Shown piece after piece: positions 1-64,000 of a stretch of DNA of 64,000 bases. A program made the translations under genes and the position numbers. Positions within the stretch are counted from its first letter, which is position 1; the number at the start of each line of letters is the position of its first letter. Below the pieces are notes generated by a model. It saw only the letters and a program-made list of their open reading frames with translations, was not told the origin of the DNA and searched no databases. The DNA is from a virus. Taxonomy: Duplodnaviria; Caudoviricetes. The stretch lies in IMG/VR virus record IMGVR_UViG_3300034103_001892, positions 1,337 through 65,336 of that record; one strand, given 5' to 3'.

Positions 1-1008
1 GCGCCACTGAGGCACATTGTAGTTAGGACTGATTTGTAAAGCAGGAGTATAATAACTTCTTTCAACAATACCAAGTGTGGTTAGTGGTGTACCAGACACG
101 TTTTCAATTGTGACAATACCACCTTCAGCTGTGGAACCATCGCTGGTAGCATCGCTGTCAGCATAGATTGTGAATCTACCACCAACATTCTGAGCTATCA
201 CGCCTGCAATACTTGCAGCATTGATTTGAGTTACCAAATTATCAATGGTGTTGTCTGGAGCTCCTGGAATAGTAAATGCAGTTCCGTTGATACTTAAAAC
301 TTGTCCGGGGGTAATTGATGTTGGAGCCTGTGTGCCTTGCACGGTTGGCCAGCTCAACTTCCATGCGTCGCTGCCGACTAGTACCCATTCATTTACACTG
401 TTTTTGTAGTAAACTGGATTGTTTACATTTGTTGCGTTAACTGCATAATCACCAATGCTGCCCACACTCTGCAGGGGCACTGTACTAGGTGCAGATTCAA
501 TCTGTAGAGTTGAAGTTATAACCAACGGTGTTTGCAATGTGAACACGTTTGTGGTGCCATTCCACTGGAACACACCCCACTGACTGTCAGATGTGTTCAG
601 CCAATAAGTACCATCAGCCGGAGCACCAACTGGTCGGTTAAGGCTAGCAGATAATTCTGTTAAATTGATATCAACACGTTGAACGTACACACGATTAGTC
701 AATCCCAACGCACTGTACGCAGCCAGCAAACCATATTCATTGAGTTCATAACCGTTGATTGGTGTGCCAGTAGTGGTTTTATAGAAAAACGGCACACCAA
801 ACAAATTCACTAGCTCGCGTTGACTGGTAACTGTGTAAAGTTTGTTAGCATTGGCCTTGAGTGTGCCAACTGCTGTTACACCCTGAGGGTTAGCTTTGTT
901 CTGAGCTGAAGCTACAAGAATAAAAGGAACACTGTTTACTGCTGAAGGTAAGTAATTACTTTCATCAATAACTGTTACTGATACGCCCGGTGATGTTAGT
1001 AATGCCAT
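1..1008 (-). CDS. gp18: Tail sheath protein (T4 gp18-like), 5' part; runs off the left edge
   Basis: Read by hand: MALLTSPGVSVTVIDESNYLPSAVNSVPFILVASAQNK...ELVNLFGVPFFYK...ELNEYGLLAAYSALG...RVYVQRVD, a typical T4-like sheath N-terminus. AAGGA RBS and TAAATA lie upstream. Confidence 0.9.
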   Translation of the reverse strand, partial: MALLTSPGVSVTVIDESNYLPSAVNSVPFILVASAQNKANPQGVTAVGTLKANANKLYTVTSQRELVNLFGVPFFYKTTTGTPINGYELNEYGLLAAYSALGLTNRVYVQRVDINLTELSASLNRPVGAPADGTYWLNTSDSQWGVFQWNGTTNVFTLQTPLVITSTLQIESAPSTVPLQSVGSIGDYAVNATNVNNPVYYKNSVNEWVLVGSDAWKLSWPTVQGTQAPTSITPGQVLSINGTAFTIPGAPDNTIDNLVTQINAASIAGVIAQNVGGRFTIYADSDATSDGSTAEGGIVTIENVSGTPLTTLGIVERSYYTPALQISPNYNVPQWR

Positions 1009-1104
1009 TTGACAATCCTTTAAAAAGTTAACAATATTTATGGGATTGCCAAAAAAATCCGTTGTTACGCCTCCCTTTGCAAAGGTTCGTGTTTAAATAA
1101 AGAA

Positions 1105-1452
1105 ATGAAACGTCCTTTGTGTCCAGTATGCAAGCAACGCCCGCGGGCTATTAACTACTATCGCGACGAAATAGCTCATTTCCGAACCAAATGTGAACAC
1201 TGCCTAAGACGTAACAAAAACATTAAACCACCAGTGCCACGATGGTCTTTACGGGGATATCAAAAAAAATTGCACTGCGACCTGTGCAATTTCAAGGCCA
1301 GATACACAAGCCAAACTGTGGTATATCACATGGACGGAAATCTAAACAACGCAGAATTAAGCAATTTGCGATCAGTGTGCCGCAACTGCATTGAAGTAGT
1401 CACTAGATCTGATTTAACGTGGCGTAGGGGTGATTTGGAGCCGGACGTGTAG
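1105..1452 (+). CDS. Zn-finger / HNH-like endonuclease
   Basis: Several CxxC pairs and YHMDGNLNNAELSNLRSVCRNC (HNH-like motif). TAAATA 5 nt upstream of the ATG. Confidence 0.7.
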   Translation: MKRPLCPVCKQRPRAINYYRDEIAHFRTKCEHCLRRNKNIKPPVPRWSLRGYQKKLHCDLCNFKARYTSQTVVYHMDGNLNNAELSNLRSVCRNCIEVVTRSDLTWRRGDLEPDV

Positions 1453-1951
1453 TTAACAAGCATTTCATAAGCTCTACAGTATTACGTCTTAGATCATCAA
1501 GTGTGCCATTGTTGTCAATAACATAGTCTGCCATCCAAATTTCTAAATTCATACTGGATCGAGCTTCTTGGGGTAGATGATCGCTTCTGTCAACCCAAAT
1601 TGCATAGTCAAAAACACCAGTGTTACGCATGGCATGAAATTCACTTTTGTTTCTGAGCCCGCAGTATATTGTGTTTTCTGCAAAAATTTCCCTACCCAGT
1701 TTTGCAAAGTCATCGCGACAATATTCATGAATCATGTCGTACCATTTTGATCTATGATTGTGCCTGTCCTCAAAGCACTGTTTGTAACTTGTGTACCCAT
1801 ACTTTGACTTCAATTCATCATAGATAAATTTTTCTGCACAAAAATCAGAGCTTGATCTAAAAGAATAGTCAAATTCTTCACACAGGATTTCACACACAGT
1901 GTCTTTGCCATGTCGAGCATGGCCAATAATCAGTAGTTTAGGTAAGATCAT
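1403..1951 (-). CDS. dNMP kinase-like P-loop protein (T4 gp1-like)
   Basis: Walker A IIGHARHGKDT and C-terminal ADYVIDNNGTLDDL, both typical of phage dNMP kinases. Confidence 0.7.
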   Translation of the reverse strand: MILPKLLIIGHARHGKDTVCEILCEEFDYSFRSSSDFCAEKFIYDELKSKYGYTSYKQCFEDRHNHRSKWYDMIHEYCRDDFAKLGREIFAENTIYCGLRNKSEFHAMRNTGVFDYAIWVDRSDHLPQEARSSMNLEIWMADYVIDNNGTLDDLRRNTVELMKCLLTTRPAPNHPYATLNQI

Positions 1952-2466
1952 ACAAGTTCTTTGATTTTTAGGTATTCTAAAGCGTCGTGCAACAAATCAA
2001 TTTGTCGACGACAGTCTTCTAGCGCATGGTGACTCGCTGGGTACTTGTTTAGACCGGGAACCAATCCGTACACTGTACGAGCATCACGTATCTTAAAGTA
2101 CTGCCAAGGCAAGGGCATGTTATAGCTTTTGTAGGCGTGCTCTAGGATATTAGCATCGTAGGTAGGACCGTTCATCCACACGCGATTGCATTGCCAGCAA
2201 AGTTTGTGTAATTCCTGAAGAGCTTGCTGTAAGGGAATCCTGTTTTCTGGATTAAATGCTTCAATTTGTGCTTGAGTTTGAGTTGCCCACCAATCAATGG
2301 TACCCTGCTCTATTGCTCTGTGTTCTTGACTTTCCAGTGTGACACGAGCATAGTATTGTTGACGATAATACCCTCTAGAGAACGGATCAAAACACTGAGC
2401 TGCTATGGTTAAAATAGTAGCATCAGGGCCAGTGGCCAAACCTTCAATGTCAATCATTACGTCCAT
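1948..2466 (-). CDS. DEDDh 3'-5' exonuclease (DexA / RNase AS-like)
   Basis: MIDIEGL, WMNGPTYD, RDART and HHALEDC motifs. Confidence 0.85.
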   Translation of the reverse strand: MDVMIDIEGLATGPDATILTIAAQCFDPFSRGYYRQQYYARVTLESQEHRAIEQGTIDWWATQTQAQIEAFNPENRIPLQQALQELHKLCWQCNRVWMNGPTYDANILEHAYKSYNMPLPWQYFKIRDARTVYGLVPGLNKYPASHHALEDCRRQIDLLHDALEYLKIKELV

Positions 2467-2471
2467 GCTAG

Positions 2472-2500
2472 ATTATAGCAGGACTAAACTGTGATGTCAA
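2472..2500 (-). promoter_or_regulatory. Consensus sigma70-type early promoter
   Basis: Minus strand TTGACA (2500-2495), 17-nt spacer, TATAAT (2477-2472) with extended TG. The ATG at 2466 sits at the expected start site. Confidence 0.85.
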
Positions 2501-3283
2501 TTAGCCTATTACCCAAGTCAGCGGTTGACTTGCATCTACATACATTTTGAGATCTTCAATACACTTGTCCATTTCAGCCTGCGCCTGAGTTTTCAAAGCT
2601 TGACCGTTGAGTGTGGCTCCGCCCTGTGGACCAGCATATTGAGCAAATTTCTCCCTTGCTTCGCCAAGCATCATTCTAGATGCTGCCAACATATAATCTC
2701 TAATCCATTGGCTGATTTGATAATCGCTGAGCAAATTGATTTCTGGTTTTAGATTGTAGCTCCAAATCAAAACATCTTCGCCACTGCCCTTGGGATCTCG
2801 TATGATCTGAAGTTTTTTAGTTACTGGGTTAAACGTGTAGTTCAAATAGCCACCAAACATTCTAGCAGCCAATTCTACATATTGTGTGTAAAAATCATAG
2901 GTAGCCAATCCACCACTTTGATTAAAGTTCAACAAATACACCTGCATCTGTGCTTGACTAAAGGGATCAAAGTTGCTGGCAAAGGGACCAGTGGCCAAAC
3001 CAAACTGGCGTCTAAACAGTTGTCTAACGCTGATTACTTCTTGTGGCAAGGTATAGATATCAACGTCTTGTATGAGTTGAAAAAAACTGTAGCTTTCTTC
3101 GTAGGCGTTGTTAGCTCGTTGACGATATACCCCTAATGAGCGTTGATACGCAGTTTCGTAGTGTTCTGGGTCAAGTTCAATATCAATCATTTGATCGCCC
3201 AGATTGAATCTAACATAATCTATTAGATTTTGTTTCAGCAACTGTAACGATGTTTGATCGCTTTGTTGATTTTCAGTAGACAT
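2501..3283 (-). CDS. gp13: Neck protein (T4 gp13-like)
   Basis: LGDQMIDIELDPEH...WIRDYMLA...MLGEAREKF...GGATLNGQALK, the gp13 pattern. Confidence 0.8.
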   Translation of the reverse strand: MSTENQQSDQTSLQLLKQNLIDYVRFNLGDQMIDIELDPEHYETAYQRSLGVYRQRANNAYEESYSFFQLIQDVDIYTLPQEVISVRQLFRRQFGLATGPFASNFDPFSQAQMQVYLLNFNQSGGLATYDFYTQYVELAARMFGGYLNYTFNPVTKKLQIIRDPKGSGEDVLIWSYNLKPEINLLSDYQISQWIRDYMLAASRMMLGEAREKFAQYAGPQGGATLNGQALKTQAQAEMDKCIEDLKMYVDASQPLTWVIG

Positions 3284-3321
3284 AGTGGCTCCGGATATAA
3301 TATTTATTGTCCGGAAGAGCT

Positions 3322-4452
3322 TTACCAGGCTCTTAAAATCACAAGATTTTCAGAACCCCTGCCGTTCCATGCTGTTTCTGTGGCCTTGATATCTTTGTAG
3401 GTTTTTCTGGCAGCTGGTTTCCCACCGTTGATCACTGCTTTTAACTGTTCTGCTGGTTTACGCAGGGTTTTTTGTTGAGTTTCAGCTAGGCTATATCCAA
3501 CCACTGTGTTGTTTTTGATGCTAAAAGTTTTAGCGTACTCATCAGCAACCAGGTGTATGATCTTGCGCTTTTTTGTATCATACAACCAAGCTTCTGTTTT
3601 GTCCACAAGTTGACTTGCTGGCAAAGATTTTAAAGATAGTTCTGCAAACTCTGTACAAATCTTAAACTTAGCAGCTCGCTTTTCAGGAGTGACAGGTTTA
3701 ACTTTGCGTGGTTTTCTTTCAACTTTTTTAAGTTGGATATAACTACCACAATCAGCTAAAACAAGTTCACAGAACTTTACACAATTACGCAATTGTATTT
3801 TAGAAAGATGACTGTATCCTGCCACAAGATCAGCATCCTTGCCAGCAACAACATCATCAAATTCTGATAATCTACGTTGCCAGATATCTTTGATATATCC
3901 AATCAGTTGCGGCGCTATGTTCATACTACGCAAAACTGACACGGGTTTGAAATCAGCACCAAGCTTGGCTCCGGCACCAATAAAATCATCAAACAACCCA
4001 TCTAGTTCACCTGCACACTCAACCACTCGCTCACGTAGTCGGTCTTGAATGTTGGGTTTGGCTGCGGATTCTGGTTCTTCAACACTTTCAACCACTGGTT
4101 GTTTGTAATGCAAAAATGTGTCCAACATAGAGTCTAGTTTTTTCTGCTCGCTGGCGGTTAGCACAAGACCTAGATCCACCATGCGGCATAACCAACCCAC
4201 TGTGGGCACAATTTGACTGTCGCTGAGAGACCTAATTTTTTTAGCGTCCTTGGCCCTGTCATGTCTGTCAAGGTAACTTATGATCATGTCCTTGGCATCT
4301 TTTTTGCTGTAGAAGTAATGATACCAGTTGAATGCATAAGTTAACTTGGACAACCGATCTTCTAACGGTTGAACTGCCCAAGTTGGCTCGTTGCCTGTGT
4401 ATTTTGTATCCGGGCTACGCGGGTTTAACAATTTGATCGCTGCTTGTTTCAT
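3322..4452 (-). CDS. Conserved T4-like phage hypothetical protein
   Basis: 376-aa ORF with GGAG RBS and a sigma70-type promoter. C-terminal WLYDTKKRK...KTLRKP...NGR pattern. No function recognised. Confidence 0.6.
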   Translation of the reverse strand: MKQAAIKLLNPRSPDTKYTGNEPTWAVQPLEDRLSKLTYAFNWYHYFYSKKDAKDMIISYLDRHDRAKDAKKIRSLSDSQIVPTVGWLCRMVDLGLVLTASEQKKLDSMLDTFLHYKQPVVESVEEPESAAKPNIQDRLRERVVECAGELDGLFDDFIGAGAKLGADFKPVSVLRSMNIAPQLIGYIKDIWQRRLSEFDDVVAGKDADLVAGYSHLSKIQLRNCVKFCELVLADCGSYIQLKKVERKPRKVKPVTPEKRAAKFKICTEFAELSLKSLPASQLVDKTEAWLYDTKKRKIIHLVADEYAKTFSIKNNTVVGYSLAETQQKTLRKPAEQLKAVINGGKPAARKTYKDIKATETAWNGRGSENLVILRAW

Positions 4453-4492
4453 ACTGTCTCCTTGTAGTAATTATAATTACTGTATTGCCTGT

Positions 4493-4521
4493 ATTATAAC
4501 AGGTTGTGAATATTTGGTCAA
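4493..4521 (-). promoter_or_regulatory. sigma70-type promoter
   Basis: Minus strand TTGACC, 17-nt spacer, TATAAT, upstream of 3322..4452. Confidence 0.75.
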
Positions 4522-4541
4522 CTGCCCATAAATATAGCATT

Positions 4542-5879
4542 ATGCCAAGATTATCCCTTTATCGCCCAAATCGAACCTGGGACTACCAGTTCTTAGATCG
4601 TTCTATCCGCGAAATGTACACAGTGGGTGGGCTGGATATCTTTGTACACAAGTATCTTGGCCCAAAAACCTACCCCGATGACAGTCAAGAAGATGACAGC
4701 GGAATTGGCCCTAATTTTGATGCCACACTGCCAAAATACAATCAAAGTAATCCTTTGTTTATAGAGGATCTACTGCTGCTTGAAAACCGAGATCGAAAGT
4801 ACGATCCTGATGTTTACGTTATGCGCGGTGTGTACAAGCATCAAGACATTGATTTTGATTTAACACAATTTGGGCTGTTTTTAAACAATGATACTTTGTT
4901 TATAACGTTTCACTACAATGACATGATTGACACTTTTCAACGCAAGTTGATGTCGGGTGACGTTTTAGAAGTTCCTAATCTCAAAGACTATCATCCCTTG
5001 AATCAAAATATCCCAGAGGCCTTGCCCAGATATTACGTGATTCAAGACGCTAACTACGCTAGTGAAGGTTTTAGTCAAACATGGTTGCCGCATCTATGGC
5101 GTGTGAAAGCCACACCCATGGTCAATGCCCAAGAGTTTCAAGACATTTTGAATAAGCCATTTGTCAAAGACACAGACTGGGATCCGGGAAATTACTATCC
5201 ATTTGGTAGCATTGTAAATCAAGAGGGCGGTTACTATATTGCTATAAAAAATGTACCTGGTGGAACAGAATACACCAACACAGAATATTGGCGTCCATAT
5301 ACTCCGCTGACTGCTGCTGATTTAACTACCACAAGACCAAAAGATTTAGAAATCAATGATGCAATTTTGATACAAGCAGAATACGAAGTTCCCAAGAGCG
5401 GATATGACACAGTAAAGTTTTACATACTGCCAACCAACCCAAATGGTTCACCAGCAGATCCTTCTGAATACACAGCGGATTATACCTTCAGTGATGCCAG
5501 TAGAACTTTAAGCAACACACAGGATCAACTTACTCCAACCAGTGATGGTTATACCACAGGATACCTAACCGGCGACGGTATAGCCCCTAATGGCTTGCCG
5601 GTTACACCTGGCATAAGTTTTCCACCAAATCCCACTCTTGGAGATTATGCACTAAGATTAGATTACTTTCCTCATAGACTGTTTAGATATGACGGTGCAA
5701 GATGGACAAAGATTGAAGAAGTGGTACGCACACAACTAACACCTGGACCAGAAAATCAAACATTGCGTTCAAGCTTTGTTAACAACACAAATGTTACTCA
5801 AACCAACGACCGAGGTCCTATACCACAACGTCAAAGCCTAAGTCAAGCTTTGAAACCAAAAGCTGATAACGGAGGTTAA
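4542..5879 (+). CDS. Neck / head-completion protein (T4 gp14-like)
   Basis: MPRLSLYRP...LLLLENRDRKYD...FDLTQFGLFL...GDVLEVP. Start moved to ATG 4542, just after TAAATA at 4529-4534. Confidence 0.7.
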   Translation: MPRLSLYRPNRTWDYQFLDRSIREMYTVGGLDIFVHKYLGPKTYPDDSQEDDSGIGPNFDATLPKYNQSNPLFIEDLLLLENRDRKYDPDVYVMRGVYKHQDIDFDLTQFGLFLNNDTLFITFHYNDMIDTFQRKLMSGDVLEVPNLKDYHPLNQNIPEALPRYYVIQDANYASEGFSQTWLPHLWRVKATPMVNAQEFQDILNKPFVKDTDWDPGNYYPFGSIVNQEGGYYIAIKNVPGGTEYTNTEYWRPYTPLTAADLTTTRPKDLEINDAILIQAEYEVPKSGYDTVKFYILPTNPNGSPADPSEYTADYTFSDASRTLSNTQDQLTPTSDGYTTGYLTGDGIAPNGLPVTPGISFPPNPTLGDYALRLDYFPHRLFRYDGARWTKIEEVVRTQLTPGPENQTLRSSFVNNTNVTQTNDRGPIPQRQSLSQALKPKADNGG

Positions 5880-5881
5880 TT

Positions 5882-7321
5882 TTGCAACAGTTTTTTTATG
5901 ATTCACAGATACGTAGGTTTTTGTTGCAATTTACTAGAATGTTGAGCAACTTCCAAGTCGAGTACGGTCGTGATGAAGCAGGCAATGTAACTGAAGACAC
6001 ACTGGTTAGAGTACCAATTAGATATGGCGACGCATCGCGCCAGGCGCAAACCATAATTCAACAGAACTCTGCGAACCAGATGCCAAGCACCCCACTTATG
6101 ACATATTACGTTGGTGCATTGACATATGACAGAGAAAGAGTTCAAGAACCATACTTTGTTGATCGTATTAATGTGCGTCAACGTTACTACGATGTTGAGA
6201 CCAATACCTATGAAGTAACCCAGGGCAATGCTTTCACTGTGGAAAGACTAATGCCAGTGCCTTACAAACTGTCTTTGAATCTTGACATCTGGACCAGCAA
6301 CACCAATCAAAAGATGCAATTGCTTGAACAGATACTTACACTGTTCAACCCTAGTTTAGAAATACAAAGCAGTGAAAACTATATTGACTGGACTAGCCTA
6401 AGCGTGTGCTATCTTGATGATGTGTCCTGGAGCTCGCGTACCATACCAGTTGGATCAGAAAATCCCATTGATATCTGTACACTTAAATTCAGTTTACCAA
6501 TTTGGATAAGTTCGCCAGCAAAGATTAAAAAACTTGGTGTTGTGGAAAGAATCATTGCATCAGTTTATGATGGCACTGGAGATTTAATCAACGCAATAAC
6601 CAACAATGATCTACTGCTAGGAACAAGACAAAAATTCACGCCATTTAACTACCAAGTGTTTTTGCTCAACGGTCAACTACAAATTTTACAACCAGCTGAT
6701 GTGATCAGCGAACCAATCACTAGTTTGGAACCACCCAATTCACCTGTGGCTGATCAAACTACTTGGCCAGCTGTGATTAACATGTACGGATTGCTGCGCC
6801 CAGGAATAAGTTATATAAGTTTGGACAATCCATGGAATCCTGATACTGAGATTATTGGGTTTGTCACTGTTAATCCAGCAGATGAAAGATTTTTGCTATT
6901 TCAAGTTGATCCAGACACAGCGCCAGCCAACACTCTTGAACCAATCACAGCCATAATCAATCCTTTGCTAAGTGGTCCTGGCGACGGACTAGACTCTAGT
7001 TTATTGGGTCAAAGATATCTGCTGACCGAAGACACAGGAAATGTAAACAACACCGCAAATCCAACAGGGTGGCAAGGGCTACAAGGACAACCATTGATTG
7101 CCAAGGCCAATGATATCATAGAATACAATGGTTCACGTTGGATAGTGGTTTTTAACAGCGAGCAAATGCTTGAACCACAATACGTTACAAACATGGTCAC
7201 TGGCATTCAATACAAATGGATTCCACCTTTGATCGAAGATGGATTTGTAGCAGATCCTGGACAATGGGTTAAAAGCTATGATGGACTTTATAAAGGCGGC
7301 TCATGGAGTCTAACTCTTTAA
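5882..7321 (+). CDS. gp15: Tail sheath stabiliser / terminator (T4 gp15-like)
   Basis: FFYDSQIRRFLLQF...VPIRYG...MPVPYKL...QLLEQILTLFNP, the gp15 pattern, with a C-terminal extension. Confidence 0.8.
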   Translation: MQQFFYDSQIRRFLLQFTRMLSNFQVEYGRDEAGNVTEDTLVRVPIRYGDASRQAQTIIQQNSANQMPSTPLMTYYVGALTYDRERVQEPYFVDRINVRQRYYDVETNTYEVTQGNAFTVERLMPVPYKLSLNLDIWTSNTNQKMQLLEQILTLFNPSLEIQSSENYIDWTSLSVCYLDDVSWSSRTIPVGSENPIDICTLKFSLPIWISSPAKIKKLGVVERIIASVYDGTGDLINAITNNDLLLGTRQKFTPFNYQVFLLNGQLQILQPADVISEPITSLEPPNSPVADQTTWPAVINMYGLLRPGISYISLDNPWNPDTEIIGFVTVNPADERFLLFQVDPDTAPANTLEPITAIINPLLSGPGDGLDSSLLGQRYLLTEDTGNVNNTANPTGWQGLQGQPLIAKANDIIEYNGSRWIVVFNSEQMLEPQYVTNMVTGIQYKWIPPLIEDGFVADPGQWVKSYDGLYKGGSWSLTL

Positions 7322-7785
7322 ACGCAGTAGGAGTTTGGTTTTATTCAATTAGCACACATAGATATCTTTATCTAATACGCAATGACACCAAACACCCCGG
7401 TTCCTGGGGATTAGCAGGTGGGAAAGTAGAATTCAACGAAAGTTTACTAGACGCTATTCACCGTGAGTGTAAAGAAGAACTAGGGTTGGATTTTGTGAAT
7501 GCTAAATTCTTGCCAATTGAAAAATTTACAAGCACTGATCAACAATTTGCATATCACACTTTTTTCTGTCAGGTAGACAGAGAGTTTACTCCAAAATTAA
7601 ATCAAGAACACTGTGGTTACGCTTGGATTGAGTCTGGAACTTGGCCTAGGCCTTTACATCCTGGACTGTGGAACACCGTGAACATTGACGCCATACAGTC
7701 CAAAATTAACTTACTTGAAAAGAGATTAGAATCTACCAATTACTATATTGATGATTCCGCTGGTCCCGTTAAAATCTTCCAGTGA
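7303..7785 (+). CDS. NUDIX hydrolase
   Basis: Nudix box GGKVEFNESLLDAIHRECKEELG. Confidence 0.9.
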   Translation: MESNSLNAVGVWFYSISTHRYLYLIRNDTKHPGSWGLAGGKVEFNESLLDAIHRECKEELGLDFVNAKFLPIEKFTSTDQQFAYHTFFCQVDREFTPKLNQEHCGYAWIESGTWPRPLHPGLWNTVNIDAIQSKINLLEKRLESTNYYIDDSAGPVKIFQ

Positions 7786-8427
7786 CTTGCCTATAACACT
7801 GCCTACTTGTGGATTTTCTTCTGCTCTAGCTGTGCCATCACCATTGCTTACCACCATGTCGCCTTTGCGAATATTGCCAACTACCTTTGTGGGCACAAGT
7901 CCAGTCAATCCCACTGGCGTAGCAAAATCTCCAGGACAGGCTGAATTCATAAGATAACTTGGATTTGTACTGACCACACCAGCTACACGCTTGTCATTTA
8001 CAACCAAACTTTTTGTAATTTGCTTTTCTCCGCCAAAACTAACCACAGTACCTGGCTCGTAGTAGGCGTCTGCTTCATACATTTCTGCTAAGTCAGAATA
8101 CAAAGCAGAGGTTGAAGTAGCAAACACACGATTAAAATACGAAGTTGCACTGCCTATATTGCCAGTGGCATTAGCGCCGCCATTGGCAATCGCTATAGCC
8201 GCGTTGCCTGTGATTGTAATAGTTCCAGAAACAGTTGGCGAAGTCAGCGTCTTGTTACTCATGGTCTGAGTAGCAGACGTATTAATTATTGAAAATCCCC
8301 CCGCAGTGCTTCCATCATGTACACGCAAAGTATCAAGATCAGTGTCCACAGTGACTTCACCAACAGCTCCAGTAAATGAGTTGTTTTGCGAAGTTGTTCC
8401 GCGTCTTAATTGTACTTGAATAGCCAT
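7726..8427 (-). CDS. Fibre protein with Mtd-N-like N-terminus and a C-terminal intramolecular-chaperone-like domain
   Basis: QVQLRRGTT...GEVTVDTD..TLRVHDG.TAGG at the N-terminus. SDLAEMY...PGTVV...GVVSTNP...G.VP.KV.G.IRKGD at the C-terminus. Perfect TATAAATA at 8453-8446. Confidence 0.75.
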   Translation of the reverse strand: MAIQVQLRRGTTSQNNSFTGAVGEVTVDTDLDTLRVHDGSTAGGFSIINTSATQTMSNKTLTSPTVSGTITITGNAAIAIANGGANATGNIGSATSYFNRVFATSTSALYSDLAEMYEADAYYEPGTVVSFGGEKQITKSLVVNDKRVAGVVSTNPSYLMNSACPGDFATPVGLTGLVPTKVVGNIRKGDMVVSNGDGTARAEENPQVGSVIGKSLEDFNGTSGIINIVIGRF

Positions 8428-8476
8428 ATAGTATGTTCCTTGTTGTATTTATAATTTTGATCAGCGAAAAATGCTG

Positions 8477-8800
8477 CTAGGTGTTGGAATCCGCGTTTTG
8501 ATCTGGTTTAGGAAATTGGTTTTTAATCTCCAAAATACTGGCGTGCCATCCCTCATACCCTTGATGAAACAGCGTGTCAAGTTGCTGTTGTATGCTAGGA
8601 TAGGCTCTGGCTCTGTCCCTAGCGTACTGCACAGAATCATGCTTGGCACGAAGTCTTGCCATTTCAGCCTTGCATTCTATCTCTGTGGGAGGTGCGTTGT
8701 TGGGATCTTGCCAGTTCAATCCTGAATAGTCATCGCCGTTCAAGCTCCAAGATGATCCAGGGCGCAAACTAACCAATGCTGACGCTAAATCATACCCCAT
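8477..8800 (-). CDS. Tail fibre assembly protein (XkdW-like)
   Basis: AL..LRPG..W...Y..L.W...PPTE...YARDRARAYPSIQQQLDTLFH pattern, located downstream of the fibre genes. Confidence 0.65.
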   Translation of the reverse strand: MGYDLASALVSLRPGSSWSLNGDDYSGLNWQDPNNAPPTEIECKAEMARLRAKHDSVQYARDRARAYPSIQQQLDTLFHQGYEGWHASILEIKNQFPKPDQNADSNT

Positions 8801-8801
8801 T

Positions 8802-9371
8802 TTAATCTCCTAATCTGTAAATAAAATAATTTACCATACGACCAATATCACCTGTGGTGTTGCCGCAAAGTGATGCATAGTTAGTCCAACCGGGATTGCC
8901 ACCGCTGAAATCAGAACTCACAGTTTTACCGGAAGTGGACCAATGTTGAAGTTGATATGTGGCAGATGTGCTGTCCACTGTGTAGGTCACATAATAGTTC
9001 CATGCTGTGTTAGTATCTCCTGATCCGGTTCTAGCACTGACCCCCACGGCTGTGCTATTTCCAGCTTTGGTTACACCAAACACAGTCCAAAGATCACCAC
9101 CGCTGGCCTGACGGTATTGACAATTAATAACATAGTTGCCAGTATGGGTGTGTGTCCAAGTGGATGTTTGAGTGTTTGCAGTTATGTTTAAACTTGGACC
9201 AAGATTGTTAAACAGCATTTGAGTACCGTTGCCGGTGCTGGATATTGTCAAACTGCCGGCTGCATCGTTCACTGCATAGTACATGGTTGCATGAGCAAAC
9301 TTGATGCTGTTGGTGTTGATCTGATAAGTGTTACTGGTATTGGTAATTTGATCTACTCTAACTACGCTCAT
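8802..9371 (-). CDS. Small fibre-tip / receptor-binding-like protein
   Basis: MSVVRVDQI N-terminus shared with its neighbours; beta-rich, S/T/G/N-rich. Confidence 0.55.
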   Translation of the reverse strand: MSVVRVDQITNTSNTYQINTNSIKFAHATMYYAVNDAAGSLTISSTGNGTQMLFNNLGPSLNITANTQTSTWTHTHTGNYVINCQYRQASGGDLWTVFGVTKAGNSTAVGVSARTGSGDTNTAWNYYVTYTVDSTSATYQLQHWSTSGKTVSSDFSGGNPGWTNYASLCGNTTGDIGRMVNYFIYRLGD

Positions 9372-9395
9372 TTTTATTCCTTTTACAATCTAATA

Positions 9396-9953
9396 TTATT
9401 GTGCAACTTCAAATGCAGTGATTGTGGATATATACCTTCCTCCTGTTGCACTGTCTAAATCAGAAGGAGACCTATTGAGGTACACTGTGACAGTATTATC
9501 ATTATTAATCTGCAGTTTATAGGTAATTGGACTGGTGCTACCTGGACTGTCTAAAAAATTTGACGTAGCTGGCACATCCTGGTTGCCATCAACGGTATTA
9601 AAAGAACCAAACATACTGCTTTGTCTACTACCAGAGGCAGTACCATTGGCAATAACTGTGTTTGCACTAGGTATATTACGCAATAAACGGGCTTTTGCTG
9701 TTGTTCCGCTGCCACCAATAACTGCAGAGACTATGATCAAAACTCTACTGTTTGTTGTTCTAGGAGTAATTGTAACAGACATGCCTGTGACGTCAGTCCA
9801 GGTACCGTTAGGTGCAGCCGAAAAAGTATTAACCAGAGTAGTGCTTTGTACTTGTATTATGCTACCAGGGCTATAAACCACATTGCCAGAACTCACAGTG
9901 ATGACGCCGTTGGCCTGATTGCTTTGCAAATTGTTGACTAGTAGTGTACTCAT
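9396..9953 (-). CDS. Small fibre-tip paralogue
   Basis: MSTLLVNNL...PGSIIQVQ...SVTITP..TNSRVLI...STITAFEVAQ. Confidence 0.6.
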   Translation of the reverse strand: MSTLLVNNLQSNQANGVITVSSGNVVYSPGSIIQVQSTTLVNTFSAAPNGTWTDVTGMSVTITPRTTNSRVLIIVSAVIGGSGTTAKARLLRNIPSANTVIANGTASGSRQSSMFGSFNTVDGNQDVPATSNFLDSPGSTSPITYKLQINNDNTVTVYLNRSPSDLDSATGGRYISTITAFEVAQ

Positions 9954-10522
9954 TGTTGTATTTCCATTATCATTCCAGTGCTAACGGTGTTTTCATAAAC
10001 ATCCTGACCTTGACTGTCTAACGTTTTATTTAATGTAAACACATAATTTGACCCACTAGAAGAGCGAACTGCAGGAGCGTAAGTTCTTTGATTAAGATTT
10101 ATGGCCGGAATAGAATATAACAAATAAAAATTAACCATGGTGCTGGCTTCGTTTGCATCATAAAATCCTGAAGCGTATCCACTCCATCTTTGGTTACCTG
10201 CTCCGCGATTATAACCTTCATAACCAGCGGTGGTAATTAAATTTCCGTTTTGATGTATCAATATAACATTGTCATGATGAACTTCACAATTCATCATCCA
10301 TTCCATGACTATTAGACTGGAACTAAATTTAGGTGTGATAGTTAAATTAAGTTCACTGATTGTGGTTCCATTGCCAGAGTTAGAAGAATAATAAGCAGTT
10401 CTTTCATCAGTTCTAATAGTGAATACCTGAACAACTTGCCCAGAATATCTTAAGCTGGTTCCGCCAACAGGCGTTACTGCATTGCCAGTTGTTCGGATAT
10501 TTCCTACAGTCAAAGTACTCAT
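9950..10522 (-). CDS. Small fibre-tip paralogue
   Basis: GQVVQV...LTITPKFSSSLIVMEWMMNCE...RTYAPAVR...YENTVSTGMIMEI. Confidence 0.6.
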   Translation of the reverse strand: MSTLTVGNIRTTGNAVTPVGGTSLRYSGQVVQVFTIRTDERTAYYSSNSGNGTTISELNLTITPKFSSSLIVMEWMMNCEVHHDNVILIHQNGNLITTAGYEGYNRGAGNQRWSGYASGFYDANEASTMVNFYLLYSIPAINLNQRTYAPAVRSSSGSNYVFTLNKTLDSQGQDVYENTVSTGMIMEIQQ

Positions 10523-11097
10523 TGATTACATACCTCGTGAATTAAAGCAAAGCTCACCATACTTTCATAATAATTTTGTGTACCATCGCCTAACGTTCTA
10601 TTTAGAGCAAATGTGTGAGAACCAGAGCCTGTGGCTCTCACTGCTGGAGCATAGGTTCTCGCTGTGGTTGATCCTGCTGCACAAGAGTAAAATATGTTCC
10701 AATTAATACCAGTAGAATCATCATTTCTGTCATAATACCCTGGTGTATAACAACTCCATCTAACATTACCACCTTGATTATTATAACCTTCCTCACCGGT
10801 AGTTGTAATTAAAGCACCGTCTCTATGTATTAAAAATCCATTATCATTATTACATTCGCCGTTTATCATCCACTGTACAATTAGTCGGCTTGACGCATAA
10901 ATTGGAGTGATACTTATGCCTAGCACCGCCACTGTTGTGCCATTGCCAGTGTCAAGAGAACTATAGGTTGTTCTAGTATCAACTCTTAGAGTTCTAGTTT
11001 GAATAATGGTGCCAGGATATGTGAGCCTAGGCGAAAAATCAACCACGCCATTTGTAAAAGAACTTGCATCAATGTTACTAACCAGCACTGTGCTCAT
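10519..11097 (-). CDS. Small fibre-tip paralogue
   Basis: PGTIIQ...ISITP..ASSRLIVQWMINGE...RTYAPAVR...YESMVS; clearly homologous to its neighbours. Confidence 0.6.
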   Translation of the reverse strand: MSTVLVSNIDASSFTNGVVDFSPRLTYPGTIIQTRTLRVDTRTTYSSLDTGNGTTVAVLGISITPIYASSRLIVQWMINGECNNDNGFLIHRDGALITTTGEEGYNNQGGNVRWSCYTPGYYDRNDDSTGINWNIFYSCAAGSTTARTYAPAVRATGSGSHTFALNRTLGDGTQNYYESMVSFALIHEVCNQ

Positions 11098-12656
11098 TGT
11101 GCAATCTCCATGATATATCCTGCTGATACACCATTTTCATAAGCATCTTGTCCTAAGCTTCCTATAGTTCTATTCAAAGCGAAAGTATATGTCGACGTGC
11201 CGCGCACGGCTGGATAATAAGTGCGTGTTGTGGTATCATTTGAAGGTGCTGTAAAAAACAAAAACCAGTTGCTCATTGTGGAACTTTCATCTTGATCGTA
11301 ACGACCACTCATAATACCATTTTGTACCTGATTATTTTGCGTATTGTTAAAACCTTGAAAACCAGGTTGGCCTATAAGTCCATTATCAGTCCAAATTACA
11401 AATGTGTTATCTTGATGTAATTCTCCGTTTATCATCCATTTCATGACTAATAAACTATTAGATTTTTTTGGTGTAATAGTCAAACCAAGTTCACCGATGG
11501 GCGTTCCATCTGACGTTGAAGACGTATAGGTTAATCTTGCATCGGTTCTTCTATACACAGTTTGTATCACAGATCCGGGCGATGCAAAAGCAGTTGCACT
11601 TGTGCCAGTAACGCTCATTGAAGTATCTACCAGTGGATATCTAATAATCACTATACCAGATCCACCGTTTCCTCCAGGGTTAGTGGCATTGTAGTGAGAA
11701 CCGCCGCCTCCACCTCCACCAGTGTTTGGGCCAGCATTGCCTCCACGAGTGTTGGTTTGCGATCCTGGACTGCCACCGCCGCCTGCATTGCCATTATTAA
11801 AACCTGCGCCACCAAATGTTACGCCAACTGCACCACCGCCACCGCCGCCAATACCTCCATCACCGCCAAACCCATAGCTGTAAGCAGCACCACCTCCGCC
11901 ACCGCCCCAATAAAATACATTGCCTAAAATGTCATTTCTAATACCAGGCCCACCAGTTGCATTTCTTCCGGTTTCCCCACTACTGATACCTGGGCCGCCT
12001 GCTCCACCGCCACCGCCACCGTAGTATTGACCGCCGCCATTGCCGCCACGATAGCCTTGCCCGGCTATGCCATTTCCACCTGATCTAGTGCTACCATCTG
12101 AATATGCACTGGCACCACCACCACTACCCCCATCAGAACCTATCGCACCAGGAGTATAAGGATAATAACTGCTACCACCAAAACCACCACCACCAGCCAT
12201 TATGGCATTAGCGTTGCTTAGATTAGGTCCAGAAAAAATACTGTTACCACCGTTGGTAGCAGGAATTGTAAATTGATGAGCGCCTGGTTGTGGACCTACT
12301 CCATCACCTCTAAATTGACTTCCCCCTGGTGCACCCCAACCCCCTGCGCCCACTGTGATAGTATAGGTACCTCGTATTAAATTGGTAGTTCCTGCTAGTA
12401 CGCCACCACCACCGCCACCACCACCCATGTCCATGCCACCACCTCCGCCGCCGGCCACCACTAGATAATCTACTGTACCGCTGCTGTTGGCAGATGTTAC
12501 AACCAAATTTCCGTTAGAAGTAAAGGTGTGAATTCTATAGGATATACCATTGATTGAAACGTTGGAAACGTTACCGCCTGTGGCTACAATTGGTTGAAAG
12601 GTTGATGTGTAAGAAGAAATTGAAGAAATTGAGTTTACTATTAGTGTCGTGGTCAT
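11094..12656 (-). CDS. Glycine-rich fibre protein with the same C-terminal tip domain
   Basis: YRIHTFTS...VDYLVVAGGGGGG...GGSGIVIIRY glycine-rich domain, then PGSVIQ...WMINGE...YENGVSAGYIMEIAQ. Start set at the ATGA overlap, 12656. Confidence 0.7.
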   Translation of the reverse strand: MTTTLIVNSISSISSYTSTFQPIVATGGNVSNVSINGISYRIHTFTSNGNLVVTSANSSGTVDYLVVAGGGGGGMDMGGGGGGGGVLAGTTNLIRGTYTITVGAGGWGAPGGSQFRGDGVGPQPGAHQFTIPATNGGNSIFSGPNLSNANAIMAGGGGFGGSSYYPYTPGAIGSDGGSGGGASAYSDGSTRSGGNGIAGQGYRGGNGGGQYYGGGGGGAGGPGISSGETGRNATGGPGIRNDILGNVFYWGGGGGGAAYSYGFGGDGGIGGGGGGAVGVTFGGAGFNNGNAGGGGSPGSQTNTRGGNAGPNTGGGGGGGSHYNATNPGGNGGSGIVIIRYPLVDTSMSVTGTSATAFASPGSVIQTVYRRTDARLTYTSSTSDGTPIGELGLTITPKKSNSLLVMKWMINGELHQDNTFVIWTDNGLIGQPGFQGFNNTQNNQVQNGIMSGRYDQDESSTMSNWFLFFTAPSNDTTTRTYYPAVRGTSTYTFALNRTIGSLGQDAYENGVSAGYIMEIAQ

Positions 12657-15600
12657 ACAATCGTCCAAAAAGCGCCACTATTTACCGTGATGGTTACCTC
12701 ACTGTTAATAGTTATAGGACCGCTGCTTAAAGCGTTGAATGCGTTGCTGACATTACCTGATGCACTTAAATTGGCACTGTTATATCCATATGCTAAAGTG
12801 TTTATGAACTGAGCCTTGACATTAGCTGGAGTAGTTCCGTTGCTGGTGTACACACTGAAATCTGTGGCGTTGTCATCGTTTAGTACAATATTGCCTAGAG
12901 TTATGGTGTTGCCGGAGATCCACAAATTGGTCCAGCGCAGAGTGCTTGAACCCAATGAGTAAATATTTGAGGCATCCGGTACCAAGTTACCTTTGAATGT
13001 GGTTAAACCTGGTGCGAATACCACTGCATTAGAATTTCCTGTAACAGACAATGCAATATTGCCATTGGCAGCGGTCACTGACACATTTGAATTACCAGAT
13101 CTAATGTTAGAACCGCTTACATTGCTCAGTGCAGAGCCATCGCCAGAGAAAAATGCGGCTGTGATGTTGCCTGTTGCTGAAACATTTTTAGTGGTAGTTA
13201 TGTTTCCAGTTGAATTAATGTCAGCAACGCTGAGCGACAAGAAAGGAAAACTAGTGTTGCCTAGTGTATAAACAAACGGATTATCAGGTATTAAATTAGC
13301 AGATATAATTGAGCTGGTACCGTATTCTAAAGGGCCTAAATCATAACTATTGGAAATAGTAGAATCAGTGACCAATCCGTTATCAACATTTGGTGCATCT
13401 ATTGAGTCACTGACCAATCCAGCACTGTTATTGCCAGCCCAGAAAATGCCATCATTTAGACTATCCAAAACACTAATGGTAATAACACCGGTTGTGGCAT
13501 TTCCAACCATGCCTATGCCATTGCCTGCTCTTGGAATCAGTGTACCACTGACATTGCCTGCGTTAATAGTTACATTACCAGCAGAATTGCCTGCAACATT
13601 GCCCTGTAAACTGATCACCGAATAAACAGATGAAGCGTTGGCTATGCCTGTAAGCTGCGATCCATTGCCTATAAAGAAGTTGCCTGTAATGTTACCAGAT
13701 GCGCTTACCACCCCAGTGACAAAAGCACCAGTGTTTGCCAAAACTAGAACATTGGCAGTTCCGCCTACATTGGCTGCAACATTGCCTCCGGAGGAGTCAA
13801 TTCTTACATTGCTGTTGCCATTGTTGATATTGGCAACAGAAGTAATAATACCTGATAACTGACTACCATTACCAAAGAAGAAGTTGCCAGTGATATTGCC
13901 TGATGCACTGATCTCACCACTGACGTATTCGCCTGTGCTGGCCAAGGTCCAAACATTGGCTGTGCCACCAACATTGGCTTGAATATTTCCGCCAGAAGTT
14001 TCAATTCTAATATTACTGGTACCGTTATTGATGTTGGCTACTGAAGTAATGATGCCAGACAGTTGACTACCATTACCAAAGAAGTAGTTGCCAGTTATAT
14101 TTCCAGTTGCAGAGATAAATCCACCAGTGATTATGTTTCCACCTGTGACATTACCTGACACACTGGCACTGGCTCCTTGAAGTTGCCCAACTGCAATTAT
14201 GTTGCCATTGGAGTCAACTCTACCTACCGCTGACCCACCCGCTTCATCAAGATTCTTAACAAATCGTAAGGTGCCTGCTTCTACATCAATACCAAAGTTG
14301 TCGTTGTTGCCTTGATAGAAATGCAAACCAGGAGTATCACCGGCACCGTTGTTGAGTATGATGTTACCGCCACTGAGTGTTGCAGTATTATAAGGTGTGC
14401 CTCCAGTAAGGTTTAACACGCCAGAAGTTAATAAATTTCCACCAGTGACATTGGCTGTGGTTACAATATTTCCAGCTGCGCTTACTCTACCATCAGAATT
14501 AACATTGCCGCCGGTGACGTTGCCCAGTGCAATCACTGCCCCATTTGAAGTAATGTTTGCACCAGTAACATTTCCTGCTGCGCTTATCAACAAACTTGAC
14601 AGAATATTTCCACCACTGACATTGGCCACTGACACAACGTTGCCTGTTGCTGAAACTACGCCTGCGGTGTTGATGTTCCCACCAATTACATTGCCCTGTG
14701 CTGATACAGTGCCGTTACTGATCAAATTGGCTGCTGTAACATTGCCATCAACTGTGACAACACCATTTGCAGTAATATTTCCAGATACGCTTAAGACGCC
14801 AATGTTTGTAACGTTGCTAATTGATAAATTATTTGCAGACGCATTTCCAGAGGTTTGAATTCCGCTTGCGTTTATTGTGAATATGTTTGCAGTACCTGCA
14901 ACATTGGCCTGAATATTACCACCAGCGGTATCAATTCGTAAATTACTAGTGCCGTTATTGATGTTTGCAACTGAAGTAATAATACCAGAAAGCAATGATC
15001 CGTTGCCTAAAAAGTAGGTACCTGAGATATTACCTGAGGCTGAAATATTGCCGCCAGAAATGTTGCCTGTAATCGCAGCATTGCTAGTCACATTCAGCGT
15101 TGAACCAACATCAACATTGCCTGTAGCAGAAATTAAACCAGTGGCGTATAAACCAGTATTGGCAAACACCGCAGGAATCGTGCCATATGTTCCAACACTG
15201 ACATTACCGTTGGCAGCAACTCTTACATTACTGTTGCCATTTTCAATTGCAGAACCAGCTGCTATTGACACATTTGTAAGTTGACTTCCGTCGCCAATAA
15301 AATAACCAGCTGTGATATTACCAGTTGTTGATAAGTTATTGCCCAGCGTTATGTTGTTGCCAGAAATGTTTCCTGACACAGAAATGCCAACTGCGTTAAG
15401 ATTACCGCCTTGCCCAGTGATTTGATTTATATTGATGTTGCCGCCATTGGCTGTGATTCCACCTATGGTGTCAACTAAAATACTGTCTGCTGTTATACTG
15501 TTGGCAACATCAAGTATGCCAGTGATGCTTGCGTTCCCATTGACATTGAGATTGCTTAAAACATTCCCTGTTAAACTAATATTACCCGTGTTTACATTAC

Positions 15601-18600
15601 CTGCAATAACATTTGCTGATAAATTAGCACCAAGTGCGTTTAGATAACCACCTTGGCCTGTGATTTGATTAATAACAATGTTACCACCATTGGCTGTAAT
15701 ACCGCCCGCGGTGTCAACCAAAATGCTGTCTGCTGTAAAGCTGTTAGCAACTCCAACTGTGCCGGCAATGTCTACATTCCCGTTAACATTGAGATCGCTT
15801 AAAACGTTGCCAGTTAGGCTAATGTTGCCGGTGTTTACATTTCCAGCAACAATATTTGCTGATAAATTAGCACCAACTGCGTTTAGATAACCACCTTGGC
15901 CTGTGATTTGGTTGATAGTGATGTTGCCTGAGTTAGCAGTGATGCCACCTACAGTGTCAACCAACAAACTGTCAGCAGTTAGGCTGTTGGCAATATCTAC
16001 TACGCCAGAAACATTAACATTACCATTTACTCTTAAATTACTTAGAACGTTGCCAGTTAAACTAATATTAGTTGCATTAAGATTAGCACCAGAAATGTTT
16101 CCTTGGGCTGATACAGCACCGCCTGCTCCAGTTACTTCTGTCAAGATTAAATTACCACCAGTGATATTCGCTCCAGCACTGGTGTTTACCAACAAGTAAC
16201 CTGTGTTAACATTGGCAGCAACTATATTACCTGTAGATACATTTCCACTTATTACATTACCCGCAGCAGATATCAACCCATTGGTATTGATATTTGCTCC
16301 TGTAACATTACCTGATGCGCTGACACTATTGCCAGTTACAATGTTACCAGATACAGTACCAGTTGCAAAAACATTACTGGATAATATATTGCCACTTGCA
16401 CTAATTGCACCAACAGTGTTAAAATTGCCTGCTGTGACATTGCCAGTTACAGACAAACTTGTACCAGTGGCAGCACCAATATTTGGTGTTGTAAGATTAG
16501 CACCTGCCTTGACTGAAATATTGCCACCGCCGTCAAACGCTGTAGTGTTGTTGTCCACCTTGGCGGAAAATACAGTGCCTACAAGGCTGATACCAGCTTG
16601 TGTGTTGGCCGAGTAGACCTGGCTGGTGCTGAACAAGTCAAACACGATGTTGCTGGTGCCAAACGTAATGGTACCTTGCGGCTCAGCAACCACGTAGGCC
16701 GAGCCTTTGTTCACATTGCCAGATTCAGTGAAGAAGTAGGAGTTCAGACTCAAGGCATGGGCACTGTCGGTGCCGTATTCGTCAGCATCCGTGCTTCGCG
16801 TGATCGCTGTTGCGTTGCTCCAAGTATACACACCGTTGAGCACAGCATTGCCTTCGTTCTTGACCAGGATCCTGGTACCAATGGTCTGCACGTTGGCCGT
16901 GTCAATGAGATTGAACGAACCAGTGGTGGTGATGGTGGCACCTATGCCGTTGCCAGCTCCGTTGGGCTGTGCGTAGGTGATGGTACCACCTGTGGTTGTG
17001 GCCAAGTTGGCCGTGGTAGATACAAATACCTGCTCGTGATAAGTAAGTCCCGTAGCCACCAAGTTATCAACATAGATCTTGGTAGCCGCATCTTGATTCT
17101 GCATAGGATCAAGAAGATTGTTGATGTAGTTGCTGTCAGCGTTGATGTTACCGGCTGCATTAAGAGTGATGTCACTGGATCCACCGCTGGCGATAGTGAT
17201 GCCACCAGTGCTGGCTACTTTTGCTGTGTTTACATTACCACTATTGACATTGCCCGTGGCTGACACTATGCCTGTATTAACATTAACACCATTTAGGTTT
17301 CCTGGTGCAGTCAATGCGCCATCTTGGCCAAATATCCAGTTTTGCGATGTTCCTCCAGTATTGGCCCTAATGCTAACATCCGTATTAGCATATAACTCAG
17401 CAGTTACCGCCCCCATAAACAACGCGGTAGTATCATCAGCAGTAGTTGTTAGATATGCGGAGTTGGCTCCGTAAGTAGTAAAGTCTAGTTTAGAAAATCC
17501 TAATCCGCTAATTGGTCCTGGTACTGTTAAGTTGCCGTTCGTGCCAAAGGTCCAGGTGTTTCCACCAGCTACAACACTTACGTTGCCACTGTTGTTCAGC
17601 GTAGGTGAATTTAAATTACCGCTTGTGATGTTGCCAGCAACACTTATGGTATTGCCATATGTGATTTCTTTGCTGGTGGTATTGTAGAACATGACCTGGG
17701 CTGTGTTGGCCACATCATTTCTAACTGGAGCCACAGTGAATGTGTTAGCGGTGGTTTGATCCAAGTTGGCGCCGGTGGCATTCAATATGATTGAATTATT
17801 GCCTTGGTTTGTATAACCAGCACTTGCTCCAATGGCCACGGCATACTGACCTTGTGTGCCTGCTCCAGCACTGGCTCCAATAGCCACCGAATTGATGCGT
17901 TGATTGGCTGCCCCCGCACCGCCGCCAATGGCCACTGCGGCATTGCCTTGAACAGTTGATCCAGCACCTGCACCAATGGCCACTGATTCTTCACCCTGTG
18001 TTTGTTGACCAGCACCGCCGCCAATGGCCACTGAAAATTGACCCTGGTCTTCTTGGCCAGCAAACAAACCAACGGCCACTGCCTGGGTGCCTTGTGAGTT
18101 ATTGCCAGCAAGACCGCCAATGGCCACTGCATTGTCACCTTGTAAATTATAGCCAGCAAGGCCGCCAACAGCCACTGCACCAGAGCCTTGATTGGTTGAT
18201 CCAGCACTTTGGCCAATGGCCACAGCTTCATCGCCTTGACTACCAGTAAAGGTCAATGTTCCACTTGGGGTAAAACCAGCTGACGCCGATATTTCTAATG
18301 TTGTTGAGTTGGTCACGGTGACCACAGTTATGTTTCCGAAGAATCCAGTGCCGCTTATGATCATGCCTGGTCCAATACCAGTGGTACTGGTAACTACCAG
18401 GGTGGTAGATGGAGATTCTGCACCCGAAACATAGTTGGTTGAGACGCTGCCACCGGCTCCGGCTGTGTTGCCAATGGCCACTGAGTTGTTGCCTTGTCTG
18501 TTGTTGCCGGCCAGCGATCCAATGGCCACTGCGGCATTGCCTTGACTAATTTGTCCAGCATTTAGGCCAAAGGCAATTGAGTTGCCCACAGTGCCTTTGA

Positions 18601-21600
18601 TTTTAATATTGCCCAGGGGCAATGTCAATGCACCACTTGAGTCAAATCTCCATATATTACCATTGATATTACCGTATCTATCACCTGTCACTATGTTTAC
18701 ATTGCCTGCACCGTGACTGATACCGTTGTAGCCCACGCCTGTAGACAGATACAGATCTCCGCCTGGCACTGAACAGCCATCGGTATTGCCTGCACTGATG
18801 CGAAGATCAAAGCCTTTCTCACTGGCAAGGGTGGTTTGCGTTGAGATCCGTCCCGGAACACTATTGGTTGCTGGAACAGTCAAGTTGCCAGTTGAGCCAA
18901 ATGTCCAGGTATTGCCACTGGCCACAACACTTATGTTGCCACTGTTGTTCAGTGTGGCTGAAATGAGATTACCGCCTGAAATGTTGGCAGTGGTTGTGAT
19001 ATTACCTGTGCCACCGATAGTATTGCTACCTAAATTGCTCAACAAAGTAGTTACATTACTATTTCCGTAAGAACTTACAATACCAGTAAGTTGTGAGCCA
19101 TTACCAATAAAATAATTGCCTGTGACATTGCCAGTTGCACTAATCAATCCACCTGTCAACACATTGCCAGCAGTGATGTTGCCCGTGGCTGATACTAAGC
19201 CGCTGGTAATTAGGTTGCCGCCGGTGACGTTGCCAGTGACAGTAGCAGCACCGGTGACCGCCAAAGTCCCAATATTGGCCGTGCCCGTGGTGGTTATGTT
19301 TCCGCCAGTGATGTTGCCGGTAGCAGAGATCAAGCCACCAGTAGTCAAATTGCCACCAGTGACATTGCCAGTTGCGGTGATAAAGGAACTGGCGCTGATA
19401 GAACTTGACACTGCAATGCTACCAGCAACTGTGGCACTACCAGTCAATGCCAATGTTGCAATGTTGGCTGTGCCTGTGGTGGTTAAGTTGCCACCTGTGA
19501 TGTTGCCAGTGGCATCAACTCTGCCGCCAGTGGTAATATTTCCGCCAATCACGTTACTGGTTGCTGATACTATTCCAGTTGAAAGTAAATTTCCACCAGA
19601 TATATTAGCAGATGAAACAATGTTACCTGTAGCAGTCACACGACCACTAGTGGTTAAGTTACCACCAACAACGTTGCCCACTGCAACCACTGATTCAGTG
19701 ACGTTTAGATTTGCTGCATTGACGTTTGCGCTGGTTACAATGTTGCCAACTGCTGTGACCAAACCTTGAGAAACTATGTTGCCTGCTGCTACATTTGAGG
19801 TAGACGTTATATTACCAACAGCAGTGATCAATCCGTTAGTGGTTATGTTGGCACCAGTTACGTTCCCAGATGCGTTTACTAAATTTGTTACAGATAAATT
19901 ATTGCCTTGTAAATTACCAGTGGCTGAAATATTGCCTGTGGAACTTATTGTTCCAGTTGCATTTATATTTCCGGCATTTACGTTTGCAGTGGTGTTTACG
20001 TTTCCAACGGCAGATATCAAACCAGATGAGTTTAAGGTAGACGCAGAAACATTTCCTGTTGCGCTGATGTTTTGTGCAGCGGTAATAGATCCGGTTGTGG
20101 TAATGTTTCCTGAATTGACATTTCCAACTGCGCTGATGTTGCCAGATGAATTTACATTGGCTGCGTTGACATTACCGGCAGAAATTACATTGCCTGTAGC
20201 TGTGATCACGCCAGCTGTGGCAATGTTTCCACCAACAATATTACCAGTGGCAGTTACTAGTCCAGCGGTGCTAATGTTTCCACCAACTACGTTGCCACTA
20301 GCAGTGAGCACACCGGCTGTGGTTATATTACCACCAATGACATTACCAGCCGCAGAAACTACCTGTGATGAATTTAGATTATTTGCATTTACATTACCAC
20401 TTACACTTAGTTGACTGAGTGTGCCAACTGCGGTCAAACTTGATATCAATACATTTGAACTTAAAGTATCGCCAGTTACTAAACCAGCAGGCGCATTAAT
20501 TGACGCGGTAGTTGCGTTTGTTATTTGGCCTCGTGGATCAACTGTTAACACTGGGATTGATGAACTACTACCATAGGTGTTGGCTGTCACACCTGTGTTA
20601 GATATAAAAAATTGTGTTCCGTTTAAACTTAGACCAATGCCAGCAGTGTAACTACCAGCGCCGCTGAACTGTTGCCAAACAATGTTGGTTGTGCCAATTG
20701 TAACCGGCGAATTGGTTATACAAACATAACCAGTGTCGGCGTTGGTTGCTCCAGTTTCTATAAATGTAAAGGCACTGGGTATTTCAGATGGCAAATCAAA
20801 ATCTGTTGATCGTGTTAAAACAAACTGTGCTGTAGCGTTACCAGTGTTAGTAACAATGTAGATACCGTTGTAGGGTTGGTTTAGCCCAACTTCGTTTTTG
20901 ACCAAAACTCTTGCGTTTGCAGAAACAGCAGTGCTGTCAATTGACAGCAACCCATTGGTTGTGGCTGTGATTGTTGCACCTACACCATCAGTGCCATTGT
21001 TGTAGACATAGGTTGGCAATGTTGTGGCAGTTGCCAGCAACACTGACGCTTTTACATCTAAGCCTTGAGCTACACTGTCAACATAAAATTTTGTAGCAGC
21101 ATCTTGCGCCTGCACAGGATTGGCCAACCAGTTAACCACTGCGTTGCTGAAAACCAAGTTCCCGCCAGGCGCAAAGGTAATGTTACCAGTTGAGTTAACA
21201 GTGTTTGCAGTTACTGAGCCAACCACTGATAGGTTACCAGTGGTGGTGTTTGCAGAAACAGCAAGACCAGCAGCAGCCACTGTGGTTGCTGAGATACCCA
21301 CAGCATTTACATTAGCAGCCGAAGTGATATTGCCAGAAGTTGAAACAGTGCTGTTGCTGACAATAGGACGGAAAAAGATTGTTTGAGCGGCGCCAACTTC
21401 AAGACTTTGAATATTATTGACTGTAAAGACAACATTGGCATTAGCGGATGGTATGTTTACCGTGGTACCACCAAACTGAATGTTTGGCGCTGCTGCGGCA
21501 AGTACACCACTTAAAAATCTACCATTACCAAAATAATAATCAACGTTTAAATTACCAGCAAGTTCCAGTCCACCGCTGCCAAGATATATGGTATTAAATC

Positions 21601-21874
21601 TTGCACTGGGGCTACCTAGGTCATACACATTGTCCACTGCCGGAACAATCGAACTTTTAACCTGTGTAATACCTATACCTGACGGTGCCAGCACCAAATT
21701 ACCGTTTATATTGGTAGTGGTGATAGAATTATTAGCAATTCTGACGTTACTGTTGACCGGACCATTTGACCAAATTTGATCAAAGTTTTCGTTGATTGCT
21801 ATAAAAGCATTGCGTAACGGATCGCCGGTGCCATCATTGGGTGCTGCCCCAACATCAATGATATTTTGTGACAT
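12653..21874 (-). CDS. Giant (3073 aa) tail fibre / adhesin-like protein
   Basis: N-terminal IDVGAAPNDGTGDPLRNAF...INENF (T4 gp9/gp10-type anchor), many GN(I/V)(T/S)xxN repeats, two DAATKxYVD modules and a YadA-like AVAIG repeat block. Confidence 0.85.
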   Translation of the reverse strand: MSQNIIDVGAAPNDGTGDPLRNAFIAINENFDQIWSNGPVNSNVRIANNSITTTNINGNLVLAPSGIGITQVKSSIVPAVDNVYDLGSPSARFNTIYLGSGGLELAGNLNVDYYFGNGRFLSGVLAAAAPNIQFGGTTVNIPSANANVVFTVNNIQSLEVGAAQTIFFRPIVSNSTVSTSGNITSAANVNAVGISATTVAAAGLAVSANTTTGNLSVVGSVTANTVNSTGNITFAPGGNLVFSNAVVNWLANPVQAQDAATKFYVDSVAQGLDVKASVLLATATTLPTYVYNNGTDGVGATITATTNGLLSIDSTAVSANARVLVKNEVGLNQPYNGIYIVTNTGNATAQFVLTRSTDFDLPSEIPSAFTFIETGATNADTGYVCITNSPVTIGTTNIVWQQFSGAGSYTAGIGLSLNGTQFFISNTGVTANTYGSSSSIPVLTVDPRGQITNATTASINAPAGLVTGDTLSSNVLISSLTAVGTLSQLSVSGNVNANNLNSSQVVSAAGNVIGGNITTAGVLTASGNVVGGNISTAGLVTATGNIVGGNIATAGVITATGNVISAGNVNAANVNSSGNISAVGNVNSGNITTTGSITAAQNISATGNVSASTLNSSGLISAVGNVNTTANVNAGNINATGTISSTGNISATGNLQGNNLSVTNLVNASGNVTGANITTNGLITAVGNITSTSNVAAGNIVSQGLVTAVGNIVTSANVNAANLNVTESVVAVGNVVGGNLTTSGRVTATGNIVSSANISGGNLLSTGIVSATSNVIGGNITTGGRVDATGNITGGNLTTTGTANIATLALTGSATVAGSIAVSSSISASSFITATGNVTGGNLTTGGLISATGNITGGNITTTGTANIGTLAVTGAATVTGNVTGGNLITSGLVSATGNITAGNVLTGGLISATGNVTGNYFIGNGSQLTGIVSSYGNSNVTTLLSNLGSNTIGGTGNITTTANISGGNLISATLNNSGNISVVASGNTWTFGSTGNLTVPATNSVPGRISTQTTLASEKGFDLRISAGNTDGCSVPGGDLYLSTGVGYNGISHGAGNVNIVTGDRYGNINGNIWRFDSSGALTLPLGNIKIKGTVGNSIAFGLNAGQISQGNAAVAIGSLAGNNRQGNNSVAIGNTAGAGGSVSTNYVSGAESPSTTLVVTSTTGIGPGMIISGTGFFGNITVVTVTNSTTLEISASAGFTPSGTLTFTGSQGDEAVAIGQSAGSTNQGSGAVAVGGLAGYNLQGDNAVAIGGLAGNNSQGTQAVAVGLFAGQEDQGQFSVAIGGGAGQQTQGEESVAIGAGAGSTVQGNAAVAIGGGAGAANQRINSVAIGASAGAGTQGQYAVAIGASAGYTNQGNNSIILNATGANLDQTTANTFTVAPVRNDVANTAQVMFYNTTSKEITYGNTISVAGNITSGNLNSPTLNNSGNVSVVAGGNTWTFGTNGNLTVPGPISGLGFSKLDFTTYGANSAYLTTTADDTTALFMGAVTAELYANTDVSIRANTGGTSQNWIFGQDGALTAPGNLNGVNVNTGIVSATGNVNSGNVNTAKVASTGGITIASGGSSDITLNAAGNINADSNYINNLLDPMQNQDAATKIYVDNLVATGLTYHEQVFVSTTANLATTTGGTITYAQPNGAGNGIGATITTTGSFNLIDTANVQTIGTRILVKNEGNAVLNGVYTWSNATAITRSTDADEYGTDSAHALSLNSYFFTESGNVNKGSAYVVAEPQGTITFGTSNIVFDLFSTSQVYSANTQAGISLVGTVFSAKVDNNTTAFDGGGNISVKAGANLTTPNIGAATGTSLSVTGNVTAGNFNTVGAISASGNILSSNVFATGTVSGNIVTGNSVSASGNVTGANINTNGLISAAGNVISGNVSTGNIVAANVNTGYLLVNTSAGANITGGNLILTEVTGAGGAVSAQGNISGANLNATNISLTGNVLSNLRVNGNVNVSGVVDIANSLTADSLLVDTVGGITANSGNITINQITGQGGYLNAVGANLSANIVAGNVNTGNISLTGNVLSDLNVNGNVDIAGTVGVANSFTADSILVDTAGGITANGGNIVINQITGQGGYLNALGANLSANVIAGNVNTGNISLTGNVLSNLNVNGNASITGILDVANSITADSILVDTIGGITANGGNININQITGQGGNLNAVGISVSGNISGNNITLGNNLSTTGNITAGYFIGDGSQLTNVSIAAGSAIENGNSNVRVAANGNVSVGTYGTIPAVFANTGLYATGLISATGNVDVGSTLNVTSNAAITGNISGGNISASGNISGTYFLGNGSLLSGIITSVANINNGTSNLRIDTAGGNIQANVAGTANIFTINASGIQTSGNASANNLSISNVTNIGVLSVSGNITANGVVTVDGNVTAANLISNGTVSAQGNVIGGNINTAGVVSATGNVVSVANVSGGNILSSLLISAAGNVTGANITSNGAVIALGNVTGGNVNSDGRVSAAGNIVTTANVTGGNLLTSGVLNLTGGTPYNTATLSGGNIILNNGAGDTPGLHFYQGNNDNFGIDVEAGTLRFVKNLDEAGGSAVGRVDSNGNIIAVGQLQGASASVSGNVTGGNIITGGFISATGNITGNYFFGNGSQLSGIITSVANINNGTSNIRIETSGGNIQANVGGTANVWTLASTGEYVSGEISASGNITGNFFFGNGSQLSGIITSVANINNGNSNVRIDSSGGNVAANVGGTANVLVLANTGAFVTGVVSASGNITGNFFIGNGSQLTGIANASSVYSVISLQGNVAGNSAGNVTINAGNVSGTLIPRAGNGIGMVGNATTGVITISVLDSLNDGIFWAGNNSAGLVSDSIDAPNVDNGLVTDSTISNSYDLGPLEYGTSSIISANLIPDNPFVYTLGNTSFPFLSLSVADINSTGNITTTKNVSATGNITAAFFSGDGSALSNVSGSNIRSGNSNVSVTAANGNIALSVTGNSNAVVFAPGLTTFKGNLVPDASNIYSLGSSTLRWTNLWISGNTITLGNIVLNDDNATDFSVYTSNGTTPANVKAQFINTLAYGYNSANLSASGNVSNAFNALSSGPITINSEVTITVNSGAFWTIV
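15390..16090. repeat. About three tandem 243-bp (81-aa) degenerate repeats inside the fibre gene
   Basis: gtgatttgatt/gtgatttggtt units start near 15417, 15660 and 15903. The sequence atttgctgataaattagcaccaa..gcgtttagataaccaccttggcctgtgattt is duplicated almost exactly. Confidence 0.85.
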
Positions 21875-21909
21875 TATTTTGAGTTTCCCGATATATTTAT
21901 CGGAAAAGT

Positions 21910-23838
21910 TTATTGCACCGGACGGTATTGCTGATTAGTACGAGGGTATGTTGATCCTGAAGTTGGACGCAACCACATTTTTTGTGGGGGCCAAGCATTG
22001 CCAGTTATGGGTCTAGTTGGTACGTATCTTAGATAATTGTTGCCTGCCTCACGAAGTCCTCTATAACTAACCGGTCCTGGCGGCAGTGGTATACTGTTGT
22101 CTGTAATTGCCCCAGTTTGTTGATAAGCAGCTAGATATTGTAATGCTTGGTTTTGTGTTAGATTTGGATAGTTTTCTGCCACAGTGGCGAAATATCCTGA
22201 CACTTGTGGACTGGCCATACTGGTTCCACCAAGCTTGGCTAGGAAATAGGCTGGATTTCTAGGATCTGCTACACCTGCTGCATTGTATGAGCTCATGATG
22301 TTAGACCCTGGCGCAAAAACATTTACAGCACTGCCTGCACTGCTGGTATCATCTAACTGTTCTACTGGTAAAGACCCAATGTTACCAACCACCGCGATGC
22401 TTTCATAATTAGCAGCGCCAAATATTCCTCTATTTGCATGCGCTGGTGCTGGTAATCTATTGTGATACTTTGGCGTATATAAAGCAAATGTGCCAATGGT
22501 TGCGAATATTAAATTCAAATAATTATTGTATCTATCGCTGTTGTTGACCATGCCGGCTTCATTGTATTGATTCCCAGCTGCTGCACACCATATGATTCCT
22601 TCTTTAGCCCCATCAAGTATTGCTGCTTCCGCTGCTGCATCTTGATTGGTATAGAAAAACAAAATAACACCATATATGTCTATGTAATCTTTATACAATT
22701 GTACACCTGCATTGTACCATTGTTGTGGAATCCAATTTCCATTGTACGCAGCTTGCAACGAAGTTTGTCCTGCCGGTGCTGTTGCTGGATAATTCTGTGT
22801 GGTGTTTGTTGGATTATAAAACAGTTGATTACTCTGTATTGATCCATTGCTGGGATTTCTAGGAAAGGTATTGGCAATTAGTCCAAAACTCATGTTTACC
22901 ACTGTGGGATTTTTCCTACCAGTTCGTGGATTCACTGTTTTTATATTATTATGCCAATAACGAATATAGTTAACTAACTGAGTCAAACTTGGTGTGCTGG
23001 TGCCATTGGTTTGTTCGCTGTATGGACTAATGTTATAGATGTTGGCATTTTGTGCCCAACCGCAGGTATTGCCCGCCATGATTCCAGCAACGTGCATGCC
23101 ATGCCCATTGTTGCCTGCTGAGCCTGCACTGTAGTTATATGTGCCTGCCGGTTGTCCTGTGACCTGCGGATTCAAACCCCACCAATTAAATTGCACAACT
23201 CTACTGCCACCGGTGCCATCAGGATTTACTGCATATTCTGGATGGTCAGGTAGAATGTTTCCATCAAATACCACACAGTCAACATTAAGCCCAGATGCAG
23301 TGGTGGTTATACCCGCAGTTTGATTTGCTGTACCACCAGGCCATCCCCAATTTGAAATTTGTTGACCGTTGGTGCAACGCAGTAATCCCCAATTTTTCAT
23401 GTTGGCTGCATTGGTATCACTTTTATCCCAACCATCGGAAAACTCATATCCAAGCGGAACTGGCTTAACACCTGTTAAATGCGGAGCTAGCTCAACTGCC
23501 AACACTCTTGGATCGGTTTGAAGTTTTGTTGCTTCTTCTACACTGAGTTGATATTGAGTGCTTCTGCAAGTTGGCATTCTGTCAGAACATGCAACTATTC
23601 TTGTTGGAGCAAACCCACGGGATCCGTTGGACTCCATTTCATCGTAAAAATTTTCTTGATCTTCATAGCTGTGCAGAGTAACCACGTAATCCAAAGCACC
23701 CAAGGACGAAGATTGCAATTCTGGCACTGGAAGATCTGTAAAATAAACATTTTGTTTTGTGTATTCGTACAAAGCTTCCACGCTTGGATTTGGGCCAAGT
23801 TCTCTAAGTATTTTTTCTGCAATGTTACTGTAAATCAT
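21910..23838 (-). CDS. Subtilisin-like S8 serine protease
   Basis: Catalytic motifs VVFDG, HGMHVAG, AAAGN and GTSMASP, plus an N-terminal I9-like propeptide region. Confidence 0.9.
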   Translation of the reverse strand: MIYSNIAEKILRELGPNPSVEALYEYTKQNVYFTDLPVPELQSSSLGALDYVVTLHSYEDQENFYDEMESNGSRGFAPTRIVACSDRMPTCRSTQYQLSVEEATKLQTDPRVLAVELAPHLTGVKPVPLGYEFSDGWDKSDTNAANMKNWGLLRCTNGQQISNWGWPGGTANQTAGITTTASGLNVDCVVFDGNILPDHPEYAVNPDGTGGSRVVQFNWWGLNPQVTGQPAGTYNYSAGSAGNNGHGMHVAGIMAGNTCGWAQNANIYNISPYSEQTNGTSTPSLTQLVNYIRYWHNNIKTVNPRTGRKNPTVVNMSFGLIANTFPRNPSNGSIQSNQLFYNPTNTTQNYPATAPAGQTSLQAAYNGNWIPQQWYNAGVQLYKDYIDIYGVILFFYTNQDAAAEAAILDGAKEGIIWCAAAGNQYNEAGMVNNSDRYNNYLNLIFATIGTFALYTPKYHNRLPAPAHANRGIFGAANYESIAVVGNIGSLPVEQLDDTSSAGSAVNVFAPGSNIMSSYNAAGVADPRNPAYFLAKLGGTSMASPQVSGYFATVAENYPNLTQNQALQYLAAYQQTGAITDNSIPLPPGPVSYRGLREAGNNYLRYVPTRPITGNAWPPQKMWLRPTSGSTYPRTNQQYRPVQ

Positions 23839-24914
23839 TAGATTTCTAACCCTAGATAAGTTATTGTAACACCTATGTTTGCAGATGCGTTAGCCAAGTT
23901 TGTCACGCTGATTGGTATAATATTACTGGCAGGATTATCATTCCAACCAATTGTACCTGGACTAACCAAAACTATGTTTGCACCTGTGCTGATGGTTTCA
24001 ACCATTACGCCAGCACCAGGCTGTGGATCATTTGTGATCAGTCTTGTTGAATCTGCTGTTTGTGTAGCTGCATTGGCATATAATCTTACCCAGGCCGCGT
24101 CAGTGGTTGTGACCTTGTACACCGCGTAGCCTTTTGCCAAAGATATGTTACCTGTAAATGTAGCGGCATTTGCCAAAGAACCTGTAAACACAGTGGCATT
24201 GGCTCTGTTGCCTGCGCCGCCGCCGCCGGTGACCACACCCGTTAGCAATGCACCATTACCTAAAATGTATGTGCCTGCTACATTACCACTGGCACTGACA
24301 TTACTTGACACAATTAAATTACCGCCAGAAATATTTCCACCGGTTATGCCACCGCTGACACTTAGGCTTGCACCTGTGATAGCACCAACCGCTGTGAAAG
24401 AACCTGCGTTGACTGCACCTGACACATTGGCTATTCCTCCAACAGCAATACTGTTATTGACATTTAGATTAGTATCGGTTGTTATATTACCAGTGACACT
24501 CACTGTCGCGCCCAAAAAAGAGGACGAAGTCACTGTGCCTGTGGTTGACCATGGCCCATTGCCATAAATTCGTGTGGTGTAAAGGTTAGGTGAAACAAGA
24601 TTGCCGGTGGCTAAAATATTACCAGTTGCATTTACATTGCCGCTGTTGACATTGCCACTGTACACACCGCTCACTGCCACAACACTGGATGACGAAACTA
24701 TGTTTGATAAGGATATTAGATTGCCAGTGAATTGACTTGCACCTGCACCAGTAACCAACAAGTTACCTGTGATAGTTACTAATGCTCCATCAACTAACTG
24801 AACAACAGTTGTACCAACTCTGTTCCATACGTTTGATGTTGCATTCCATTGATAAACAATATTTCCTACATTTGCCTGCTGTCCATTTGTAGGACTGGCT
24901 GGAAAAAATGCCAT
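23838..24914 (-). CDS. Fibre-like structural protein
   Basis: FPASPTNGQ...YQWN N-terminus, GN-repeat body and a beta-sandwich-like C-terminus. Confidence 0.65.
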   Translation of the reverse strand: MAFFPASPTNGQQANVGNIVYQWNATSNVWNRVGTTVVQLVDGALVTITGNLLVTGAGASQFTGNLISLSNIVSSSSVVAVSGVYSGNVNSGNVNATGNILATGNLVSPNLYTTRIYGNGPWSTTGTVTSSSFLGATVSVTGNITTDTNLNVNNSIAVGGIANVSGAVNAGSFTAVGAITGASLSVSGGITGGNISGGNLIVSSNVSASGNVAGTYILGNGALLTGVVTGGGGAGNRANATVFTGSLANAATFTGNISLAKGYAVYKVTTTDAAWVRLYANAATQTADSTRLITNDPQPGAGVMVETISTGANIVLVSPGTIGWNDNPASNIIPISVTNLANASANIGVTITYLGLEI

Positions 24915-26278
24915 TAATACCTCCCAACAGCGACTTCAATTAGTTTAATTGAATCGTCCGTAATATCTTCTAAAGATTTTCCAAGTGTGCAACCTGGTAC
25001 CCATGATGCAGCAACACAAGCCTGGGCTATACCAGGTTTATTACTAGTAACCAATAAGTCTCCTTTGCTTATAGGACCTTGCACATAACAAGGAACTCTA
25101 CCAGTAAGTGCAACAGCCACACCTTGATTAGTGCTGTTCATTAAATGCGCTGGATTGGTACTTACAACACCAGCGGCTTTGGGATTATGATCAACATTGG
25201 TTGTGGTTACTTCATGAGATCCACCAAATACTAGAACAGTGCCTGGGTCATAATTTTGTTCTGCTGAATATATTTCAGCCAAGTCTGCGTACTGAGCTGA
25301 TGTAGACTTAGCAAACACAGTGTTAAAGTAACTAAAGCTATTGCCTATGTTTCCTATGCCATTGCCAAGATTGTTAATTATTCCATCACTGGTAATGCCT
25401 AAAATTGGCACACCATTTACGTTGGCTAGTATATTTCCACCAGAACTTGGTATAGCCATTGATGTTGGGCCGTTGAAAATACTGTCAACGCTGGTGGCAA
25501 CACCTGTTAAGAAGGAACCATTACCAATAAAGTATCCTGCGCTTGTGGTGATATTACCAGTGGTGATAACCTGAGCCCCATACATGATGTTGGCTGTTGT
25601 GCTGGCATTTGTATCTCTTTGAACCACAGAGTTAGCAACTGCTGAAATTTCAGTGCCTGGTGTGCCAATACCGCTTACATCAATCCACTGATTAGTATCT
25701 CCATCATTGTTGTATTGATAGGTGATACCATTGCTGGTGTTAAACCAAAAGTCACCAGGACTGGGTCCACCTGGTGGAATTGATTGTGCGTTGTATTTTA
25801 CTGATCCAGTAAGTGGTTGTCCATTTGCCCAGTAGTATGCACCTCCAACCACATTCGCTCCAGATAAATTACCTGTGGCGTTAACAAAACCTGCTACATT
25901 GGCTCCACCCCCGCTGAACACAGCGATGTTGCTTACACCAGCTACGTTTACAAAAACATTGCCTGATAATTGTGGAATGGCAACTTGTGAAGTACCAAAA
26001 CTAATGATGTTGCCTAATGCGTTACCAGCGGCAATACCTGTAAGACCAGATCCGTCACCAATAAACAAAGCGCCTGTGACATTGCCAGTGGATGAAACAG
26101 TGGCTCCAACCACATTGCCTGCGGCAGTGATATTCTGCACATTTAGATTTGCAGAAGCTAAAGATGCACTACCAGTTAATTCAAGATTACCATTTATTTT
26201 AAACGTTTGTGAGGTAACAGAGACGTTACTTGTAGCAGAAAGCGAATAATTACCGGTGACTGTTTTGCCTGCACTCAT
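24914..26278 (-). CDS. Fibre-like protein with a C-terminal intramolecular-chaperone-like domain
   Basis: GN repeats, PGDFWFNT, and STSAQYADLAEIY...PGTVLVFGG...GRVPC, homologous to the C-terminus of 7726..8427. Confidence 0.7.
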   Translation of the reverse strand: MSAGKTVTGNYSLSATSNVSVTSQTFKINGNLELTGSASLASANLNVQNITAAGNVVGATVSSTGNVTGALFIGDGSGLTGIAAGNALGNIISFGTSQVAIPQLSGNVFVNVAGVSNIAVFSGGGANVAGFVNATGNLSGANVVGGAYYWANGQPLTGSVKYNAQSIPPGGPSPGDFWFNTSNGITYQYNNDGDTNQWIDVSGIGTPGTEISAVANSVVQRDTNASTTANIMYGAQVITTGNITTSAGYFIGNGSFLTGVATSVDSIFNGPTSMAIPSSGGNILANVNGVPILGITSDGIINNLGNGIGNIGNSFSYFNTVFAKSTSAQYADLAEIYSAEQNYDPGTVLVFGGSHEVTTTNVDHNPKAAGVVSTNPAHLMNSTNQGVAVALTGRVPCYVQGPISKGDLLVTSNKPGIAQACVAASWVPGCTLGKSLEDITDDSIKLIEVAVGRY

Positions 26279-26866
26279 TTAGATGTCCTTTTTATTATTT
26301 ATGTGTTCTAGGAACTGTGCAAGGGGCAGACTTTCAAAGTTGGCTAAACCTTCAAATTCTGTGATATTTGCAGTGGTTTCTCCCATGATTCTAACAAATC
26401 TTGTGAGTGGAAAATCTTTGGTGATAGTAACTATTTGCTTGATCCAGTTTCCTGTATAGGTTGGCTGATCTGTGTGTTTTTTGTAGTGCTGTTCATTGGC
26501 GTATACATTGTTGAATTTGCCTGTTGGGCTTGGGCCCATGTCAAAACCAAGCATATAGATCAGATTGGCTCCGTCCAGAGCAGCCAGCGCAACCGCTATA
26601 GGTCCAGAACTATTGCCATGGTATTTTTTTGGTACTCGCTGAGCACCAAATCCTTCAATTGGATTTCTTGTATGAAATCGCGCTCTGCCACTGTAACCTG
26701 ATTCTTGAATTTCAGTTGCAATGGGCCTGTCTGTGGCCACAAGTGCAGTTGGGGTAAATTCTTTGTACAATAAATTGCAACCATATATTGGTGCAAATTG
26801 AGACAACATTTGCACCCCTATACCTCGACGGCTTAGCCCATTACCTAATACAATAGCAGTAGTCAT
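26279..26866 (-). CDS. DUF115/Maf-like (CstII-fold) glycosyltransferase-like protein
   Basis: AIVLGNGLSR...YGCN...SSGPIA...IYMLGFD motif series. Confidence 0.55.
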   Translation of the reverse strand: MTTAIVLGNGLSRRGIGVQMLSQFAPIYGCNLLYKEFTPTALVATDRPIATEIQESGYSGRARFHTRNPIEGFGAQRVPKKYHGNSSGPIAVALAALDGANLIYMLGFDMGPSPTGKFNNVYANEQHYKKHTDQPTYTGNWIKQIVTITKDFPLTRFVRIMGETTANITEFEGLANFESLPLAQFLEHINNKKDI

Positions 26867-26902
26867 AAAAAATCCTCCCTGTATGTATTCCAGGGAGGAT
26901 TT
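26867..26902 (-). terminator. Intrinsic terminator-like hairpin that also contains the RBS of the next gene
   Basis: Perfect 12-bp stem aaatcctccctg/cagggaggattt followed by a T-run on the minus strand. GGAGG lies in the 3' arm. Confidence 0.7.
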
Positions 26903-26919
26903 GGTTAATATTTAAAATA

Positions 26920-27666
26920 TTAACTAGTCCACTTTTCAACTTGCCCAGGAATAACTGTCTGCTGTGCTGTACCAGACTTGATAACTGTACCTTCGTCAGT
27001 GAAGAAGTTGGTTACGTATCTAGTATCACCGGTGATACTGCTGTAGCTATAGTTACTGCCGCCAGTCCAGTCAAGCAACCACTTGTTGGTTAACTTACTG
27101 ATATAGGTAATTGAAGAATCACCTACGCTGAATCCAATTGCCATGAATCCGGCTGCTGGAGTAGCATCATTGTCTAGAACACATACACCAACTTCTTGAC
27201 AGGTACCAGTAGTACCTGCGCCAGCCGCGGCGCTAACTTGGAAAATTGTTCCAACTGCAGCACCAACTGGCGCACCCATGGACAACCAGTTGGTGTCGCC
27301 TAACGCTGCAATGCGAACGCTTACTCCTACCACAGCAGTGGCAGGATCAATAGCGGTATTGGTGGCCACTAAAAACTTGTGTGCCCCTTTTTGACGCAAA
27401 ATAATACCATCATCTACCCCTGTGACACTGTTGGTAATATTAACAATACATTTGACAATAGGGTTGGTTGCTGACGTTGCAGTGGTTCTAAGACCACCAA
27501 CTACACCTAGGTAATCTGCATTGCTGAGTGTGGTAGGATTGACATTGAATTCTGGATCAGTTAACGAACCAAAGTTTGGAAAACCAATGTCTATACCTAC
27601 TGCTGCACCAGGTGAATTAATGCCCGAATTGGTTGAATATTTTTGAATTTTGAGAGGACGTCCCAT
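26920..27666 (-). CDS. Virion structural protein (MGRPLK family)
   Basis: MGRPLKI...GIILRQKGAHKFLV...YISKLTNK, with strong AAGGAG RBS and a late promoter. Confidence 0.6.
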   Translation of the reverse strand: MGRPLKIQKYSTNSGINSPGAAVGIDIGFPNFGSLTDPEFNVNPTTLSNADYLGVVGGLRTTATSATNPIVKCIVNITNSVTGVDDGIILRQKGAHKFLVATNTAIDPATAVVGVSVRIAALGDTNWLSMGAPVGAAVGTIFQVSAAAGAGTTGTCQEVGVCVLDNDATPAAGFMAIGFSVGDSSITYISKLTNKWLLDWTGGSNYSYSSITGDTRYVTNFFTDEGTVIKSGTAQQTVIPGQVEKWTS

Positions 27667-27693
27667 TTTGTTTTCTCCTTAAAGAAGTCCAAT

Positions 27694-27746
27694 GTGGGTT
27701 CTAGCCACTACGCGGGTGGTGTCCCGCATAAGACGCACCATTGCGT
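27694..27746 (-). promoter_or_regulatory. Structured 5' leader with three tandem hairpins
   Basis: acgca/tgcgt, tatgcggg/cccgcgta and gtgg/ccac stems between TAAATA (27760-27755) and the RBS. Confidence 0.55.
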
Positions 27747-27795
27747 TCATATGTTATTTATGTTATAGTACTTTAAATTACCCGTAAATATCAAC

Positions 27796-28944
27796 ATGGA
27801 TACACATCAATTAGTGGTACAAGGAAATCAACATCGTGATCAAGATTATTATCACGAAGCTTTGCGTTGTTATGCTGAATCTTTTTTATTAGATCATACA
27901 AACAAACATGCCTGGAACAATTATGGTAACGTGCTTCGTGAAATAGGTGAACCCACAAGAGCCGTACCTTTTTTGGAACATGCCACAGCAATTGATCCAG
28001 ATTTTGTCACAGCGCATTTTAATCTAGCCATAACTCATCTGCTGGCCGGCAACTACAAACAAGGTTGGGAAAAATATGAATGGCGCTGGAGATACGAGCA
28101 TCTTGACGGCACGTTGCCTAATCTGTCTAAACCCAGATGGACAGGCCAGGATCTCAAGGATAAAACCATATTGGTTTTACAAGAACAGGGATTTGGCGAC
28201 ATTATCATGATGAGTAGGTTTTTGCACGACCTGTATCTTAGAGGATGCAAAATAAAACTACAGGTGTTACCAGGACTGGTGAGGTTGTACAAACCCAGTT
28301 TTGTATTAGACACTGTGTCAGATAGCCTTGATGACATGGGAGACTATGATTATTGGACACCAATAATGAGTTTACCTGGTGTGCTTGGAGTAACTTTAGA
28401 AAACATGCGCCATGATCTACAGTATCTTGATCCAATGAAACCCGAGTTTGATCGTTGGTTAGACATACTTGGTCCAAAAAAACACATGCGTATTGGGCTT
28501 TGTTGGAGTGGTAGAAGAGACAGTTGGCTCAACAGATACAAATCCATGCCTGTGGAAACCATGCTGAATCTAGTGCGCCAAAATCCCAATCATGAATACT
28601 TTTGTTTACAACTTGACGCCAGCGACGATGAACTCAACTCTGTACGAAGTCAAGGTGTTAAGATTCCACACAATCATATTCAAGATTGGTTAAACACCGC
28701 AGGCTTAATGTGTCACTTGGATCTTGTGATCAGTGTTGACACTGCTGTTGCACACATGGCTGGTTCTCTAGGCAAACCACTTTGGGTGCCCTTGAACAAG
28801 TTTGCTCAAGATTGGAGATGGTTATTGCATCGCAACGACAGTCCTTGGTACCCCAGTGCTAGACTGTTCAGGCAACCAAGCCATGGAAATTGGCAAGAAG
28901 TAATTCAAGAAATGTCAAAATTCTTAACATATTTTAAAATTTGA
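27796..28944 (+). CDS. TPR-repeat protein with glycosyltransferase family 9-like domain
   Basis: TPRs (AWNNYGNVL, AHFNLA), then EQGFGD, IGLCWSG, LDLVISVDTAVAHMAGSLG, DWRW and SPWYPS. Confidence 0.9.
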   Translation: MDTHQLVVQGNQHRDQDYYHEALRCYAESFLLDHTNKHAWNNYGNVLREIGEPTRAVPFLEHATAIDPDFVTAHFNLAITHLLAGNYKQGWEKYEWRWRYEHLDGTLPNLSKPRWTGQDLKDKTILVLQEQGFGDIIMMSRFLHDLYLRGCKIKLQVLPGLVRLYKPSFVLDTVSDSLDDMGDYDYWTPIMSLPGVLGVTLENMRHDLQYLDPMKPEFDRWLDILGPKKHMRIGLCWSGRRDSWLNRYKSMPVETMLNLVRQNPNHEYFCLQLDASDDELNSVRSQGVKIPHNHIQDWLNTAGLMCHLDLVISVDTAVAHMAGSLGKPLWVPLNKFAQDWRWLLHRNDSPWYPSARLFRQPSHGNWQEVIQEMSKFLTYFKI

Positions 28945-28991
28945 GCAAATCATAGTTTGGTAAATATCTTCCCAAATACTTTTATAGGCAC

Positions 28992-30665
28992 ATGAACAGC
29001 AGATTTGATGAACTAGAAATCCTAATATCAAAGTTTACCAGGCAACTACCAGAAGACACAAAATACGCACACAGACTAGAAGAAGAACTTGAACTAATAG
29101 CTAAACTAAACTTTGCCAAGCACTTTTTACGTGTTAGAGAAATACTGGATCTAACAAGAGACATACCACACATCACACGTGGCTCAGCAGGGTCAAGCTT
29201 GATATGTTGGATGATGGGCATCAGTGATGTTGATCCCATTGTTGAAAACATACCGCTGAGCCGATTCATGAACCCCCGTCGGGATGATCTTCCTGACATT
29301 GATCTTGACTTTCCCCATTGGCAGCAACAAGAAGTAATGAACAGGATTTTTCGTAAATGGCCTGGACAAAGTGCAAGGGTCAGCAACTATGTTACCTATA
29401 AAGAAAAATCAGCTCGCAGAGAAGCAGCCAAGAGATTAGGAGCCAAAGGAAAGTTAAAACGTAACTTTGATTTTTCAGACGTCGTGCCTGACTATGTTGA
29501 AGATGCTGAAAGGTTAACCAACAAACTACTGGGCAAGAAACGTTGTATCAGCAAACACTGCGGTGGCATATTGATATTTGATCGTGCGGTGCCCAAAAGC
29601 TTGATCAATGGCGAAAATCAAATCTTGTTAGACAAGTACGAAATCGAAGACCTAGAACATTTCAAGATTGATGTTTTGGCCAATCGCGGATTGAGTCAAC
29701 TATGGGAAATAGAACAACGAGATTTGCTTGATTATCCTGAACAAGACGAAGCAACTGCTGAGCTTTTACGTCAAGGCAATGTACTGGGCGTAACACAGGC
29801 AGAATCTCCTGCAATGCGTCGTTTGTTTAGAGCAATACAACCTCGTAGTCGTGCCGATTGTGTGTTGGCTACTGCACTGGTTAGGCCAGTGGCCACTCAA
29901 GGACGCAGACGTGCCAGTTTTTTTCAAGACTGGAGCAAAGATGGTTTTCAGGATACCATAGTGTTTGAAGATGACGCCATTGAACTGATTGGCGAGATAC
30001 TAGGCTGCGACCAATACGAAGCTGACATGTGGCGTCGAGCTTTTGCTAAAAAGAACGAAGAAAAAATGTTTGAGTTCATGCAAAAGATAGGCACTCATCC
30101 TAGAAAGGATGATGTATTGTTGGCACTGCGAGAACTCAGTCATTTTGGTTTGTGTAGAGCTCATGCAATTAACCTAGGTAGACTGATCTGGGCATTGGCA
30201 TATCAAAAGGCACACAATCCTGTAAACTTTTGGAAGGCTGCGCTAAAACACTGCCAAGGCAGTTATGCTCGTTGGGTATATTGGCAGGAAGCCAAATTAG
30301 CAGGTGCTGTGCCTGCATTGATTGAAGGCAACGAAGTTGAGGACCTGGCTGTCAATGGCAAATGGCACTCTCCAAAGTTTATACCAGTTTGTCAAGAAAT
30401 AAGACATCCTGGCGAAATAGAATTCTGTGGTCTAGTAGCCAATTATCGTGTGTTTAAATCAAAACCCAAAGAGTACATAACCTTTGTTACCTTGGGCACT
30501 GGCAATGGACGCTACCTTGATGTGGTTGTTCCTCATGCATTGAGTTTACACGAACATCCAATTCTCTGGGGAAAAGGCAAACTTGGTTACAAAAACAACA
30601 CAGAATATGTTACAGTAAACAAAGTTCGTAAATTAAAACTCAGTGAGATTGCTGCTGTAAAATGA
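28992..30665 (+). CDS. dnaE: Minimal family C DNA polymerase (DnaE-like) lacking the PHP domain
   Basis: RGSAGSSL, RFMNPRR..LPDIDLDF, KHCGG, KIDVLANRGL, GVTQAES, AHA and a C-terminal OB-fold-like region. Only 557 aa. Confidence 0.85.
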   Translation: MNSRFDELEILISKFTRQLPEDTKYAHRLEEELELIAKLNFAKHFLRVREILDLTRDIPHITRGSAGSSLICWMMGISDVDPIVENIPLSRFMNPRRDDLPDIDLDFPHWQQQEVMNRIFRKWPGQSARVSNYVTYKEKSARREAAKRLGAKGKLKRNFDFSDVVPDYVEDAERLTNKLLGKKRCISKHCGGILIFDRAVPKSLINGENQILLDKYEIEDLEHFKIDVLANRGLSQLWEIEQRDLLDYPEQDEATAELLRQGNVLGVTQAESPAMRRLFRAIQPRSRADCVLATALVRPVATQGRRRASFFQDWSKDGFQDTIVFEDDAIELIGEILGCDQYEADMWRRAFAKKNEEKMFEFMQKIGTHPRKDDVLLALRELSHFGLCRAHAINLGRLIWALAYQKAHNPVNFWKAALKHCQGSYARWVYWQEAKLAGAVPALIEGNEVEDLAVNGKWHSPKFIPVCQEIRHPGEIEFCGLVANYRVFKSKPKEYITFVTLGTGNGRYLDVVVPHALSLHEHPILWGKGKLGYKNNTEYVTVNKVRKLKLSEIAAVK

Positions 30666-30976
30666 AAGTATATTCAAGACTACACTTATACCCGCACAAC
30701 AAACCAAATGGTCACGCCTATATAGTAGGTGATCCACTTGCGTTACGACGACTAGGTGATCTACTGAAAACAGCATCCACTAGCATGGTAGGGATTGAGA
30801 TCGCTGGTTTTTTTGGCAGCGACGGTCATGAATACGAACTAAGAATTGTTTCTCAAGTTGATGACATTGAGTGGCAACAACTACAGTTACCTGGTGTTGA
30901 TCTGTGTGGTACCGGCAATCTAAACACTGTGAAAACTTTTAATGAACTGCTAGACAAAAACAAAAGGGCCGCTTAG
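30662..30976 (+). CDS. Hypothetical protein
   Basis: 104-aa ORF whose start overlaps the end of the dnaE-like gene. Confidence 0.6.
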   Translation: MKVYSRLHLYPHNKPNGHAYIVGDPLALRRLGDLLKTASTSMVGIEIAGFFGSDGHEYELRIVSQVDDIEWQQLQLPGVDLCGTGNLNTVKTFNELLDKNKRAA

Positions 30977-30985
30977 GCCCTTTTG
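30961..30985. terminator. Bidirectional intrinsic terminator
   Basis: caaaagggcc-gctta-ggcccttttg, between the convergent dnaE operon and the capsid gene. Confidence 0.85.
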
Positions 30986-31008
30986 CGTCTTCCCATCCCG
31001 AGGAATGA

Positions 31009-32205
31009 TTAGCTGAAGCTAAGGTTCGAAACAGCGATCTCACCCAGATAGTCAGCTGCGTTACCAAAGCTGCTGGCTGTGTTAGTAAGTTCGATGTAGC
31101 CGTAACGTGTCATGAACGATACGACTGGTTCGAATGTGCTTGGATCCAGAACAACACCAGAACTCATTAATGGGATATATGGGCAGTAGAACGCGGCTGC
31201 ATCAGCCTCGCTTGAACCCTTATAACCAACTAGAACTGGAGTGCTGTCGCTAGCATAGCTATCAACAAACACACGCATTGAACCGTTTAGAGTACCAACA
31301 AACTTGGTGTTTGTAGGTGCTTCAAAGGTACCTTCAGTTGTACGTGCAAATGCTGAAGTTGTTGCTGATTGCAGAACAGTCAATGATGCTGAACTTACAA
31401 CTGCCCAGTTACCAGCGCCACGACGTGTACGCTGAGCGATCAGGTTAGCAACACGGTTGATCAGAACAGCTAAAGCAGCGTGTTCGTCACCAACGAATGT
31501 AGCAGTACCAGATACAGTAGCTTGGTTGTATGTAAACTCAGTTGCTGCAAGAGTACGCAGGCTCAGCAGGATCTCTTGATCAATTTCAGCAGTGATTTCT
31601 TGAGCCAGTGCGGCCATGATTTCTGCTTCAACGTCAATACCGTGCATTGCTTGTGCATCTTGTGCAGCTTCAAATGTCCAACGAGCTTGTAACTTACGTG
31701 TCTTGGCTTCAACAGCTTGCTTCAAGATCTGTACGGAAATATTCTTACCGCCGTTGCCTTCAAGAGTTGCTGTAGGAGCACCAGTATAGTTACTAGCTGT
31801 TGCTGCATTTGATGCAACTGTTGAGTAAGCAGTAGCAATTTTGAATGGGCTAAGTGCTTCTTCGCCAGCTACAACAGAAGTTGCTGCTGCGCTGTTGTCA
31901 GTTAGGTTACTTGCGTAACGAACACGCAGAGTATGAATCTGACCAACTGGACCAGTCATAGGCTGAACACCTACGAGCTCGTTAGCGATAACTGTTGGCA
32001 TCACACGACGAATAACTGGTAGAATCACACGGTTTAATGTAGCGATGTTACCAGCTGCTGTGGAACCAGCTGTTGCATTTTCTTTCAAATACTTTCGAGT
32101 GTTTTCTAAAATAACACCCATAGTGTTGCGACGATTACCTTTAAGGCCTTCCATTAAAGCGTCTTTGGTTTCGCCCCAACGACTTTCAAGTAGTTCTTGT
32201 GACAT
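31009..32205 (-). CDS. gp23: Major capsid protein
   Basis: VILPVIRRVMPTVIANELVGVQPMTGPVGQIHTLRVRY...VEAKTRKLQARWTFEAAQD...FYCPYIPL...FMTRYG. Confidence 0.97.
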   Translation of the reverse strand: MSQELLESRWGETKDALMEGLKGNRRNTMGVILENTRKYLKENATAGSTAAGNIATLNRVILPVIRRVMPTVIANELVGVQPMTGPVGQIHTLRVRYASNLTDNSAAATSVVAGEEALSPFKIATAYSTVASNAATASNYTGAPTATLEGNGGKNISVQILKQAVEAKTRKLQARWTFEAAQDAQAMHGIDVEAEIMAALAQEITAEIDQEILLSLRTLAATEFTYNQATVSGTATFVGDEHAALAVLINRVANLIAQRTRRGAGNWAVVSSASLTVLQSATTSAFARTTEGTFEAPTNTKFVGTLNGSMRVFVDSYASDSTPVLVGYKGSSEADAAAFYCPYIPLMSSGVVLDPSTFEPVVSFMTRYGYIELTNTASSFGNAADYLGEIAVSNLSFS

Positions 32206-32229
32206 TTAAGTCTCCTTCTTGTTTATAGT

Positions 32230-33315
32230 TTATAGCCCGGCCAGTCGCTTGAGGTCGATCACGTTACTGCGATCTGGCTCCTGAGTCGAGGCAACTTTAT
32301 CTCCAGTTACTTCTACCACGCTTTCTGTAATCACTGGTTTGGCTTTTACAGAGCGATCTTCAAGTACGGCTGGAAGATACTTTTCAAAAGCATTCTTTAA
32401 CCTGTTGGTTTGAACACTTTCAAGTAGATTTTGCATTACTTCGCGTTTTTCTGCGTTTAGTGGACGCAGTAAGTCAGACATGATATCATTTCTTTCATTT
32501 GACTCGCGAATCATGCGTATCTCTTGTTCTTTGCTTTCTGCTAAAACTCTTGCGTTTTTCGCAGTATTGATGGATTCAGCAAGCTTCCTGTCCTTATCTG
32601 CAATCACAGCATGAAGTTGTTTGACTTCTGCTTTTTCATTCAGATACGAACTACCAAATTCCGCAGCATAAGCTTCGAAAATACGGCGACCAAAATTGTT
32701 CTCGCGAGCAACTTTGATGTCTTCGTGAAGTTGGCTGATTTCAGCTTTTAGATGATTTGTAACAGCTAGAGTCATCTTGGCAGCACTTTCTTTTACAAAG
32801 CGTGACTTGAGTTCTTCTAGTTTGCGACGGGCTTCACTTACCAAGCGTACTTGTGTTTCCACAACTTTTTGCTTGTCTTGTGCAAACTCTGCAATTTCTT
32901 CTGCAAGGGCACGAACAATGAATTTTTCTAGTTTTTCAAGTCCTTCATTGTGCACCTTGCGATCTTTACGCAGTTCGCTGATCTCTTCAGCAAGTTTAGC
33001 TACCATAAAGTTGTTGAACTTAGTGGCATTCTCTTTTAACTTGTGTTGAGCAGCAACACGATCTTCTGCCAATTGACGCTTTTCAGCGTTCAAGGCTTCG
33101 AGTTCTGCGGTTAGACCTTCTGTTACCATTTTATCTAGGGCTTCAACCATCGTATTTTTATCATGCTCGTAGCGTTGTGCAAATTCCTCGCGGAGTGTTG
33201 CACTGATTTGATCACGTGCTTCGTTAAGTTTTGATTCCCAAACAATATTGAGTTCGCGACTTACGTCTTCGTTGATCAATCCGCTGTCAAGCAAAGGTTT
33301 GATGGCATCTAACAT
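32230..33315 (-). CDS. gp22: Prohead core scaffolding protein
   Basis: Helical E/K-rich protein between gp21 and gp23; FGRRIFEAYAAEF. Confidence 0.85.
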   Translation of the reverse strand: MLDAIKPLLDSGLINEDVSRELNIVWESKLNEARDQISATLREEFAQRYEHDKNTMVEALDKMVTEGLTAELEALNAEKRQLAEDRVAAQHKLKENATKFNNFMVAKLAEEISELRKDRKVHNEGLEKLEKFIVRALAEEIAEFAQDKQKVVETQVRLVSEARRKLEELKSRFVKESAAKMTLAVTNHLKAEISQLHEDIKVARENNFGRRIFEAYAAEFGSSYLNEKAEVKQLHAVIADKDRKLAESINTAKNARVLAESKEQEIRMIRESNERNDIMSDLLRPLNAEKREVMQNLLESVQTNRLKNAFEKYLPAVLEDRSVKAKPVITESVVEVTGDKVASTQEPDRSNVIDLKRLAGL

Positions 33316-33328
33316 TAGTAGATTCTCC

Positions 33329-33967
33329 TTAGATCTTTAGATCCTTGATAAGGCGTACTACTTCCTCTTTCAAGTATCTTTGCACTTTGTTGTCCTGCCC
33401 AACTTCTCTTGCTATCTCAATGGCCTTATGTCCATATTTCATGTTCATAAGTCCTTCATAAATTGCCATTGGATAAGCGTTTGGTGCGCTGGGCTGAGCA
33501 ACCACATCAACAGTGACTATTTCAAAATCACTGACATGTCCATTGTGATCGTTAACATTACCGCTTCCGCGGCTGCTAACGCCTAACTTCACACCGCTGT
33601 CCAACATGGTTTTCACCAGGTTGCCCATTGGCGTGGGTAAAATTCTTAATTTGCCGTAACCATCTGAACCGTCCATCCACATACCGTCAATCATGTGGCT
33701 TACACGGTCCAGATTGATTTTCAAATCATCAGGGTGATCAACTTCTCCAAGCACACTTTGGCCTCCGCGTATTTGTTCGTTGACAGTATCAACCGCTTTG
33801 GCAATTTCACGAGTAGGATAAATCCTATCGTTGGCGTTGCGCTGGTCTCCCTGAATGCAAATACCCTTCATGTACAATTTTTTACCAGTACCGTCATTGG
33901 AATCCTCGGTTATGAGTTCTACTCTGGCCTGATTGTAAGTGAGTGTTTCTTTTAGGTATTTGCTCAT
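33329..33967 (-). CDS. gp21: Prohead protease
   Basis: GICIQGDQRNANDRIYP, LGEVDHP, GVSSRGSG, DVVAQPSAPNA. Confidence 0.95.
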   Translation of the reverse strand: MSKYLKETLTYNQARVELITEDSNDGTGKKLYMKGICIQGDQRNANDRIYPTREIAKAVDTVNEQIRGGQSVLGEVDHPDDLKINLDRVSHMIDGMWMDGSDGYGKLRILPTPMGNLVKTMLDSGVKLGVSSRGSGNVNDHNGHVSDFEIVTVDVVAQPSAPNAYPMAIYEGLMNMKYGHKAIEIAREVGQDNKVQRYLKEEVVRLIKDLKI

Positions 33968-33974
33968 GATTTAA

Positions 33975-34844
33975 TTAGGCCTTTGCCAGCGGGCTCTTGG
34001 TGTTAACTCCAGTTGCTTGTGCTAGATGAGGCTTTGGAGCGGCTTTTTGATCTTTCATGCTGCTACCAGCTTTGTTCTGGAAGTCGCTGATTAGATCTTT
34101 GCTTTTGTTGCTATAGGCCGGAGTATCATGCTTGCCTCCTGTGCTGTCACCGCCGGTGATGTGTACTGGCTTGGACGCCATGCCTGCTGCACCACTGTTG
34201 GCTGCATATACTGCCTTTTTGTTAATTCCGCCTTCTTCAGAAGTAACTGGCTTTGGAGCAGCTTTTAAACTAACAGCTTCCATAAACTCTTCTTCATCGT
34301 CGCCCATGTCACCGCCCATGTCGTCCATGCCGTCGTCCATGCCGTCGTCCATGCCATCCATTTCGTCTTGATTCATGAGTTCTTCAAATTCAGCCATGAG
34401 TTCGTCGAGCTTGTCTTCAAGATCAACCACACGATCTTCTAGATCACCTGGGGCATCTTCGCTGCCTTCGGCATCGTCAAATCCAGTTTCATCGGCGAAG
34501 TCATTCATTTCTTCGTCATCTTCGCTCATGCCCATTTCTTCGCTTTCAACGTCGCTCATGAGCTGGTCGCTGGCATCACCTTCATAGGTGCCCATTTCGT
34601 CCATCATGCCTTCGTTCATTTCGTCATCGTGCATTGCTTCGTTGACTTCTTCGTCGTCATCTTCTGCCGCTTCGTTGACTTCTTCGTCATCATCTTCTGC
34701 TGCTTCATATACATCTTCTTCGTCCATCATTTCTTCATAGATGGCGCGACTTTTTTCTACGACAATATCATGAAACAGCTCACGAGCTTTTTCAGTTTCG
34801 TCGTTAATCACATACTCAATTAGTTGCTCAAAACGAGTTGACAT
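33975..34844 (-). CDS. Acidic prohead core-like protein
   Basis: Very D/E/M-rich; position between portal and protease matches T4 gp67/gp68. Confidence 0.65.
   Translation of the reverse strand: MSTRFEQLIEYVINDETEKARELFHDIVVEKSRAIYEEMMDEEDVYEAAEDDDEEVNEAAEDDDEEVNEAMHDDEMNEGMMDEMGTYEGDASDQLMSDVESEEMGMSEDDEEMNDFADETGFDDAEGSEDAPGDLEDRVVDLEDKLDELMAEFEELMNQDEMDGMDDGMDDGMDDMGGDMGDDEEEFMEAVSLKAAPKPVTSEEGGINKKAVYAANSGAAGMASKPVHITGGDSTGGKHDTPAYSNKSKDLISDFQNKAGSSMKDQKAAPKPHLAQATGVNTKSPLAKA
34636..34706. repeat. 33-bp tandem duplication (EAAEDDDEEVN x2); a 12-bp MDDG repeat also lies near 34316-34362
   Basis: gcttcgttgacttcttcgtc(g/a)tcatcttctgc repeated; gtcgtccatgcc repeated. Confidence 0.85.
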
Positions 34845-34922
34845 TTTAATCTTTCTCCTTAGTTTGGGGTAAATTTCATTTACCCCAAGGGTAAATGTTA
34901 TAATTTATTTACAGATAATGAA

Positions 34923-34951
34923 AAAAAACCACCGTTTAACGGTGGTTTTTT
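34923..34951. terminator. Perfect inverted repeat, intrinsic terminator
   Basis: aaaaaaccaccgtt-t-aacggtggtttttt, downstream of 34970..35191. Confidence 0.8.
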
Positions 34952-34969
34952 ACTAAAAAATTACAAAAA

Positions 34970-35191
34970 TCATGCCATAGGTGCTGCTGGCGGTGGTGCA
35001 TACATTTCTTTTACTTTTTTCATTTTTTCTGCAAATTCATATGTTCTAAGATCATTCATCTGTCTTAGTTTGTTCAATTGCTTTAAAGTTAATCTAGTTT
35101 TACGTAATTGGCCAAACCTAGGCTGGCTGTTGTCTTGGGCAACATCTTGATATTGTTTGGGATTCCTTTCCCATAATTCTTTAATAATCAT
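34970..35191 (-). CDS. Small conserved head-region protein
   Basis: RKTRLTLKQLNKLRQM; TAAATA 5 nt upstream of the ATG. Confidence 0.65.
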   Translation of the reverse strand: MIIKELWERNPKQYQDVAQDNSQPRFGQLRKTRLTLKQLNKLRQMNDLRTYEFAEKMKKVKEMYAPPPAAPMA

Positions 35192-35199
35192 AACAATAT

Positions 35200-36966
35200 T
35201 TATGCACCTGGAGGCGGTGTTGCTGCTGGCTGTCCAGCAGGGGGAGCTGCTCCTGGAGGTTGCCCAGCAGCCTGTAGCTCTACACCAGTGGCAATTTCTT
35301 CACCAGTTTGAATATCACTTTCTAGTCCCGCTGGTGTTACTCCAATGGCTCGTAAGTCCTGACCTTGAGTGGTTTCAAGTTCTGCTGAGCCACGTTCTTC
35401 GCGCCACATTTCTTCATTTTCAGTGATTTCTTCTTCGGTCAATCCTAGGAATCTTTTCAATGCAAAACGTTTGCTCATGTATGGAAATGCTTCCATGACT
35501 TGAAACGTTGCAACCCTGTCTTTGTCTAGTTCGCTTTGACGATAACTAGCAAAGTTCTGCGGAGGGCAAAATGTAATATTGAACAATCCATTGTCAATAT
35601 TAAAGCCACGCCAGCGCATGAACATTTTGAATTCGTCATCTAGTTTTTGAATAACAACGTTTTGTAAACGCTCGCAGTATTGATTAAATCTATACTCTTG
35701 AATCAAAGCTGTGCCAACTTTGCCATCTGTTAATGAACGATCGCTGTCATCCGGGCCAGTGGGCAAATAGCTACTAGGCACACGTAACCCACGTGCCATT
35801 TTGTTATTGAAGTATTTTAAATCGTCAATTTCGCCAAGATTTTGCCCACCTTGCAATGTATCTACACTGGACCCGCGACCGTTTTCTCCCACAGGGAAGA
35901 AATAATCCTCGCCTACGCTCAACGGATTATAGCTTGAATCCATCATGTTGTTACCGCCACCGTTGATAGTAGGAATACGACGTTGATGCATTTCATTCTT
36001 GATGCGCTCAACAAACTGCATGGCAAGATGACTGGGCATATTACCAACGTCAATCTTAAAGATTCTACGTTCTGGTGCACGTTGAACTCTATAGATCAAG
36101 ATTGAATCCTCTAGCAGTTCTTTTTGCTTATAAACTTTGAAAATGTTTTCTAGTACACTCTGCCCAAAAGGCCAGAAAAAGTCTAATCCTTCATTCAAAC
36201 TCAAATGCACCACATGCTTTGCATCAATAGTGGTTTCATTTACAGCTTTCATGAATCTGCTGCTGCCGCTACTGGGAGCGTTTGGCATGGTATAAGCAAT
36301 AGGGGCGGTCGCGCCACCTGTGCCAGGATTCAACATGTAATCACTGACAGTTTTTGTTGCAACACTGAGATTTTGAAAGTTAGGATTAATATCACGAATC
36401 ACGTATTGCTCTGGACGTTTGCCATCACTTTCATTTACAATCACTCGGCTGACCTTGGTCATGTCAACCCAATACATTTCAAATGTCTGGGGATCTCTTA
36501 CAAAAACTTGATCACCGTATTTGATTGTGTTACGGAAAAGTTTGAATATTCTCTGATCCAATTGATTGAGTTTAACCCATTGCTGAAGCTGTTTTTTAAT
36601 GATCTCTGTTTCGTGATCAGTGGGTCTGTCTCTAAACTTGATTTCAAACGGAGTTTCATTGTTTTCGTTGCGCTGAGTGCTAAACTCTGCAAGAATGTCC
36701 AAACACGCATTGATTTCGCTATCACAATCCATGTTTTCATATTGATTGTAGCGTTCAATTCTGTTGGGGTGTCCGGTATAAACTTCGGGTAATCTGCTGG
36801 CATAATTTTTATAACTAAAATCTGCTTCTGCATTGCCATACGCATCGTAGCCAGTTCCGTAGCTAGGACCCCTCCAATTGCGTCCGTTTATAGGACTCAT
36901 GGTGCCGCCGGTGTCAACCACCTTGAAGTATTTTTTCCAACCGCCTTGAGACTTTGGTTCAGCCAT
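35200..36966 (-). CDS. gp20: Portal protein
   Basis: LEDSILIYRVQRAPERRIFKIDVGNMP...EDYFFP...GGQNLGEIDDLKYF...LRVPSSYL. Confidence 0.97.
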   Translation of the reverse strand: MAEPKSQGGWKKYFKVVDTGGTMSPINGRNWRGPSYGTGYDAYGNAEADFSYKNYASRLPEVYTGHPNRIERYNQYENMDCDSEINACLDILAEFSTQRNENNETPFEIKFRDRPTDHETEIIKKQLQQWVKLNQLDQRIFKLFRNTIKYGDQVFVRDPQTFEMYWVDMTKVSRVIVNESDGKRPEQYVIRDINPNFQNLSVATKTVSDYMLNPGTGGATAPIAYTMPNAPSSGSSRFMKAVNETTIDAKHVVHLSLNEGLDFFWPFGQSVLENIFKVYKQKELLEDSILIYRVQRAPERRIFKIDVGNMPSHLAMQFVERIKNEMHQRRIPTINGGGNNMMDSSYNPLSVGEDYFFPVGENGRGSSVDTLQGGQNLGEIDDLKYFNNKMARGLRVPSSYLPTGPDDSDRSLTDGKVGTALIQEYRFNQYCERLQNVVIQKLDDEFKMFMRWRGFNIDNGLFNITFCPPQNFASYRQSELDKDRVATFQVMEAFPYMSKRFALKRFLGLTEEEITENEEMWREERGSAELETTQGQDLRAIGVTPAGLESDIQTGEEIATGVELQAAGQPPGAAPPAGQPAATPPPGA

Positions 36967-36981
36967 AATTGATATTTATCG

Positions 36982-39345
36982 TTAGTTACGTTGCAGTTGC
37001 AACATCTTGGTCATGGTCAATTTCTGATCATTTTGTACAGTTAGCATTTGACGCAGAACTCCGGCCATGTTATTCAGTGCATCTGCTGTTTTATCTTGCA
37101 TAGCTGGTGTGGCTTGATTTGCAGCAGTGGTCACAGTGTTCATCATGCCTTTTGTAGCCTGATCAAGACCAAATCCTTCTGGCATCAAATTGTTTTGTTT
37201 GAACATATCCTGCCCAATCTGTGGCATTGATATCTGCGGCATTTTGATTTGAACGGGTATCTTTTTGTTGTCCGGCAATGGTATGACTGCTTCGGCGCCA
37301 TGAAGTTTGGCAAAATAACCACTCATTGGGCCATCTGCTATACCGCCCTTGGCAAATTCGGCATGAATATGCGGTGCCCAAGATTTAGCCGCTGCTGGAT
37401 TTGCTGGTGCACGAGTTTCGTTTAGAACTTTTTTAGCACCAATTTCTTGTAGATATTTGGTCAAAGCTTCAACTTCATTTGGGGCTACTACAATGTCCAT
37501 GGCCCGGCCTTGATTATGAGCACTGGTAGCAGAACGTCCTTTTATTGGATCATTTAATGAAGTAATTCTAGCATTTGGAAAGCTTTTTAAAACATCTTTG
37601 GCTGCATTAATAACCTGAGCCGACAGCTTTGCTCCAGATTCACTGAATGCACCACGTTTGATATTCAATCCTTCTAGTTCTGAAGCTGCATTAACTTCAC
37701 CTGCTGGAGGAGTAGCTGGTCCAGATAGATTTCTTGTGTTGCCTGGTGGTGGCATATTTTGCAGTCTCCCACCGCCCCCTGGAGGTGCTGCTGCCGGTGG
37801 TCCTGCTGGAGGTCTAGCACCGCCTGGTGCTGCTGCCGATGCTGGGGGTGGCATGTTTTCTAATCTTGGACCTGGCGGTCTTGTGTCACCGCCAGTGATT
37901 TTATCGCTTAGTTTCTTGCTTAAATTCACTGCATACTTTAAAGCATCACTAAAACTTCTAATTTCTGTGGTTGCTTTGACAATTTCGGCTGTGAAGTCAA
38001 CAACCGCTTGTCCAATTTCTGGCGCCGCACCGGCCATCTCTTGTGCCAATTTTGATGTTTGATTTAAAACCTCTCGTCGTGCAGGATCCAGTGCTTTTTC
38101 ACCTACCTGTTGAGCCACACGCAGGCTGTTCATGGCTTTGTTGGTTTGAGCAACTTCACCTTCTAAATCTTTTTCTTGTTTGATGCGTTTTTCTTGTGCG
38201 TCTGCTGCTTGTTTGGCTATGTTGTTGTCTGCAAGTTGACGGATTTTTTGAGCTTCGGTTATACTGGTAAAGTTTTTGGAATACGCATCACTGGTGGCCG
38301 CAAGTGGTGCCATTCTGTCCACAGTCTGTCCTGTGGCCTGACCCAGTCTCTGTAGTGCTTCTTGACTGGATATGGTGCCTTTCTTTAAATCCTGCATGAT
38401 TTGCATGCCCATGCCACCAGTCATTTGTATGGCTTTTTTGGCTTCTGGGCTTGTGGTTACACCCGCTGCCATGTCACGCATGCCTTTGGCCAGTTCAGGC
38501 GACATGTTGGCCACCACACTGTTGAATTGCTGCATGTTTTCCATACCATCACGCAGTGTTTTAGCTTCTGCTCTTCTACCAGCACGTTCAAGTTCCTGAG
38601 CCTTTTGCTCTTGCATGATCATCACAGCACCAAACCTTTGTTCGTTCAATGCTTGTTCACGAGCAGCTTTTTGTTCTTTGGTGTTCACACCAGTGACTGC
38701 TGCTAGATCATTCATGGATCTTAGATAGTTGGCTGCACCTTGTGCCAACTCGTCGTTGGTCATGCGTTGAGCGCGACCAGTCTGTGCCATTTGTTTGGTG
38801 TAGTCTGCTAAACCTTCAACTTGATCTTCATAGCTAATGCCTAGATTTTGTAGTTGCAGTCTTACACCAGACATGGCCTCACTGCTCTTGGCCAGTCTGT
38901 TGGTACCGTCGGTTACATTACCACCAAATCGTGCTAAATCTTTGCTGTTTTGTCCAACAATTTTTGCGTACTGCTGTGCCATTTGTTCGTTTGAACCAAT
39001 GGCTTGCCCAAACTTAGAAGCCTGGTCGCGCATGGTTGAAAAGTTCTGTCCCAGTGCACCGCCAGAAGCTCCTATGGTGTTAAAGGTACGATTTAATCTG
39101 TCGCTTTGATCGTTCAGTGCTCCAACAGCAGCAGCACCGGTTTTTAGAGCAGTGCCCGCAGCAGCACCAGCTGGACCAAGTGCGTTAAGTCCAGAAGCAG
39201 CAGTGTTTGCAGCACCTTTTAATAGGTCGTTGGCTGTTTGTAAGCTGGCATTGCCTTTTGATAAAGTACCGTATAATCCCGCAAGACCATCAGATGCATT
39301 GCGTGCCTGAGTGGCTAAAGTATCAAGTTCATCACTAGCTGCCAT
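36982..39345 (-). CDS. Tape-measure-like protein with a C-terminal M15-type peptidase-like domain
   Basis: Long A/Q/G-rich helical body, then SAHNQGRAMDI...PHIHAE and GGIADGPMSGY..LHGAEAVIPL. Confidence 0.7.
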   Translation of the reverse strand: MAASDELDTLATQARNASDGLAGLYGTLSKGNASLQTANDLLKGAANTAASGLNALGPAGAAAGTALKTGAAAVGALNDQSDRLNRTFNTIGASGGALGQNFSTMRDQASKFGQAIGSNEQMAQQYAKIVGQNSKDLARFGGNVTDGTNRLAKSSEAMSGVRLQLQNLGISYEDQVEGLADYTKQMAQTGRAQRMTNDELAQGAANYLRSMNDLAAVTGVNTKEQKAAREQALNEQRFGAVMIMQEQKAQELERAGRRAEAKTLRDGMENMQQFNSVVANMSPELAKGMRDMAAGVTTSPEAKKAIQMTGGMGMQIMQDLKKGTISSQEALQRLGQATGQTVDRMAPLAATSDAYSKNFTSITEAQKIRQLADNNIAKQAADAQEKRIKQEKDLEGEVAQTNKAMNSLRVAQQVGEKALDPARREVLNQTSKLAQEMAGAAPEIGQAVVDFTAEIVKATTEIRSFSDALKYAVNLSKKLSDKITGGDTRPPGPRLENMPPPASAAAPGGARPPAGPPAAAPPGGGGRLQNMPPPGNTRNLSGPATPPAGEVNAASELEGLNIKRGAFSESGAKLSAQVINAAKDVLKSFPNARITSLNDPIKGRSATSAHNQGRAMDIVVAPNEVEALTKYLQEIGAKKVLNETRAPANPAAAKSWAPHIHAEFAKGGIADGPMSGYFAKLHGAEAVIPLPDNKKIPVQIKMPQISMPQIGQDMFKQNNLMPEGFGLDQATKGMMNTVTTAANQATPAMQDKTADALNNMAGVLRQMLTVQNDQKLTMTKMLQLQRN

Positions 39346-39412
39346 GTATTTTGCCTTTTAAAATTCTTGAAAAACTGCATAGATAAGTATTCAACATATT
39401 TATGGACCACAA

Positions 39413-40255
39413 ATGACCCAAACCAGTAACCCTTTACGTCAGTTTTTCCGACAACCTGCAATTTACATAAAACTGCCTTCTAATGGACAATATTGGGCAC
39501 CAAACACACTGGAAATGCCAGAATCTGGAGAGCTTCCTGTTTTTCCCATGACTGCCATAGACGAAATCACCTACAGAACTCCAGATGCATTGTACAACGG
39601 GGAAGCAGTGATCAGTGTAATTCAGAGTTGTGTACCAAATATCAAAGATGCTTGGGCCATGCCTGGTGTTGACATAGACACACTGTTGATTTCTATTAGA
39701 ATTGCCAGTTATGGACATGAGATGGAAGTTGATACCATTTGTCCTAACTGCACTGAAAGCCAAGAAATTAACTTGGATCTACGCAAGGTAATGGAACGTT
39801 TGAAAGCAGGTGACTTCACCAAACCAGTGGTGTACAACGAACTTGAAATACACTTCAAGCCATTGACTTATAGACAGATTACCAAAAATAATGTAAGACA
39901 ATTTGAAGAACAAAAAACCATAAACATTCTTCCTGATTCCACACTCAGTGAAGAAGAAAAAATTGCACACTTAAACAAAGCAATAAAAAACTTAACCGAG
40001 CTTACAATTCAAACCATGGCAGCTTGTATCAACATGGTCAGAACTCAAGGCGTACTGGTAACAGAATATGATTATATTTTAGAATGGTTACAAAACTGTG
40101 ACAGTGTGCTGTTTGCAAAGATCCGTGATCATATTGCAAGTTTGCGTGAACAAACTGACATGAAACCTCTAGAACTTACCTGTCCAGCTTGTCAGCACCA
40201 ATATCTACAGCCTGTGAGCCTGGATCAATCAAATTTTTTCGGGGACGCCTCCTGA
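39413..40255 (+). CDS. Baseplate hub / tail assembly protein (T4 gp26-like)
   Basis: NPLRQFFRQPAIYIKLPS...PMTAIDEI...IRIASYG, two CxxC pairs, ends SNFFGDAS. Confidence 0.8.
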   Translation: MTQTSNPLRQFFRQPAIYIKLPSNGQYWAPNTLEMPESGELPVFPMTAIDEITYRTPDALYNGEAVISVIQSCVPNIKDAWAMPGVDIDTLLISIRIASYGHEMEVDTICPNCTESQEINLDLRKVMERLKAGDFTKPVVYNELEIHFKPLTYRQITKNNVRQFEEQKTINILPDSTLSEEEKIAHLNKAIKNLTELTIQTMAACINMVRTQGVLVTEYDYILEWLQNCDSVLFAKIRDHIASLREQTDMKPLELTCPACQHQYLQPVSLDQSNFFGDAS

Positions 40256-40470
40256 TAAGTGATGCTGTGTCCATTGAAGCTTTGATTGATCAAATGGACA
40301 AAGAAAGTATTGGACTAAAGCAGGAGGCTTTGAAACTAGCTTGGTACATGCGAGGTGGCATTACCTACAGCGAAGTATTGCAACTTAGCTTTGCTGAACG
40401 TCAGTATATTACCAAGATGGTAAATGAAAACTTAGAAACCACAAAGAAAACCGGACTGCCTTTTTTCTAA
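40189..40470 (+). CDS. Baseplate hub assembly protein (gp51-like); start uncertain (ATG 40294 or reached by -1 frameshift)
   Basis: WYMRGGITYSE...ERQ.I...ENLETTKKTGLPFF, open in the -1 frame across the end of the gp26-like gene. Confidence 0.65.
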   Translation: MSAPISTACEPGSIKFFRGRLLISDAVSIEALIDQMDKESIGLKQEALKLAWYMRGGITYSEVLQLSFAERQYITKMVNENLETTKKTGLPFF

Positions 40471-40973
40471 TGGACCTAGAACAAGCACGTTTAGATATTT
40501 TAAATTGGATTGCTGACTTCGTTGAGCAGCCACATCCAAAACTAAACAACTGGAGTCCTTGTCCTTTTGCAAGGAAAGCCAGGCTTGACAACAAGATCAA
40601 AATACGTCGAGGCCGAGATCCCTATGCTGATCTAATGAACTTTGTAAAACTTGAACCGTATGACGTTGTGGTTTTTGTATACGATGCAGCTAAAATATCA
40701 GCACAAGAATTTGAACGTCAGGTTAATTCTGTTAATAAAACTTTTTTATCCACAAGAAACTTAATTGCACTAAGCGACCATCCTGATTCACCAGAAATCG
40801 TTAATGGTGTGTCAATGAACCAGGGTACATATGCATTGATATTCATTCAAGATTGTGAAAAATTAAATCACAGCGCGGAAAGTCTAGCAGCCAAAGGTTA
40901 TTATCAAGATTGGCCTGAAGATTACTTGCAAAATTTGTTTAGTTTTCGTAAGGATCCGCGCAATGCACAATGA
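40470..40973 (+). CDS. CPFA-motif protein (DUF1415-like)
   Basis: WIADFVEQP...WSPCPFARKA...SDHPD...LIFIQ...L...GYY; TAATG overlap with the upstream gene. Confidence 0.55.
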   Translation: MDLEQARLDILNWIADFVEQPHPKLNNWSPCPFARKARLDNKIKIRRGRDPYADLMNFVKLEPYDVVVFVYDAAKISAQEFERQVNSVNKTFLSTRNLIALSDHPDSPEIVNGVSMNQGTYALIFIQDCEKLNHSAESLAAKGYYQDWPEDYLQNLFSFRKDPRNAQ

Positions 40974-41862
40974 ATTGTTTTTACAGAATTTTAACTGGCA
41001 GCGAGATCAAGGCATTCAGTTAAGCATGATCAACAATGTTGCTCCAATAGGAAGAAATCAATTCTACGATCAAATGCTGCAAAAGTATGTAGCAAACCAA
41101 TTGTGTATTGACATTGGATTTGGCACAGGTTTACTTTCAATGTTGGCTATCAAGCACGGAGCCAGACATGTCACAGCTTGGGAACAAGATGAAAATCGCT
41201 ATCTGCTTGGTAGATATATTATACAAAAGCTAGGCCTACAAAATCAAATAACATTGTATCACGGTGTTTTTCATAGCGATAACTGTGCCAATCCTGACGC
41301 AGTGGTATTTCATGAAATCATAGGACCAAACGTTTGGAACGAAGGACTTAGAACAGCTTTGCCATTACAGGCAAAAACTATACTACCTAGAAAAATCAAA
41401 GTAGATTTTGATGTAGTACAAATTTCTAAACAAGATTACACACAGGCTTTTTTCCCTGAACGAAAATTTTCCCCTGAGGTAGAATGTTTGCCTAGTTTTG
41501 AATCTTTGCTGCAAGAACTCATAGACTCAACACCACAGAAAAATCATCTAAGAGAAACATTTATCAATGGGCTAATATCAAATCAATTCTTGGCTGTGGA
41601 AAATTTTTACACAATAGATTTCACTCAACAACAAATTGACCAAGAAACATTTGAAGTTATACCTGAAGCATTTGAAAAAACCTATAGATTTGATTTACAT
41701 CCACAACAGGTTTGGCTGCTGTTTCCTTGTACATCTATCCTGCAGGATGAACAAAAACTACACTGGGGCTGGTATCATCCTATCATAGTTGAATCATCTG
41801 GAAGTTACGACATATTTCAAAACTTTACAACAGGTGAGTTTAATATTGCAAGACACCAGTGA
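40963..41862 (+). CDS. SAM-dependent methyltransferase, PRMT-like
   Basis: MIN...RNQFY...CIDIGFGTGLLSMLAIKHGARHVTAWE...VVFHEIIG....NEG, resembling PRMT motif I and the double-E loop. Confidence 0.7.
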   Translation: MHNELFLQNFNWQRDQGIQLSMINNVAPIGRNQFYDQMLQKYVANQLCIDIGFGTGLLSMLAIKHGARHVTAWEQDENRYLLGRYIIQKLGLQNQITLYHGVFHSDNCANPDAVVFHEIIGPNVWNEGLRTALPLQAKTILPRKIKVDFDVVQISKQDYTQAFFPERKFSPEVECLPSFESLLQELIDSTPQKNHLRETFINGLISNQFLAVENFYTIDFTQQQIDQETFEVIPEAFEKTYRFDLHPQQVWLLFPCTSILQDEQKLHWGWYHPIIVESSGSYDIFQNFTTGEFNIARHQ

Positions 41863-42299
41863 GTTATCAGTTTGCACGTATAAATTTAGAGCGCACAGAT
41901 TATGGTCACTCAGTGAGTTGGAACTATTTACAACCCACAACTGATGTGATCAATTCATTACAGCAAATCTATCGCCAATACTGCATTTACAAAAAGTTTA
42001 TCAGTGTGATGCCATTGTTTGACAGCAGATTTCAAGATCCACAAACAGATATCATTGGCTACTATGATAATCAAGATCTTGTGGCATTTAGTTTAATAAA
42101 AAGGTATGATCAGTACAATGCGCTGTGTGATCAATTTGCATGGACTTATCATAAACCAAAACAACGGCTAGGCATAGAAAGCCTTAAAACAGAGTGTGCT
42201 ATCTACAAAGATCGTAATTTTAAATATCTTTATCTTGATCAAGCACACATGTACAAAAGTCAAATCAAAGGATTTGAAATACTAGGACCAATGACATAA
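41859..42299 (+). CDS. GNAT-fold protein resembling the ATE1/Bpt aminoacyl-tRNA-protein transferase C-terminal domain
   Basis: YRQYC...GYYDNQDLVAF...FAWTYHKPKQRLGIESLKTEC...FKYLYL...YK, similar to the ATE_C pattern. Confidence 0.55.
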   Translation: MSYQFARINLERTDYGHSVSWNYLQPTTDVINSLQQIYRQYCIYKKFISVMPLFDSRFQDPQTDIIGYYDNQDLVAFSLIKRYDQYNALCDQFAWTYHKPKQRLGIESLKTECAIYKDRNFKYLYLDQAHMYKSQIKGFEILGPMT

Positions 42300-42631
42300 T
42301 GGACATTTATCATATCTGGGCAGACAAAGCCGGAGACATCAGTGACTCAGACTGGGTCTCTAACATGACAAGTTTTCTCCAACATCTAGTTGACGAAAAC
42401 AAGATGGTATCATATCGTATCACACGATGCAAAATGGGATTTAGAAGTATTCAGGATCTGCCTGAGTGGCACATCATGATGGAGTTCACAGACATGGCTC
42501 AAATGGATCAGGCTTTTCGGAGAGTAGCACCCCTAGAGGGCGAGCTAGAAACCAAACATCGCAGTTTCAATCAATTTGTATCTGGTAACATTCAACACGC
42601 ACTGTATAGAGATTGGCCTGATCAACTATGA
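42299..42631 (+). CDS. Dimeric alpha-beta barrel-like protein (DUF6614-like)
   Basis: MDIYHIW...YRITRCKMGF...EWHIMMEFTDMAQMDQAF...H...ALYRDWPD. Confidence 0.55.
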   Translation: MDIYHIWADKAGDISDSDWVSNMTSFLQHLVDENKMVSYRITRCKMGFRSIQDLPEWHIMMEFTDMAQMDQAFRRVAPLEGELETKHRSFNQFVSGNIQHALYRDWPDQL

Positions 42632-43626
42632 TTGTTTGTGTAACCAGTGCTAGATCATCTGGCTGCACTTTCCTTGAGTGGAGCCTGCACTGGTTATCTG
42701 GACAAGATCAATATTATCTAGTTGACGGTGATAAGCTAGAACCTTTGATAACAAATCCCATTGCTGTCGGCGGTGACAACAAGGTCACTGCTCATCAGCA
42801 TACTAAAAATCATCCTCGAGGCCTAATACAAACACAAAAAACAATTACAGCGTTACAAAGTCAACCCAGCAACGGCTTGTATTCCTTTTATCCAATTGCC
42901 AACGAAACTGATTATTGGTGCCTCCAACTTAGACTTGATGCATCAAATCTTCGCAGTGATCATTGGCAAAGCATTTTTCATGCACAGCAACAGGAATTAA
43001 TCAGTATTGGTAACCTGTGTTATCAACACAATATTAAAACAGTATATCTAACTGAATCACCAGAAACCATACCATACTATATTGCCACGAGACATGTACC
43101 ACCGTGGACAAATAGTATAAGTGAAATAGAATATGTGAAACTGTTAACTGGTATCACCCAAGATTTACCAGTGTGGGATCTGCGTGAACGTTTGGCATTG
43201 AGTTTGAGACCAATAGCTGAATCTCCATTCTGTGATTACATCAACCCACACCAGGCTCACTTTAGAATCAGTAATCAAAGCCTGTGGTATGACGGCATTT
43301 ACACTGTGCCAAAGATACTGGATTGGTTAAACTTAAATTTAGTGGACTCAAGATTTGCACAATGGCAAGAGATATATCATCATTGGCAACAGTCACAACT
43401 AGACTACGCACGAATGACTTGGCAGTTGCCTGCAATTGTTGATGCAATTGTTCACAATCACTATTATCTAATACCACCAATGACGCTGGTATACGAAGCT
43501 GCTGTGCAACATTGCCTAATATACCAACATGGATTGAATTTAAAGACATGGAATCTACAACAGTTTCCATCAAATACACAAGACCTACATAAATTACTAG
43601 AACCAAACTTTCACAATATCACTTGA
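42628..43626 (+). CDS. Sulfotransferase-like P-loop protein
   Basis: N-terminal VTSARSSGCTFLEWSL, resembling a 5'-PSB loop; C-terminal W...YHHW helix. Confidence 0.45.
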   Translation: MIVCVTSARSSGCTFLEWSLHWLSGQDQYYLVDGDKLEPLITNPIAVGGDNKVTAHQHTKNHPRGLIQTQKTITALQSQPSNGLYSFYPIANETDYWCLQLRLDASNLRSDHWQSIFHAQQQELISIGNLCYQHNIKTVYLTESPETIPYYIATRHVPPWTNSISEIEYVKLLTGITQDLPVWDLRERLALSLRPIAESPFCDYINPHQAHFRISNQSLWYDGIYTVPKILDWLNLNLVDSRFAQWQEIYHHWQQSQLDYARMTWQLPAIVDAIVHNHYYLIPPMTLVYEAAVQHCLIYQHGLNLKTWNLQQFPSNTQDLHKLLEPNFHNIT

Positions 43627-44188
43627 TGCCAATCACAGTGAATCTTTGATAATCACCGTATACAAATTCATCAGCAAGTAGTAATTTACGCATAGGCCAA
43701 GTTTGCACCAATGCATTGAGATCTTGATATGTACGCAAGCTATCCTCTTGATCTCCAGCATTAAGCACCACCAGTGTGCCCAGGGGAATACGATCAAACC
43801 AGCTGGATCCAGCTATGTCATTACAACTGGCATTGATTATCACGCTGGGTTTACGAGCTTGACGATAGTCTAGTTTGTTTACGTCTTGAATCATGTGTTG
43901 AGCTCTTGCATCCAATCTTTGCATAAACTCTTTGCTTAATTTGATATAGTTTGGTTCTATATCCACGTTTATAATTTTTTTAACTGGAAAATTGTCAAGA
44001 GCCATCAATATGCCAAGATTACCATACCAACTGCCAAGGATATAAGCAACATTAAGCATTGGCACATCAAGTTCATCTAGCACGTAGCGCAGTTGTTGCA
44101 GCAAATCTAACTTACCAAGCATGAGCTCACGGCTAAAGCTACCATCTAAGGTTTCAGGACTGGTTTCATTTTCAGCAAAGTGATTCAT
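43619..44188 (-). CDS. Class I SAM methyltransferase-like protein
   Basis: ILGSWYGNL...INVDIE...VIINASC. Start set at ATG 44188, 5 nt after TAAATA (44199-44194). Confidence 0.65.
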   Translation of the reverse strand: MNHFAENETSPETLDGSFSRELMLGKLDLLQQLRYVLDELDVPMLNVAYILGSWYGNLGILMALDNFPVKKIINVDIEPNYIKLSKEFMQRLDARAQHMIQDVNKLDYRQARKPSVIINASCNDIAGSSWFDRIPLGTLVVLNAGDQEDSLRTYQDLNALVQTWPMRKLLLADEFVYGDYQRFTVIGIK

Positions 44189-44199
44189 AGTAGTATTTA

Positions 44200-44587
44200 C
44201 TTCAAGAACTTCTTCGAAGTTCTGTTGATTCACTTCGTTCATCAACATTGTTTTTAAGAGATATCATCCAGATATTTTGGTCATACTTGCCCGTGTTACC
44301 GGGCAAGGTTGAAGACATCATCCGAGTACGAACGGTCATGTGTATAAAGAGATTGTGTTGCCACGCGGAGGCGGTTGTGCTGTACCTCCTACTCTAGCCT
44401 TGACTCACAACGGAACGCAGGTTATCCCATACACACGAAACACCTTGCGCCGCGGTTGTATCTTTTTATCACAGAGCCGCGATCATTTAGCCTAAGTTAG
44501 CCTATACTTTGACGCCCAAGATCCGCTGGCAACGAGCCTTACCTCGGCTAGCTCAATGGGGCTGAGTCACTACACTCAGCACAGAGT
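44200..44587 (-). ncRNA. Candidate large structured non-coding RNA, family not recognised
   Basis: No convincing ORF. At least eight stems, a 12-bp long-range helix, a ~13-bp pseudoknot and two covarying repeated hairpins, all found by hand. Confidence 0.6.
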
Positions 44588-45103
44588 CTATTGGCAGAGC
44601 AGTTTTACTTGATCTGCATTTAATTCCCAGAACAAATCATAGTCCATGATAAACCAATGTCCATGTTTGCCTGTTGCGTAGTTAAAATGTCTTGTGAAAA
44701 AAAGTTGAGAGTGATTTGGCTGTGCCTGTACTGCTACGTATGTGCCTTTGCGATTGAATTTCATGAAAATGATATTGAAGTCACCCTCATCAGCGACATC
44801 CATACATTGTTCAATCCATATATCAAGTGTTTTACATGAGCCTTGAAAGAGTTGGTGAAATGGAAAATCTTTATAGCTTTTACATTCTGCATTAAAGCGC
44901 GGAAAACTTTGTCCAGGAATGATATCGCCCTTGAAACTGCGTATCTGCCCTTCATGCAAGATCTCTTTGCGATGCTGATTACTGCCCCCAATATAAGCGC
45001 CAGAATGCGGAACACGTATAAAACTTTCACCGTAAAGTTCGGTTAAATGTTTTGCCACGGTGTTCTCCCATGCGTTGCCTTTGGCTTTTTGAGAACTGGT
45101 CAT
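44588..45103 (-). CDS. Holliday junction resolvase-like PD-(D/E)XK nuclease
   Basis: QKAKGNAWEN...RVPHSGA...GDII...NAECKSY, an Hjc-like motif set. Confidence 0.8.
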   Translation of the reverse strand: MTSSQKAKGNAWENTVAKHLTELYGESFIRVPHSGAYIGGSNQHRKEILHEGQIRSFKGDIIPGQSFPRFNAECKSYKDFPFHQLFQGSCKTLDIWIEQCMDVADEGDFNIIFMKFNRKGTYVAVQAQPNHSQLFFTRHFNYATGKHGHWFIMDYDLFWELNADQVKLLCQ

Positions 45104-45116
45104 GCAGAATTGTTTA

Positions 45117-45923
45117 TCATCTTTGTACCACTAGCCTAATATTTCCGTCAACCTCATTACCTATGATCAGTTGTCCATAATCTCTTTGAACAAAGTAATT
45201 TTGATCAACAATATGAAAATTGTAGGGCATGGCTTGTATACAGCTTTCTAAATAAGTTACAACATCTATTAAGTTTGTTTGATCTGGATGTTTATTAAAA
45301 ATTGTATTCCAACCGGAATCTGAGGTCAGTGCTACCATGTTTGCTAAACTAAATGTAACATATCCAACGCCTCCTGGTTTTAACATACTGTAGAAGTCAT
45401 CAACGGTGCTGCTGAATTTGTCTAAAGCACAAAAGTGTAGACTGTTGATTGCAATTAGTCTATCAAAATAGTTTTGATGCCCTGCTACAAACCCCTCGTC
45501 ACATATATCGCCTATGTCAGCATCAGGGTGAAAAGGATCTATGCCAATAATGTTGTCCACAAATGGTTTCAGCAAATTTCCGCCACACCCAAGGTCGTAT
45601 ATTGGGCCGTCAAATTTCAATAAATCTTCAATATAATAAAATGTATTAAAAGTCCAATAGCTGTTGAGTTGGTTTTCTCTTGGAGTTGGAGTGTTGCCTG
45701 GTTGCCCACTGGATGTCCAAATTTCTTTTGTTGTTGGTGCTAGCTTAGACTTGATGTGTTTGTATAGGTCTGTGGTTGGAAAGTATTTGTGCCAATAATC
45801 TTCGTGGTATGGATTCTTGAGTTTTAAAGTTTTGAAAAAGGTTCTAAATTGTTCAACATCAATGGCTTTTAACCAAGATGGATCGCGGACATATTTATCA
45901 TATAACATTATAGTTTGCACCAC
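45117..45923 (-). CDS. Class I SAM methyltransferase
   Basis: IYDLGCGGN...GIDP...AINSLHF...MLKPGG. Confidence 0.75.
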   Translation of the reverse strand: MVQTIMLYDKYVRDPSWLKAIDVEQFRTFFKTLKLKNPYHEDYWHKYFPTTDLYKHIKSKLAPTTKEIWTSSGQPGNTPTPRENQLNSYWTFNTFYYIEDLLKFDGPIYDLGCGGNLLKPFVDNIIGIDPFHPDADIGDICDEGFVAGHQNYFDRLIAINSLHFCALDKFSSTVDDFYSMLKPGGVGYVTFSLANMVALTSDSGWNTIFNKHPDQTNLIDVVTYLESCIQAMPYNFHIVDQNYFVQRDYGQLIIGNEVDGNIRLVVQR

Positions 45924-46480
45924 ATAACTATTTCACCAACGCAAGTATTGTCTGGCGAATCTAAAATCAAATCCACATAATCGCATATGTTTTCTAAATC
46001 AAGCCCGTTACCAGTCCAATTACTTCGACTCTGACTCAAGGGGGTATCTAATCTATCAATAGTAAGCAGTGTGGTTTTAAATGCTACAATACCGGTTTTA
46101 AAACTTTCTGTCCACTGCAAGCTATGTGCTTTTAAACTGGCTTTTGACACTCTATAGGTTTCAAATTCAGGATCAACTGCAACAGTGCGTTCAGTGCCCA
46201 CTGACCCAATGTTGATGATATGTCCACGTTTGCCTAGTTCTTTCCAGGCCTTTGCTACTGAAAACAAAAGTTTTGTTTGAGCAAAATTTGCCCAGGATTC
46301 ATGAAAAGGTCCATCAAATGCATTGTTTACAAAGACATCATATTTTTCACTGAGTTCAACAATTTGTTTCACATTCTTGGTAATATCAAATCCTACTTCG
46401 CGACTAATACTAACTCCGTTGAAGCGATTACAAATAGCCTCACCAAGACCTCGATTGCCACCTGTTACCAGCATTTTCAT
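45908..46480 (-). CDS. Short-chain dehydrogenase/reductase (SDR)
   Basis: LVTGGNRGLG, DVFVNNA, IINIGS, YRVSK. Start at the ATGA overlap, 46480. Confidence 0.85.
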   Translation of the reverse strand: MKMLVTGGNRGLGEAICNRFNGVSISREVGFDITKNVKQIVELSEKYDVFVNNAFDGPFHESWANFAQTKLLFSVAKAWKELGKRGHIINIGSVGTERTVAVDPEFETYRVSKASLKAHSLQWTESFKTGIVAFKTTLLTIDRLDTPLSQSRSNWTGNGLDLENICDYVDLILDSPDNTCVGEIVMWCKL

Positions 46481-47601
46481 TCTTGAGCTCCTTGATCCCA
46501 TACTTTAGTAAATTTGTCACCACAAGTCATAGCACATTCAAACAGGCGTCCTTGATCAAGAGACTTGTTCCAGCTGTCTACTAAGTCTTGCCACATTGGC
46601 ACTGCAAATATATTTTCTAAACTATGATTGTGTATATTCAATTTTTGTAGTCCATAATGCTGTAAAAATTTTCTAATATGATTGTTTTTACCGATACCGC
46701 TGAGTTCGTTGGCTTCAGGCAACTGCCCGGGTTCGTTGAATCTAGCATCATATAAATTATGATTAAAAAAGTTACAGGGCAACACCAATCCTTCGCAATT
46801 GATTGCAACTTTACCACCTTGTAATGCGTCACAGGTAATTGTAGTACTATCAAAGTAATCACGCCAGCTTGTGTATTCAGCTTGTAGTTTTGGTAAACGC
46901 TTGATACTGCGATTTTGATATTCAGCCAATGATGTAGGTCGCAAATATCTTATGGTTTTACCATTGCGATTTTGCACAGGCCACTGGTCTATTGCTGTCA
47001 TTGTTTTATGATTAAAAAACCTTCCAGTGCTACGAAATTGTACGTTACAAAATCCCATTTCAAAAGACAGTTCACGTATCTTTTCTAACTCTTCTTGATT
47101 GTGTTCAAACACAATACAATTCCATTGTGCGCGACCGCCTGCGTTTATAAAAGCTTCTGCATTTTTTAAAACAGTTTTGAATTTTACATTTTGTCTGTAC
47201 ACATGATTGGTTGATGATAATCCGTCAATACCAAAATCAACTTTTCCTAGCCCATTTATGATACGAGCCATGCGTGTCCAATAAGCAGATCCGTGAACTC
47301 CGCCATTGGTATGAATATACAACCAAACGTTGGGATTTTTAGCGCGAAAGTCTTCTAATATGTCTAAAAATTCTGGATGCATGATAGGATCGCCGTAGCT
47401 ACCACAGAAGAAAATCTGTTTGCACTTTGACACTATGTCTTTGGTAAAAGCTTTGGATATCACTGCACGATCTAGATGTTTCAACGGCATGTGAGGATTG
47501 ACACCAGCGCCGTTGATATTTCTTGGACACTGCGGGCAAGCAGCGTTACAATAACTGGTTATTTCTAGTTGGTATTCAGTTATGCTATCAAGATTAAACA
47601 T
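46477..47601 (-). CDS. Radical SAM protein with SPASM/twitch-like Cys-rich C-terminus
   Basis: CNAACPQC, GDP, HTNG, GIDG, GLVLPC, ECAMTCG. Confidence 0.9.
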   Translation of the reverse strand: MFNLDSITEYQLEITSYCNAACPQCPRNINGAGVNPHMPLKHLDRAVISKAFTKDIVSKCKQIFFCGSYGDPIMHPEFLDILEDFRAKNPNVWLYIHTNGGVHGSAYWTRMARIINGLGKVDFGIDGLSSTNHVYRQNVKFKTVLKNAEAFINAGGRAQWNCIVFEHNQEELEKIRELSFEMGFCNVQFRSTGRFFNHKTMTAIDQWPVQNRNGKTIRYLRPTSLAEYQNRSIKRLPKLQAEYTSWRDYFDSTTITCDALQGGKVAINCEGLVLPCNFFNHNLYDARFNEPGQLPEANELSGIGKNNHIRKFLQHYGLQKLNIHNHSLENIFAVPMWQDLVDSWNKSLDQGRLFECAMTCGDKFTKVWDQGAQE

Positions 47602-48106
47602 CAGGTAAATCTCTAAAAAAATCTTTGGCTTCTTTTAATATTTCTTGATTGGATTTGAAAATTGTACGTTCTAATTGTGGACCAGATTTTCTGCGTTGTA
47701 TCAACCAGTCAGTGGTTGGAACCACAAAGTTCAAACTCCAGGTTCCGTTGTAGCCAAGATATAGATTTGGTTTGATGCAGGAAGGACCTGAGTCATGAGC
47801 CCAGTACACAGGATAAAACTTTCCATCCCATAGTTCAGATCTAAGTTGGATGTTATCAAACGCAATCTCTTGTATCAACACATGTTTGTCTATAGCAATG
47901 TTTCCGACTTCATCATAGGCATGATCAGTTACTTGTTTGCCATAGTGACAAATTTTCAAGGTATGAGGTCCAGGACTAACCAAAAAATCAAAACTATGAT
48001 TGTCCTGTGCCGCACCCTCGTACAGGGTTTGATAATCGTCAATGGAAATTTTTAGTTGAGGGTCGCCTAATCTACGTTCAACAAATAGTTTTACGTCAAG
48101 TTTCAA
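47594..48106 (-). CDS. Hypothetical protein (radical SAM-associated)
   Basis: 170-aa ORF overlapping both neighbours; YLGYNGTW.L.F. Confidence 0.55.
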   Translation of the reverse strand: MKLDVKLFVERRLGDPQLKISIDDYQTLYEGAAQDNHSFDFLVSPGPHTLKICHYGKQVTDHAYDEVGNIAIDKHVLIQEIAFDNIQLRSELWDGKFYPVYWAHDSGPSCIKPNLYLGYNGTWSLNFVVPTTDWLIQRRKSGPQLERTIFKSNQEILKEAKDFFRDLPDV

Positions 48107-49605
48107 TGTATGACCCCTGCATATCTTGACAATCTATCTTTGTAGCGTTCCATGAGTATTTTCATTTGATCGTCGCCTTTCCAGAACGTGTAGCCTAGAT
48201 TAACAGCGTGTTCCTGTGCTTGTATTCTACGCATTATACGTTTTTTATACGTTAGATCAGGATTGTCCAAGCTTTGCCATTCTGCACCCAGGGGTTGATC
48301 TTGATTTAGACCTTTGATGTGAAATTTTTTATACTCACGATGTATTGTTGTACCATGTTCAACTGTGAACGTTGTGTTAAAGTTAACGCCAATTATGGTC
48401 CCATCGGCAACATAGGGTTGATATTTGGTCAGCATGTCCAAAGTCTGTTGAAAATCTTCATCAGTTTCTGTTGGAAAACCCACAATCATCAACAGGTACA
48501 TTTTTATATTGTACTTGCTGTACATTTTTAAAGTAAAATCTAAATCACGATTGGTAAAGCCCTTACGCATGGCTGTGCGTACTTTGTCACTGCCGGTTTC
48601 TACTCCAATGGCCATTGCATCAGCACCGGCTCGACCCATTAACTCAAAGTCATGTTCAGTGAAATTTTTAACATGGTGAATCACAGCATGACTACTGTAA
48701 CTCAAATAACGATCTGGTAAGTTATGTTGTTTGTAGTAATCTAACAATGTTTGATTAAACTCTCTGAATACCGGAATGTCCCCATTGCACAAAGCATCAT
48801 GAAAAAAGAAGTTACGCACGCCATAGGTTTCATAGTAGTGTATGAGTTCATTGGCAAGTTTGCGACCTTGCTTTACTCTATATCCGCCTGCCATGGTGGG
48901 AATATCGCAAAACACGCATTTCCTAAAACACCCTCTACTGCTTTCCATTGGTAAAACACCGTGATCAAAACCGCTTTGATATTGATCAATTTGATAATCA
49001 CTGAAATCCATGTAGGCATGATCAGAAACCTCTGTGGTCAACGCCATGGTATCTGTGTTAATACCTTGCACGTTGTAATTGCCTTTGATAAGCTCTGGGA
49101 TGGTACTTTCTGCTTCACCGCGAATCCAATGATCAATCAAACCTAGATCTTTGAGTTCGTGTGCAAAATCTGGGCGACCGCTGTAACTGCCGTGTTCTGC
49201 ATAGATCAATCCTTGTCCACCAATTATGATTTCAGCTTGACATTGACTGCGAAGTGTTTTTAAAAACTCTCGTGTGAATCTTTGTGCTTGCCAAGTAAAC
49301 ACACTGAGAAAAATTTTTTCTGGTTTGTGTTCTAATACTTGTTCAGCACATGCTTGTAAAAACTTTGAAAAACATTGTTGAGCTGGTTGGCCAAGATTTC
49401 TATTAGGCAAGAACAAATGATCATCAATCTCAGCAAATACTTCGGGGCTAACTTGTTGGTTAAAGTCTGAAAAGTATTTTAGATTTAGATCAATTACTGT
49501 GCTGCTTTTGCCGTGTTGGTTAAGGATACTTTTTATAATCGCAGGAGCCGCTGCTGGTCTAACCGGCGCTACTCTTGGTACACTAAGTATCACAGCATAG
49601 GTCAT
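48103..49605 (-). CDS. Radical SAM protein with B12-binding-like N-terminal domain
   Basis: IIIGG...GEAE, SRGCFRKCVFCD, GVETGSD, MIVGFPTET. Confidence 0.85.
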   Translation of the reverse strand: MTYAVILSVPRVAPVRPAAAPAIIKSILNQHGKSSTVIDLNLKYFSDFNQQVSPEVFAEIDDHLFLPNRNLGQPAQQCFSKFLQACAEQVLEHKPEKIFLSVFTWQAQRFTREFLKTLRSQCQAEIIIGGQGLIYAEHGSYSGRPDFAHELKDLGLIDHWIRGEAESTIPELIKGNYNVQGINTDTMALTTEVSDHAYMDFSDYQIDQYQSGFDHGVLPMESSRGCFRKCVFCDIPTMAGGYRVKQGRKLANELIHYYETYGVRNFFFHDALCNGDIPVFREFNQTLLDYYKQHNLPDRYLSYSSHAVIHHVKNFTEHDFELMGRAGADAMAIGVETGSDKVRTAMRKGFTNRDLDFTLKMYSKYNIKMYLLMIVGFPTETDEDFQQTLDMLTKYQPYVADGTIIGVNFNTTFTVEHGTTIHREYKKFHIKGLNQDQPLGAEWQSLDNPDLTYKKRIMRRIQAQEHAVNLGYTFWKGDDQMKILMERYKDRLSRYAGVIH

Positions 49606-51359
49606 AACAAATCGTTGTTGTAATTGGTGAATCCATTTTCTTTAACAACTTTGAGAGTGTTTTCTACACGACTTGCCAAATCATCTTTGTGACTCACTAA
49701 CCAGATTGACTTGTTGCGTTCACGACTCATCTTTTTCAACAGCGCCAATCCGTTTTCAACACCCTGTGTGTCTAGGCCATTGTCCATGAGCTCGTCTATG
49801 AACAGTAGATTAATGGGTTGATACAAACTTTCCCATACATCGCGAAATGCCCAACTCATGCTTAGAATAAGTCTATTACGTTCGCCTCTTGACAGATTGT
49901 CAAAGTCAAGATCTCTTCCTAGTTCTGTGATTTCTACACTGAGATCATTTTGGAAAACCACTGTGTGCGGCAAACCAATGCGATCTAGATAGTAGGTCAA
50001 ACGTTGATTAAGATAACTTAGATTTTGATTTATAATTTTCTTTCGTACAAAACTGTCTTTGTTGGTCAGTAGCTTGATTATAAAATCTTGGTGATCTTGT
50101 AATCTTGTGAGTTCATTGAGATGATTATAGTCAACTGTTTGCAATGCTTGATGTTTCATGTCATCAATTTGTTCTTGATAAGGATCCTTTTCTGTGGATC
50201 TAGCCGCATGATCTCGGCGCAAACCTTCAAGACTGTTGCGATGATTCAGTGCTTGCTCCAGTGAGTCATAAAACACAGTTGGTGCTACGCCCAGCTCACC
50301 TTGATCGTCAAGTTCGTTTTGATGTTCGTTTTTCTGTGTGTCGTTGGTCAACAGTTGTAGTGCTAGTTCTTGTAATTCTTTTTGTTTCTTTTCTTTGACT
50401 GTGTCAAGACTGTTGTCGTGTATTTCTGTGCCACAAGCAAAGCAACGATGTTCGCTGATTTCTTCAATTTCTTTTTGAAGCTGTTTTACTTGTCGATCTA
50501 GTTTGACGTTGTCTGCCTCAATACTTTTGATCCAACGATTACACTCGTCAATGATTTTTTTCTTGCTATGAAATTCTTCAAGATCTCTATGTGCCTGTAC
50601 TTCTTGATCGATGTCTATGTGCTCAAGGCTGTCAATAGCTGTTTGAAGTTGATCACAATCTTCTTTTTGTTTTTTGAGCCACAGTGTCTGTCTCTTTTGT
50701 AAACTGACAATTTGTTCTTCAATTCTACGATTGGCTTCTTGCACAGCTCGAATTCGTAGTTCTTCACTTTGTATTTCTTCTTTGGTGGTTCGGTTTAGTT
50801 CTTTGATACGATCAGCACGTTCACTGAGCAAAGTTATACCCAACAGTTGCTCAATCATCAATCGTTGATCATTGGCTTTCATGCTCAAAAAGGGCTCGGT
50901 GTAGGTATTCAATGCAAGTATATGCTTGAACATGTCATGGCTGATGTTCAGTAGATGCTCGATTGCTTCTTGTGTTTCTCTACTGTCGCCCTGTGCGTCA
51001 TCAGTTATCGCTTGTTCTTCGTTGTTGACATAAAATTTTAGAATGTTGGGTTTACGCCCACGTTCAATTTTGTAGTCTTTGCCGTTTACAGCAAATTCTA
51101 ATGAAACCAACATGTTCTTAGCGTTGGTTTTGTTCACTAGATTGTCTTTGCGTATGTTTGACAAGGCATTGCCATACAATGCATAACTCAACGCATTTAT
51201 GATGGTGGTTTTACCAGTGCCATTACGACTACCATCGCCTCCAAGATCTAGGTTTTCTCCCAGTACCAGGGTGAGGTCACGACGATCAAAGTTTATGGCT
51301 TGGGTAGCATTGCCCACGCTCATGAAGTTTTTTACGGTAAGTGTTTTAATATTAATCAT
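49602..51359 (-). CDS. gp46: Recombination ATPase (T4 gp46 / SbcC / Rad50)
   Basis: KNFMSVGN, NGTGKTT, Zn-hook CFAC, LSRGE, LFIDE, LVSH. Confidence 0.95.
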   Translation of the reverse strand: MINIKTLTVKNFMSVGNATQAINFDRRDLTLVLGENLDLGGDGSRNGTGKTTIINALSYALYGNALSNIRKDNLVNKTNAKNMLVSLEFAVNGKDYKIERGRKPNILKFYVNNEEQAITDDAQGDSRETQEAIEHLLNISHDMFKHILALNTYTEPFLSMKANDQRLMIEQLLGITLLSERADRIKELNRTTKEEIQSEELRIRAVQEANRRIEEQIVSLQKRQTLWLKKQKEDCDQLQTAIDSLEHIDIDQEVQAHRDLEEFHSKKKIIDECNRWIKSIEADNVKLDRQVKQLQKEIEEISEHRCFACGTEIHDNSLDTVKEKKQKELQELALQLLTNDTQKNEHQNELDDQGELGVAPTVFYDSLEQALNHRNSLEGLRRDHAARSTEKDPYQEQIDDMKHQALQTVDYNHLNELTRLQDHQDFIIKLLTNKDSFVRKKIINQNLSYLNQRLTYYLDRIGLPHTVVFQNDLSVEITELGRDLDFDNLSRGERNRLILSMSWAFRDVWESLYQPINLLFIDELMDNGLDTQGVENGLALLKKMSRERNKSIWLVSHKDDLASRVENTLKVVKENGFTNYNNDLL

Positions 51360-52015
51360 TTATGTGCAAGCATGAAACGAACAGTGCCATTGAGATAGAA
51401 CCAATGAGTTACTTGTTCAAGTGGTTCCCCACGTTTGGTAGGTACGTCAAAAATCAGTATTTTGTATGGAGTACTTTCAATCATTTCATAAAATTGATCA
51501 AGCAACGTGTCAAAATCAGTGTCTGGTTTGTTACGAAGTTGATCAAAGTTAAACGTAAACAGAAATCTATCTTTTACAATGTTCATTGCAAGTTCAACTT
51601 GTTGCGGAACAAATTGCCAATCAATGAAATGAATTGAACACAATGCCATGCCAACATCATATTGTGCTGTGTGTCCTTCACTAAAGCCTGCGTCAAAAAA
51701 GTCTATGAAATCAGCTTCACTGTATACGTTGGGGTTAGGATCAAATCCAATTATGTTTGGAAACCAACGTTTCCAGGTACATTCGCCACAACCAACATCA
51801 ATCACTGATTTTGGATCATTGTCGTATAAACGGTCAATGTAATAAAAAATGTCTTTGAATCCTATTCGTTTGCCATGTTCATAAACCAAACGCGGAGTGA
51901 TTATCCAGGGAATAACAGAATCAAACACTAGATCATAATATGATTCAATTCTAGAATCTAGATCAGGAAAGTTTGTGAACTTTACTTCATTATAGTACGG
52001 ATTAATTTGTTGCAT
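51356..52015 (-). CDS. Class I SAM methyltransferase
   Basis: VIDVGCGE...NIIGFDP...ALCSIHF...NGTVR; paralogue of 45117..45923. Confidence 0.7.
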   Translation of the reverse strand: MQQINPYYNEVKFTNFPDLDSRIESYYDLVFDSVIPWIITPRLVYEHGKRIGFKDIFYYIDRLYDNDPKSVIDVGCGECTWKRWFPNIIGFDPNPNVYSEADFIDFFDAGFSEGHTAQYDVGMALCSIHFIDWQFVPQQVELAMNIVKDRFLFTFNFDQLRNKPDTDFDTLLDQFYEMIESTPYKILIFDVPTKRGEPLEQVTHWFYLNGTVRFMLAHK

Positions 52016-52023
52016 ACTAGATT

Positions 52024-52734
52024 TTACCCTATTGTAAAAGTTTTGTCTACCACAAAGTTTGCGTAATCATCTGAGTACCAATTCAGCCAACTTTTGTCAA
52101 TCATGATTCCAAACATATTGTAAATATCTTGGAATACCTTGTCATGATTAAAAAACAGATCTTCGTATGCAATGATCAAATCATAATCAATGTCAGGTTC
52201 AGGCACGTGATCGTTTCTAAAATTATTTAAATATTCTTTCCTGTTGTCTTGGTTTGGCTCAACACCAAATGCGATAAGCCACATGGTAAGGTAATCATCG
52301 TCTGCCGAAGTTGATTCTAACACAGCTGGATTGCCTGTTAGATTATAAAGTTGTTCAGCGGCGCCTTGATAATGCTCCTTAGACGGTTGTGTTGACAGCC
52401 AGACCTTTTTTTCTAATTGGGTTGCCATGTAGTCCCATAAGTTTTCGCTTTTTGGGCTGGCAATTCTAATGGCTTTCAAATCATTCAAAGTATTTCTAGC
52501 GCGATCTGTGCTGCGATGGCACGGCACAATTTCCCATAGCACAGGATCGGCCGCAATAGCCTTTGGTGTATTGTGCGGGATGAGCCAACCTTGATTAAAT
52601 CTGTCTTGAATTTTGGTTCTAGAGTTTGATCCTATGCTGTATTGTAGTGGAACACATCCCGGGCTTTTACTCAATTCTGCACAAAAACGTTCACCACCGG
52701 CACCTGCGTCGTAGTCAACCATTAACCAGGGCAT
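52024..52734 (-). CDS. Sulfotransferase-like P-loop protein
   Basis: VDYDAGAGGERF at the N-terminus; LIIAYEDLF near the C-terminus. Confidence 0.45.
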   Translation of the reverse strand: MPWLMVDYDAGAGGERFCAELSKSPGCVPLQYSIGSNSRTKIQDRFNQGWLIPHNTPKAIAADPVLWEIVPCHRSTDRARNTLNDLKAIRIASPKSENLWDYMATQLEKKVWLSTQPSKEHYQGAAEQLYNLTGNPAVLESTSADDDYLTMWLIAFGVEPNQDNRKEYLNNFRNDHVPEPDIDYDLIIAYEDLFFNHDKVFQDIYNMFGIMIDKSWLNWYSDDYANFVVDKTFTIG

Positions 52735-53750
52735 TATAGTGTGTTATAGATTTGCAACAACAAACCTCGATCATAAATGTCACTTTCAATATTGGTAATT
52801 TGATCGGTGACTATTTGGTCCACACTTTCAAACACAATATCTCCAGGAGAGAGATCTTGTTCAAAGGCATTGTTCTTGTTCGGAATCAGTGCCATTTCAC
52901 TGAGTTGATAATCTCTTATAAATGTTTCTTTGATAAAGTTGGCTTCTTCGTAGCTGATATCAATGTCTAGTTCCACACGTACATGCATCTTGGGTTTAAG
53001 TATACTTGGTGCATGATCGATTAAGTGTGCAAGCCCTAGCACACGATAAGTTGGTTGATCTGGCCATGCATGATACTCTGGTTCTTTGCCCCATTCCAAT
53101 ATCATCATACCGCGCTCGTCGTCACCTGCGTCTGCAAAATTATGTGGAAAACAATTTCCTATATAGGTTACGTTTTTCTTGGTTTGACGCTTGTGAAAAT
53201 GACCTGTGAATACATGCTCAAAGCCCCCAAGATCATCTCTACGAATTGATCCGTGATCTGGCATTTCAACCATGGCATTCATTAGATAACCTGGCAATTC
53301 AAAATGCCCAAACAAATATTTGCTTTTAAGTTTTGCTAATTTTTTATGATCATCGTTTACCAACCATGGAGCAATAACGACATCACCACTGTGTAACCAA
53401 TCATTACATATGACCACATTTGGCAGATAACGAGCCCACTCCACACTCTGAACATCGCGGCGGTCGCGATAATATAGATCATGATTGCCGGGAATAAAGT
53501 ACACACTAGAAAAGTTACTGCTGAGGTGCTCCAGTGCCCGGAGGCTATAGTTAAGAGTGACAATATTAATACTAGCCCGGTGATTGTGCCAATCTCCGAG
53601 AAATAACGCTGTTTCACACCCCTCCTCCTTTGCTTTTTGAGTGAACCATTTTATAAAATTCAAACAATCATCATTGTGGGCTTGACTATTGCTTTTCAAG
53701 CCAAAATGGATGTCTGTGCAAACTGCTGCTTTTCGAAATAGATTAGTCAT
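52734..53750 (-). CDS. gp47: Recombination endonuclease (T4 gp47 / SbcD / Mre11)
   Basis: TDIHFG, LGDW, GNHD, GHFE, GHFH metallophosphoesterase motifs. Confidence 0.95.
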   Translation of the reverse strand: MTNLFRKAAVCTDIHFGLKSNSQAHNDDCLNFIKWFTQKAKEEGCETALFLGDWHNHRASINIVTLNYSLRALEHLSSNFSSVYFIPGNHDLYYRDRRDVQSVEWARYLPNVVICNDWLHSGDVVIAPWLVNDDHKKLAKLKSKYLFGHFELPGYLMNAMVEMPDHGSIRRDDLGGFEHVFTGHFHKRQTKKNVTYIGNCFPHNFADAGDDERGMMILEWGKEPEYHAWPDQPTYRVLGLAHLIDHAPSILKPKMHVRVELDIDISYEEANFIKETFIRDYQLSEMALIPNKNNAFEQDLSPGDIVFESVDQIVTDQITNIESDIYDRGLLLQIYNTL

Positions 53751-53758
53751 AGTACAAC

Positions 53759-53787
53759 ATTATACTAGTCATCGCTGTAGTTTACAA
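53759..53787 (-). promoter_or_regulatory. sigma70-type promoter for gp47
   Basis: Minus strand TTGTAA, 17-nt spacer, TATAAT, ending 8 nt before the ATG. Confidence 0.55.
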
Positions 53788-54658
53788 CAGTAACTGGCAT
53801 ACTATTATAGTTGCCTCCGCCAGAATTCTGGCGTGTCCAACTCGGATTCAACCCGTTCATTTCAAGAATATCATCACGTATGTTTTGCATCTTCTTTTCT
53901 ATGTTTAGGATTCTAGTAAAACTGTTGGTAATTGCAGCGGTATAGTATGCAAAAGGATTCTGCGATTTTGATTCATCAAATTGCAAGCCAATTTGTGATA
54001 GCTGCAACAGAGCTTGCCCACGCATTTCTTCGTTGTAGGTGTATCCACGCCAGTTGCTTCTTGTGGCATAACGTTCGCACAGCTTCATGAGCATCAATGC
54101 TAATTTTTTTGTCATCTGCCCGTGTTCTTTACAGAATTCACCTTTGTCCACATCACCGCGCCAGTGACTTTTACCCACTAGATATGGAACTTTGTGGTCT
54201 GTGATTCTGTATTGAAAAAACGGAGGAAAGTTTACTCTTATATGCACATGATCTATAGGAGCATCCTCAATGATATCAGCCAATCCATCATCAATTTCTT
54301 CCTCAACACTGAGCAAATCTTCTATGTTTGATTTCTTCAATGAGCTTTTGGTTGGCTTTTTTGGCGCCTTGGGTATGTGTTCCCAGGTCATGATTCTAAA
54401 GACCAAATCTGTGTTTGGTATTTTCTTTGGATCAACTACTTCGCCGGTTTCGCGTTTGATTCTGTCTGCACGATTTCTTCTGGCTTCGGCTATGGTTTTT
54501 TGATTGATTTTTGCCACACTGGGCAAAATGATATCAAATTGATGATCATTGTCTGGGTCAACAAAAGCACAGTATGTGTTCTTGCTTAGATGTATTTCTT
54601 TTAATATGTCTCGGTTGTTTAGATAATTGGTTTTTGGTGCAGGTTTTGCGAGTGACAA
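53765..54658 (-). CDS. gp55: Late-transcription sigma factor (T4 gp55-like)
   Basis: NYLNNRD...NWRGYTYNEEM...FDESKSQNPFAYYT...F.R.L..EKK; lies upstream of gp47/gp46 as in T4. Confidence 0.8.
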   Translation of the reverse strand: MSLAKPAPKTNYLNNRDILKEIHLSKNTYCAFVDPDNDHQFDIILPSVAKINQKTIAEARRNRADRIKRETGEVVDPKKIPNTDLVFRIMTWEHIPKAPKKPTKSSLKKSNIEDLLSVEEEIDDGLADIIEDAPIDHVHIRVNFPPFFQYRITDHKVPYLVGKSHWRGDVDKGEFCKEHGQMTKKLALMLMKLCERYATRSNWRGYTYNEEMRGQALLQLSQIGLQFDESKSQNPFAYYTAAITNSFTRILNIEKKMQNIRDDILEMNGLNPSWTRQNSGGGNYNSMPVTVVNYSDD

Positions 54659-54677
54659 TTTTGTCTCCTAAGAAGTA

Positions 54678-54710
54678 TATTTATTGTACATTTTTTAACA
54701 GATTTGTCAA
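54678..54710 (-). promoter_or_regulatory. Overlapping sigma70-type and late (TAAATA) promoters for the gp55-like gene
   Basis: Minus strand TTGACA (54710-54705), 16-nt spacer, TACAAT (54688-54683), overlapping TAAATA (54683-54678). Confidence 0.6.
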
Positions 54711-54768
54711 CCGGACCTATGTAAATCAGCTGATTTTGGGTGAATAAATATTGTGTCAAGGAACATAT

Positions 54769-56613
54769 ATGCCAGCACCATTTGACCCGGCCAAGGCCGC
54801 AGTAGTCAACGATTTACTGCAACAAGGATTAACATTAGAGTCTGCAATTCAGCAAGCTGGAATTGCCGCGGATGATGCCTCACAGTATCAGTTAGATGTT
54901 TTACCTGGATCTGGGGAAGTAGGAAAAGTGATTCAACGCGGCAGTAACACGCCATTTGCAGGAGATACCACCGCAGATGTCCCGGTCACACTTAACACTA
55001 CTCAGGGTTCGCAAGCTGATATCAGCGGAGATATCATAGCCACTGATCCAAACTTGATCATAGTTCCGCCCCCGGCACGTATAGAATCAACTGAGCCAGT
55101 GGGCGTTGGTGACGCTGTGAATTATGGAACAGCATACGGTGAACCTGTTGTTTTGCCCACAGTTCCGCAGACAGCCTTAAGCGATCAACAACTTAGACAA
55201 ATCTATCCTGCCCCCGAACCAGATCCAGCAGGGCCGGTGGTAACAGAAGCACAGGCTCTTCAGCAAAATGCACAAAACATTGTGTTAGATCCGCAAGCAG
55301 AAGCCACGCGATTATTGGTGGCTCAGGCTTCAAATCCGGATACCGCTATAGCAGTGCCAGCAGATATCAACACACAATTATCTGATCAAGATGTATCAAT
55401 ATTTTACACTGCTCCACCACTGGTACCTGAGGCAGAGAGAGTTGATCAACCTGCACCAAGCCAAGATCCATTCACTCGACCAACGGAAACTGTTCCACCA
55501 CCAGCCGAGGTAATCACACAGGCAGACAATCCATTTAGACCCCCTGCCCCACCTGTGGAAGTTACTCCTGTTGATTCGCCGGCAAATAATGATACCGATC
55601 CATTAGCGCAGAATCAAGTGCCTGCAGAACCTGCTGTAAGGCCTACCAGTACCACAGTGTCCAGCGGCATAGACCCCACGGTGTTTTTACTAGGTGCTGC
55701 CACGCTGATTGGCCCATCTGTGATTCCATTGCCAGTAAGAGACGGACTGGCACTGGCAGGCACAAACAATGCAAGAAGTCAACAGGTTATCAACACACAA
55801 CGCAGAGCCACTAACTCAAGAGATTGGCGTGTTAAATTAAAACTTGGACCCAATGCAGACTATCTATACAATGCGGCACAACCTGGTGATTTGTTGTTTC
55901 CTTTACGCAGCAATGGCGGCACTGATGGAGTTATATTTCCTTACACACCAAGTATTCAAACCACTTATGCCACAACCTATCAAAAGGTGCCGTTGACACA
56001 CAGCAATCATCAAGGTTTGTTTTATAAAAACAGTTCGGCACAAGTTGTCCAAATCACTGCTACATTCACAGCACAGGACACACAAGAAGCTGACTATCTA
56101 CTGGCAGTGATACACTTTTTACGCAGTGCTGGTAAAATGTTTTATGGACAAGATGCCAATAATGGAGCACCACCACCGGTGTTGTTCTTAAGTGGATTTG
56201 GTGAATTTCAATTCAATAATCATCCGCTGGTACTGGAAAATTTTACCTATAATTTGCCTAACAAAGTGGATTACATACGAGCAAGAAGCTCAAACGATGT
56301 AAACTTGAATCTTCTTCAAAGACAAAATCGTGGTGGCAGCGCATACAATGGACTCAGTGGTGTGCTCACAAGACTGAACACCTTGGTTGAAGTTACTCAA
56401 CGTGTGTTAAAAATAAAACCTGGTGCCAATCCAAATATCATTCCCACGGTGCAAAATACTTTTGAACTAGGTGGCAACAATCCAACCTATGTGCCCACTG
56501 AAATGGAGATATCAATAACATTGATACCAATACAAAGCAGAGAACAAGTCAGCAAACAATTTAGTTTGACAAAGTTTGCTCAAGGCAATTTACAACGAGG
56601 AGGATTCTGGTAA
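54769..56613 (+). CDS. Baseplate tail-tube initiator-like protein with a long Pro/Ala-rich N-terminal extension
   Basis: DWRVKL...GVIFPYTP...THSN...FTAQ...KMFYG...GAPPPVLFLSGFG; AGGAA RBS before ATG 54769. Confidence 0.65.
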   Translation: MPAPFDPAKAAVVNDLLQQGLTLESAIQQAGIAADDASQYQLDVLPGSGEVGKVIQRGSNTPFAGDTTADVPVTLNTTQGSQADISGDIIATDPNLIIVPPPARIESTEPVGVGDAVNYGTAYGEPVVLPTVPQTALSDQQLRQIYPAPEPDPAGPVVTEAQALQQNAQNIVLDPQAEATRLLVAQASNPDTAIAVPADINTQLSDQDVSIFYTAPPLVPEAERVDQPAPSQDPFTRPTETVPPPAEVITQADNPFRPPAPPVEVTPVDSPANNDTDPLAQNQVPAEPAVRPTSTTVSSGIDPTVFLLGAATLIGPSVIPLPVRDGLALAGTNNARSQQVINTQRRATNSRDWRVKLKLGPNADYLYNAAQPGDLLFPLRSNGGTDGVIFPYTPSIQTTYATTYQKVPLTHSNHQGLFYKNSSAQVVQITATFTAQDTQEADYLLAVIHFLRSAGKMFYGQDANNGAPPPVLFLSGFGEFQFNNHPLVLENFTYNLPNKVDYIRARSSNDVNLNLLQRQNRGGSAYNGLSGVLTRLNTLVEVTQRVLKIKPGANPNIIPTVQNTFELGGNNPTYVPTEMEISITLIPIQSREQVSKQFSLTKFAQGNLQRGGFW

Positions 56614-56912
56614 TGGCAGTTTACAGCACAACCAGTCCGTATTTTAACACTGGCGTTACACAGTTTTATCTTGATCTCATGGTCAATAGACCTGTGCCAC
56701 GCAGTTCAGACGATTTACTGATAATCATAAATTCAACCTACCAGTACAGACCAGATTTATTGGCATTTGACTTGTATGGTGATGCGTCGCTTTGGTGGGT
56801 GTTTTATCAAAGAAACCCAAACACACTACAAGCACCTCCACTGGATTTCAAAGCCGGCGTTAACATTTATCTCCCACAAGAATCACTGTTACGCACAGAA
56901 CTAGGATTCTAA
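56613..56912 (+). CDS. Baseplate wedge protein (gp53-like, LysM-like)
   Basis: YRPDLLAFDLYGDASLWWVF. Confidence 0.8.
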   Translation: MAVYSTTSPYFNTGVTQFYLDLMVNRPVPRSSDDLLIIINSTYQYRPDLLAFDLYGDASLWWVFYQRNPNTLQAPPLDFKAGVNIYLPQESLLRTELGF

Positions 56913-56915
56913 TAC

Positions 56916-59828
56916 ATGGCTCTACAACCATCCAGTTTTTATCAAGCTAGAATTCAAGCAAACAATGAAGAAATTTTACGTTTAAGAAATCTGCTGGCCA
57001 GCGGTGATCTGACTGCACAGGAAACAGCAGAAATAACTGCACGTATTCCTGTGATTGAAGCTGACAATGTACGATTGCAAAGTTTGTCTAGACAGGCATT
57101 GTTGGCCGAACAAGCTTCTGGTCAAACTGGAGGACCCAGCAGTTCGGGACAAATTGTTGTTGACGATGGTGGCACAGTTGGCGCAGACAGCGCAATAAAT
57201 GCTCTTGGTGCAATTGTTCCAATCAACGCAGTGAGTCAAAGTGGTACCAATGCAATACCAGTTGATACTTCCGCTTATTTTACTCCAAGCATTAATAGTT
57301 TGCCAATAAGAGGTTTATCAACCACCCAGGCCACAAGTGGTCCAAATGGGGTTGGTGCTGCTAGATCACTGTCTGACAGCATAGGGTTTGCTTCAAGACC
57401 TGGCGTTGGCAGCGGTAATGACAATGCTGAGCCGCCAATAGCACAACGTGCAGAAGCCACGCGAGCAGCCATTGGCCAAGCTTTTTCTGAACCAATTCAG
57501 CCACAGCCCAATGTTTTAGACAAGTATTTGAGTTACAGCTATGTGGCTGAACTAAGGCTGATCAAAAGTGAAGCTTTTGCACAGTCCATGCGTAACCGCA
57601 GAATCAACTATGACAACGCAGGGTTGTTGATACGCAGTGGTGGTGCAAATGGGGTAGCGTCCACAAATGACAATCAAAGACGCAACAGATTTTTTGATCT
57701 TGATTTTTATTTAGACAATATAAAAATTACCAATCATTGTCAAGGTACCGGCACAGGTTCAGCTCACAGTTATCAAAATCTAAGTTTTACTGTCACCGAA
57801 CCTAATGGCATTAGTTTTCTAGATAGATTGTACATGGCAACCAAAGACTATGTTGGAATTGAAAATTATTCCAGTGCAATTTATCTAATGATCATAAAGT
57901 TTTATGCTTATGATCAAGGAGGCAAAATTGTTAAAGCCAACAATCAAAACAGTGGAGCCTACAACGATCCCAGCGCGGTTGTGATAAAAACCATACCTTT
58001 TACTATCAACGACATTGCATTTACCATTGACAGCAATCTTGTTACTTACAATGTAACAGGGTCATGCATCGCCTATGAAGGGTCAATGACAAACCGAGGC
58101 ACTATACCAAGAAACATTGAAGTATCTGGTGACACCGTTGATAAACTTTTACGTGGTGTGACAATCACAAATATTGATGCTGAGATTGCAGCAGACCTAG
58201 GAACCTTTCAAGGACAAAGTTTTCCATTGGGCGGGAACTTTGGCAGCACAGTAACCGCCACTCCCAGCGTGAATGCGCCCAACGACGCAGGAGCTAGTCA
58301 AACACAGGACAAGTACCAAGTGGTGTCTCTACAGGATGCTTTGAACTATGAAGAAAAGAAACATGTTGCACAAGGACTTTTTGAAATTGCCAATCAGTAT
58401 GTTATAGAAATAGCCAGTCCAGTGATAGCCAATGCACAAGTTGGCAACGACAAGGGTTTTCCTGATCTTAGTAATAGTCCTATGACAGATGGCAGCAATC
58501 CGCGAAACAGCACAGATGAAACGCAGAGCACAGATAGGAAAAAAAGAGTTCTAGGTATAGCAGCAGGCACGCCAATTATTCATGCCATAGAAATGATCAT
58601 TAGACAAAGCACTTTTATCACTGATCAGGCTGACATTGTTTATGATCAAACCACTGACCAACCGTTGCCTATACCTAGCACAAAAGATAGACCGTTTGCC
58701 TGGTTCAAGGTCAGCATGAAAAGCGAACAGTTGCAATACGATAAAAAACGCAATGACTATGCTTATAAAATTACCTATATAGTAAGTTTGTACAACATCG
58801 CAGGCATGGATAGTCCTTACTTTCCAACAGGTCAATTCCGTGGGGTACACAAAAGTTATCCTTACTGGTTTACAGGACAGAACACCGCAGTTTTAGATTA
58901 CAAAGCTACCTTTAATTACGCATGGACAAGTTTGATCAGCGGATCAGCTGATCAACAGGCCGCTGGCGGTGCTTTTAGTTTAAGCCAAATTCGCAAAAAA
59001 GTATTTGCTCCTAGAAGTGCAGAAAGTTCTCAAGGTTTTAAAAACCGCGGCGGTGAAGTAGCAGCCAGCGCAGCAGCATATCTTTATGATCAGGGCGCAC
59101 TGGGTGAAGTCAATTTGAAAATAATTGGTGATCCAGCATGGATGGCACAAGGAGAACTTTGGCCAGGCGTGAGTGCAACAAATTTTGATTACAAACCTTT
59201 TTTACCTGATGGCACAATTAACTTTGATGCCAGTCAACCGATGTTTGAAATCAGGTACGTCAAACCCAGTGATTATAATCTTGCAACTGGTTTAATAGAA
59301 CCAGACCCAAATAGACTAGGCCCTGAAAATCAAAATCTAATAAGTTATGTTTACAGAGCGACCACGGTTGATAGTTTGTTTTCTGATGGACAGTTTACTC
59401 AGCAATTACAAGGTACTCTGTACTACTATCCAACACCAGCAACAGTCAAAGGCACTGGATTGACTTTTGACGGGGATACCCAAACCATTGCGTCAAACAT
59501 TTTACGCACGCCTAGTCCAGATAACAACATACCATTGATTCCCAATTTACCATCAAGTATTGGACAGTTACCCACTGGATTTAATTTAAACTTTCCTCTT
59601 AATGACGTCAACGTAGCCACTCCACCGTTTAATGCCAATCCATTACCGTGGAGTTCACCTACTGCACCAAGCAGTACCGGAGGAATAAGACCATCAGTAC
59701 TCAACGATTCAAGTTTTAGAACACTTACCCAAAACCTTTCTAGATTTGGCGGCGGCAGTGGCATTGATAGGCTAACTACGCTGGGTGTTACCAACGCCAG
59801 ATCACAGTTAATTAGGAAGGATCCATAA
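56916..59828 (+). CDS. Baseplate hub-like tail protein
   Basis: NVLDKYLSYSY...FTVTEPNG..FL...LKIIGDPAW...F..GQFTQ.L; lies between the gp53-like and gp5-like genes. Confidence 0.6.
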   Translation: MALQPSSFYQARIQANNEEILRLRNLLASGDLTAQETAEITARIPVIEADNVRLQSLSRQALLAEQASGQTGGPSSSGQIVVDDGGTVGADSAINALGAIVPINAVSQSGTNAIPVDTSAYFTPSINSLPIRGLSTTQATSGPNGVGAARSLSDSIGFASRPGVGSGNDNAEPPIAQRAEATRAAIGQAFSEPIQPQPNVLDKYLSYSYVAELRLIKSEAFAQSMRNRRINYDNAGLLIRSGGANGVASTNDNQRRNRFFDLDFYLDNIKITNHCQGTGTGSAHSYQNLSFTVTEPNGISFLDRLYMATKDYVGIENYSSAIYLMIIKFYAYDQGGKIVKANNQNSGAYNDPSAVVIKTIPFTINDIAFTIDSNLVTYNVTGSCIAYEGSMTNRGTIPRNIEVSGDTVDKLLRGVTITNIDAEIAADLGTFQGQSFPLGGNFGSTVTATPSVNAPNDAGASQTQDKYQVVSLQDALNYEEKKHVAQGLFEIANQYVIEIASPVIANAQVGNDKGFPDLSNSPMTDGSNPRNSTDETQSTDRKKRVLGIAAGTPIIHAIEMIIRQSTFITDQADIVYDQTTDQPLPIPSTKDRPFAWFKVSMKSEQLQYDKKRNDYAYKITYIVSLYNIAGMDSPYFPTGQFRGVHKSYPYWFTGQNTAVLDYKATFNYAWTSLISGSADQQAAGGAFSLSQIRKKVFAPRSAESSQGFKNRGGEVAASAAAYLYDQGALGEVNLKIIGDPAWMAQGELWPGVSATNFDYKPFLPDGTINFDASQPMFEIRYVKPSDYNLATGLIEPDPNRLGPENQNLISYVYRATTVDSLFSDGQFTQQLQGTLYYYPTPATVKGTGLTFDGDTQTIASNILRTPSPDNNIPLIPNLPSSIGQLPTGFNLNFPLNDVNVATPPFNANPLPWSSPTAPSSTGGIRPSVLNDSSFRTLTQNLSRFGGGSGIDRLTTLGVTNARSQLIRKDP

Positions 59829-61261
59829 TGGCAGAAAATATACAACGTAGTGGCGGAAGACAAGAACAATACAAATTAGATCGAGGCGGTGCTATTGCCG
59901 ACGCCGGACCTTTCATTGGGGAGATCATGAACAACATTGATCCAACCTTTACTGGTCGTGTTCAAGTGTACATTGAAGCTTTTGGACAAGGCGATCCCAC
60001 AGATGAAAGATTATGGCGTACTGTAAGGTATATGACACCATTCTATGGTAGAACCAACCCCAGAGCCAGCAATGATTTTACGCCAGGCACAGGATTTGGC
60101 ACTTATCTAACCAATCCGCAAAGTTATGGCATGTGGTTTACACCTCCAGACATTGGGGTTGAGGTATTGTGTTTTTTTGTAGAAGGTGACCCATCTCGAG
60201 GCTTTTATGTAGGGTGCATTCCGCAACCAGCTTCAACTAGAATGATTCCAGCAATTGGTGCAGTTCGTGACGTGGAGTACACCGCGGAAGAAAAACAATA
60301 TTTTAGTAGTTCACCTCAGATGCCTGTGACAGAAGTGAATTCTTGGAACCAAGGCATCATGAGTAATCCCAAGGTCACAACTGTTAAAAAACCTTTGCAC
60401 AGCTATGTGGCTGCTGCAATGTTTCAGCAAGGCATCAACACCGATCCGCAACGAGGTCCTATTACTTCAAGTTCACAACGTGAAACTCCTAGTAATGCTT
60501 ATGGTATTATCACACCTGGGCGACCTATCTACAACGGTGGACTACAACCTGAAACCATAGAACAACAATTGAACAGTGGTGCGTTGAAGCCAGTGGATGT
60601 CAAAGTCATAGGGCGACAAGGCGGCCACAGCTTGGTCATGGATGATGGTGACCTAACAGGCAACGATGCTTTAATCCGAATAAGAACTGCCAAGGGACAT
60701 CAGATAATGATGAATGACCAAGGCAACTTTATACAAATTTTGACTGCGAACGGTCAGGCCTGGATTGAACTTGGTGTAGAAGGCACAGTTGATGTGTATG
60801 CTACCAACTCAGTGAATGTGAGAACCAAGGGAACTTTGAATTTACATGCTGATAAAAATATCAACATCTATGCTGGCGGTACATTCAATGTTAAATCTAA
60901 AGAAAATATGAATTTAGAAACTGAAGCAGCCATGGCGTTGACAGGAACCAAGAATTTTCAAATCTACAGTCAGGCCACTCTTGATGTAAAATCAGATGGC
61001 AGTCTGGCAATACAAAGCGCGGATGGCGCATGGTCAGCCAGTAGTTTAAAATTACAAGCAGGTCGTATTGATCTCAACAGCGGCGGTGGCAGAAAACCAG
61101 GAAAGCCAGCACCAATAAAGAAAACCACATTAGATGATACAAAATTCAATGATCAAAAGGGTTGGCAAGTACAGAAAAATGCATTGAACAGCATAGTAAC
61201 AAGGGCACCTACTCATGAGCCGTATCCATGGCATGGGTTTGGCACCAACGACGCAGGTTAA
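59828..61261 (+). CDS. gp5: Baseplate central spike (gp5-like), no lysozyme domain seen
   Basis: DP..TGRVQV OB fold, SYGMWFTPPDIG, GHSLVMDDG, RIRTAKGHQI, beta-helix repeats, terminal APTHEP. Confidence 0.85.
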   Translation: MAENIQRSGGRQEQYKLDRGGAIADAGPFIGEIMNNIDPTFTGRVQVYIEAFGQGDPTDERLWRTVRYMTPFYGRTNPRASNDFTPGTGFGTYLTNPQSYGMWFTPPDIGVEVLCFFVEGDPSRGFYVGCIPQPASTRMIPAIGAVRDVEYTAEEKQYFSSSPQMPVTEVNSWNQGIMSNPKVTTVKKPLHSYVAAAMFQQGINTDPQRGPITSSSQRETPSNAYGIITPGRPIYNGGLQPETIEQQLNSGALKPVDVKVIGRQGGHSLVMDDGDLTGNDALIRIRTAKGHQIMMNDQGNFIQILTANGQAWIELGVEGTVDVYATNSVNVRTKGTLNLHADKNINIYAGGTFNVKSKENMNLETEAAMALTGTKNFQIYSQATLDVKSDGSLAIQSADGAWSASSLKLQAGRIDLNSGGGRKPGKPAPIKKTTLDDTKFNDQKGWQVQKNALNSIVTRAPTHEPYPWHGFGTNDAG

Positions 61262-61266
61262 ACAGT

Positions 61267-62004
61267 ATGACAAGTCAAGTTGATACACAGTTAGCAAAAC
61301 TCATAGGTGCACCAGTGCAAAATGCTGTGACTATCTCTGACTTTATAAAACAATCATTGGTGCCACCAACTGTGGGACCTCTTAGCAGCGCAGAAATCAA
61401 AGCCATGCTTGGACAACTTCAGGCCAGCAGCCAGCAAACTCTTACCACAGTGACAGCTCAGGCCATAGGAATTTATGGAATACCGCCTGCACAAATAGAA
61501 CAAGCAGGTTATCTAAAACCGGGTACTACAGAATCCTATCTTAAAAATAGTGCCAATGTGGTGTCAGTGCTGAATTCGCCAGCGGTTTGGACTGGCAAAA
61601 ACAATGTGTTTAATATCAAGCTGTTTTTAGCCAGTCAGGCAGTTCAAGCCAACGCAGCCATAGACGTTTTTAACGCTGCCTATTCAACCTTGGCCAAACA
61701 AGGTATCTTAACTGGTGCCAGCGTGAATGGAGTGGGGGCTATGCTACAAGGATCATTGAGATTTGGCACAGAAGCAATGAGTGCCTGGAGCAAAGGTCAG
61801 TCTCCAGGAATTATTGTTGCACAAATAAATCAGGTTGCAAAACAAGGATCTTATGCGGTGACTTTTGCTAGAGATTTACCCGCCGGCATATCAGGCACAG
61901 GACCAGCTGTGGGATTTCAGAAAAGAGTAAATCGTAGTCTGTTGGATTCTGTTGTACTAAGAATTTTAGGCAGCAAGAAGATTCCGCCACCAAATTATGG
62001 ATAA
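61267..62004 (+). CDS. Baseplate-associated protein, possibly a degenerate lysozyme-like fold
   Basis: IGIYG...QIEQAGYLKPG...VWTGK..V....FL; located between gp5 and gp25. Confidence 0.5.
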   Translation: MTSQVDTQLAKLIGAPVQNAVTISDFIKQSLVPPTVGPLSSAEIKAMLGQLQASSQQTLTTVTAQAIGIYGIPPAQIEQAGYLKPGTTESYLKNSANVVSVLNSPAVWTGKNNVFNIKLFLASQAVQANAAIDVFNAAYSTLAKQGILTGASVNGVGAMLQGSLRFGTEAMSAWSKGQSPGIIVAQINQVAKQGSYAVTFARDLPAGISGTGPAVGFQKRVNRSLLDSVVLRILGSKKIPPPNYG

Positions 62005-62012
62005 TTAATAGT

Positions 62013-62387
62013 ATGACTACTTTTATTGGATTCAACACCGTGGATCAGTTTAAGAAATTTACTCTCACTGATCAAGCCTTGATTAAACAAGATCTAAAGA
62101 ATGCTTTTAATATCCGTCAAGGCAGTCTGCCAGGGCGCCCAGACTACGGCACAAGAATTTGGGATTATGTGTTTGAAAACATGACTGATCAGATGTTGGA
62201 TTCAATGAACACAGAAATTCAAAGAACCGTTGCTCAAGATCCTAGACTCCAAGTAAATTCAGTTTTGGCTTTTCCGCGAGACAATGGGTTACTGATAGAA
62301 CTAGAAATTCAATTTGTAACTTCAACTGATGCCGAGCGCCTGAGTGTGTTTTTTGATTTACAAACACGTTCTGCTAGTTGGCTCTAA
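62013..62387 (+). CDS. gp25: Baseplate wedge subunit
   Basis: LIKQDLKNAFNIRQG...PDYGTRIWDYVFE...DPR. Confidence 0.9.
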   Translation: MTTFIGFNTVDQFKKFTLTDQALIKQDLKNAFNIRQGSLPGRPDYGTRIWDYVFENMTDQMLDSMNTEIQRTVAQDPRLQVNSVLAFPRDNGLLIELEIQFVTSTDAERLSVFFDLQTRSASWL

Positions 62388-62432
62388 AAACCACCATTTT
62401 TTGCTTCACTAAATATAGGAACAAGGTGAAGC

Positions 62433-64000
62433 ATGGCTACTACTCAAAGACAAACAGCTATTTTTGGTATTGAAGACTGGAAACAGATCTATCAAACCTA
62501 TCGTGAAGCGGATTTTCAAAGTTATGATTTTGAAACATTACGCAAGAGTTTTATTGATTATCTGCGTCTTTACTATCCAGAAACTTTCAACGATTACGTA
62601 GAATCCAGTGAATTTATTGCACTGTTGGATGTAATGGCCTTCATGGGCCAGGCGCTGGCTTTTAGAAACGATCTCAATACCAGAGAAAACTACATTGACA
62701 CAGCAGAACGTAGAGACAGTGTGGTTAGGCTTGCAAACTTAGTAAGCTACACTGCCAAGCGCAATTTAACTGCTGAAGGGCAAATCAAAGTTGTAGCAGT
62801 TAGCACCACAGAAAATGTGTTTGATTATGCTGGTTTGAATTTAGCCAATCTAACCATTAACTGGAACGATCCGTCAAATCCGGACTGGCTTGAGCAATTC
62901 ACAGCAATTATCAACGCATCGTTGGTATCCACACAAAGTGTTGGCCGCCCAGGCAATAGTAAGAACATACTTGGCGTGCTCACTGATGAATACACCATAA
63001 ACCTAATTCCAGGATTTTTGCCCATTGTTCCATACAACGCCACTGTTGATGGAGTAACCATGCCGTTTGAGCTTGTGAACTCAACCATGGCTAATCAAAA
63101 CTATGTTTATGAGCCAAGTCCTAGAGTTGATCTTGGTTTCAACATAATTTATAAAAACGATCAGCTGGGATACGCCAGTGTAAACACAGGTTATTTCTTC
63201 TTGTTTAAACAGGGCACACTACAGGCTCAGGAATTTAATCTGCCAGAAAGAGTTGCAAACCGCACAGTTAATATCAACATAGAAGGCATCAACAATACTG
63301 ACAGATGGTTGTACCAGCTGGACACAGTGGGCGATGTTAAACAAGAGTGGACCTATACAGAAAACGTCTACACCGCGGCAACAGCAGCAGCAGCATCAGC
63401 ACCATTGTTTGTATTCAGCACAACAAGTCGTACTAATGATCAAATTACATTGGTATTTGGTGATGGAGTGTTTGCAGAAATTCCAGTAGGAAGTTTTCGT
63501 TGCTATGTTAGAGCCAGCAATGGCTTAGAATATATTATCAATCCTGAAGAAATGAACAGTGTAACTGCAACCATGAGTTACACCAGCAGAATTGGTCGTA
63601 CAGAAACTATTACCTTTACCTGCGCTTTACAGGAACCAGTGTCTAACAGTCAGGCTCGTGAAAGCATCACAGAGATAAAACAAAGAGCGCCTGCTGGTTA
63701 CTACACTCAAAACCGCATGGTCAACGGTGAAGATTATAATCTGTTTCCGTTTACACAGTATTCCAGTATTGTAAAAAGCAAAGCAGTGGTACGCAGCAGC
63801 ATAGGTACCAGTCGTTTTCTTGAATTAATTGATCCAACAGGCAAATATGCAAGCACCAATGTCTACGCCAGCGACGGTGCGTTGTACAGACAGAATGAAC
63901 TGCCAAGTTTTAATTTTGATTGGGTCACTGTTAATGACATTGCCAACGTTATAAGCAGCAGTCTACAGCCTCTCATACAACAACCAGGACTGCTACAATT
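62433..64000 (+). CDS. gp6: Baseplate wedge protein gp6-like, 5' part; runs off the right edge
   Basis: Read by hand: MATTQRQ...DFQSYDFETLRKSFIDYLRLYYPETFNDYVESSEFIALLD...TAERRDSVVRLA...YYTQNRMVNGEDY. TAAATA at 62410-62415. Confidence 0.9.
   Translation, partial: MATTQRQTAIFGIEDWKQIYQTYREADFQSYDFETLRKSFIDYLRLYYPETFNDYVESSEFIALLDVMAFMGQALAFRNDLNTRENYIDTAERRDSVVRLANLVSYTAKRNLTAEGQIKVVAVSTTENVFDYAGLNLANLTINWNDPSNPDWLEQFTAIINASLVSTQSVGRPGNSKNILGVLTDEYTINLIPGFLPIVPYNATVDGVTMPFELVNSTMANQNYVYEPSPRVDLGFNIIYKNDQLGYASVNTGYFFLFKQGTLQAQEFNLPERVANRTVNINIEGINNTDRWLYQLDTVGDVKQEWTYTENVYTAATAAAASAPLFVFSTTSRTNDQITLVFGDGVFAEIPVGSFRCYVRASNGLEYIINPEEMNSVTATMSYTSRIGRTETITFTCALQEPVSNSQARESITEIKQRAPAGYYTQNRMVNGEDYNLFPFTQYSSIVKSKAVVRSSIGTSRFLELIDPTGKYASTNVYASDGALYRQNELPSFNFDWVTVNDIANVISSSLQPLIQQPGLLQ

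What the first reader, a model, noticed from the sequence alone, without database searches (positions are those of the whole stretch)
44200..44587. Candidate ~390-nt highly structured phage ncRNA with a long-range helix and pseudoknot
Seen in sequence (coordinates on +, pairings read on the minus strand): this is the only long non-coding gap in a gene-dense genome. It has hairpin gctgagt/actcagc (44561-44580). A 12-bp long-range helix pairs gttgcca-gcgga (44522-44533) with tccgc-g-tggcaac (44357-44369) and encloses inner stems cgcgg/ccgcg, gcgca-aggt/acct-gcgt and ggaggt/gcctcc; the last overlaps the long helix and competes with it. The loop sequence gtgtgtat-gggat (44424-44436) can pair with atctc-tt-tatacacat (44338-44353) outside that helix, forming a ~13-bp pseudoknot. 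An 8-bp hairpin cttgcccg/cgggcaag lies at 44286-44307, with two further hairpins at about 44205-44246. I see no tRNA, tmRNA, RNase P or group I/II intron signature. Inference: a large structured RNA in the sense of GOLLD/ROOL/HEARO-type motifs, possibly unnamed, transcribed at the end of the gp55-gp47-gp46-resolvase unit and directly behind a nuclease gene. A structured ssDNA origin or packaging site is an alternative.
Basis: partly seen in the sequence, partly recalled or inferred. Interest (0 to 1): 0.85.

Follow-up and report, generated by a model that had tools for sequence, protein, structure and literature searches.

The report
Twin-word knotted RNA of giant phages
The gene-free gap encodes a real, intricately folded and doubly knotted non-coding RNA of about 330 bases, shared by well over a hundred uncultured giant lake phages, that shows the same fast-changing 7-letter word twice to a reader that is still unknown.

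Summary
The gap 44249-44587 holds a real structured RNA gene on the minus strand (about 44258-44588). A homologue lies in 179 of 200 related viral loci fetched. On 109 distinct copies my 78-pair structure is 85.8% paired against 74.5% in shuffles, and 63 pairs change on both sides. G-U cells outnumber A-C cells 1150 to 194, and there is no coding signal.

Its 12-bp long-range helix is not conserved. The single-sequence fold is no better than shuffles.

No Rfam family matches the window. Sister copies share the 3' two-thirds but carry Rfam Polynucleobacter-1 (RF01718) as their 5' part.

Two boxes 54 nt apart carry an identical 7-nt word. It changed about 34 times on the tree, always in both boxes, and has no complement in cis.

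The RNA starts a median 11 nt after a small nuclease gene, PDDEXK or GIY-YIG and never both. Function is unknown. My best guess is a trans-acting recognition RNA.

This scan has already reported the family on other DNA.

The parts
44258..44588 (-). Whole conserved RNA, about 330 nt. I number it g0 = 44588, so gN = 44588 - N. The 5' end is set by helix P1. The 3' end is set by the loss of conservation a few bases after box 2.
   Evidence: nhmmer match at 44261-44577; alignments A1 and A2; structure counts
44511..44588 (-). 5' three-way junction. It comprises P1 (44586-44588 with 44511-44513, overlapping the nuclease stop codon), hairpin Ha (44561-44580), and P2 (44557-44560 with 44515-44518), which encloses the variable hairpin Hb (44525-44552) and the invariant CCCAUUGAG.
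   Evidence: P1 is 100% paired, with 3 of 3 pairs changed on both sides. P2 is 100% paired, with 3 of 4 pairs changed on both sides. Ha has 7 of 7 pairs changed on both sides. Visible swaps include GAC/GUC, GGC/GCC and GCAAC/GUUGC.
44488..44503 (-). Hairpin Hc, with a conserved loop UAACUU(A)AG.
   Evidence: 4 of 4 pairs changed on both sides; 84.7% of cells paired; alignment
44452..44480 (-). Hairpin P4 (GCGG/CCGC plus inner UGUG/UACA).
   Evidence: 99.3% and 97.3% paired; the highest mutual information in the alignment
44415..44450 (-). Hairpin P5. Its loop forms pseudoknot PK1.
   Evidence: 14 pairs, 13 changed on both sides, 93.2% paired
44427..44435 (-). PK1 5' strand (UGUGUAUGG). It pairs with 44339-44347 (UUAUACACA).
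   Evidence: Own partners complement over a mean of 6.92 nt against 4.92 for permuted partners; at least 6 bp in 84 of 109 copies
44367..44411 (-). H-type pseudoknot PK2. S1 is 44406-44411 with 44374-44379. S2 is 44384-44389 with 44367-44372. It holds the near-invariant GG(A/G)GGUACNGNNCAACCGCCUCC.
   Evidence: S1 is 99.7% paired, with 4 of 6 pairs changed on both sides. S2 is 100% paired.
44348..44395 (-). Helix Px (44392-44395 with 44348-44351). It encloses S2 and the variable expansion hairpin 44355-44364.
   Evidence: 4 of 4 pairs changed on both sides; 93.3% paired
44317..44326 (-). Box 1: CUC followed by the 7-nt word GGAUGAU.
44286..44307 (-). Hairpin H3 between the two boxes (CUUGCCCG/CGGGCAAG).
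   Evidence: Its 5' strand is also complementary to 44399-44402.
44263..44272 (-). Box 2: UCU followed by the same 7-nt word GGAUGAU, 54 nt after box 1.
44588..45103 (-). Upstream gene: a 171-aa PDDEXK_15 nuclease, called 'RusA-like resolvase' in cultured relatives. It is probably co-transcribed with the RNA.
   Evidence: Pfam E = 1.2e-25; annotations; distance to the RNA
43619..44248 (-). Downstream 209-aa ORF on the same strand. It is not part of the family: no relative in viral contigs, and the downstream gene is convergent in 142 of 179 loci.

Best explanation
This is a gene for a non-coding RNA of giant T4-like phages.

Shown:
- It is read from the minus strand.
- It begins at the stop codon of the small nuclease gene, so it is most likely made as the 3' extension of that transcript.
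- It folds into a compact scaffold: a 5' three-way junction, three hairpins and two pseudoknots.
- Its 3' part is a duplicated module (helix end, UGAC, short spacer, CUC or UCU, then the word). The module displays two copies of one 7-nt word, apparently single-stranded.

Inferred:
- The RNA acts in trans. The scaffold holds the two words in a fixed geometry for a reader that recognises the same short sequence twice.
- The word is the specificity determinant and is set per genome.
- Whether the neighbouring nuclease is the effector is open. I put it at about 1 in 5.
For: Real and conserved:
- Found in 59 of 80 loci fetched by the nuclease and in 179 of 200 loci overall.
- One copy in each of three complete 337-347 kb genomes.

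Structure:
- 85.8% of cells are paired, against 74.5% shuffled and 52% or less when the partner is slid.
- 63 of 78 pairs change on both sides. The covariation score is 0.323, against 0.131 shuffled.
- PK1 and H3 hold when checked copy by copy.

RNA strand and non-coding:
- 1150 G-U cells against 194 A-C cells.
- Lengths fall 33/37/39 modulo 3, and variability has no 3-periodicity.

Co-transcription:
- P1 starts within -3 to +30 nt of the upstream stop codon in 86 of 99 copies.
- The upstream ORF is on the same strand in 160 of 179 loci. The downstream ORF is convergent in 142 of 179.

Twin word:
- The 6-nt word core is identical in 168 of 180 copies.
- Mutual information between the boxes is 0.81-0.87. 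The best other column reaches 0.39 at most.
- On a tree built without the box columns, the word changes 34 times. Positions 1, 5 and 7 change 14/15, 10/10 and 12/11 times in box 1/box 2.
- Independent pairs go the same way in 8 of 8, 5 of 5 and 5 of 6 cases.
- There is no 6-nt complement anywhere in the RNA.

Genome-specific word:
- Four diverged paralogues in Cronobacter phage GAP32 all carry CGUCAG(U) in both boxes.
- The E. coli phage Turkey5 copy carries CGUCAA.
Against: - No expression data: no RNA run holds the sequence.
- No promoter or consistent terminator defines a discrete transcript. A terminator-like site follows box 2 in 26 of 162 loci, against 6 of 156 control windows. None is found in the window.
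- No reader was found. The word and its complement are not enriched in the flanks: 232 occurrences against 194 in the control.
- No antisense site exists for box 2 in two complete genomes of this clade.

Against a nuclease partnership:
- The same words follow both nuclease folds.
- No nuclease residue tracks the word, though the test had little power.
- 21 of 80 PDDEXK loci show no RNA by nhmmer. Only 1 of those 21 gives even a marginal match to the RNA model.
- Cultured phages SCTP-2, PA5oct and Phosso have the nuclease with no gap behind it.

Thirty-four coordinated changes are hard to reconcile with a separately encoded reader, which would have to change each time as well.
Confidence: 0.5

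Rival explanations
1. A cis-acting 3' UTR element. The fold protects the nuclease operon's mRNA from 3' exonucleases. Alternatively it insulates or terminates transcription where two convergent units meet, and it has no trans role.
For: It starts right after the upstream stop codon and sits between convergent genes in 142 of 179 loci. No intrinsic terminator follows consistently, so the structure itself could define the 3' end.
Against: Some 330 nt with two pseudoknots, dozens of invariant unpaired bases and a lock-step twin word is far more than 3' protection needs. The GAP32 paralogues sit in gaps flanked by same-strand genes. The upstream gene is replaceable: PDDEXK, GIY-YIG, or an extra roughly 1-kb ORF in between.
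Confidence: 0.15
2. A conformational switch or ligand sensor. The RNA toggles between two folds. One has P1 plus the full hairpin H3. The other has two long-range helices, 44510-44513 with 44280-44283 and 44399-44402 with 44304-44307.
For: Both alternatives are 95-97% paired, with changes on both sides. The competing strands co-vary identically.
Against: Covariation cannot tell the alternatives apart. There is no downstream gene to regulate in most loci. No riboswitch family matches even at E <= 10. It does not explain the twin word.
Confidence: 0.1
3. The two words are matching sites, where identity itself is the requirement. They could be two equivalent cleavage or ligation sites that release or circularise the 54-nt unit. 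They could be take-off and landing sites for a polymerase or a recombination event. They could also form a parallel homo-paired contact between the two boxes.
For: The identity is position by position in parallel register, with a constant offset of 54. The sequence is otherwise nearly free: 11 different words. The frequent coordinated change is easier if no third partner must follow. A stable hairpin sits between the boxes.
Against: Four diverged paralogues in one genome keep the same word, which identity within one molecule does not require. No copy lacking the 54-nt unit was noticed among the 179 loci, though this was not searched for. No recombinase, reverse transcriptase or ligase gene is a constant neighbour.
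Confidence: 0.12
4. A DNA-level element: a single-stranded origin, a packaging site or a homing-endonuclease target. It would not be an RNA.
For: It lies next to recombination and nuclease genes. G-T wobble is also possible in ssDNA. Free-standing GIY-YIG genes tend to sit next to conserved targets.
Against: There is strong strand asymmetry and compensatory change in 63 of 78 pairs, including two pseudoknots. Orientation relative to the upstream gene is fixed in 160 of 179 loci. The sister subclass's 5' third is scored as an RNA family by Rfam at 93-120 bits.
Confidence: 0.05
5. A chance fold or an unannotated small protein gene.
For: The single-sequence z-score is only -0.95. A 45-aa ORF (44202-44339) crosses the 3' part.
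Against: Conservation and covariation hold across 109 distinct copies. Lengths are evenly spread modulo 3, and there is no codon periodicity.
Confidence: 0.01

Closest known systems
Polynucleobacter-1 RNA motif (Rfam RF01718; Weinberg et al. 2010, Genome Biol 11:R31, PMC2864571; I saw only its row in the main-text table)
   Same: In 18 related loci RF01718 scores 93-120 bits. These are L024 and 17 of 20 loci. There it sits exactly where the window's 5' domain sits, right after the nuclease gene. It is followed by a 3' part homologous to the window's: P5/PK1, PK2, H3 and the twin boxes. By eye, the 3' half of RF01718 and the window share the order CUAnC(C)UUAAGG, then a GAUCGC hairpin. The habitat is the same, fresh water.
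   Different: RF01718 does not match the window even at E <= 10. The window's first roughly 100 nt (P1, Ha, P2, Hb) look different. The Rfam model is 141 positions long and stops before the twin-box part. The 2010 table lists it as a possible cis-regulator, whereas here most downstream genes are convergent.
The same unnamed twin-word RNA family, reported earlier by this scan on other DNA (notes e1-5653951, e1-6126623, e1-6088262, e1-6091357, e1-5973558, e1-5970311, e1-6120936, e1-6081378, e1-6106401)
   Same: A small nuclease gene in front, two pseudoknots, a twin 7-nt word, an unknown reader, and distant copies in cultured jumbo phages. I re-derived each of these here before or without relying on the notes.
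   Different: This window is the subclass with a PDDEXK nuclease in front and without the RF01718 5' part.
GOLLD, ROOL and HEARO/omega RNAs (Rfam; large ornate RNAs, some in phages; for GOLLD and ROOL I saw only a search listing)
   Same: Large, highly structured, of unknown or recently found function, and often phage-borne. HEARO sits next to a nuclease gene.
   Different: No sequence or structure match at Rfam gathering score or at E <= 10. It is smaller than GOLLD or ROOL. The neighbours are PDDEXK or GIY-YIG, not IscB or TnpB. No guide-like complement was found in the flanking DNA.
Paralogous RNAs in cultured Cronobacter phage GAP32 and Escherichia phage Turkey5
   Same: The 3' domain matches model R1 over its full length: 19.7-21.1 bits, E = 0.035-0.07 per genome. 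The PK2 core is CCGUUG...AG(R)GAGAAAC(A/C)G(R)(R)CAACCCGCUU(U/C)CG. There is a GC hairpin between two boxes, and the boxes carry twin words. All copies lie in 650-900 nt intergenic gaps. One GAP32 copy lies next to the EndoVII and gp46 genes.
   Different: They are about 430 nt long and present in four or more copies per genome, against one per genome in the window's clade. The word is CGUCAG or CGUCAA. The scores are marginal, so homology rests on shared architecture.

Membership tests
Rfam RF01718 Polynucleobacter-1 | Covariance-model score at or above the gathering score of 37 bits | tested here: not met
   No match in the window or in its 65-kb record, even at E <= 10. Of 14 mostly window-type loci, only L024 matched.
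Rfam RF01718 Polynucleobacter-1 | Same genomic slot and same downstream RNA domains as bona fide members | tested here: met
   RF01718 hits start 9-60 nt after the nuclease gene. They are followed by the shared P5/PK1, PK2, H3 and twin-box part in 18 loci.
Rfam RF01718 Polynucleobacter-1 | Homology of the 5' domains themselves | tested here: inconclusive
   I see only a local resemblance by eye, CUAnCUUAAGG and then a GAUC-stem hairpin. No profile comparison was run.
Twin-word jumbo-phage RNA (unnamed) | H-type pseudoknot around GGGGGUACNGNNCAACCGCCUCC with an upstream CCGUUG | tested here: met
   S1 is 99.7% paired and S2 100% paired. The window reads GGAGGUACAGCACAACCGCCUCC.
Twin-word jumbo-phage RNA (unnamed) | Two boxes with an identical variable word flanking a GC hairpin | tested here: met
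   The window has GGAUGAU at 44317-44323 and at 44263-44269. The 6-nt word core is identical in 168 of 180 copies.
Twin-word jumbo-phage RNA (unnamed) | A small nuclease gene immediately upstream on the same strand | tested here: met
   PDDEXK_15, with its stop codon inside P1. Family-wide, the 120 loci found by the RNA motif alone have GIY-YIG in 90, PDDEXK in 13, neither in 4, and too little upstream DNA in 13.
GOLLD / ROOL / HEARO / OLE / raiA and other Rfam large RNAs | Match to the family covariance model | tested here: not met
tRNA, tmRNA, RNase P, group I/II introns | ARAGORN or Rfam match; for introns, flanking exons | tested here: not met
   The downstream gene is convergent in 142 of 179 loci.
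Guide RNAs of RNA-guided nucleases or recombinases (omega RNA, bridge RNA) | An adjacent IscB, TnpB or IS110-type protein, and guide segments complementary to flanking or target DNA | tested here: not met
   The neighbours are PDDEXK or GIY-YIG. There is no excess or fixed position of the word or its complement in the flanks.
Type III toxin-antitoxin RNA | Tandem repeats upstream of an endoribonuclease toxin gene, separated from it by a terminator | tested here: not met
   The RNA lies downstream. Only the 7-nt word and a short UGAC motif are repeated. The neighbours belong to DNA-nuclease families.

The most novel reading that the evidence does not exclude
The RNA is a programmable recognition subunit. 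The words base-pair with a target carrying the complementary word twice, or on both strands. They would direct a dimeric effector, possibly the small PDDEXK or GIY-YIG nuclease encoded just upstream. That would make a minimal RNA-guided nuclease or regulator with restriction-enzyme-like specificity that retargets by two point mutations. The fast turnover of the word would then be an arms-race signature. The two antisense sites of 11 and 14 nt inside unrelated GAP32 genes would be the first candidate targets.
Probability: 0.1. Interest if true: 0.95.

Novelty: new variant of a known kind. Interest (0 to 1): 0.75.

Why it matters
Large RNAs with this much conserved tertiary structure are rare, and nearly every one whose function was solved turned out to be a ribozyme, a riboswitch or the core of an RNP.

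This one is single-copy in complete 340-kb phage genomes. It is widespread in lakes and has distant multi-copy relatives in cultured E. coli and Cronobacter phages, so it can be studied at the bench.

The twin word is a feature I could not match to any RNA class searched here. Two unpaired sites are kept identical through about 34 changes, and the word is shared by diverged paralogues within one genome. That makes one sharp question directly testable: what reads a 7-letter word twice?

In the searchable literature, only the 141-nt 5' fragment of a sister subclass is catalogued, as one table row from 2010. The full RNA, its pseudoknots and the twin word are not in print as far as could see.

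Tried and rejected
- Expression: 24 public runs hold the stretch, all lake-water DNA kept as contigs. No RNA holder is listed. Read laying was not used, because contigs cannot show transcripts.
- BLAST of the gap, and of a consensus-like copy, against 50,697 phage records. Nothing for the gap. Only one 27-nt chance match for the copy.
- The 209-aa downstream ORF has no relatives in viral contigs. DUF6614 has no match in cultured phages.
- Twin word as a genome-wide motif or promoter. CTNGGATGAT with up to 1 mismatch occurs 18 times in the window, against 11.3 +/- 3.5 expected. Rejected.
- tRNA reader. There are no tRNA genes in the window. Of the 12 loci scanned, most of them carrying rare words, only L098 has one, a tRNA-Leu(TAG) that does not fit its word. 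No support.
- Closing stem around the boxes. For box 1, own stems average 3.25 bp against 2.97 +/- 0.10 permuted, which is marginal. For box 2 there is none.
- Self-pairing of the two boxes, CsrA-type GGA sites, k-turn or C/D-box readings, and a translational-bypass reading. I considered each by eye and dropped it, because the common word variants (AGAUGA, GGAUAA) or the lack of any conserved frame break it.
- Co-variation of neighbouring proteins with the word. The best columns are hypervariable positions. For the best GIY-YIG column only 2 independent pairs lie on supported branches, so the test has no power.
- A second weak HMM match in the window (54975-55058, E = 0.002) lies inside a 620-aa ORF. 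I take it as chance.
- Bacterial genomes. The motif gave 4 stretches. Two are full copies on 148-kb and 183-kb contigs of one 'Haliscomenobacter' MAG, probably binned phage DNA. The other two match only the roughly 25-nt motif, and the one I read lies in GC-rich, apparently coding sequence.
- Model R1 ended up with only 6 base pairs, because RNAalifold was run on a MAFFT alignment. It works almost as a sequence profile.
Full report
**What is there.** The window is a 64-kb piece of a 65,336-base IMG/VR virus record, which CheckV estimates at 19% complete. Its gp46-like protein is closest to the Pseudomonas jumbo phage PA5oct group (51% identity), then to Phosso, Atu_ph07 and the Rak2-like phages. 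The stretch 44249-44587 lies between two minus-strand ORFs. One is 44588-45103, a 171-aa PDDEXK_15 nuclease (Pfam E = 1.2e-25). The other is 43619-44248, a 209-aa ORF with only a sub-threshold methyltransferase hit. The gap is a GC island: 0.50-0.51 against 0.31-0.46 in the flanks.

**Checks on the single sequence.**
- Rfam finds nothing in the gap at gathering score. At E <= 10 it finds only two chance snoRNA hits.
- ARAGORN finds no tRNA or tmRNA.
- The minimum-free-energy fold of the minus strand is -105.3 kcal/mol, z = -0.95, and 15 of 100 shuffles fold as well. The plus strand gives z = -0.96.
- On its own, then, the sequence does not stand out. The comparative evidence says otherwise.

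**Conservation.** The nuclease protein has 544 relatives in viral contigs, of which 80 loci were kept.
- The gap sequence recurs downstream of the nuclease gene, in the same orientation, in 59 of those 80 loci. The other 21 gave nothing. A later covariance-model search found one marginal match among those 21.
- In all, 179 of the 200 fetched loci carry the element. There are 129 full-length matches and 110 distinct full-length sequences, the window included. Median identity to the window is 64%.
- The window itself has one copy. So does each of three complete 337-347 kb genomes with terminal repeats.

**Structure.** I numbered the RNA g0 = 44588 and derived helices from mutual information and from stems that stay complementary. 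I then counted them with the tool on alignment A2. A2 holds 109 of the 110 distinct copies. L098 was left out because it carries a long insertion.
- For 78 pairs in 15 helices, 85.8% of cells form standard pairs. Column shuffles give 74.5% (0 of 500 reach the observed value). Sliding the partner gives 52% or less.
- 63 pairs change on both sides, against 41.4 in shuffles. The covariation score is 0.323, against 0.131 shuffled and 0.09 or less slid.
- MAFFT misaligns two helices, the pseudoknot PK1 and the 3' hairpin H3, so I checked them copy by copy.
  - PK1: own partners complement over a mean of 6.92 nt, against 4.92 +/- 0.11 for permuted partners. The pairing is at least 6 bp in 84 of 109 copies and 9 bp in the window.
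  - H3: at least 7 bp in 108 of 109 copies, with 37 distinct stems.
- The fold runs as follows:
  - a 5' three-way junction (P1, Ha, P2/Hb);
  - hairpin Hc, with the conserved loop UAACUUAAG;
  - hairpins P4 and P5;
  - PK1, from the P5 loop to a segment about 85 nt downstream;
  - an H-type pseudoknot PK2 around the near-invariant GGGGGUACNGNNCAACCGCCUCC;
  - helix Px, enclosing a variable expansion hairpin;
  - the 3' twin-box module.

- The hairpins, the three inner stems, the 8-bp hairpin and the pseudoknot are right.
- The 12-bp long-range helix is specific to the window and its close relatives. Eight of its 12 pairs are paired in only 13-59% of cells.
- The hairpins at 44205-44246 lie in the next ORF.

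**Strand and coding.** G-U cells outnumber A-C cells 1150 to 194, so the folded strand is the window's minus strand. Lengths fall 33/37/39 modulo 3, variability has no 3-periodicity, and no frame stays open.

**Transcription context.**
- P1 begins within -3 to +30 nt of the upstream stop codon in 86 of 99 copies, with a median of 11 nt. In the window the stop codon is part of P1. That leaves no room for a promoter, and none stands out.
- The upstream ORF is on the same strand in 160 of 179 loci. The downstream ORF is convergent in 142 of 179. The RNA is therefore not a 5' leader.
- A terminator-like hairpin follows box 2 in only 26 of 162 loci, against 6 of 156 control windows.
- No public RNA run holds the sequence, so expression is inferred and not shown.

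**The nuclease neighbour.**
- Among the 120 loci found through the RNA motif alone, a minimal GIY-YIG (SegE-type, about 142 aa) gene precedes the RNA in 90 and a PDDEXK_15 gene in 13. Neither precedes it in 4, and 13 have too little upstream DNA. No locus has both.
- Two unrelated nuclease folds in one slot suggests a link, but the evidence against an obligate pair is as strong.
  - 20 or 21 of 80 PDDEXK loci lack the RNA.
  - Cultured phages with the PDDEXK homologue have no gap behind it.
  - The same words follow both folds.
  - No nuclease residue tracks the word, although that test had almost no power.

**The twin word.** The 3' part holds two copies of one module: a helix end, (A)UGAC, 4-6 nt, CUC or UCU, then a word.
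- The 6-nt word core is identical in both boxes in 168 of 180 copies. Some of the other 12 are cut by contig ends, and L003 and L004 differ by one base. Eleven different words occur: AGAUGA 66, GGAUGA 46, GGAUAA 21, AGAUAA 21 and seven rarer ones.
- Identity extends to position 7. Mutual information between the boxes is 0.81-0.87, while the best other column reaches 0.39 at most.
- On a tree built without the box columns, the word changes 34 times. Independent pairs go the same way in 8 of 8 (position 1), 5 of 5 (position 5) and 5 of 6 (position 7) cases.
- No 6-nt complement exists anywhere in the RNA.
- The word and its complement are not enriched or fixed in position in the flanks: 232 occurrences against 194 in the control.
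- The motif is not genome-wide.
- Two further segment pairs also co-vary identically, but each of these has a complementary partner. They are CAAG at g186-189 and g299-302, both complementary to g281-284, and GAC at g0-2 and g306-308, both complementary to g75-77. An alternative conformer is therefore possible.

**Relation to known families.**
- RF01718 does not match the window or its record, even at E <= 10.
- It scores 93-120 bits in 18 related loci: L024, and 17 of 20 loci.
- In those loci my profile had matched only the 3' part. RF01718 sits exactly in the slot of the window's 5' domain.
- So the catalogued 141-nt motif is the 5' third of a larger RNA. Its uncatalogued remainder is homologous to the window's RNA from P5 onward.
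- In the held literature the name occurs in one paper, and in its main text only as a table row: 'RNA y, cis-reg y, switch ?; Burkholderiales, fresh water/estuary'. Supplements are closed and may say more.
- Two wider searches listed nothing on such a phage RNA.

**Cultured relatives.**
- A model of the 3' domain (R1) gives full-length but marginal matches in Cronobacter phage GAP32 and Escherichia phage Turkey5: 19.7-21.1 bits, E = 0.035-0.07 per genome. All lie in 650-900 nt intergenic gaps.
- They share the PK2 core, the GC hairpin and the twin words.
- An 11-mer from box 2 then revealed more copies.
- Four GAP32 paralogues, near 35.6, 178.0, 262.0 and 341.2 kb, align over about 430 nt at 65% column identity. 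All carry CGUCAG(U) in both boxes. The 178-kb copy lies beside the EndoVII and gp46 genes.
- The Turkey5 copy carries CGUCAA.
- The word is thus specific to the genome, not to the copy. That favours a shared trans reader over a purely intramolecular need for identity.

**A post-hoc lead.** The GAP32 box-2 11-mer occurs twice in antisense inside two unrelated genes, where about 0.09 such matches are expected. One of the two sites extends to 14 complementary bases. No such sites exist in two complete genomes of the window's clade.

**Verdict.** This is a real, single-copy, roughly 330-nt, doubly pseudoknotted ncRNA gene. It is a new variant of the RNA family whose sister subclass begins with Polynucleobacter-1. 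This scan has reported the family before on other DNA, and my results agree with those notes. How it works remains open. My best-supported reading is a trans-acting scaffold that shows one genome-specific word twice.

Noticed in passing
window 27664-27750 (-): A full-length freshwater-2 RNA (Rfam RF02980): 73.3 bits against a gathering score of 49.9. It ends in AAGGAGAAAACAaAAUG, that is, just before a start codon.
   Followed up: no
window 34845-35199: This is the only other stretch of at least 200 nt without an ORF of 90 aa or more. It holds a 73-aa same-strand ORF (34970-35191). About 125 nt remain (34845-34969), with many weak hairpin-type Rfam hits around 34907-34955. It is probably a terminator.
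   Followed up: partly
window 12653-21874 (-): A single ORF of 3073 aa. It is very large even for a jumbo phage.
   Followed up: no
window 45117-47601 (-): Between the nuclease and the gp46/47-like genes lie a weak methyltransferase-like ORF (268 aa), a short-chain-dehydrogenase-like ORF (197 aa) and a radical SAM ORF (374 aa). Together they may form a nucleotide or cofactor modification cassette.
   Followed up: no
GAP32 record NC_019401.1, 47227-47237 and 264888-264898 (loci L223, L222): Two unrelated protein genes, GAP32_094 and GAP32_351, carry the exact reverse complement of the RNA's box-2 11-mer. In GAP32_094 the match extends to 14 nt. Both sites fall in the same codon phase, about 105 and 146 nt into the gene. 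They are possible antisense targets, found post hoc.
   Followed up: partly
GAP32 record NC_019401.1, 341071-341184 (locus L218): The annotated 37-aa gene GAP32_503A lies inside one of the RNA paralogues. It is probably an annotation artefact.
   Followed up: no
L205 and L206 (two contigs of 148 and 183 kb in one 'Haliscomenobacter sp.' MAG): Each contig carries a full-length copy of the RNA (E = 2e-87 and 1.6e-85). The contigs are probably jumbo-phage DNA binned into a bacterial MAG. If so, the MAG hints at a host or at contamination.
   Followed up: partly
L005-L008, L012, L014, L002 (about 3513-4520) and L025/L026, L048/L049, L068: In these loci an extra ORF of 260-344 aa with no Pfam match sits between the PDDEXK gene and the RNA. 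The RNA therefore keeps its place while the gene in front of it can change.
   Followed up: partly
L027, L032, L052, L114, L169, L098: The hairpin after PK2 (window 44355-44364) is an expansion site. These copies carry insertions of 40-70 nt there, or in L098 between S1 and Px.
   Followed up: no

Follow-up and report, generated by a model that had tools for sequence, protein, structure and literature searches.

Twin boxes of matched identity in a knotted non-coding RNA of giant lake phages

A non-coding RNA downstream of gp47 and gp46

What are two look-alike hairpins doing at the edge of a gap between phage genes, and why are there two of them? The window (the whole stretch of 64,000 nucleotides of phage DNA that was analyzed) has on its minus strand acau-GA-ccg-uucguacu-cgg-AUG-augu (copy 1, 44341-44315) and guau-GA-cca-aaauauc-ugg-AUG-auau (copy 2, 44286-44261), with an 8-bp hairpin, cuugcccg/cgggcaag (44307-44286), between them and a GA-rich hairpin, guugau-GA-ac-gaa-gu-GA-aucaac (44246-44224), further downstream. 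A sequence-only reading of the window had pointed out these four elements, and we found the letters of all of them as it described, except that copy 1 starts at 44341, 1 nt beyond the 44340 it had given. It had placed the copies 54 nt apart with the 8-bp hairpin between them, and this was confirmed: the distance is 54 nt between the 3' ends and 55 nt between the 5' ends.

The recurrence of the motif was not expected by chance. The pattern ATGACC-N5-14-GGATGAT had two matches in the window and no more than these two in the 65,336-base record as a whole; both were on the minus strand and none was on the plus strand. The expected number was 0.00, and none of 100 shuffled sequences gave a match. 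A looser pattern, TGACC-N3-16-GGATGA, also had two matches (0.25 expected), and at least two were found in 3 of 100 shuffles.

The copies are at the 3' end of a 340-nt gap that separates two minus-strand ORFs, and this gap carries a non-coding RNA. The upstream ORF (44588-45103, minus strand) encodes a nuclease-like protein (Pfam PDDEXK_15, E 1.2e-25). The downstream ORF (43619-44248, minus strand) had no relative that we could find in IMG/VR, and its first 60 nt are probably non-coding. The G+C content of the gap is 0.47-0.55, compared with 0.33-0.45 in the flanks. There was no tRNA or tmRNA in the gap, no Rfam family matched it at the gathering score, and none matched the boxes described below at E values up to 10. 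The RNA is roughly 330-390 nt long and is on the minus strand, from 44590 to about 44260 or 44204. Its core (44260-44590, minus strand), delimited by G+C content, nhmmer matches, and covariation of the full fold model, extends from the PDDEXK stop codon to beyond the second box. We infer the transcript, its ends, and its stability. There were two sigma-70-like sites that might serve as a promoter of its own, versus 3.8 expected, and no terminator-like sites between 43900 and 45300.

We considered whether the gap might be translated. A 45-aa ORF (44202-44339) has both boxes in frame, and we rejected it because the spacing of the boxes varies among relatives by non-multiples of three. A reading in which ribosomes hop between the boxes was dropped, as no ORF enters them.

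The genes around the RNA vary. The phage is T4-like, with gp46 and gp47 upstream of the RNA and a baseplate hub cluster following on the opposite strand, and its nearest cultured relative by gp46 is the Pseudomonas jumbo phage PA5oct (51% identity). Of 178 pattern-derived loci, only 13 had a PDDEXK gene close to the RNA. The usual upstream gene, in 120 loci, encodes a 143-aa SegE-type GIY-YIG protein (Pfam E 7.4e-34), and in some loci about 1 kb of extra DNA separates the PDDEXK gene from the RNA. The downstream neighbor was on the other strand in 111 loci versus 48, and the RNA locus stands between convergent gene blocks. The RNA thus keeps its place after gp47-gp46 yet has no fixed nuclease or downstream gene, and, because both neighbors vary, neither of these genes is its partner.

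The RNA family is common to many uncultured giant lake phages. Among 80 loci retrieved through their PDDEXK gene, nhmmer found the gap sequence downstream in 57, where it was far better conserved than the flanks. We then used two independent patterns that were drawn from different parts of the RNA, one for the twin boxes and one for the pseudoknot. Each was found on at least 120 IMG/VR contigs, with one match per contig in 80 of the 80 matches listed. Twin boxes were present within 260 nt downstream of 139 of 200 pseudoknot-pattern matches, giving 118 unique sequences. Related contigs conserve both copies. By nhmmer, the 5' domain was of the Polynucleobacter-1 kind (the sister branch, described below) in 60 of these sequences, of the window's kind in 37, and unassigned in 21.

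Of 119 matches to the twin-box pattern in genome contigs (596 Gb, for which about 130 chance matches were estimated), nhmmer identified only 10 as family members. BLAST with the window RNA and with that of a sister-branch locus (L010) gave no match among 50,697 GenBank phage records, and an nhmmer search of the regions of PA5oct and Atu_ph07 that are syntenic with the locus was also negative. In phages GAP32 and Turkey5 the syntenic place is a gene-poor stretch of some 800 nt, where GAP32 has no annotated CDS and Turkey5 has two tiny hypothetical ORFs. The stretch in GAP32 contains a 12-nt word resembling box 2, and profile searches of these places gave no significant score (E 0.31 and 0.74 with nhmmer; E 0.11 with covariance model R1).

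The fold of the RNA and the place of the two copies in it

The RNA has an elaborate fold, strongly supported by covariation, that includes three crossing (pseudoknot) pairings. Helices were derived by hand from alignments together with an unbiased pair scan and were then tested by pair counts; the consensus structures that RNAalifold produced from raw MAFFT alignments were poor. The full model comprises 80 pairs in 15 helices, with positions numbered as q = 44621 minus the window coordinate (the core is q31-q361), and it was tested on 42 relatives of the window's branch against 500 shuffles. In these relatives, 81.9% of cells were paired, compared with 70.2% after shuffling; 56 of the 80 pairs had double-sided changes, compared with 36.0; there were 391 double-change cells, compared with 117; and the covariation score was 0.340, compared with 0.145 for shuffled alignments and at most 0.098 for slid controls. 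None of the 500 shuffles reached any of the four measures. A partial model on 116 sequences from both branches scored 0.233, compared with 0.116 shuffled, and again none of 500 shuffles was as high. In the minus-strand reading of the helices that surround the copies there were 436 G-U pairs versus 93 A-C pairs. This excess indicates that the RNA is read from the minus strand of the window, the strand that the sequence-only reading had preferred.

The 5' domain of the window's branch (44482-44590; this and all features that follow are on the minus strand) contains three hairpins. Hairpin Pa (44561-44580) has double changes in all seven of its pairs. It is followed by helix 2 (44557-44560 with 44515-44518; 100% paired, double changes in 3 of 4 pairs), which encloses hairpin Pb (44525-44552), and by hairpin Pd (44489-44502). 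The next region (44415-44481), found both in the full model and in the unbiased helix scan, holds helix Pe (44477-44481 with 44451-44455; 86.6% paired), which includes an inner 3-bp helix that is 100% paired and a conserved A-rich strand, and hairpin Pf (44415-44450; 95.6% paired, double changes in 10 of 13 pairs).

The core is held together by the crossing pairings. The loop of Pf (44430-44435) pairs with a site about 90 nt downstream (44339-44344) to form helix Pg, in which all five pairs have double changes and 82.3% of cells are paired in 116 sequences; Pg is also in the model of the 42 relatives, as helices 9 and 10. Between the strands of Pg is an H-type pseudoknot (44367-44411) made of stem S1 (44406-44411 with 44374-44379; 100% paired in the 42 relatives, with double changes in 4 of 6 pairs, and 94.6% paired in the 116 sequences) and stem S2 (44385-44389 with 44367-44371; 100% and 88.6% paired, respectively). 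A second crossing helix, Pi, joins loop 1 of this pseudoknot (44392-44395) to 44348-44351 and is 94.0% paired, with double changes in all four pairs. Loop 1 also contains the word CAAG (44399-44402), which covaries with the 5' base of the hairpin between the boxes (44304-44307). This 4-bp pairing was 95.8% paired and had 38 double-change cells, compared with 13.5 shuffled, a value reached in none of 500 shuffles (slid controls at most 0.154). Because the loop word is identical to the 3' tail of that hairpin, we regard the pairing as an echo of the hairpin or as an alternative to it.

The two copies follow the knotted core. In copy 1 (44317-44338), UGAC (44335-44338) precedes box 1, ACUC-G-GAUGA-U (44317-44327); in copy 2 (44263-44283), UGAC (44280-44283) precedes box 2, AUCU-G-GAUGA-U (44263-44273), with a 7-nt spacer after UGAC that is fixed in most copies. 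Between the boxes is the GC-rich 8-bp hairpin, Pt (44286-44307). In the register of most sequences it was 81.3% paired and had 24 double-change cells, compared with 13.5 shuffled, and none of 500 shuffles was as high. Pt looks like a terminator without the U-tract. We rejected it as an intrinsic terminator, given the absence of terminator-like sites in this region and the UAUGACC that follows it in place of a U-tract. In most relatives an A-rich purine tract follows box 2.

Two small conserved hairpins come after an A-rich spacer (44204-44246) and are probably part of the RNA's 3' end. The first (44224-44246) is the GA-rich hairpin mentioned above and has a UGA/GA(A)A internal loop, and the second (44205-44223) has a GNA-type loop. 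On inspection of the alignment, the stems of both change by compensatory pairs between loci and the letters of the loops and internal loop stay constant. We examined the first as a candidate hammerhead ribozyme and rejected it: all that relatives share is UGA and GAAA on either side of a 2-bp stem capped by a GNNA loop, and where some loci have the longer string GAUGAG, it derives from the variable stem. There was no Rfam hit.

The stems drawn within the two copies did not covary. The sequence-only reading had seen compensatory changes between copy 1 and copy 2, and these were not upheld across genomes. In 116 sequences the covariation score of the stems was 0.113, compared with 0.120 shuffled, and 476 of 500 shuffles were as high; in 42 close relatives it was 0.117, compared with 0.126, and 483 of 500 were as high. 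The stems could pair in 75% of cells in the 42 relatives, compared with 26-39% in slid controls, because their letters are near-invariant. The inner stems of copies 1 and 2 were pairable in 87% and 81% of the 116 sequences and in 89.7% and 77.0% of the 42 relatives. The outer stem of copy 1 was paired in only 11-55% of cells in the 116 sequences, and its 5' strand, acau, is taken by the 3' strand of the covarying helix Pg. Of 107 sequences, 52 leave the middle position of the copy 2 inner stem unpaired, and 44 have C-A there.

We also looked for other structures around the boxes. When box 1 was held unpaired, its variable flanks folded better than shuffled flanks (mean z -1.8, n=117), and this constrained folding suggests that box 1 is placed in a hairpin loop. 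A stem that pairs the flanks of box 1 gave no signal (longest stem 4.94 for cognate flanks and 4.72 for non-cognate flanks), nor did the corresponding comparison for copy 2 (3.70 and 3.71). There was a weak association between 3-mers flanking box 1: with UGA, the downstream 3-mer was UCA in 46 of 82 sequences and CCA in 9 of 82; with UGG, it was UCA in 7 of 30 and CCA in 9 of 30.

The repeated motif that was first noticed is real but was mis-scoped: its two copies are the 3' tail of a large knotted RNA.

Identity coupling of the boxes and how it might be explained

The two boxes carry the same variable letters in nearly every genome. Aligning all unique copies gave two 11-nt boxes, ACUC-R-GAUGA-W and AUCU-R-GAUGA-W, each after (A/G)UGAC. 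Except in one lineage, the data set shows no variation in the GAUGA core or in the words ACUC, AUCU, and UGAC. Both boxes had the same R in 112 of 114 sequences (54 A/A and 58 G/G; the other two were G/A) and the same W in 113 of 114 (66 U/U, 42 A/A, and 5 G/G; one was mixed). R and W vary independently of each other, and all combinations of the two occur. Mutual information was 0.85 bits between the two R positions and 1.12 bits between the two W positions, compared with at most 0.34 for any other column. The coupling of both R and W was also found inside each branch, and there are near-identical RNAs in which both R positions differ at once. The exceptional lineage (L053, L056, and L057) has GUCGGAA in both boxes.

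The letters to which the boxes might be complementary were not found. There was no third covarying column in the whole family or within either branch, where the best other columns reached 0.25-0.43, the background level. Complements of each locus's own 7-mer were not enriched over mismatched variants in 139 loci with about 1.2 Mb of flanking DNA, and the variant word of L053, L056, and L057 had no complement in those loci.

The order of the positions along the RNA is R1, W1, R2, W2. Neither linkage nor recombination could give all combinations of R and W with matched pairs in this order, indicating that there has been repeated coordinated change under selection. Ordinary RNA covariation selects for complementarity; the coupling of the boxes selects for sameness. 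Identity coupling of two short words without a complementary partner is an unusual evolutionary signature, and it points either to a nucleic-acid reader still unseen or to a mechanism that requires one site to take the place of the other. The best reading of the two copies is that they are two copies of one recognition or processing site, and the original suggestion of a repeated site is supported and sharpened by the coupling.

We think it probable that the two copies serve as twin boxes in a multiply knotted non-coding RNA that stands alone, and that the scaffold of this RNA shows one word twice to a single reader that depends on the match. The RNA would probably be produced at the end of the gp47-gp46(-small nuclease) transcription unit, on the same strand. 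The knotted core (Pf/Pg, S1/S2, and Pi) would be the scaffold, followed by UGAC and box 1, Pt, and UGAC and box 2. It would present one 7-letter word twice, in equivalent exposed contexts, to one reader, and recognition would depend on both words matching. The joint flips of R and W between near-identical phages make pairing with a nucleic-acid reader, of one box with the other, or of a box with DNA likelier than recognition by a protein. A protein may still read the invariant core letters.

It is possible, if unlikely, that the boxes are simply twin sites bound by a single protein, such as a dimeric RNA-binding protein from the phage or its host, and that the knotted core merely positions them. 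Twin protein sites are known from the sponge RNAs CsrB and RsmZ and from the nutL and nutR sites of lambdoid phages. Two near-identical sites at a fixed short distance, with invariant core letters, would fit such a protein, and the one lineage that altered three letters in both boxes together looks as if its reader had changed specificity. When R is G, the box reads GGAUGA in a loop-like context, near the selection consensus of CsrA. However, sponge sites of the CsrA/RsmA type require GGA in a hairpin loop, and R is A in both boxes of 54 of the 114 sequences, which gives AGA and loses the GGA. Flips of R and W between near-identical RNAs would also demand repeated switches of specificity, and if the protein were blind to R and W, the copies should drift apart, yet nearly all of them match. 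CsrA sites, kink-turn registers, and mimicry of an anticodon loop were all rejected on inspection by eye.

The identity of the boxes might itself be what is selected, a more specific idea that we offer tentatively and consider rather unlikely as it stands. The exposed RNA of one box, for instance box 1, would pair with the template strand of the other in a persistent RNA-DNA hybrid. Such a hybrid would form while the polymerase passes Pt and would anchor the knotted transcript to its own gene. If the boxes pair in this way, the words must match, may drift between genomes, and need no third partner. The hybrid could prime or mark DNA replication or recombination, making the locus an origin of the RNA II or R-loop type with a built-in clamp. 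In ColE1, an upstream G-run of RNA II pairs with template DNA near the origin. A less specific version is that one unseen nucleic-acid reader would pair with both boxes. T4-type phages, by the account of Kreuzer and Brister (2010, PMC3016281), start replication from R-loops.

We consider it very unlikely that the copies form separate local hairpins, folded in the manner of kink-turn or box C/D motifs and bound by an L7Ae-type or similar protein. The sequence-only reading had loosely likened them to such motifs; its broader guess of a repeated site has stood, and the structural likeness has not, since the defining features fail. The letters of the window permit the hairpins, the inner stems are pairable in most sequences, and UGA opposite GAUGA resembles the consensus of boxes D and C. 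By eye, L053 and L057 can even rebuild an outer stem, purine loop, and inner stem in copy 2 from other letters. However, there is no covariation in the stems, the outer stem of copy 1 gives up a strand to Pg, and about half of the sequences have no pair at the middle of the copy 2 inner stem. The bulge would be 2 nt (the A-U between the would-be C stem and GA) rather than 3. The near-invariant A that should be next to the C stem was A in 88, G in 13, C in 2, and T in 4 of 107 sequences in copy 2, and UGG variants are common in copy 1, where this key A is visibly replaced more often. No Rfam C/D family matched at the boxes at E values up to 10; the sole hit between 43900 and 44900 was ceN111 (44846-44879, E = 2.1), inside the nuclease ORF. 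The match of R and W between the copies would also be left unexplained.

It is just as doubtful that the RNA is a 3' untranslated tail that protects the upstream mRNA and that the boxes are sites at which an endoribonuclease trims out the Pt segment. The start of the RNA at the stop codon of the upstream gene, the failure to find a separate promoter, and the conserved small hairpins that follow are what such a tail would predict. However, the upstream gene varies (GIY-YIG, PDDEXK, or PDDEXK followed by about 1 kb of extra DNA), and the RNA is far more conserved than any of its neighbors. About 300 nt with three crossing pairings exceeds what a stabilizer needs, and a nuclease that tolerates changes in R and W would not keep these letters matched.

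Least probable of all is a DNA-level element, with the boxes as iteron-like direct repeats of an origin or a protein-bound site and the RNA structure incidental: the boxes are direct repeats of identical words and the locus is between convergent gene blocks, but the surroundings are under RNA-level selection on one strand (the G-U excess and the compensatory pairs throughout the helices), there are only two repeats, a protein reader would face the same problem of co-changing letters, and box 2 is a palindrome only through a U-G pair when R is G and hence is not a DNA palindrome.

Comparison with known RNAs and systems

The RNA in the window is a new branch and an extension of a barely described family. 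Polynucleobacter-1 (RF01718) was described as a likely RNA that is likely cis-regulatory, and the table in that paper gives its source as Burkholderiales from fresh water or an estuary (Weinberg et al. 2010, Genome Biol 11:R31, PMC2864571). A permissive Rfam scan of eight relatives linked it to the RNA analyzed here: three sister-branch loci (L010, L015, and L016) matched RF01718 at 113-120 bits, compared with a gathering score of 37. In the sister branch, Polynucleobacter-1 forms the 5' domain and is followed directly by the same pseudoknot-plus-twin-box core; the fresh-water habitat is shared as well. The 141-position Rfam model stops before the core, leaving the pseudoknot, Pt, and both boxes uncatalogued. 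The window itself did not match RF01718 at the gathering score or, over 43900-44900, at E values up to 10, and its 5' domain folds differently from Polynucleobacter-1. The two branches can be aligned over the pseudoknot, Pg, Pt, and both boxes, and the helices covary on the joint alignment. The varying neighbors argue for a separate RNA and against a regulator in a 5' UTR.

If the proposed reading is correct, hundreds of giant T4-like lake phages carry a large, intricately knotted orphan RNA, of which only the front domain of one branch has been catalogued, in 2010. The coupling signature offers a handle on this orphan RNA class.

The likeness to kink-turns and C/D RNAs is that UGA faces GAUGA across a short loop twice per RNA, as in the D'/C' and C/D pairs; the differences are that the 3-nt bulge and a regular covarying stem are absent, the key A is variable, and the host is bacterial. 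GOLLD and ROOL are also large, ornate, phage-borne RNAs that stand apart from neighboring genes. Their models do not match the RNA in the window, which is smaller and has the identity coupling of the twin boxes, a feature that is not known from GOLLD or ROOL.

Known systems in which a site must be identical to another include the take-off and landing codons of the T4 gene 60 hop, the overlap regions of site-specific recombination, the R repeats of retroviruses, and ColE1 RNA II. The twin boxes differ from the gene 60 hop in that no ORF runs into them, and from recombination sites and retroviral R in that there is no recombinase or reverse transcriptase gene near the RNA. What they have in common with these systems is that, with no third site covarying, a short word is identical twice within each genome and free to differ between genomes.

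Variation and repeated words within the RNA

The boxes of the knotted RNA, twin words in its 3' part (ACUC-R-GAUGA-W for box 1 and AUCU-R-GAUGA-W for box 2, each after a UGAC), have a variant form in one lineage. In three family members (loci L053, L056, and L057; about 3826-3895 and 3849-3918), UCGGA was found in place of GAUGA in both boxes, and both of the upstream UGAC words were altered as well.

We found that an identical 4-letter word was present in loop 1 of the pseudoknot (44399-44402) and in the 3' tail of Pt, the 8-bp hairpin between the boxes (44286-44289), a second "echo" within the RNA. The 5' base of Pt (44304-44307) covaries with both copies of the word. This echo may be a sign of an alternative fold.

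Flanking genes and a second RNA in the window

The start region of the downstream ORF (43619-44248; minus strand, 44188-44248) overlaps conserved structure. Its ATG at 44248 lies within conserved non-coding hairpins, and these hairpins are also present in relatives that have different downstream genes. The in-frame ATG at 44188, which would give a protein of 189 aa, is more likely to be the true start than the ATG at 44248.

Upstream of the RNA, the minus-strand block at 45117-49605, between gp46 (49602-51359) and the PDDEXK nuclease gene, contains methyltransferase-like and short-chain dehydrogenase-like ORFs and two Cys-rich ORFs that, by eye, look like putative radical-SAM proteins. The distance from gp46 to the small nuclease gene is much shorter in most relatives than in this phage.

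An Rfam scan of the whole window yielded a single family at gathering score, a full-length freshwater-2 RNA (RF02980; 27664-27750, minus strand; 73.3 bits versus a gathering score of 49.9). There is an AUG directly downstream from it.

Family members in genome bins and the syntenic place in cultured jumbo phages

Among 119 twin-box pattern matches in bacterial genome bins, 10 were true members of the RNA family (L283, L296, L298, L299, L329, L345, L353, L355, L370, and L381). Several of these bins are labeled Methylococcaceae or Methylococcales, and one Haliscomenobacter; either the labels hint at the host, or the phage contigs were mis-binned.

Cronobacter phage GAP32 (L383:11651-12456) and Escherichia phage Turkey5 (L382:11657-12472) each have a gap of ~800 nt at the syntenic place, preceded by gp46 and an EndoVII gene and followed by a baseplate-side gene. 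There is no annotated CDS in the GAP32 gap, and only two tiny hypothetical ORFs in that of Turkey5. Profile and covariance-model searches there gave no significant match to the RNA family. The GAP32 gap contains a box 2-like 12-nt word and another GGAUGAUA, along with a hairpin that carries the complementary sequence UAUCAUC. In Pseudomonas phage PA5oct, the syntenic stretch (L261:9017-10531), in which nhmmer did not find the family, includes a 660-nt unannotated gap, and its sole annotated ORFs are four tiny ones (117-153 nt). This stretch may be home to an unrelated or very distant RNA.
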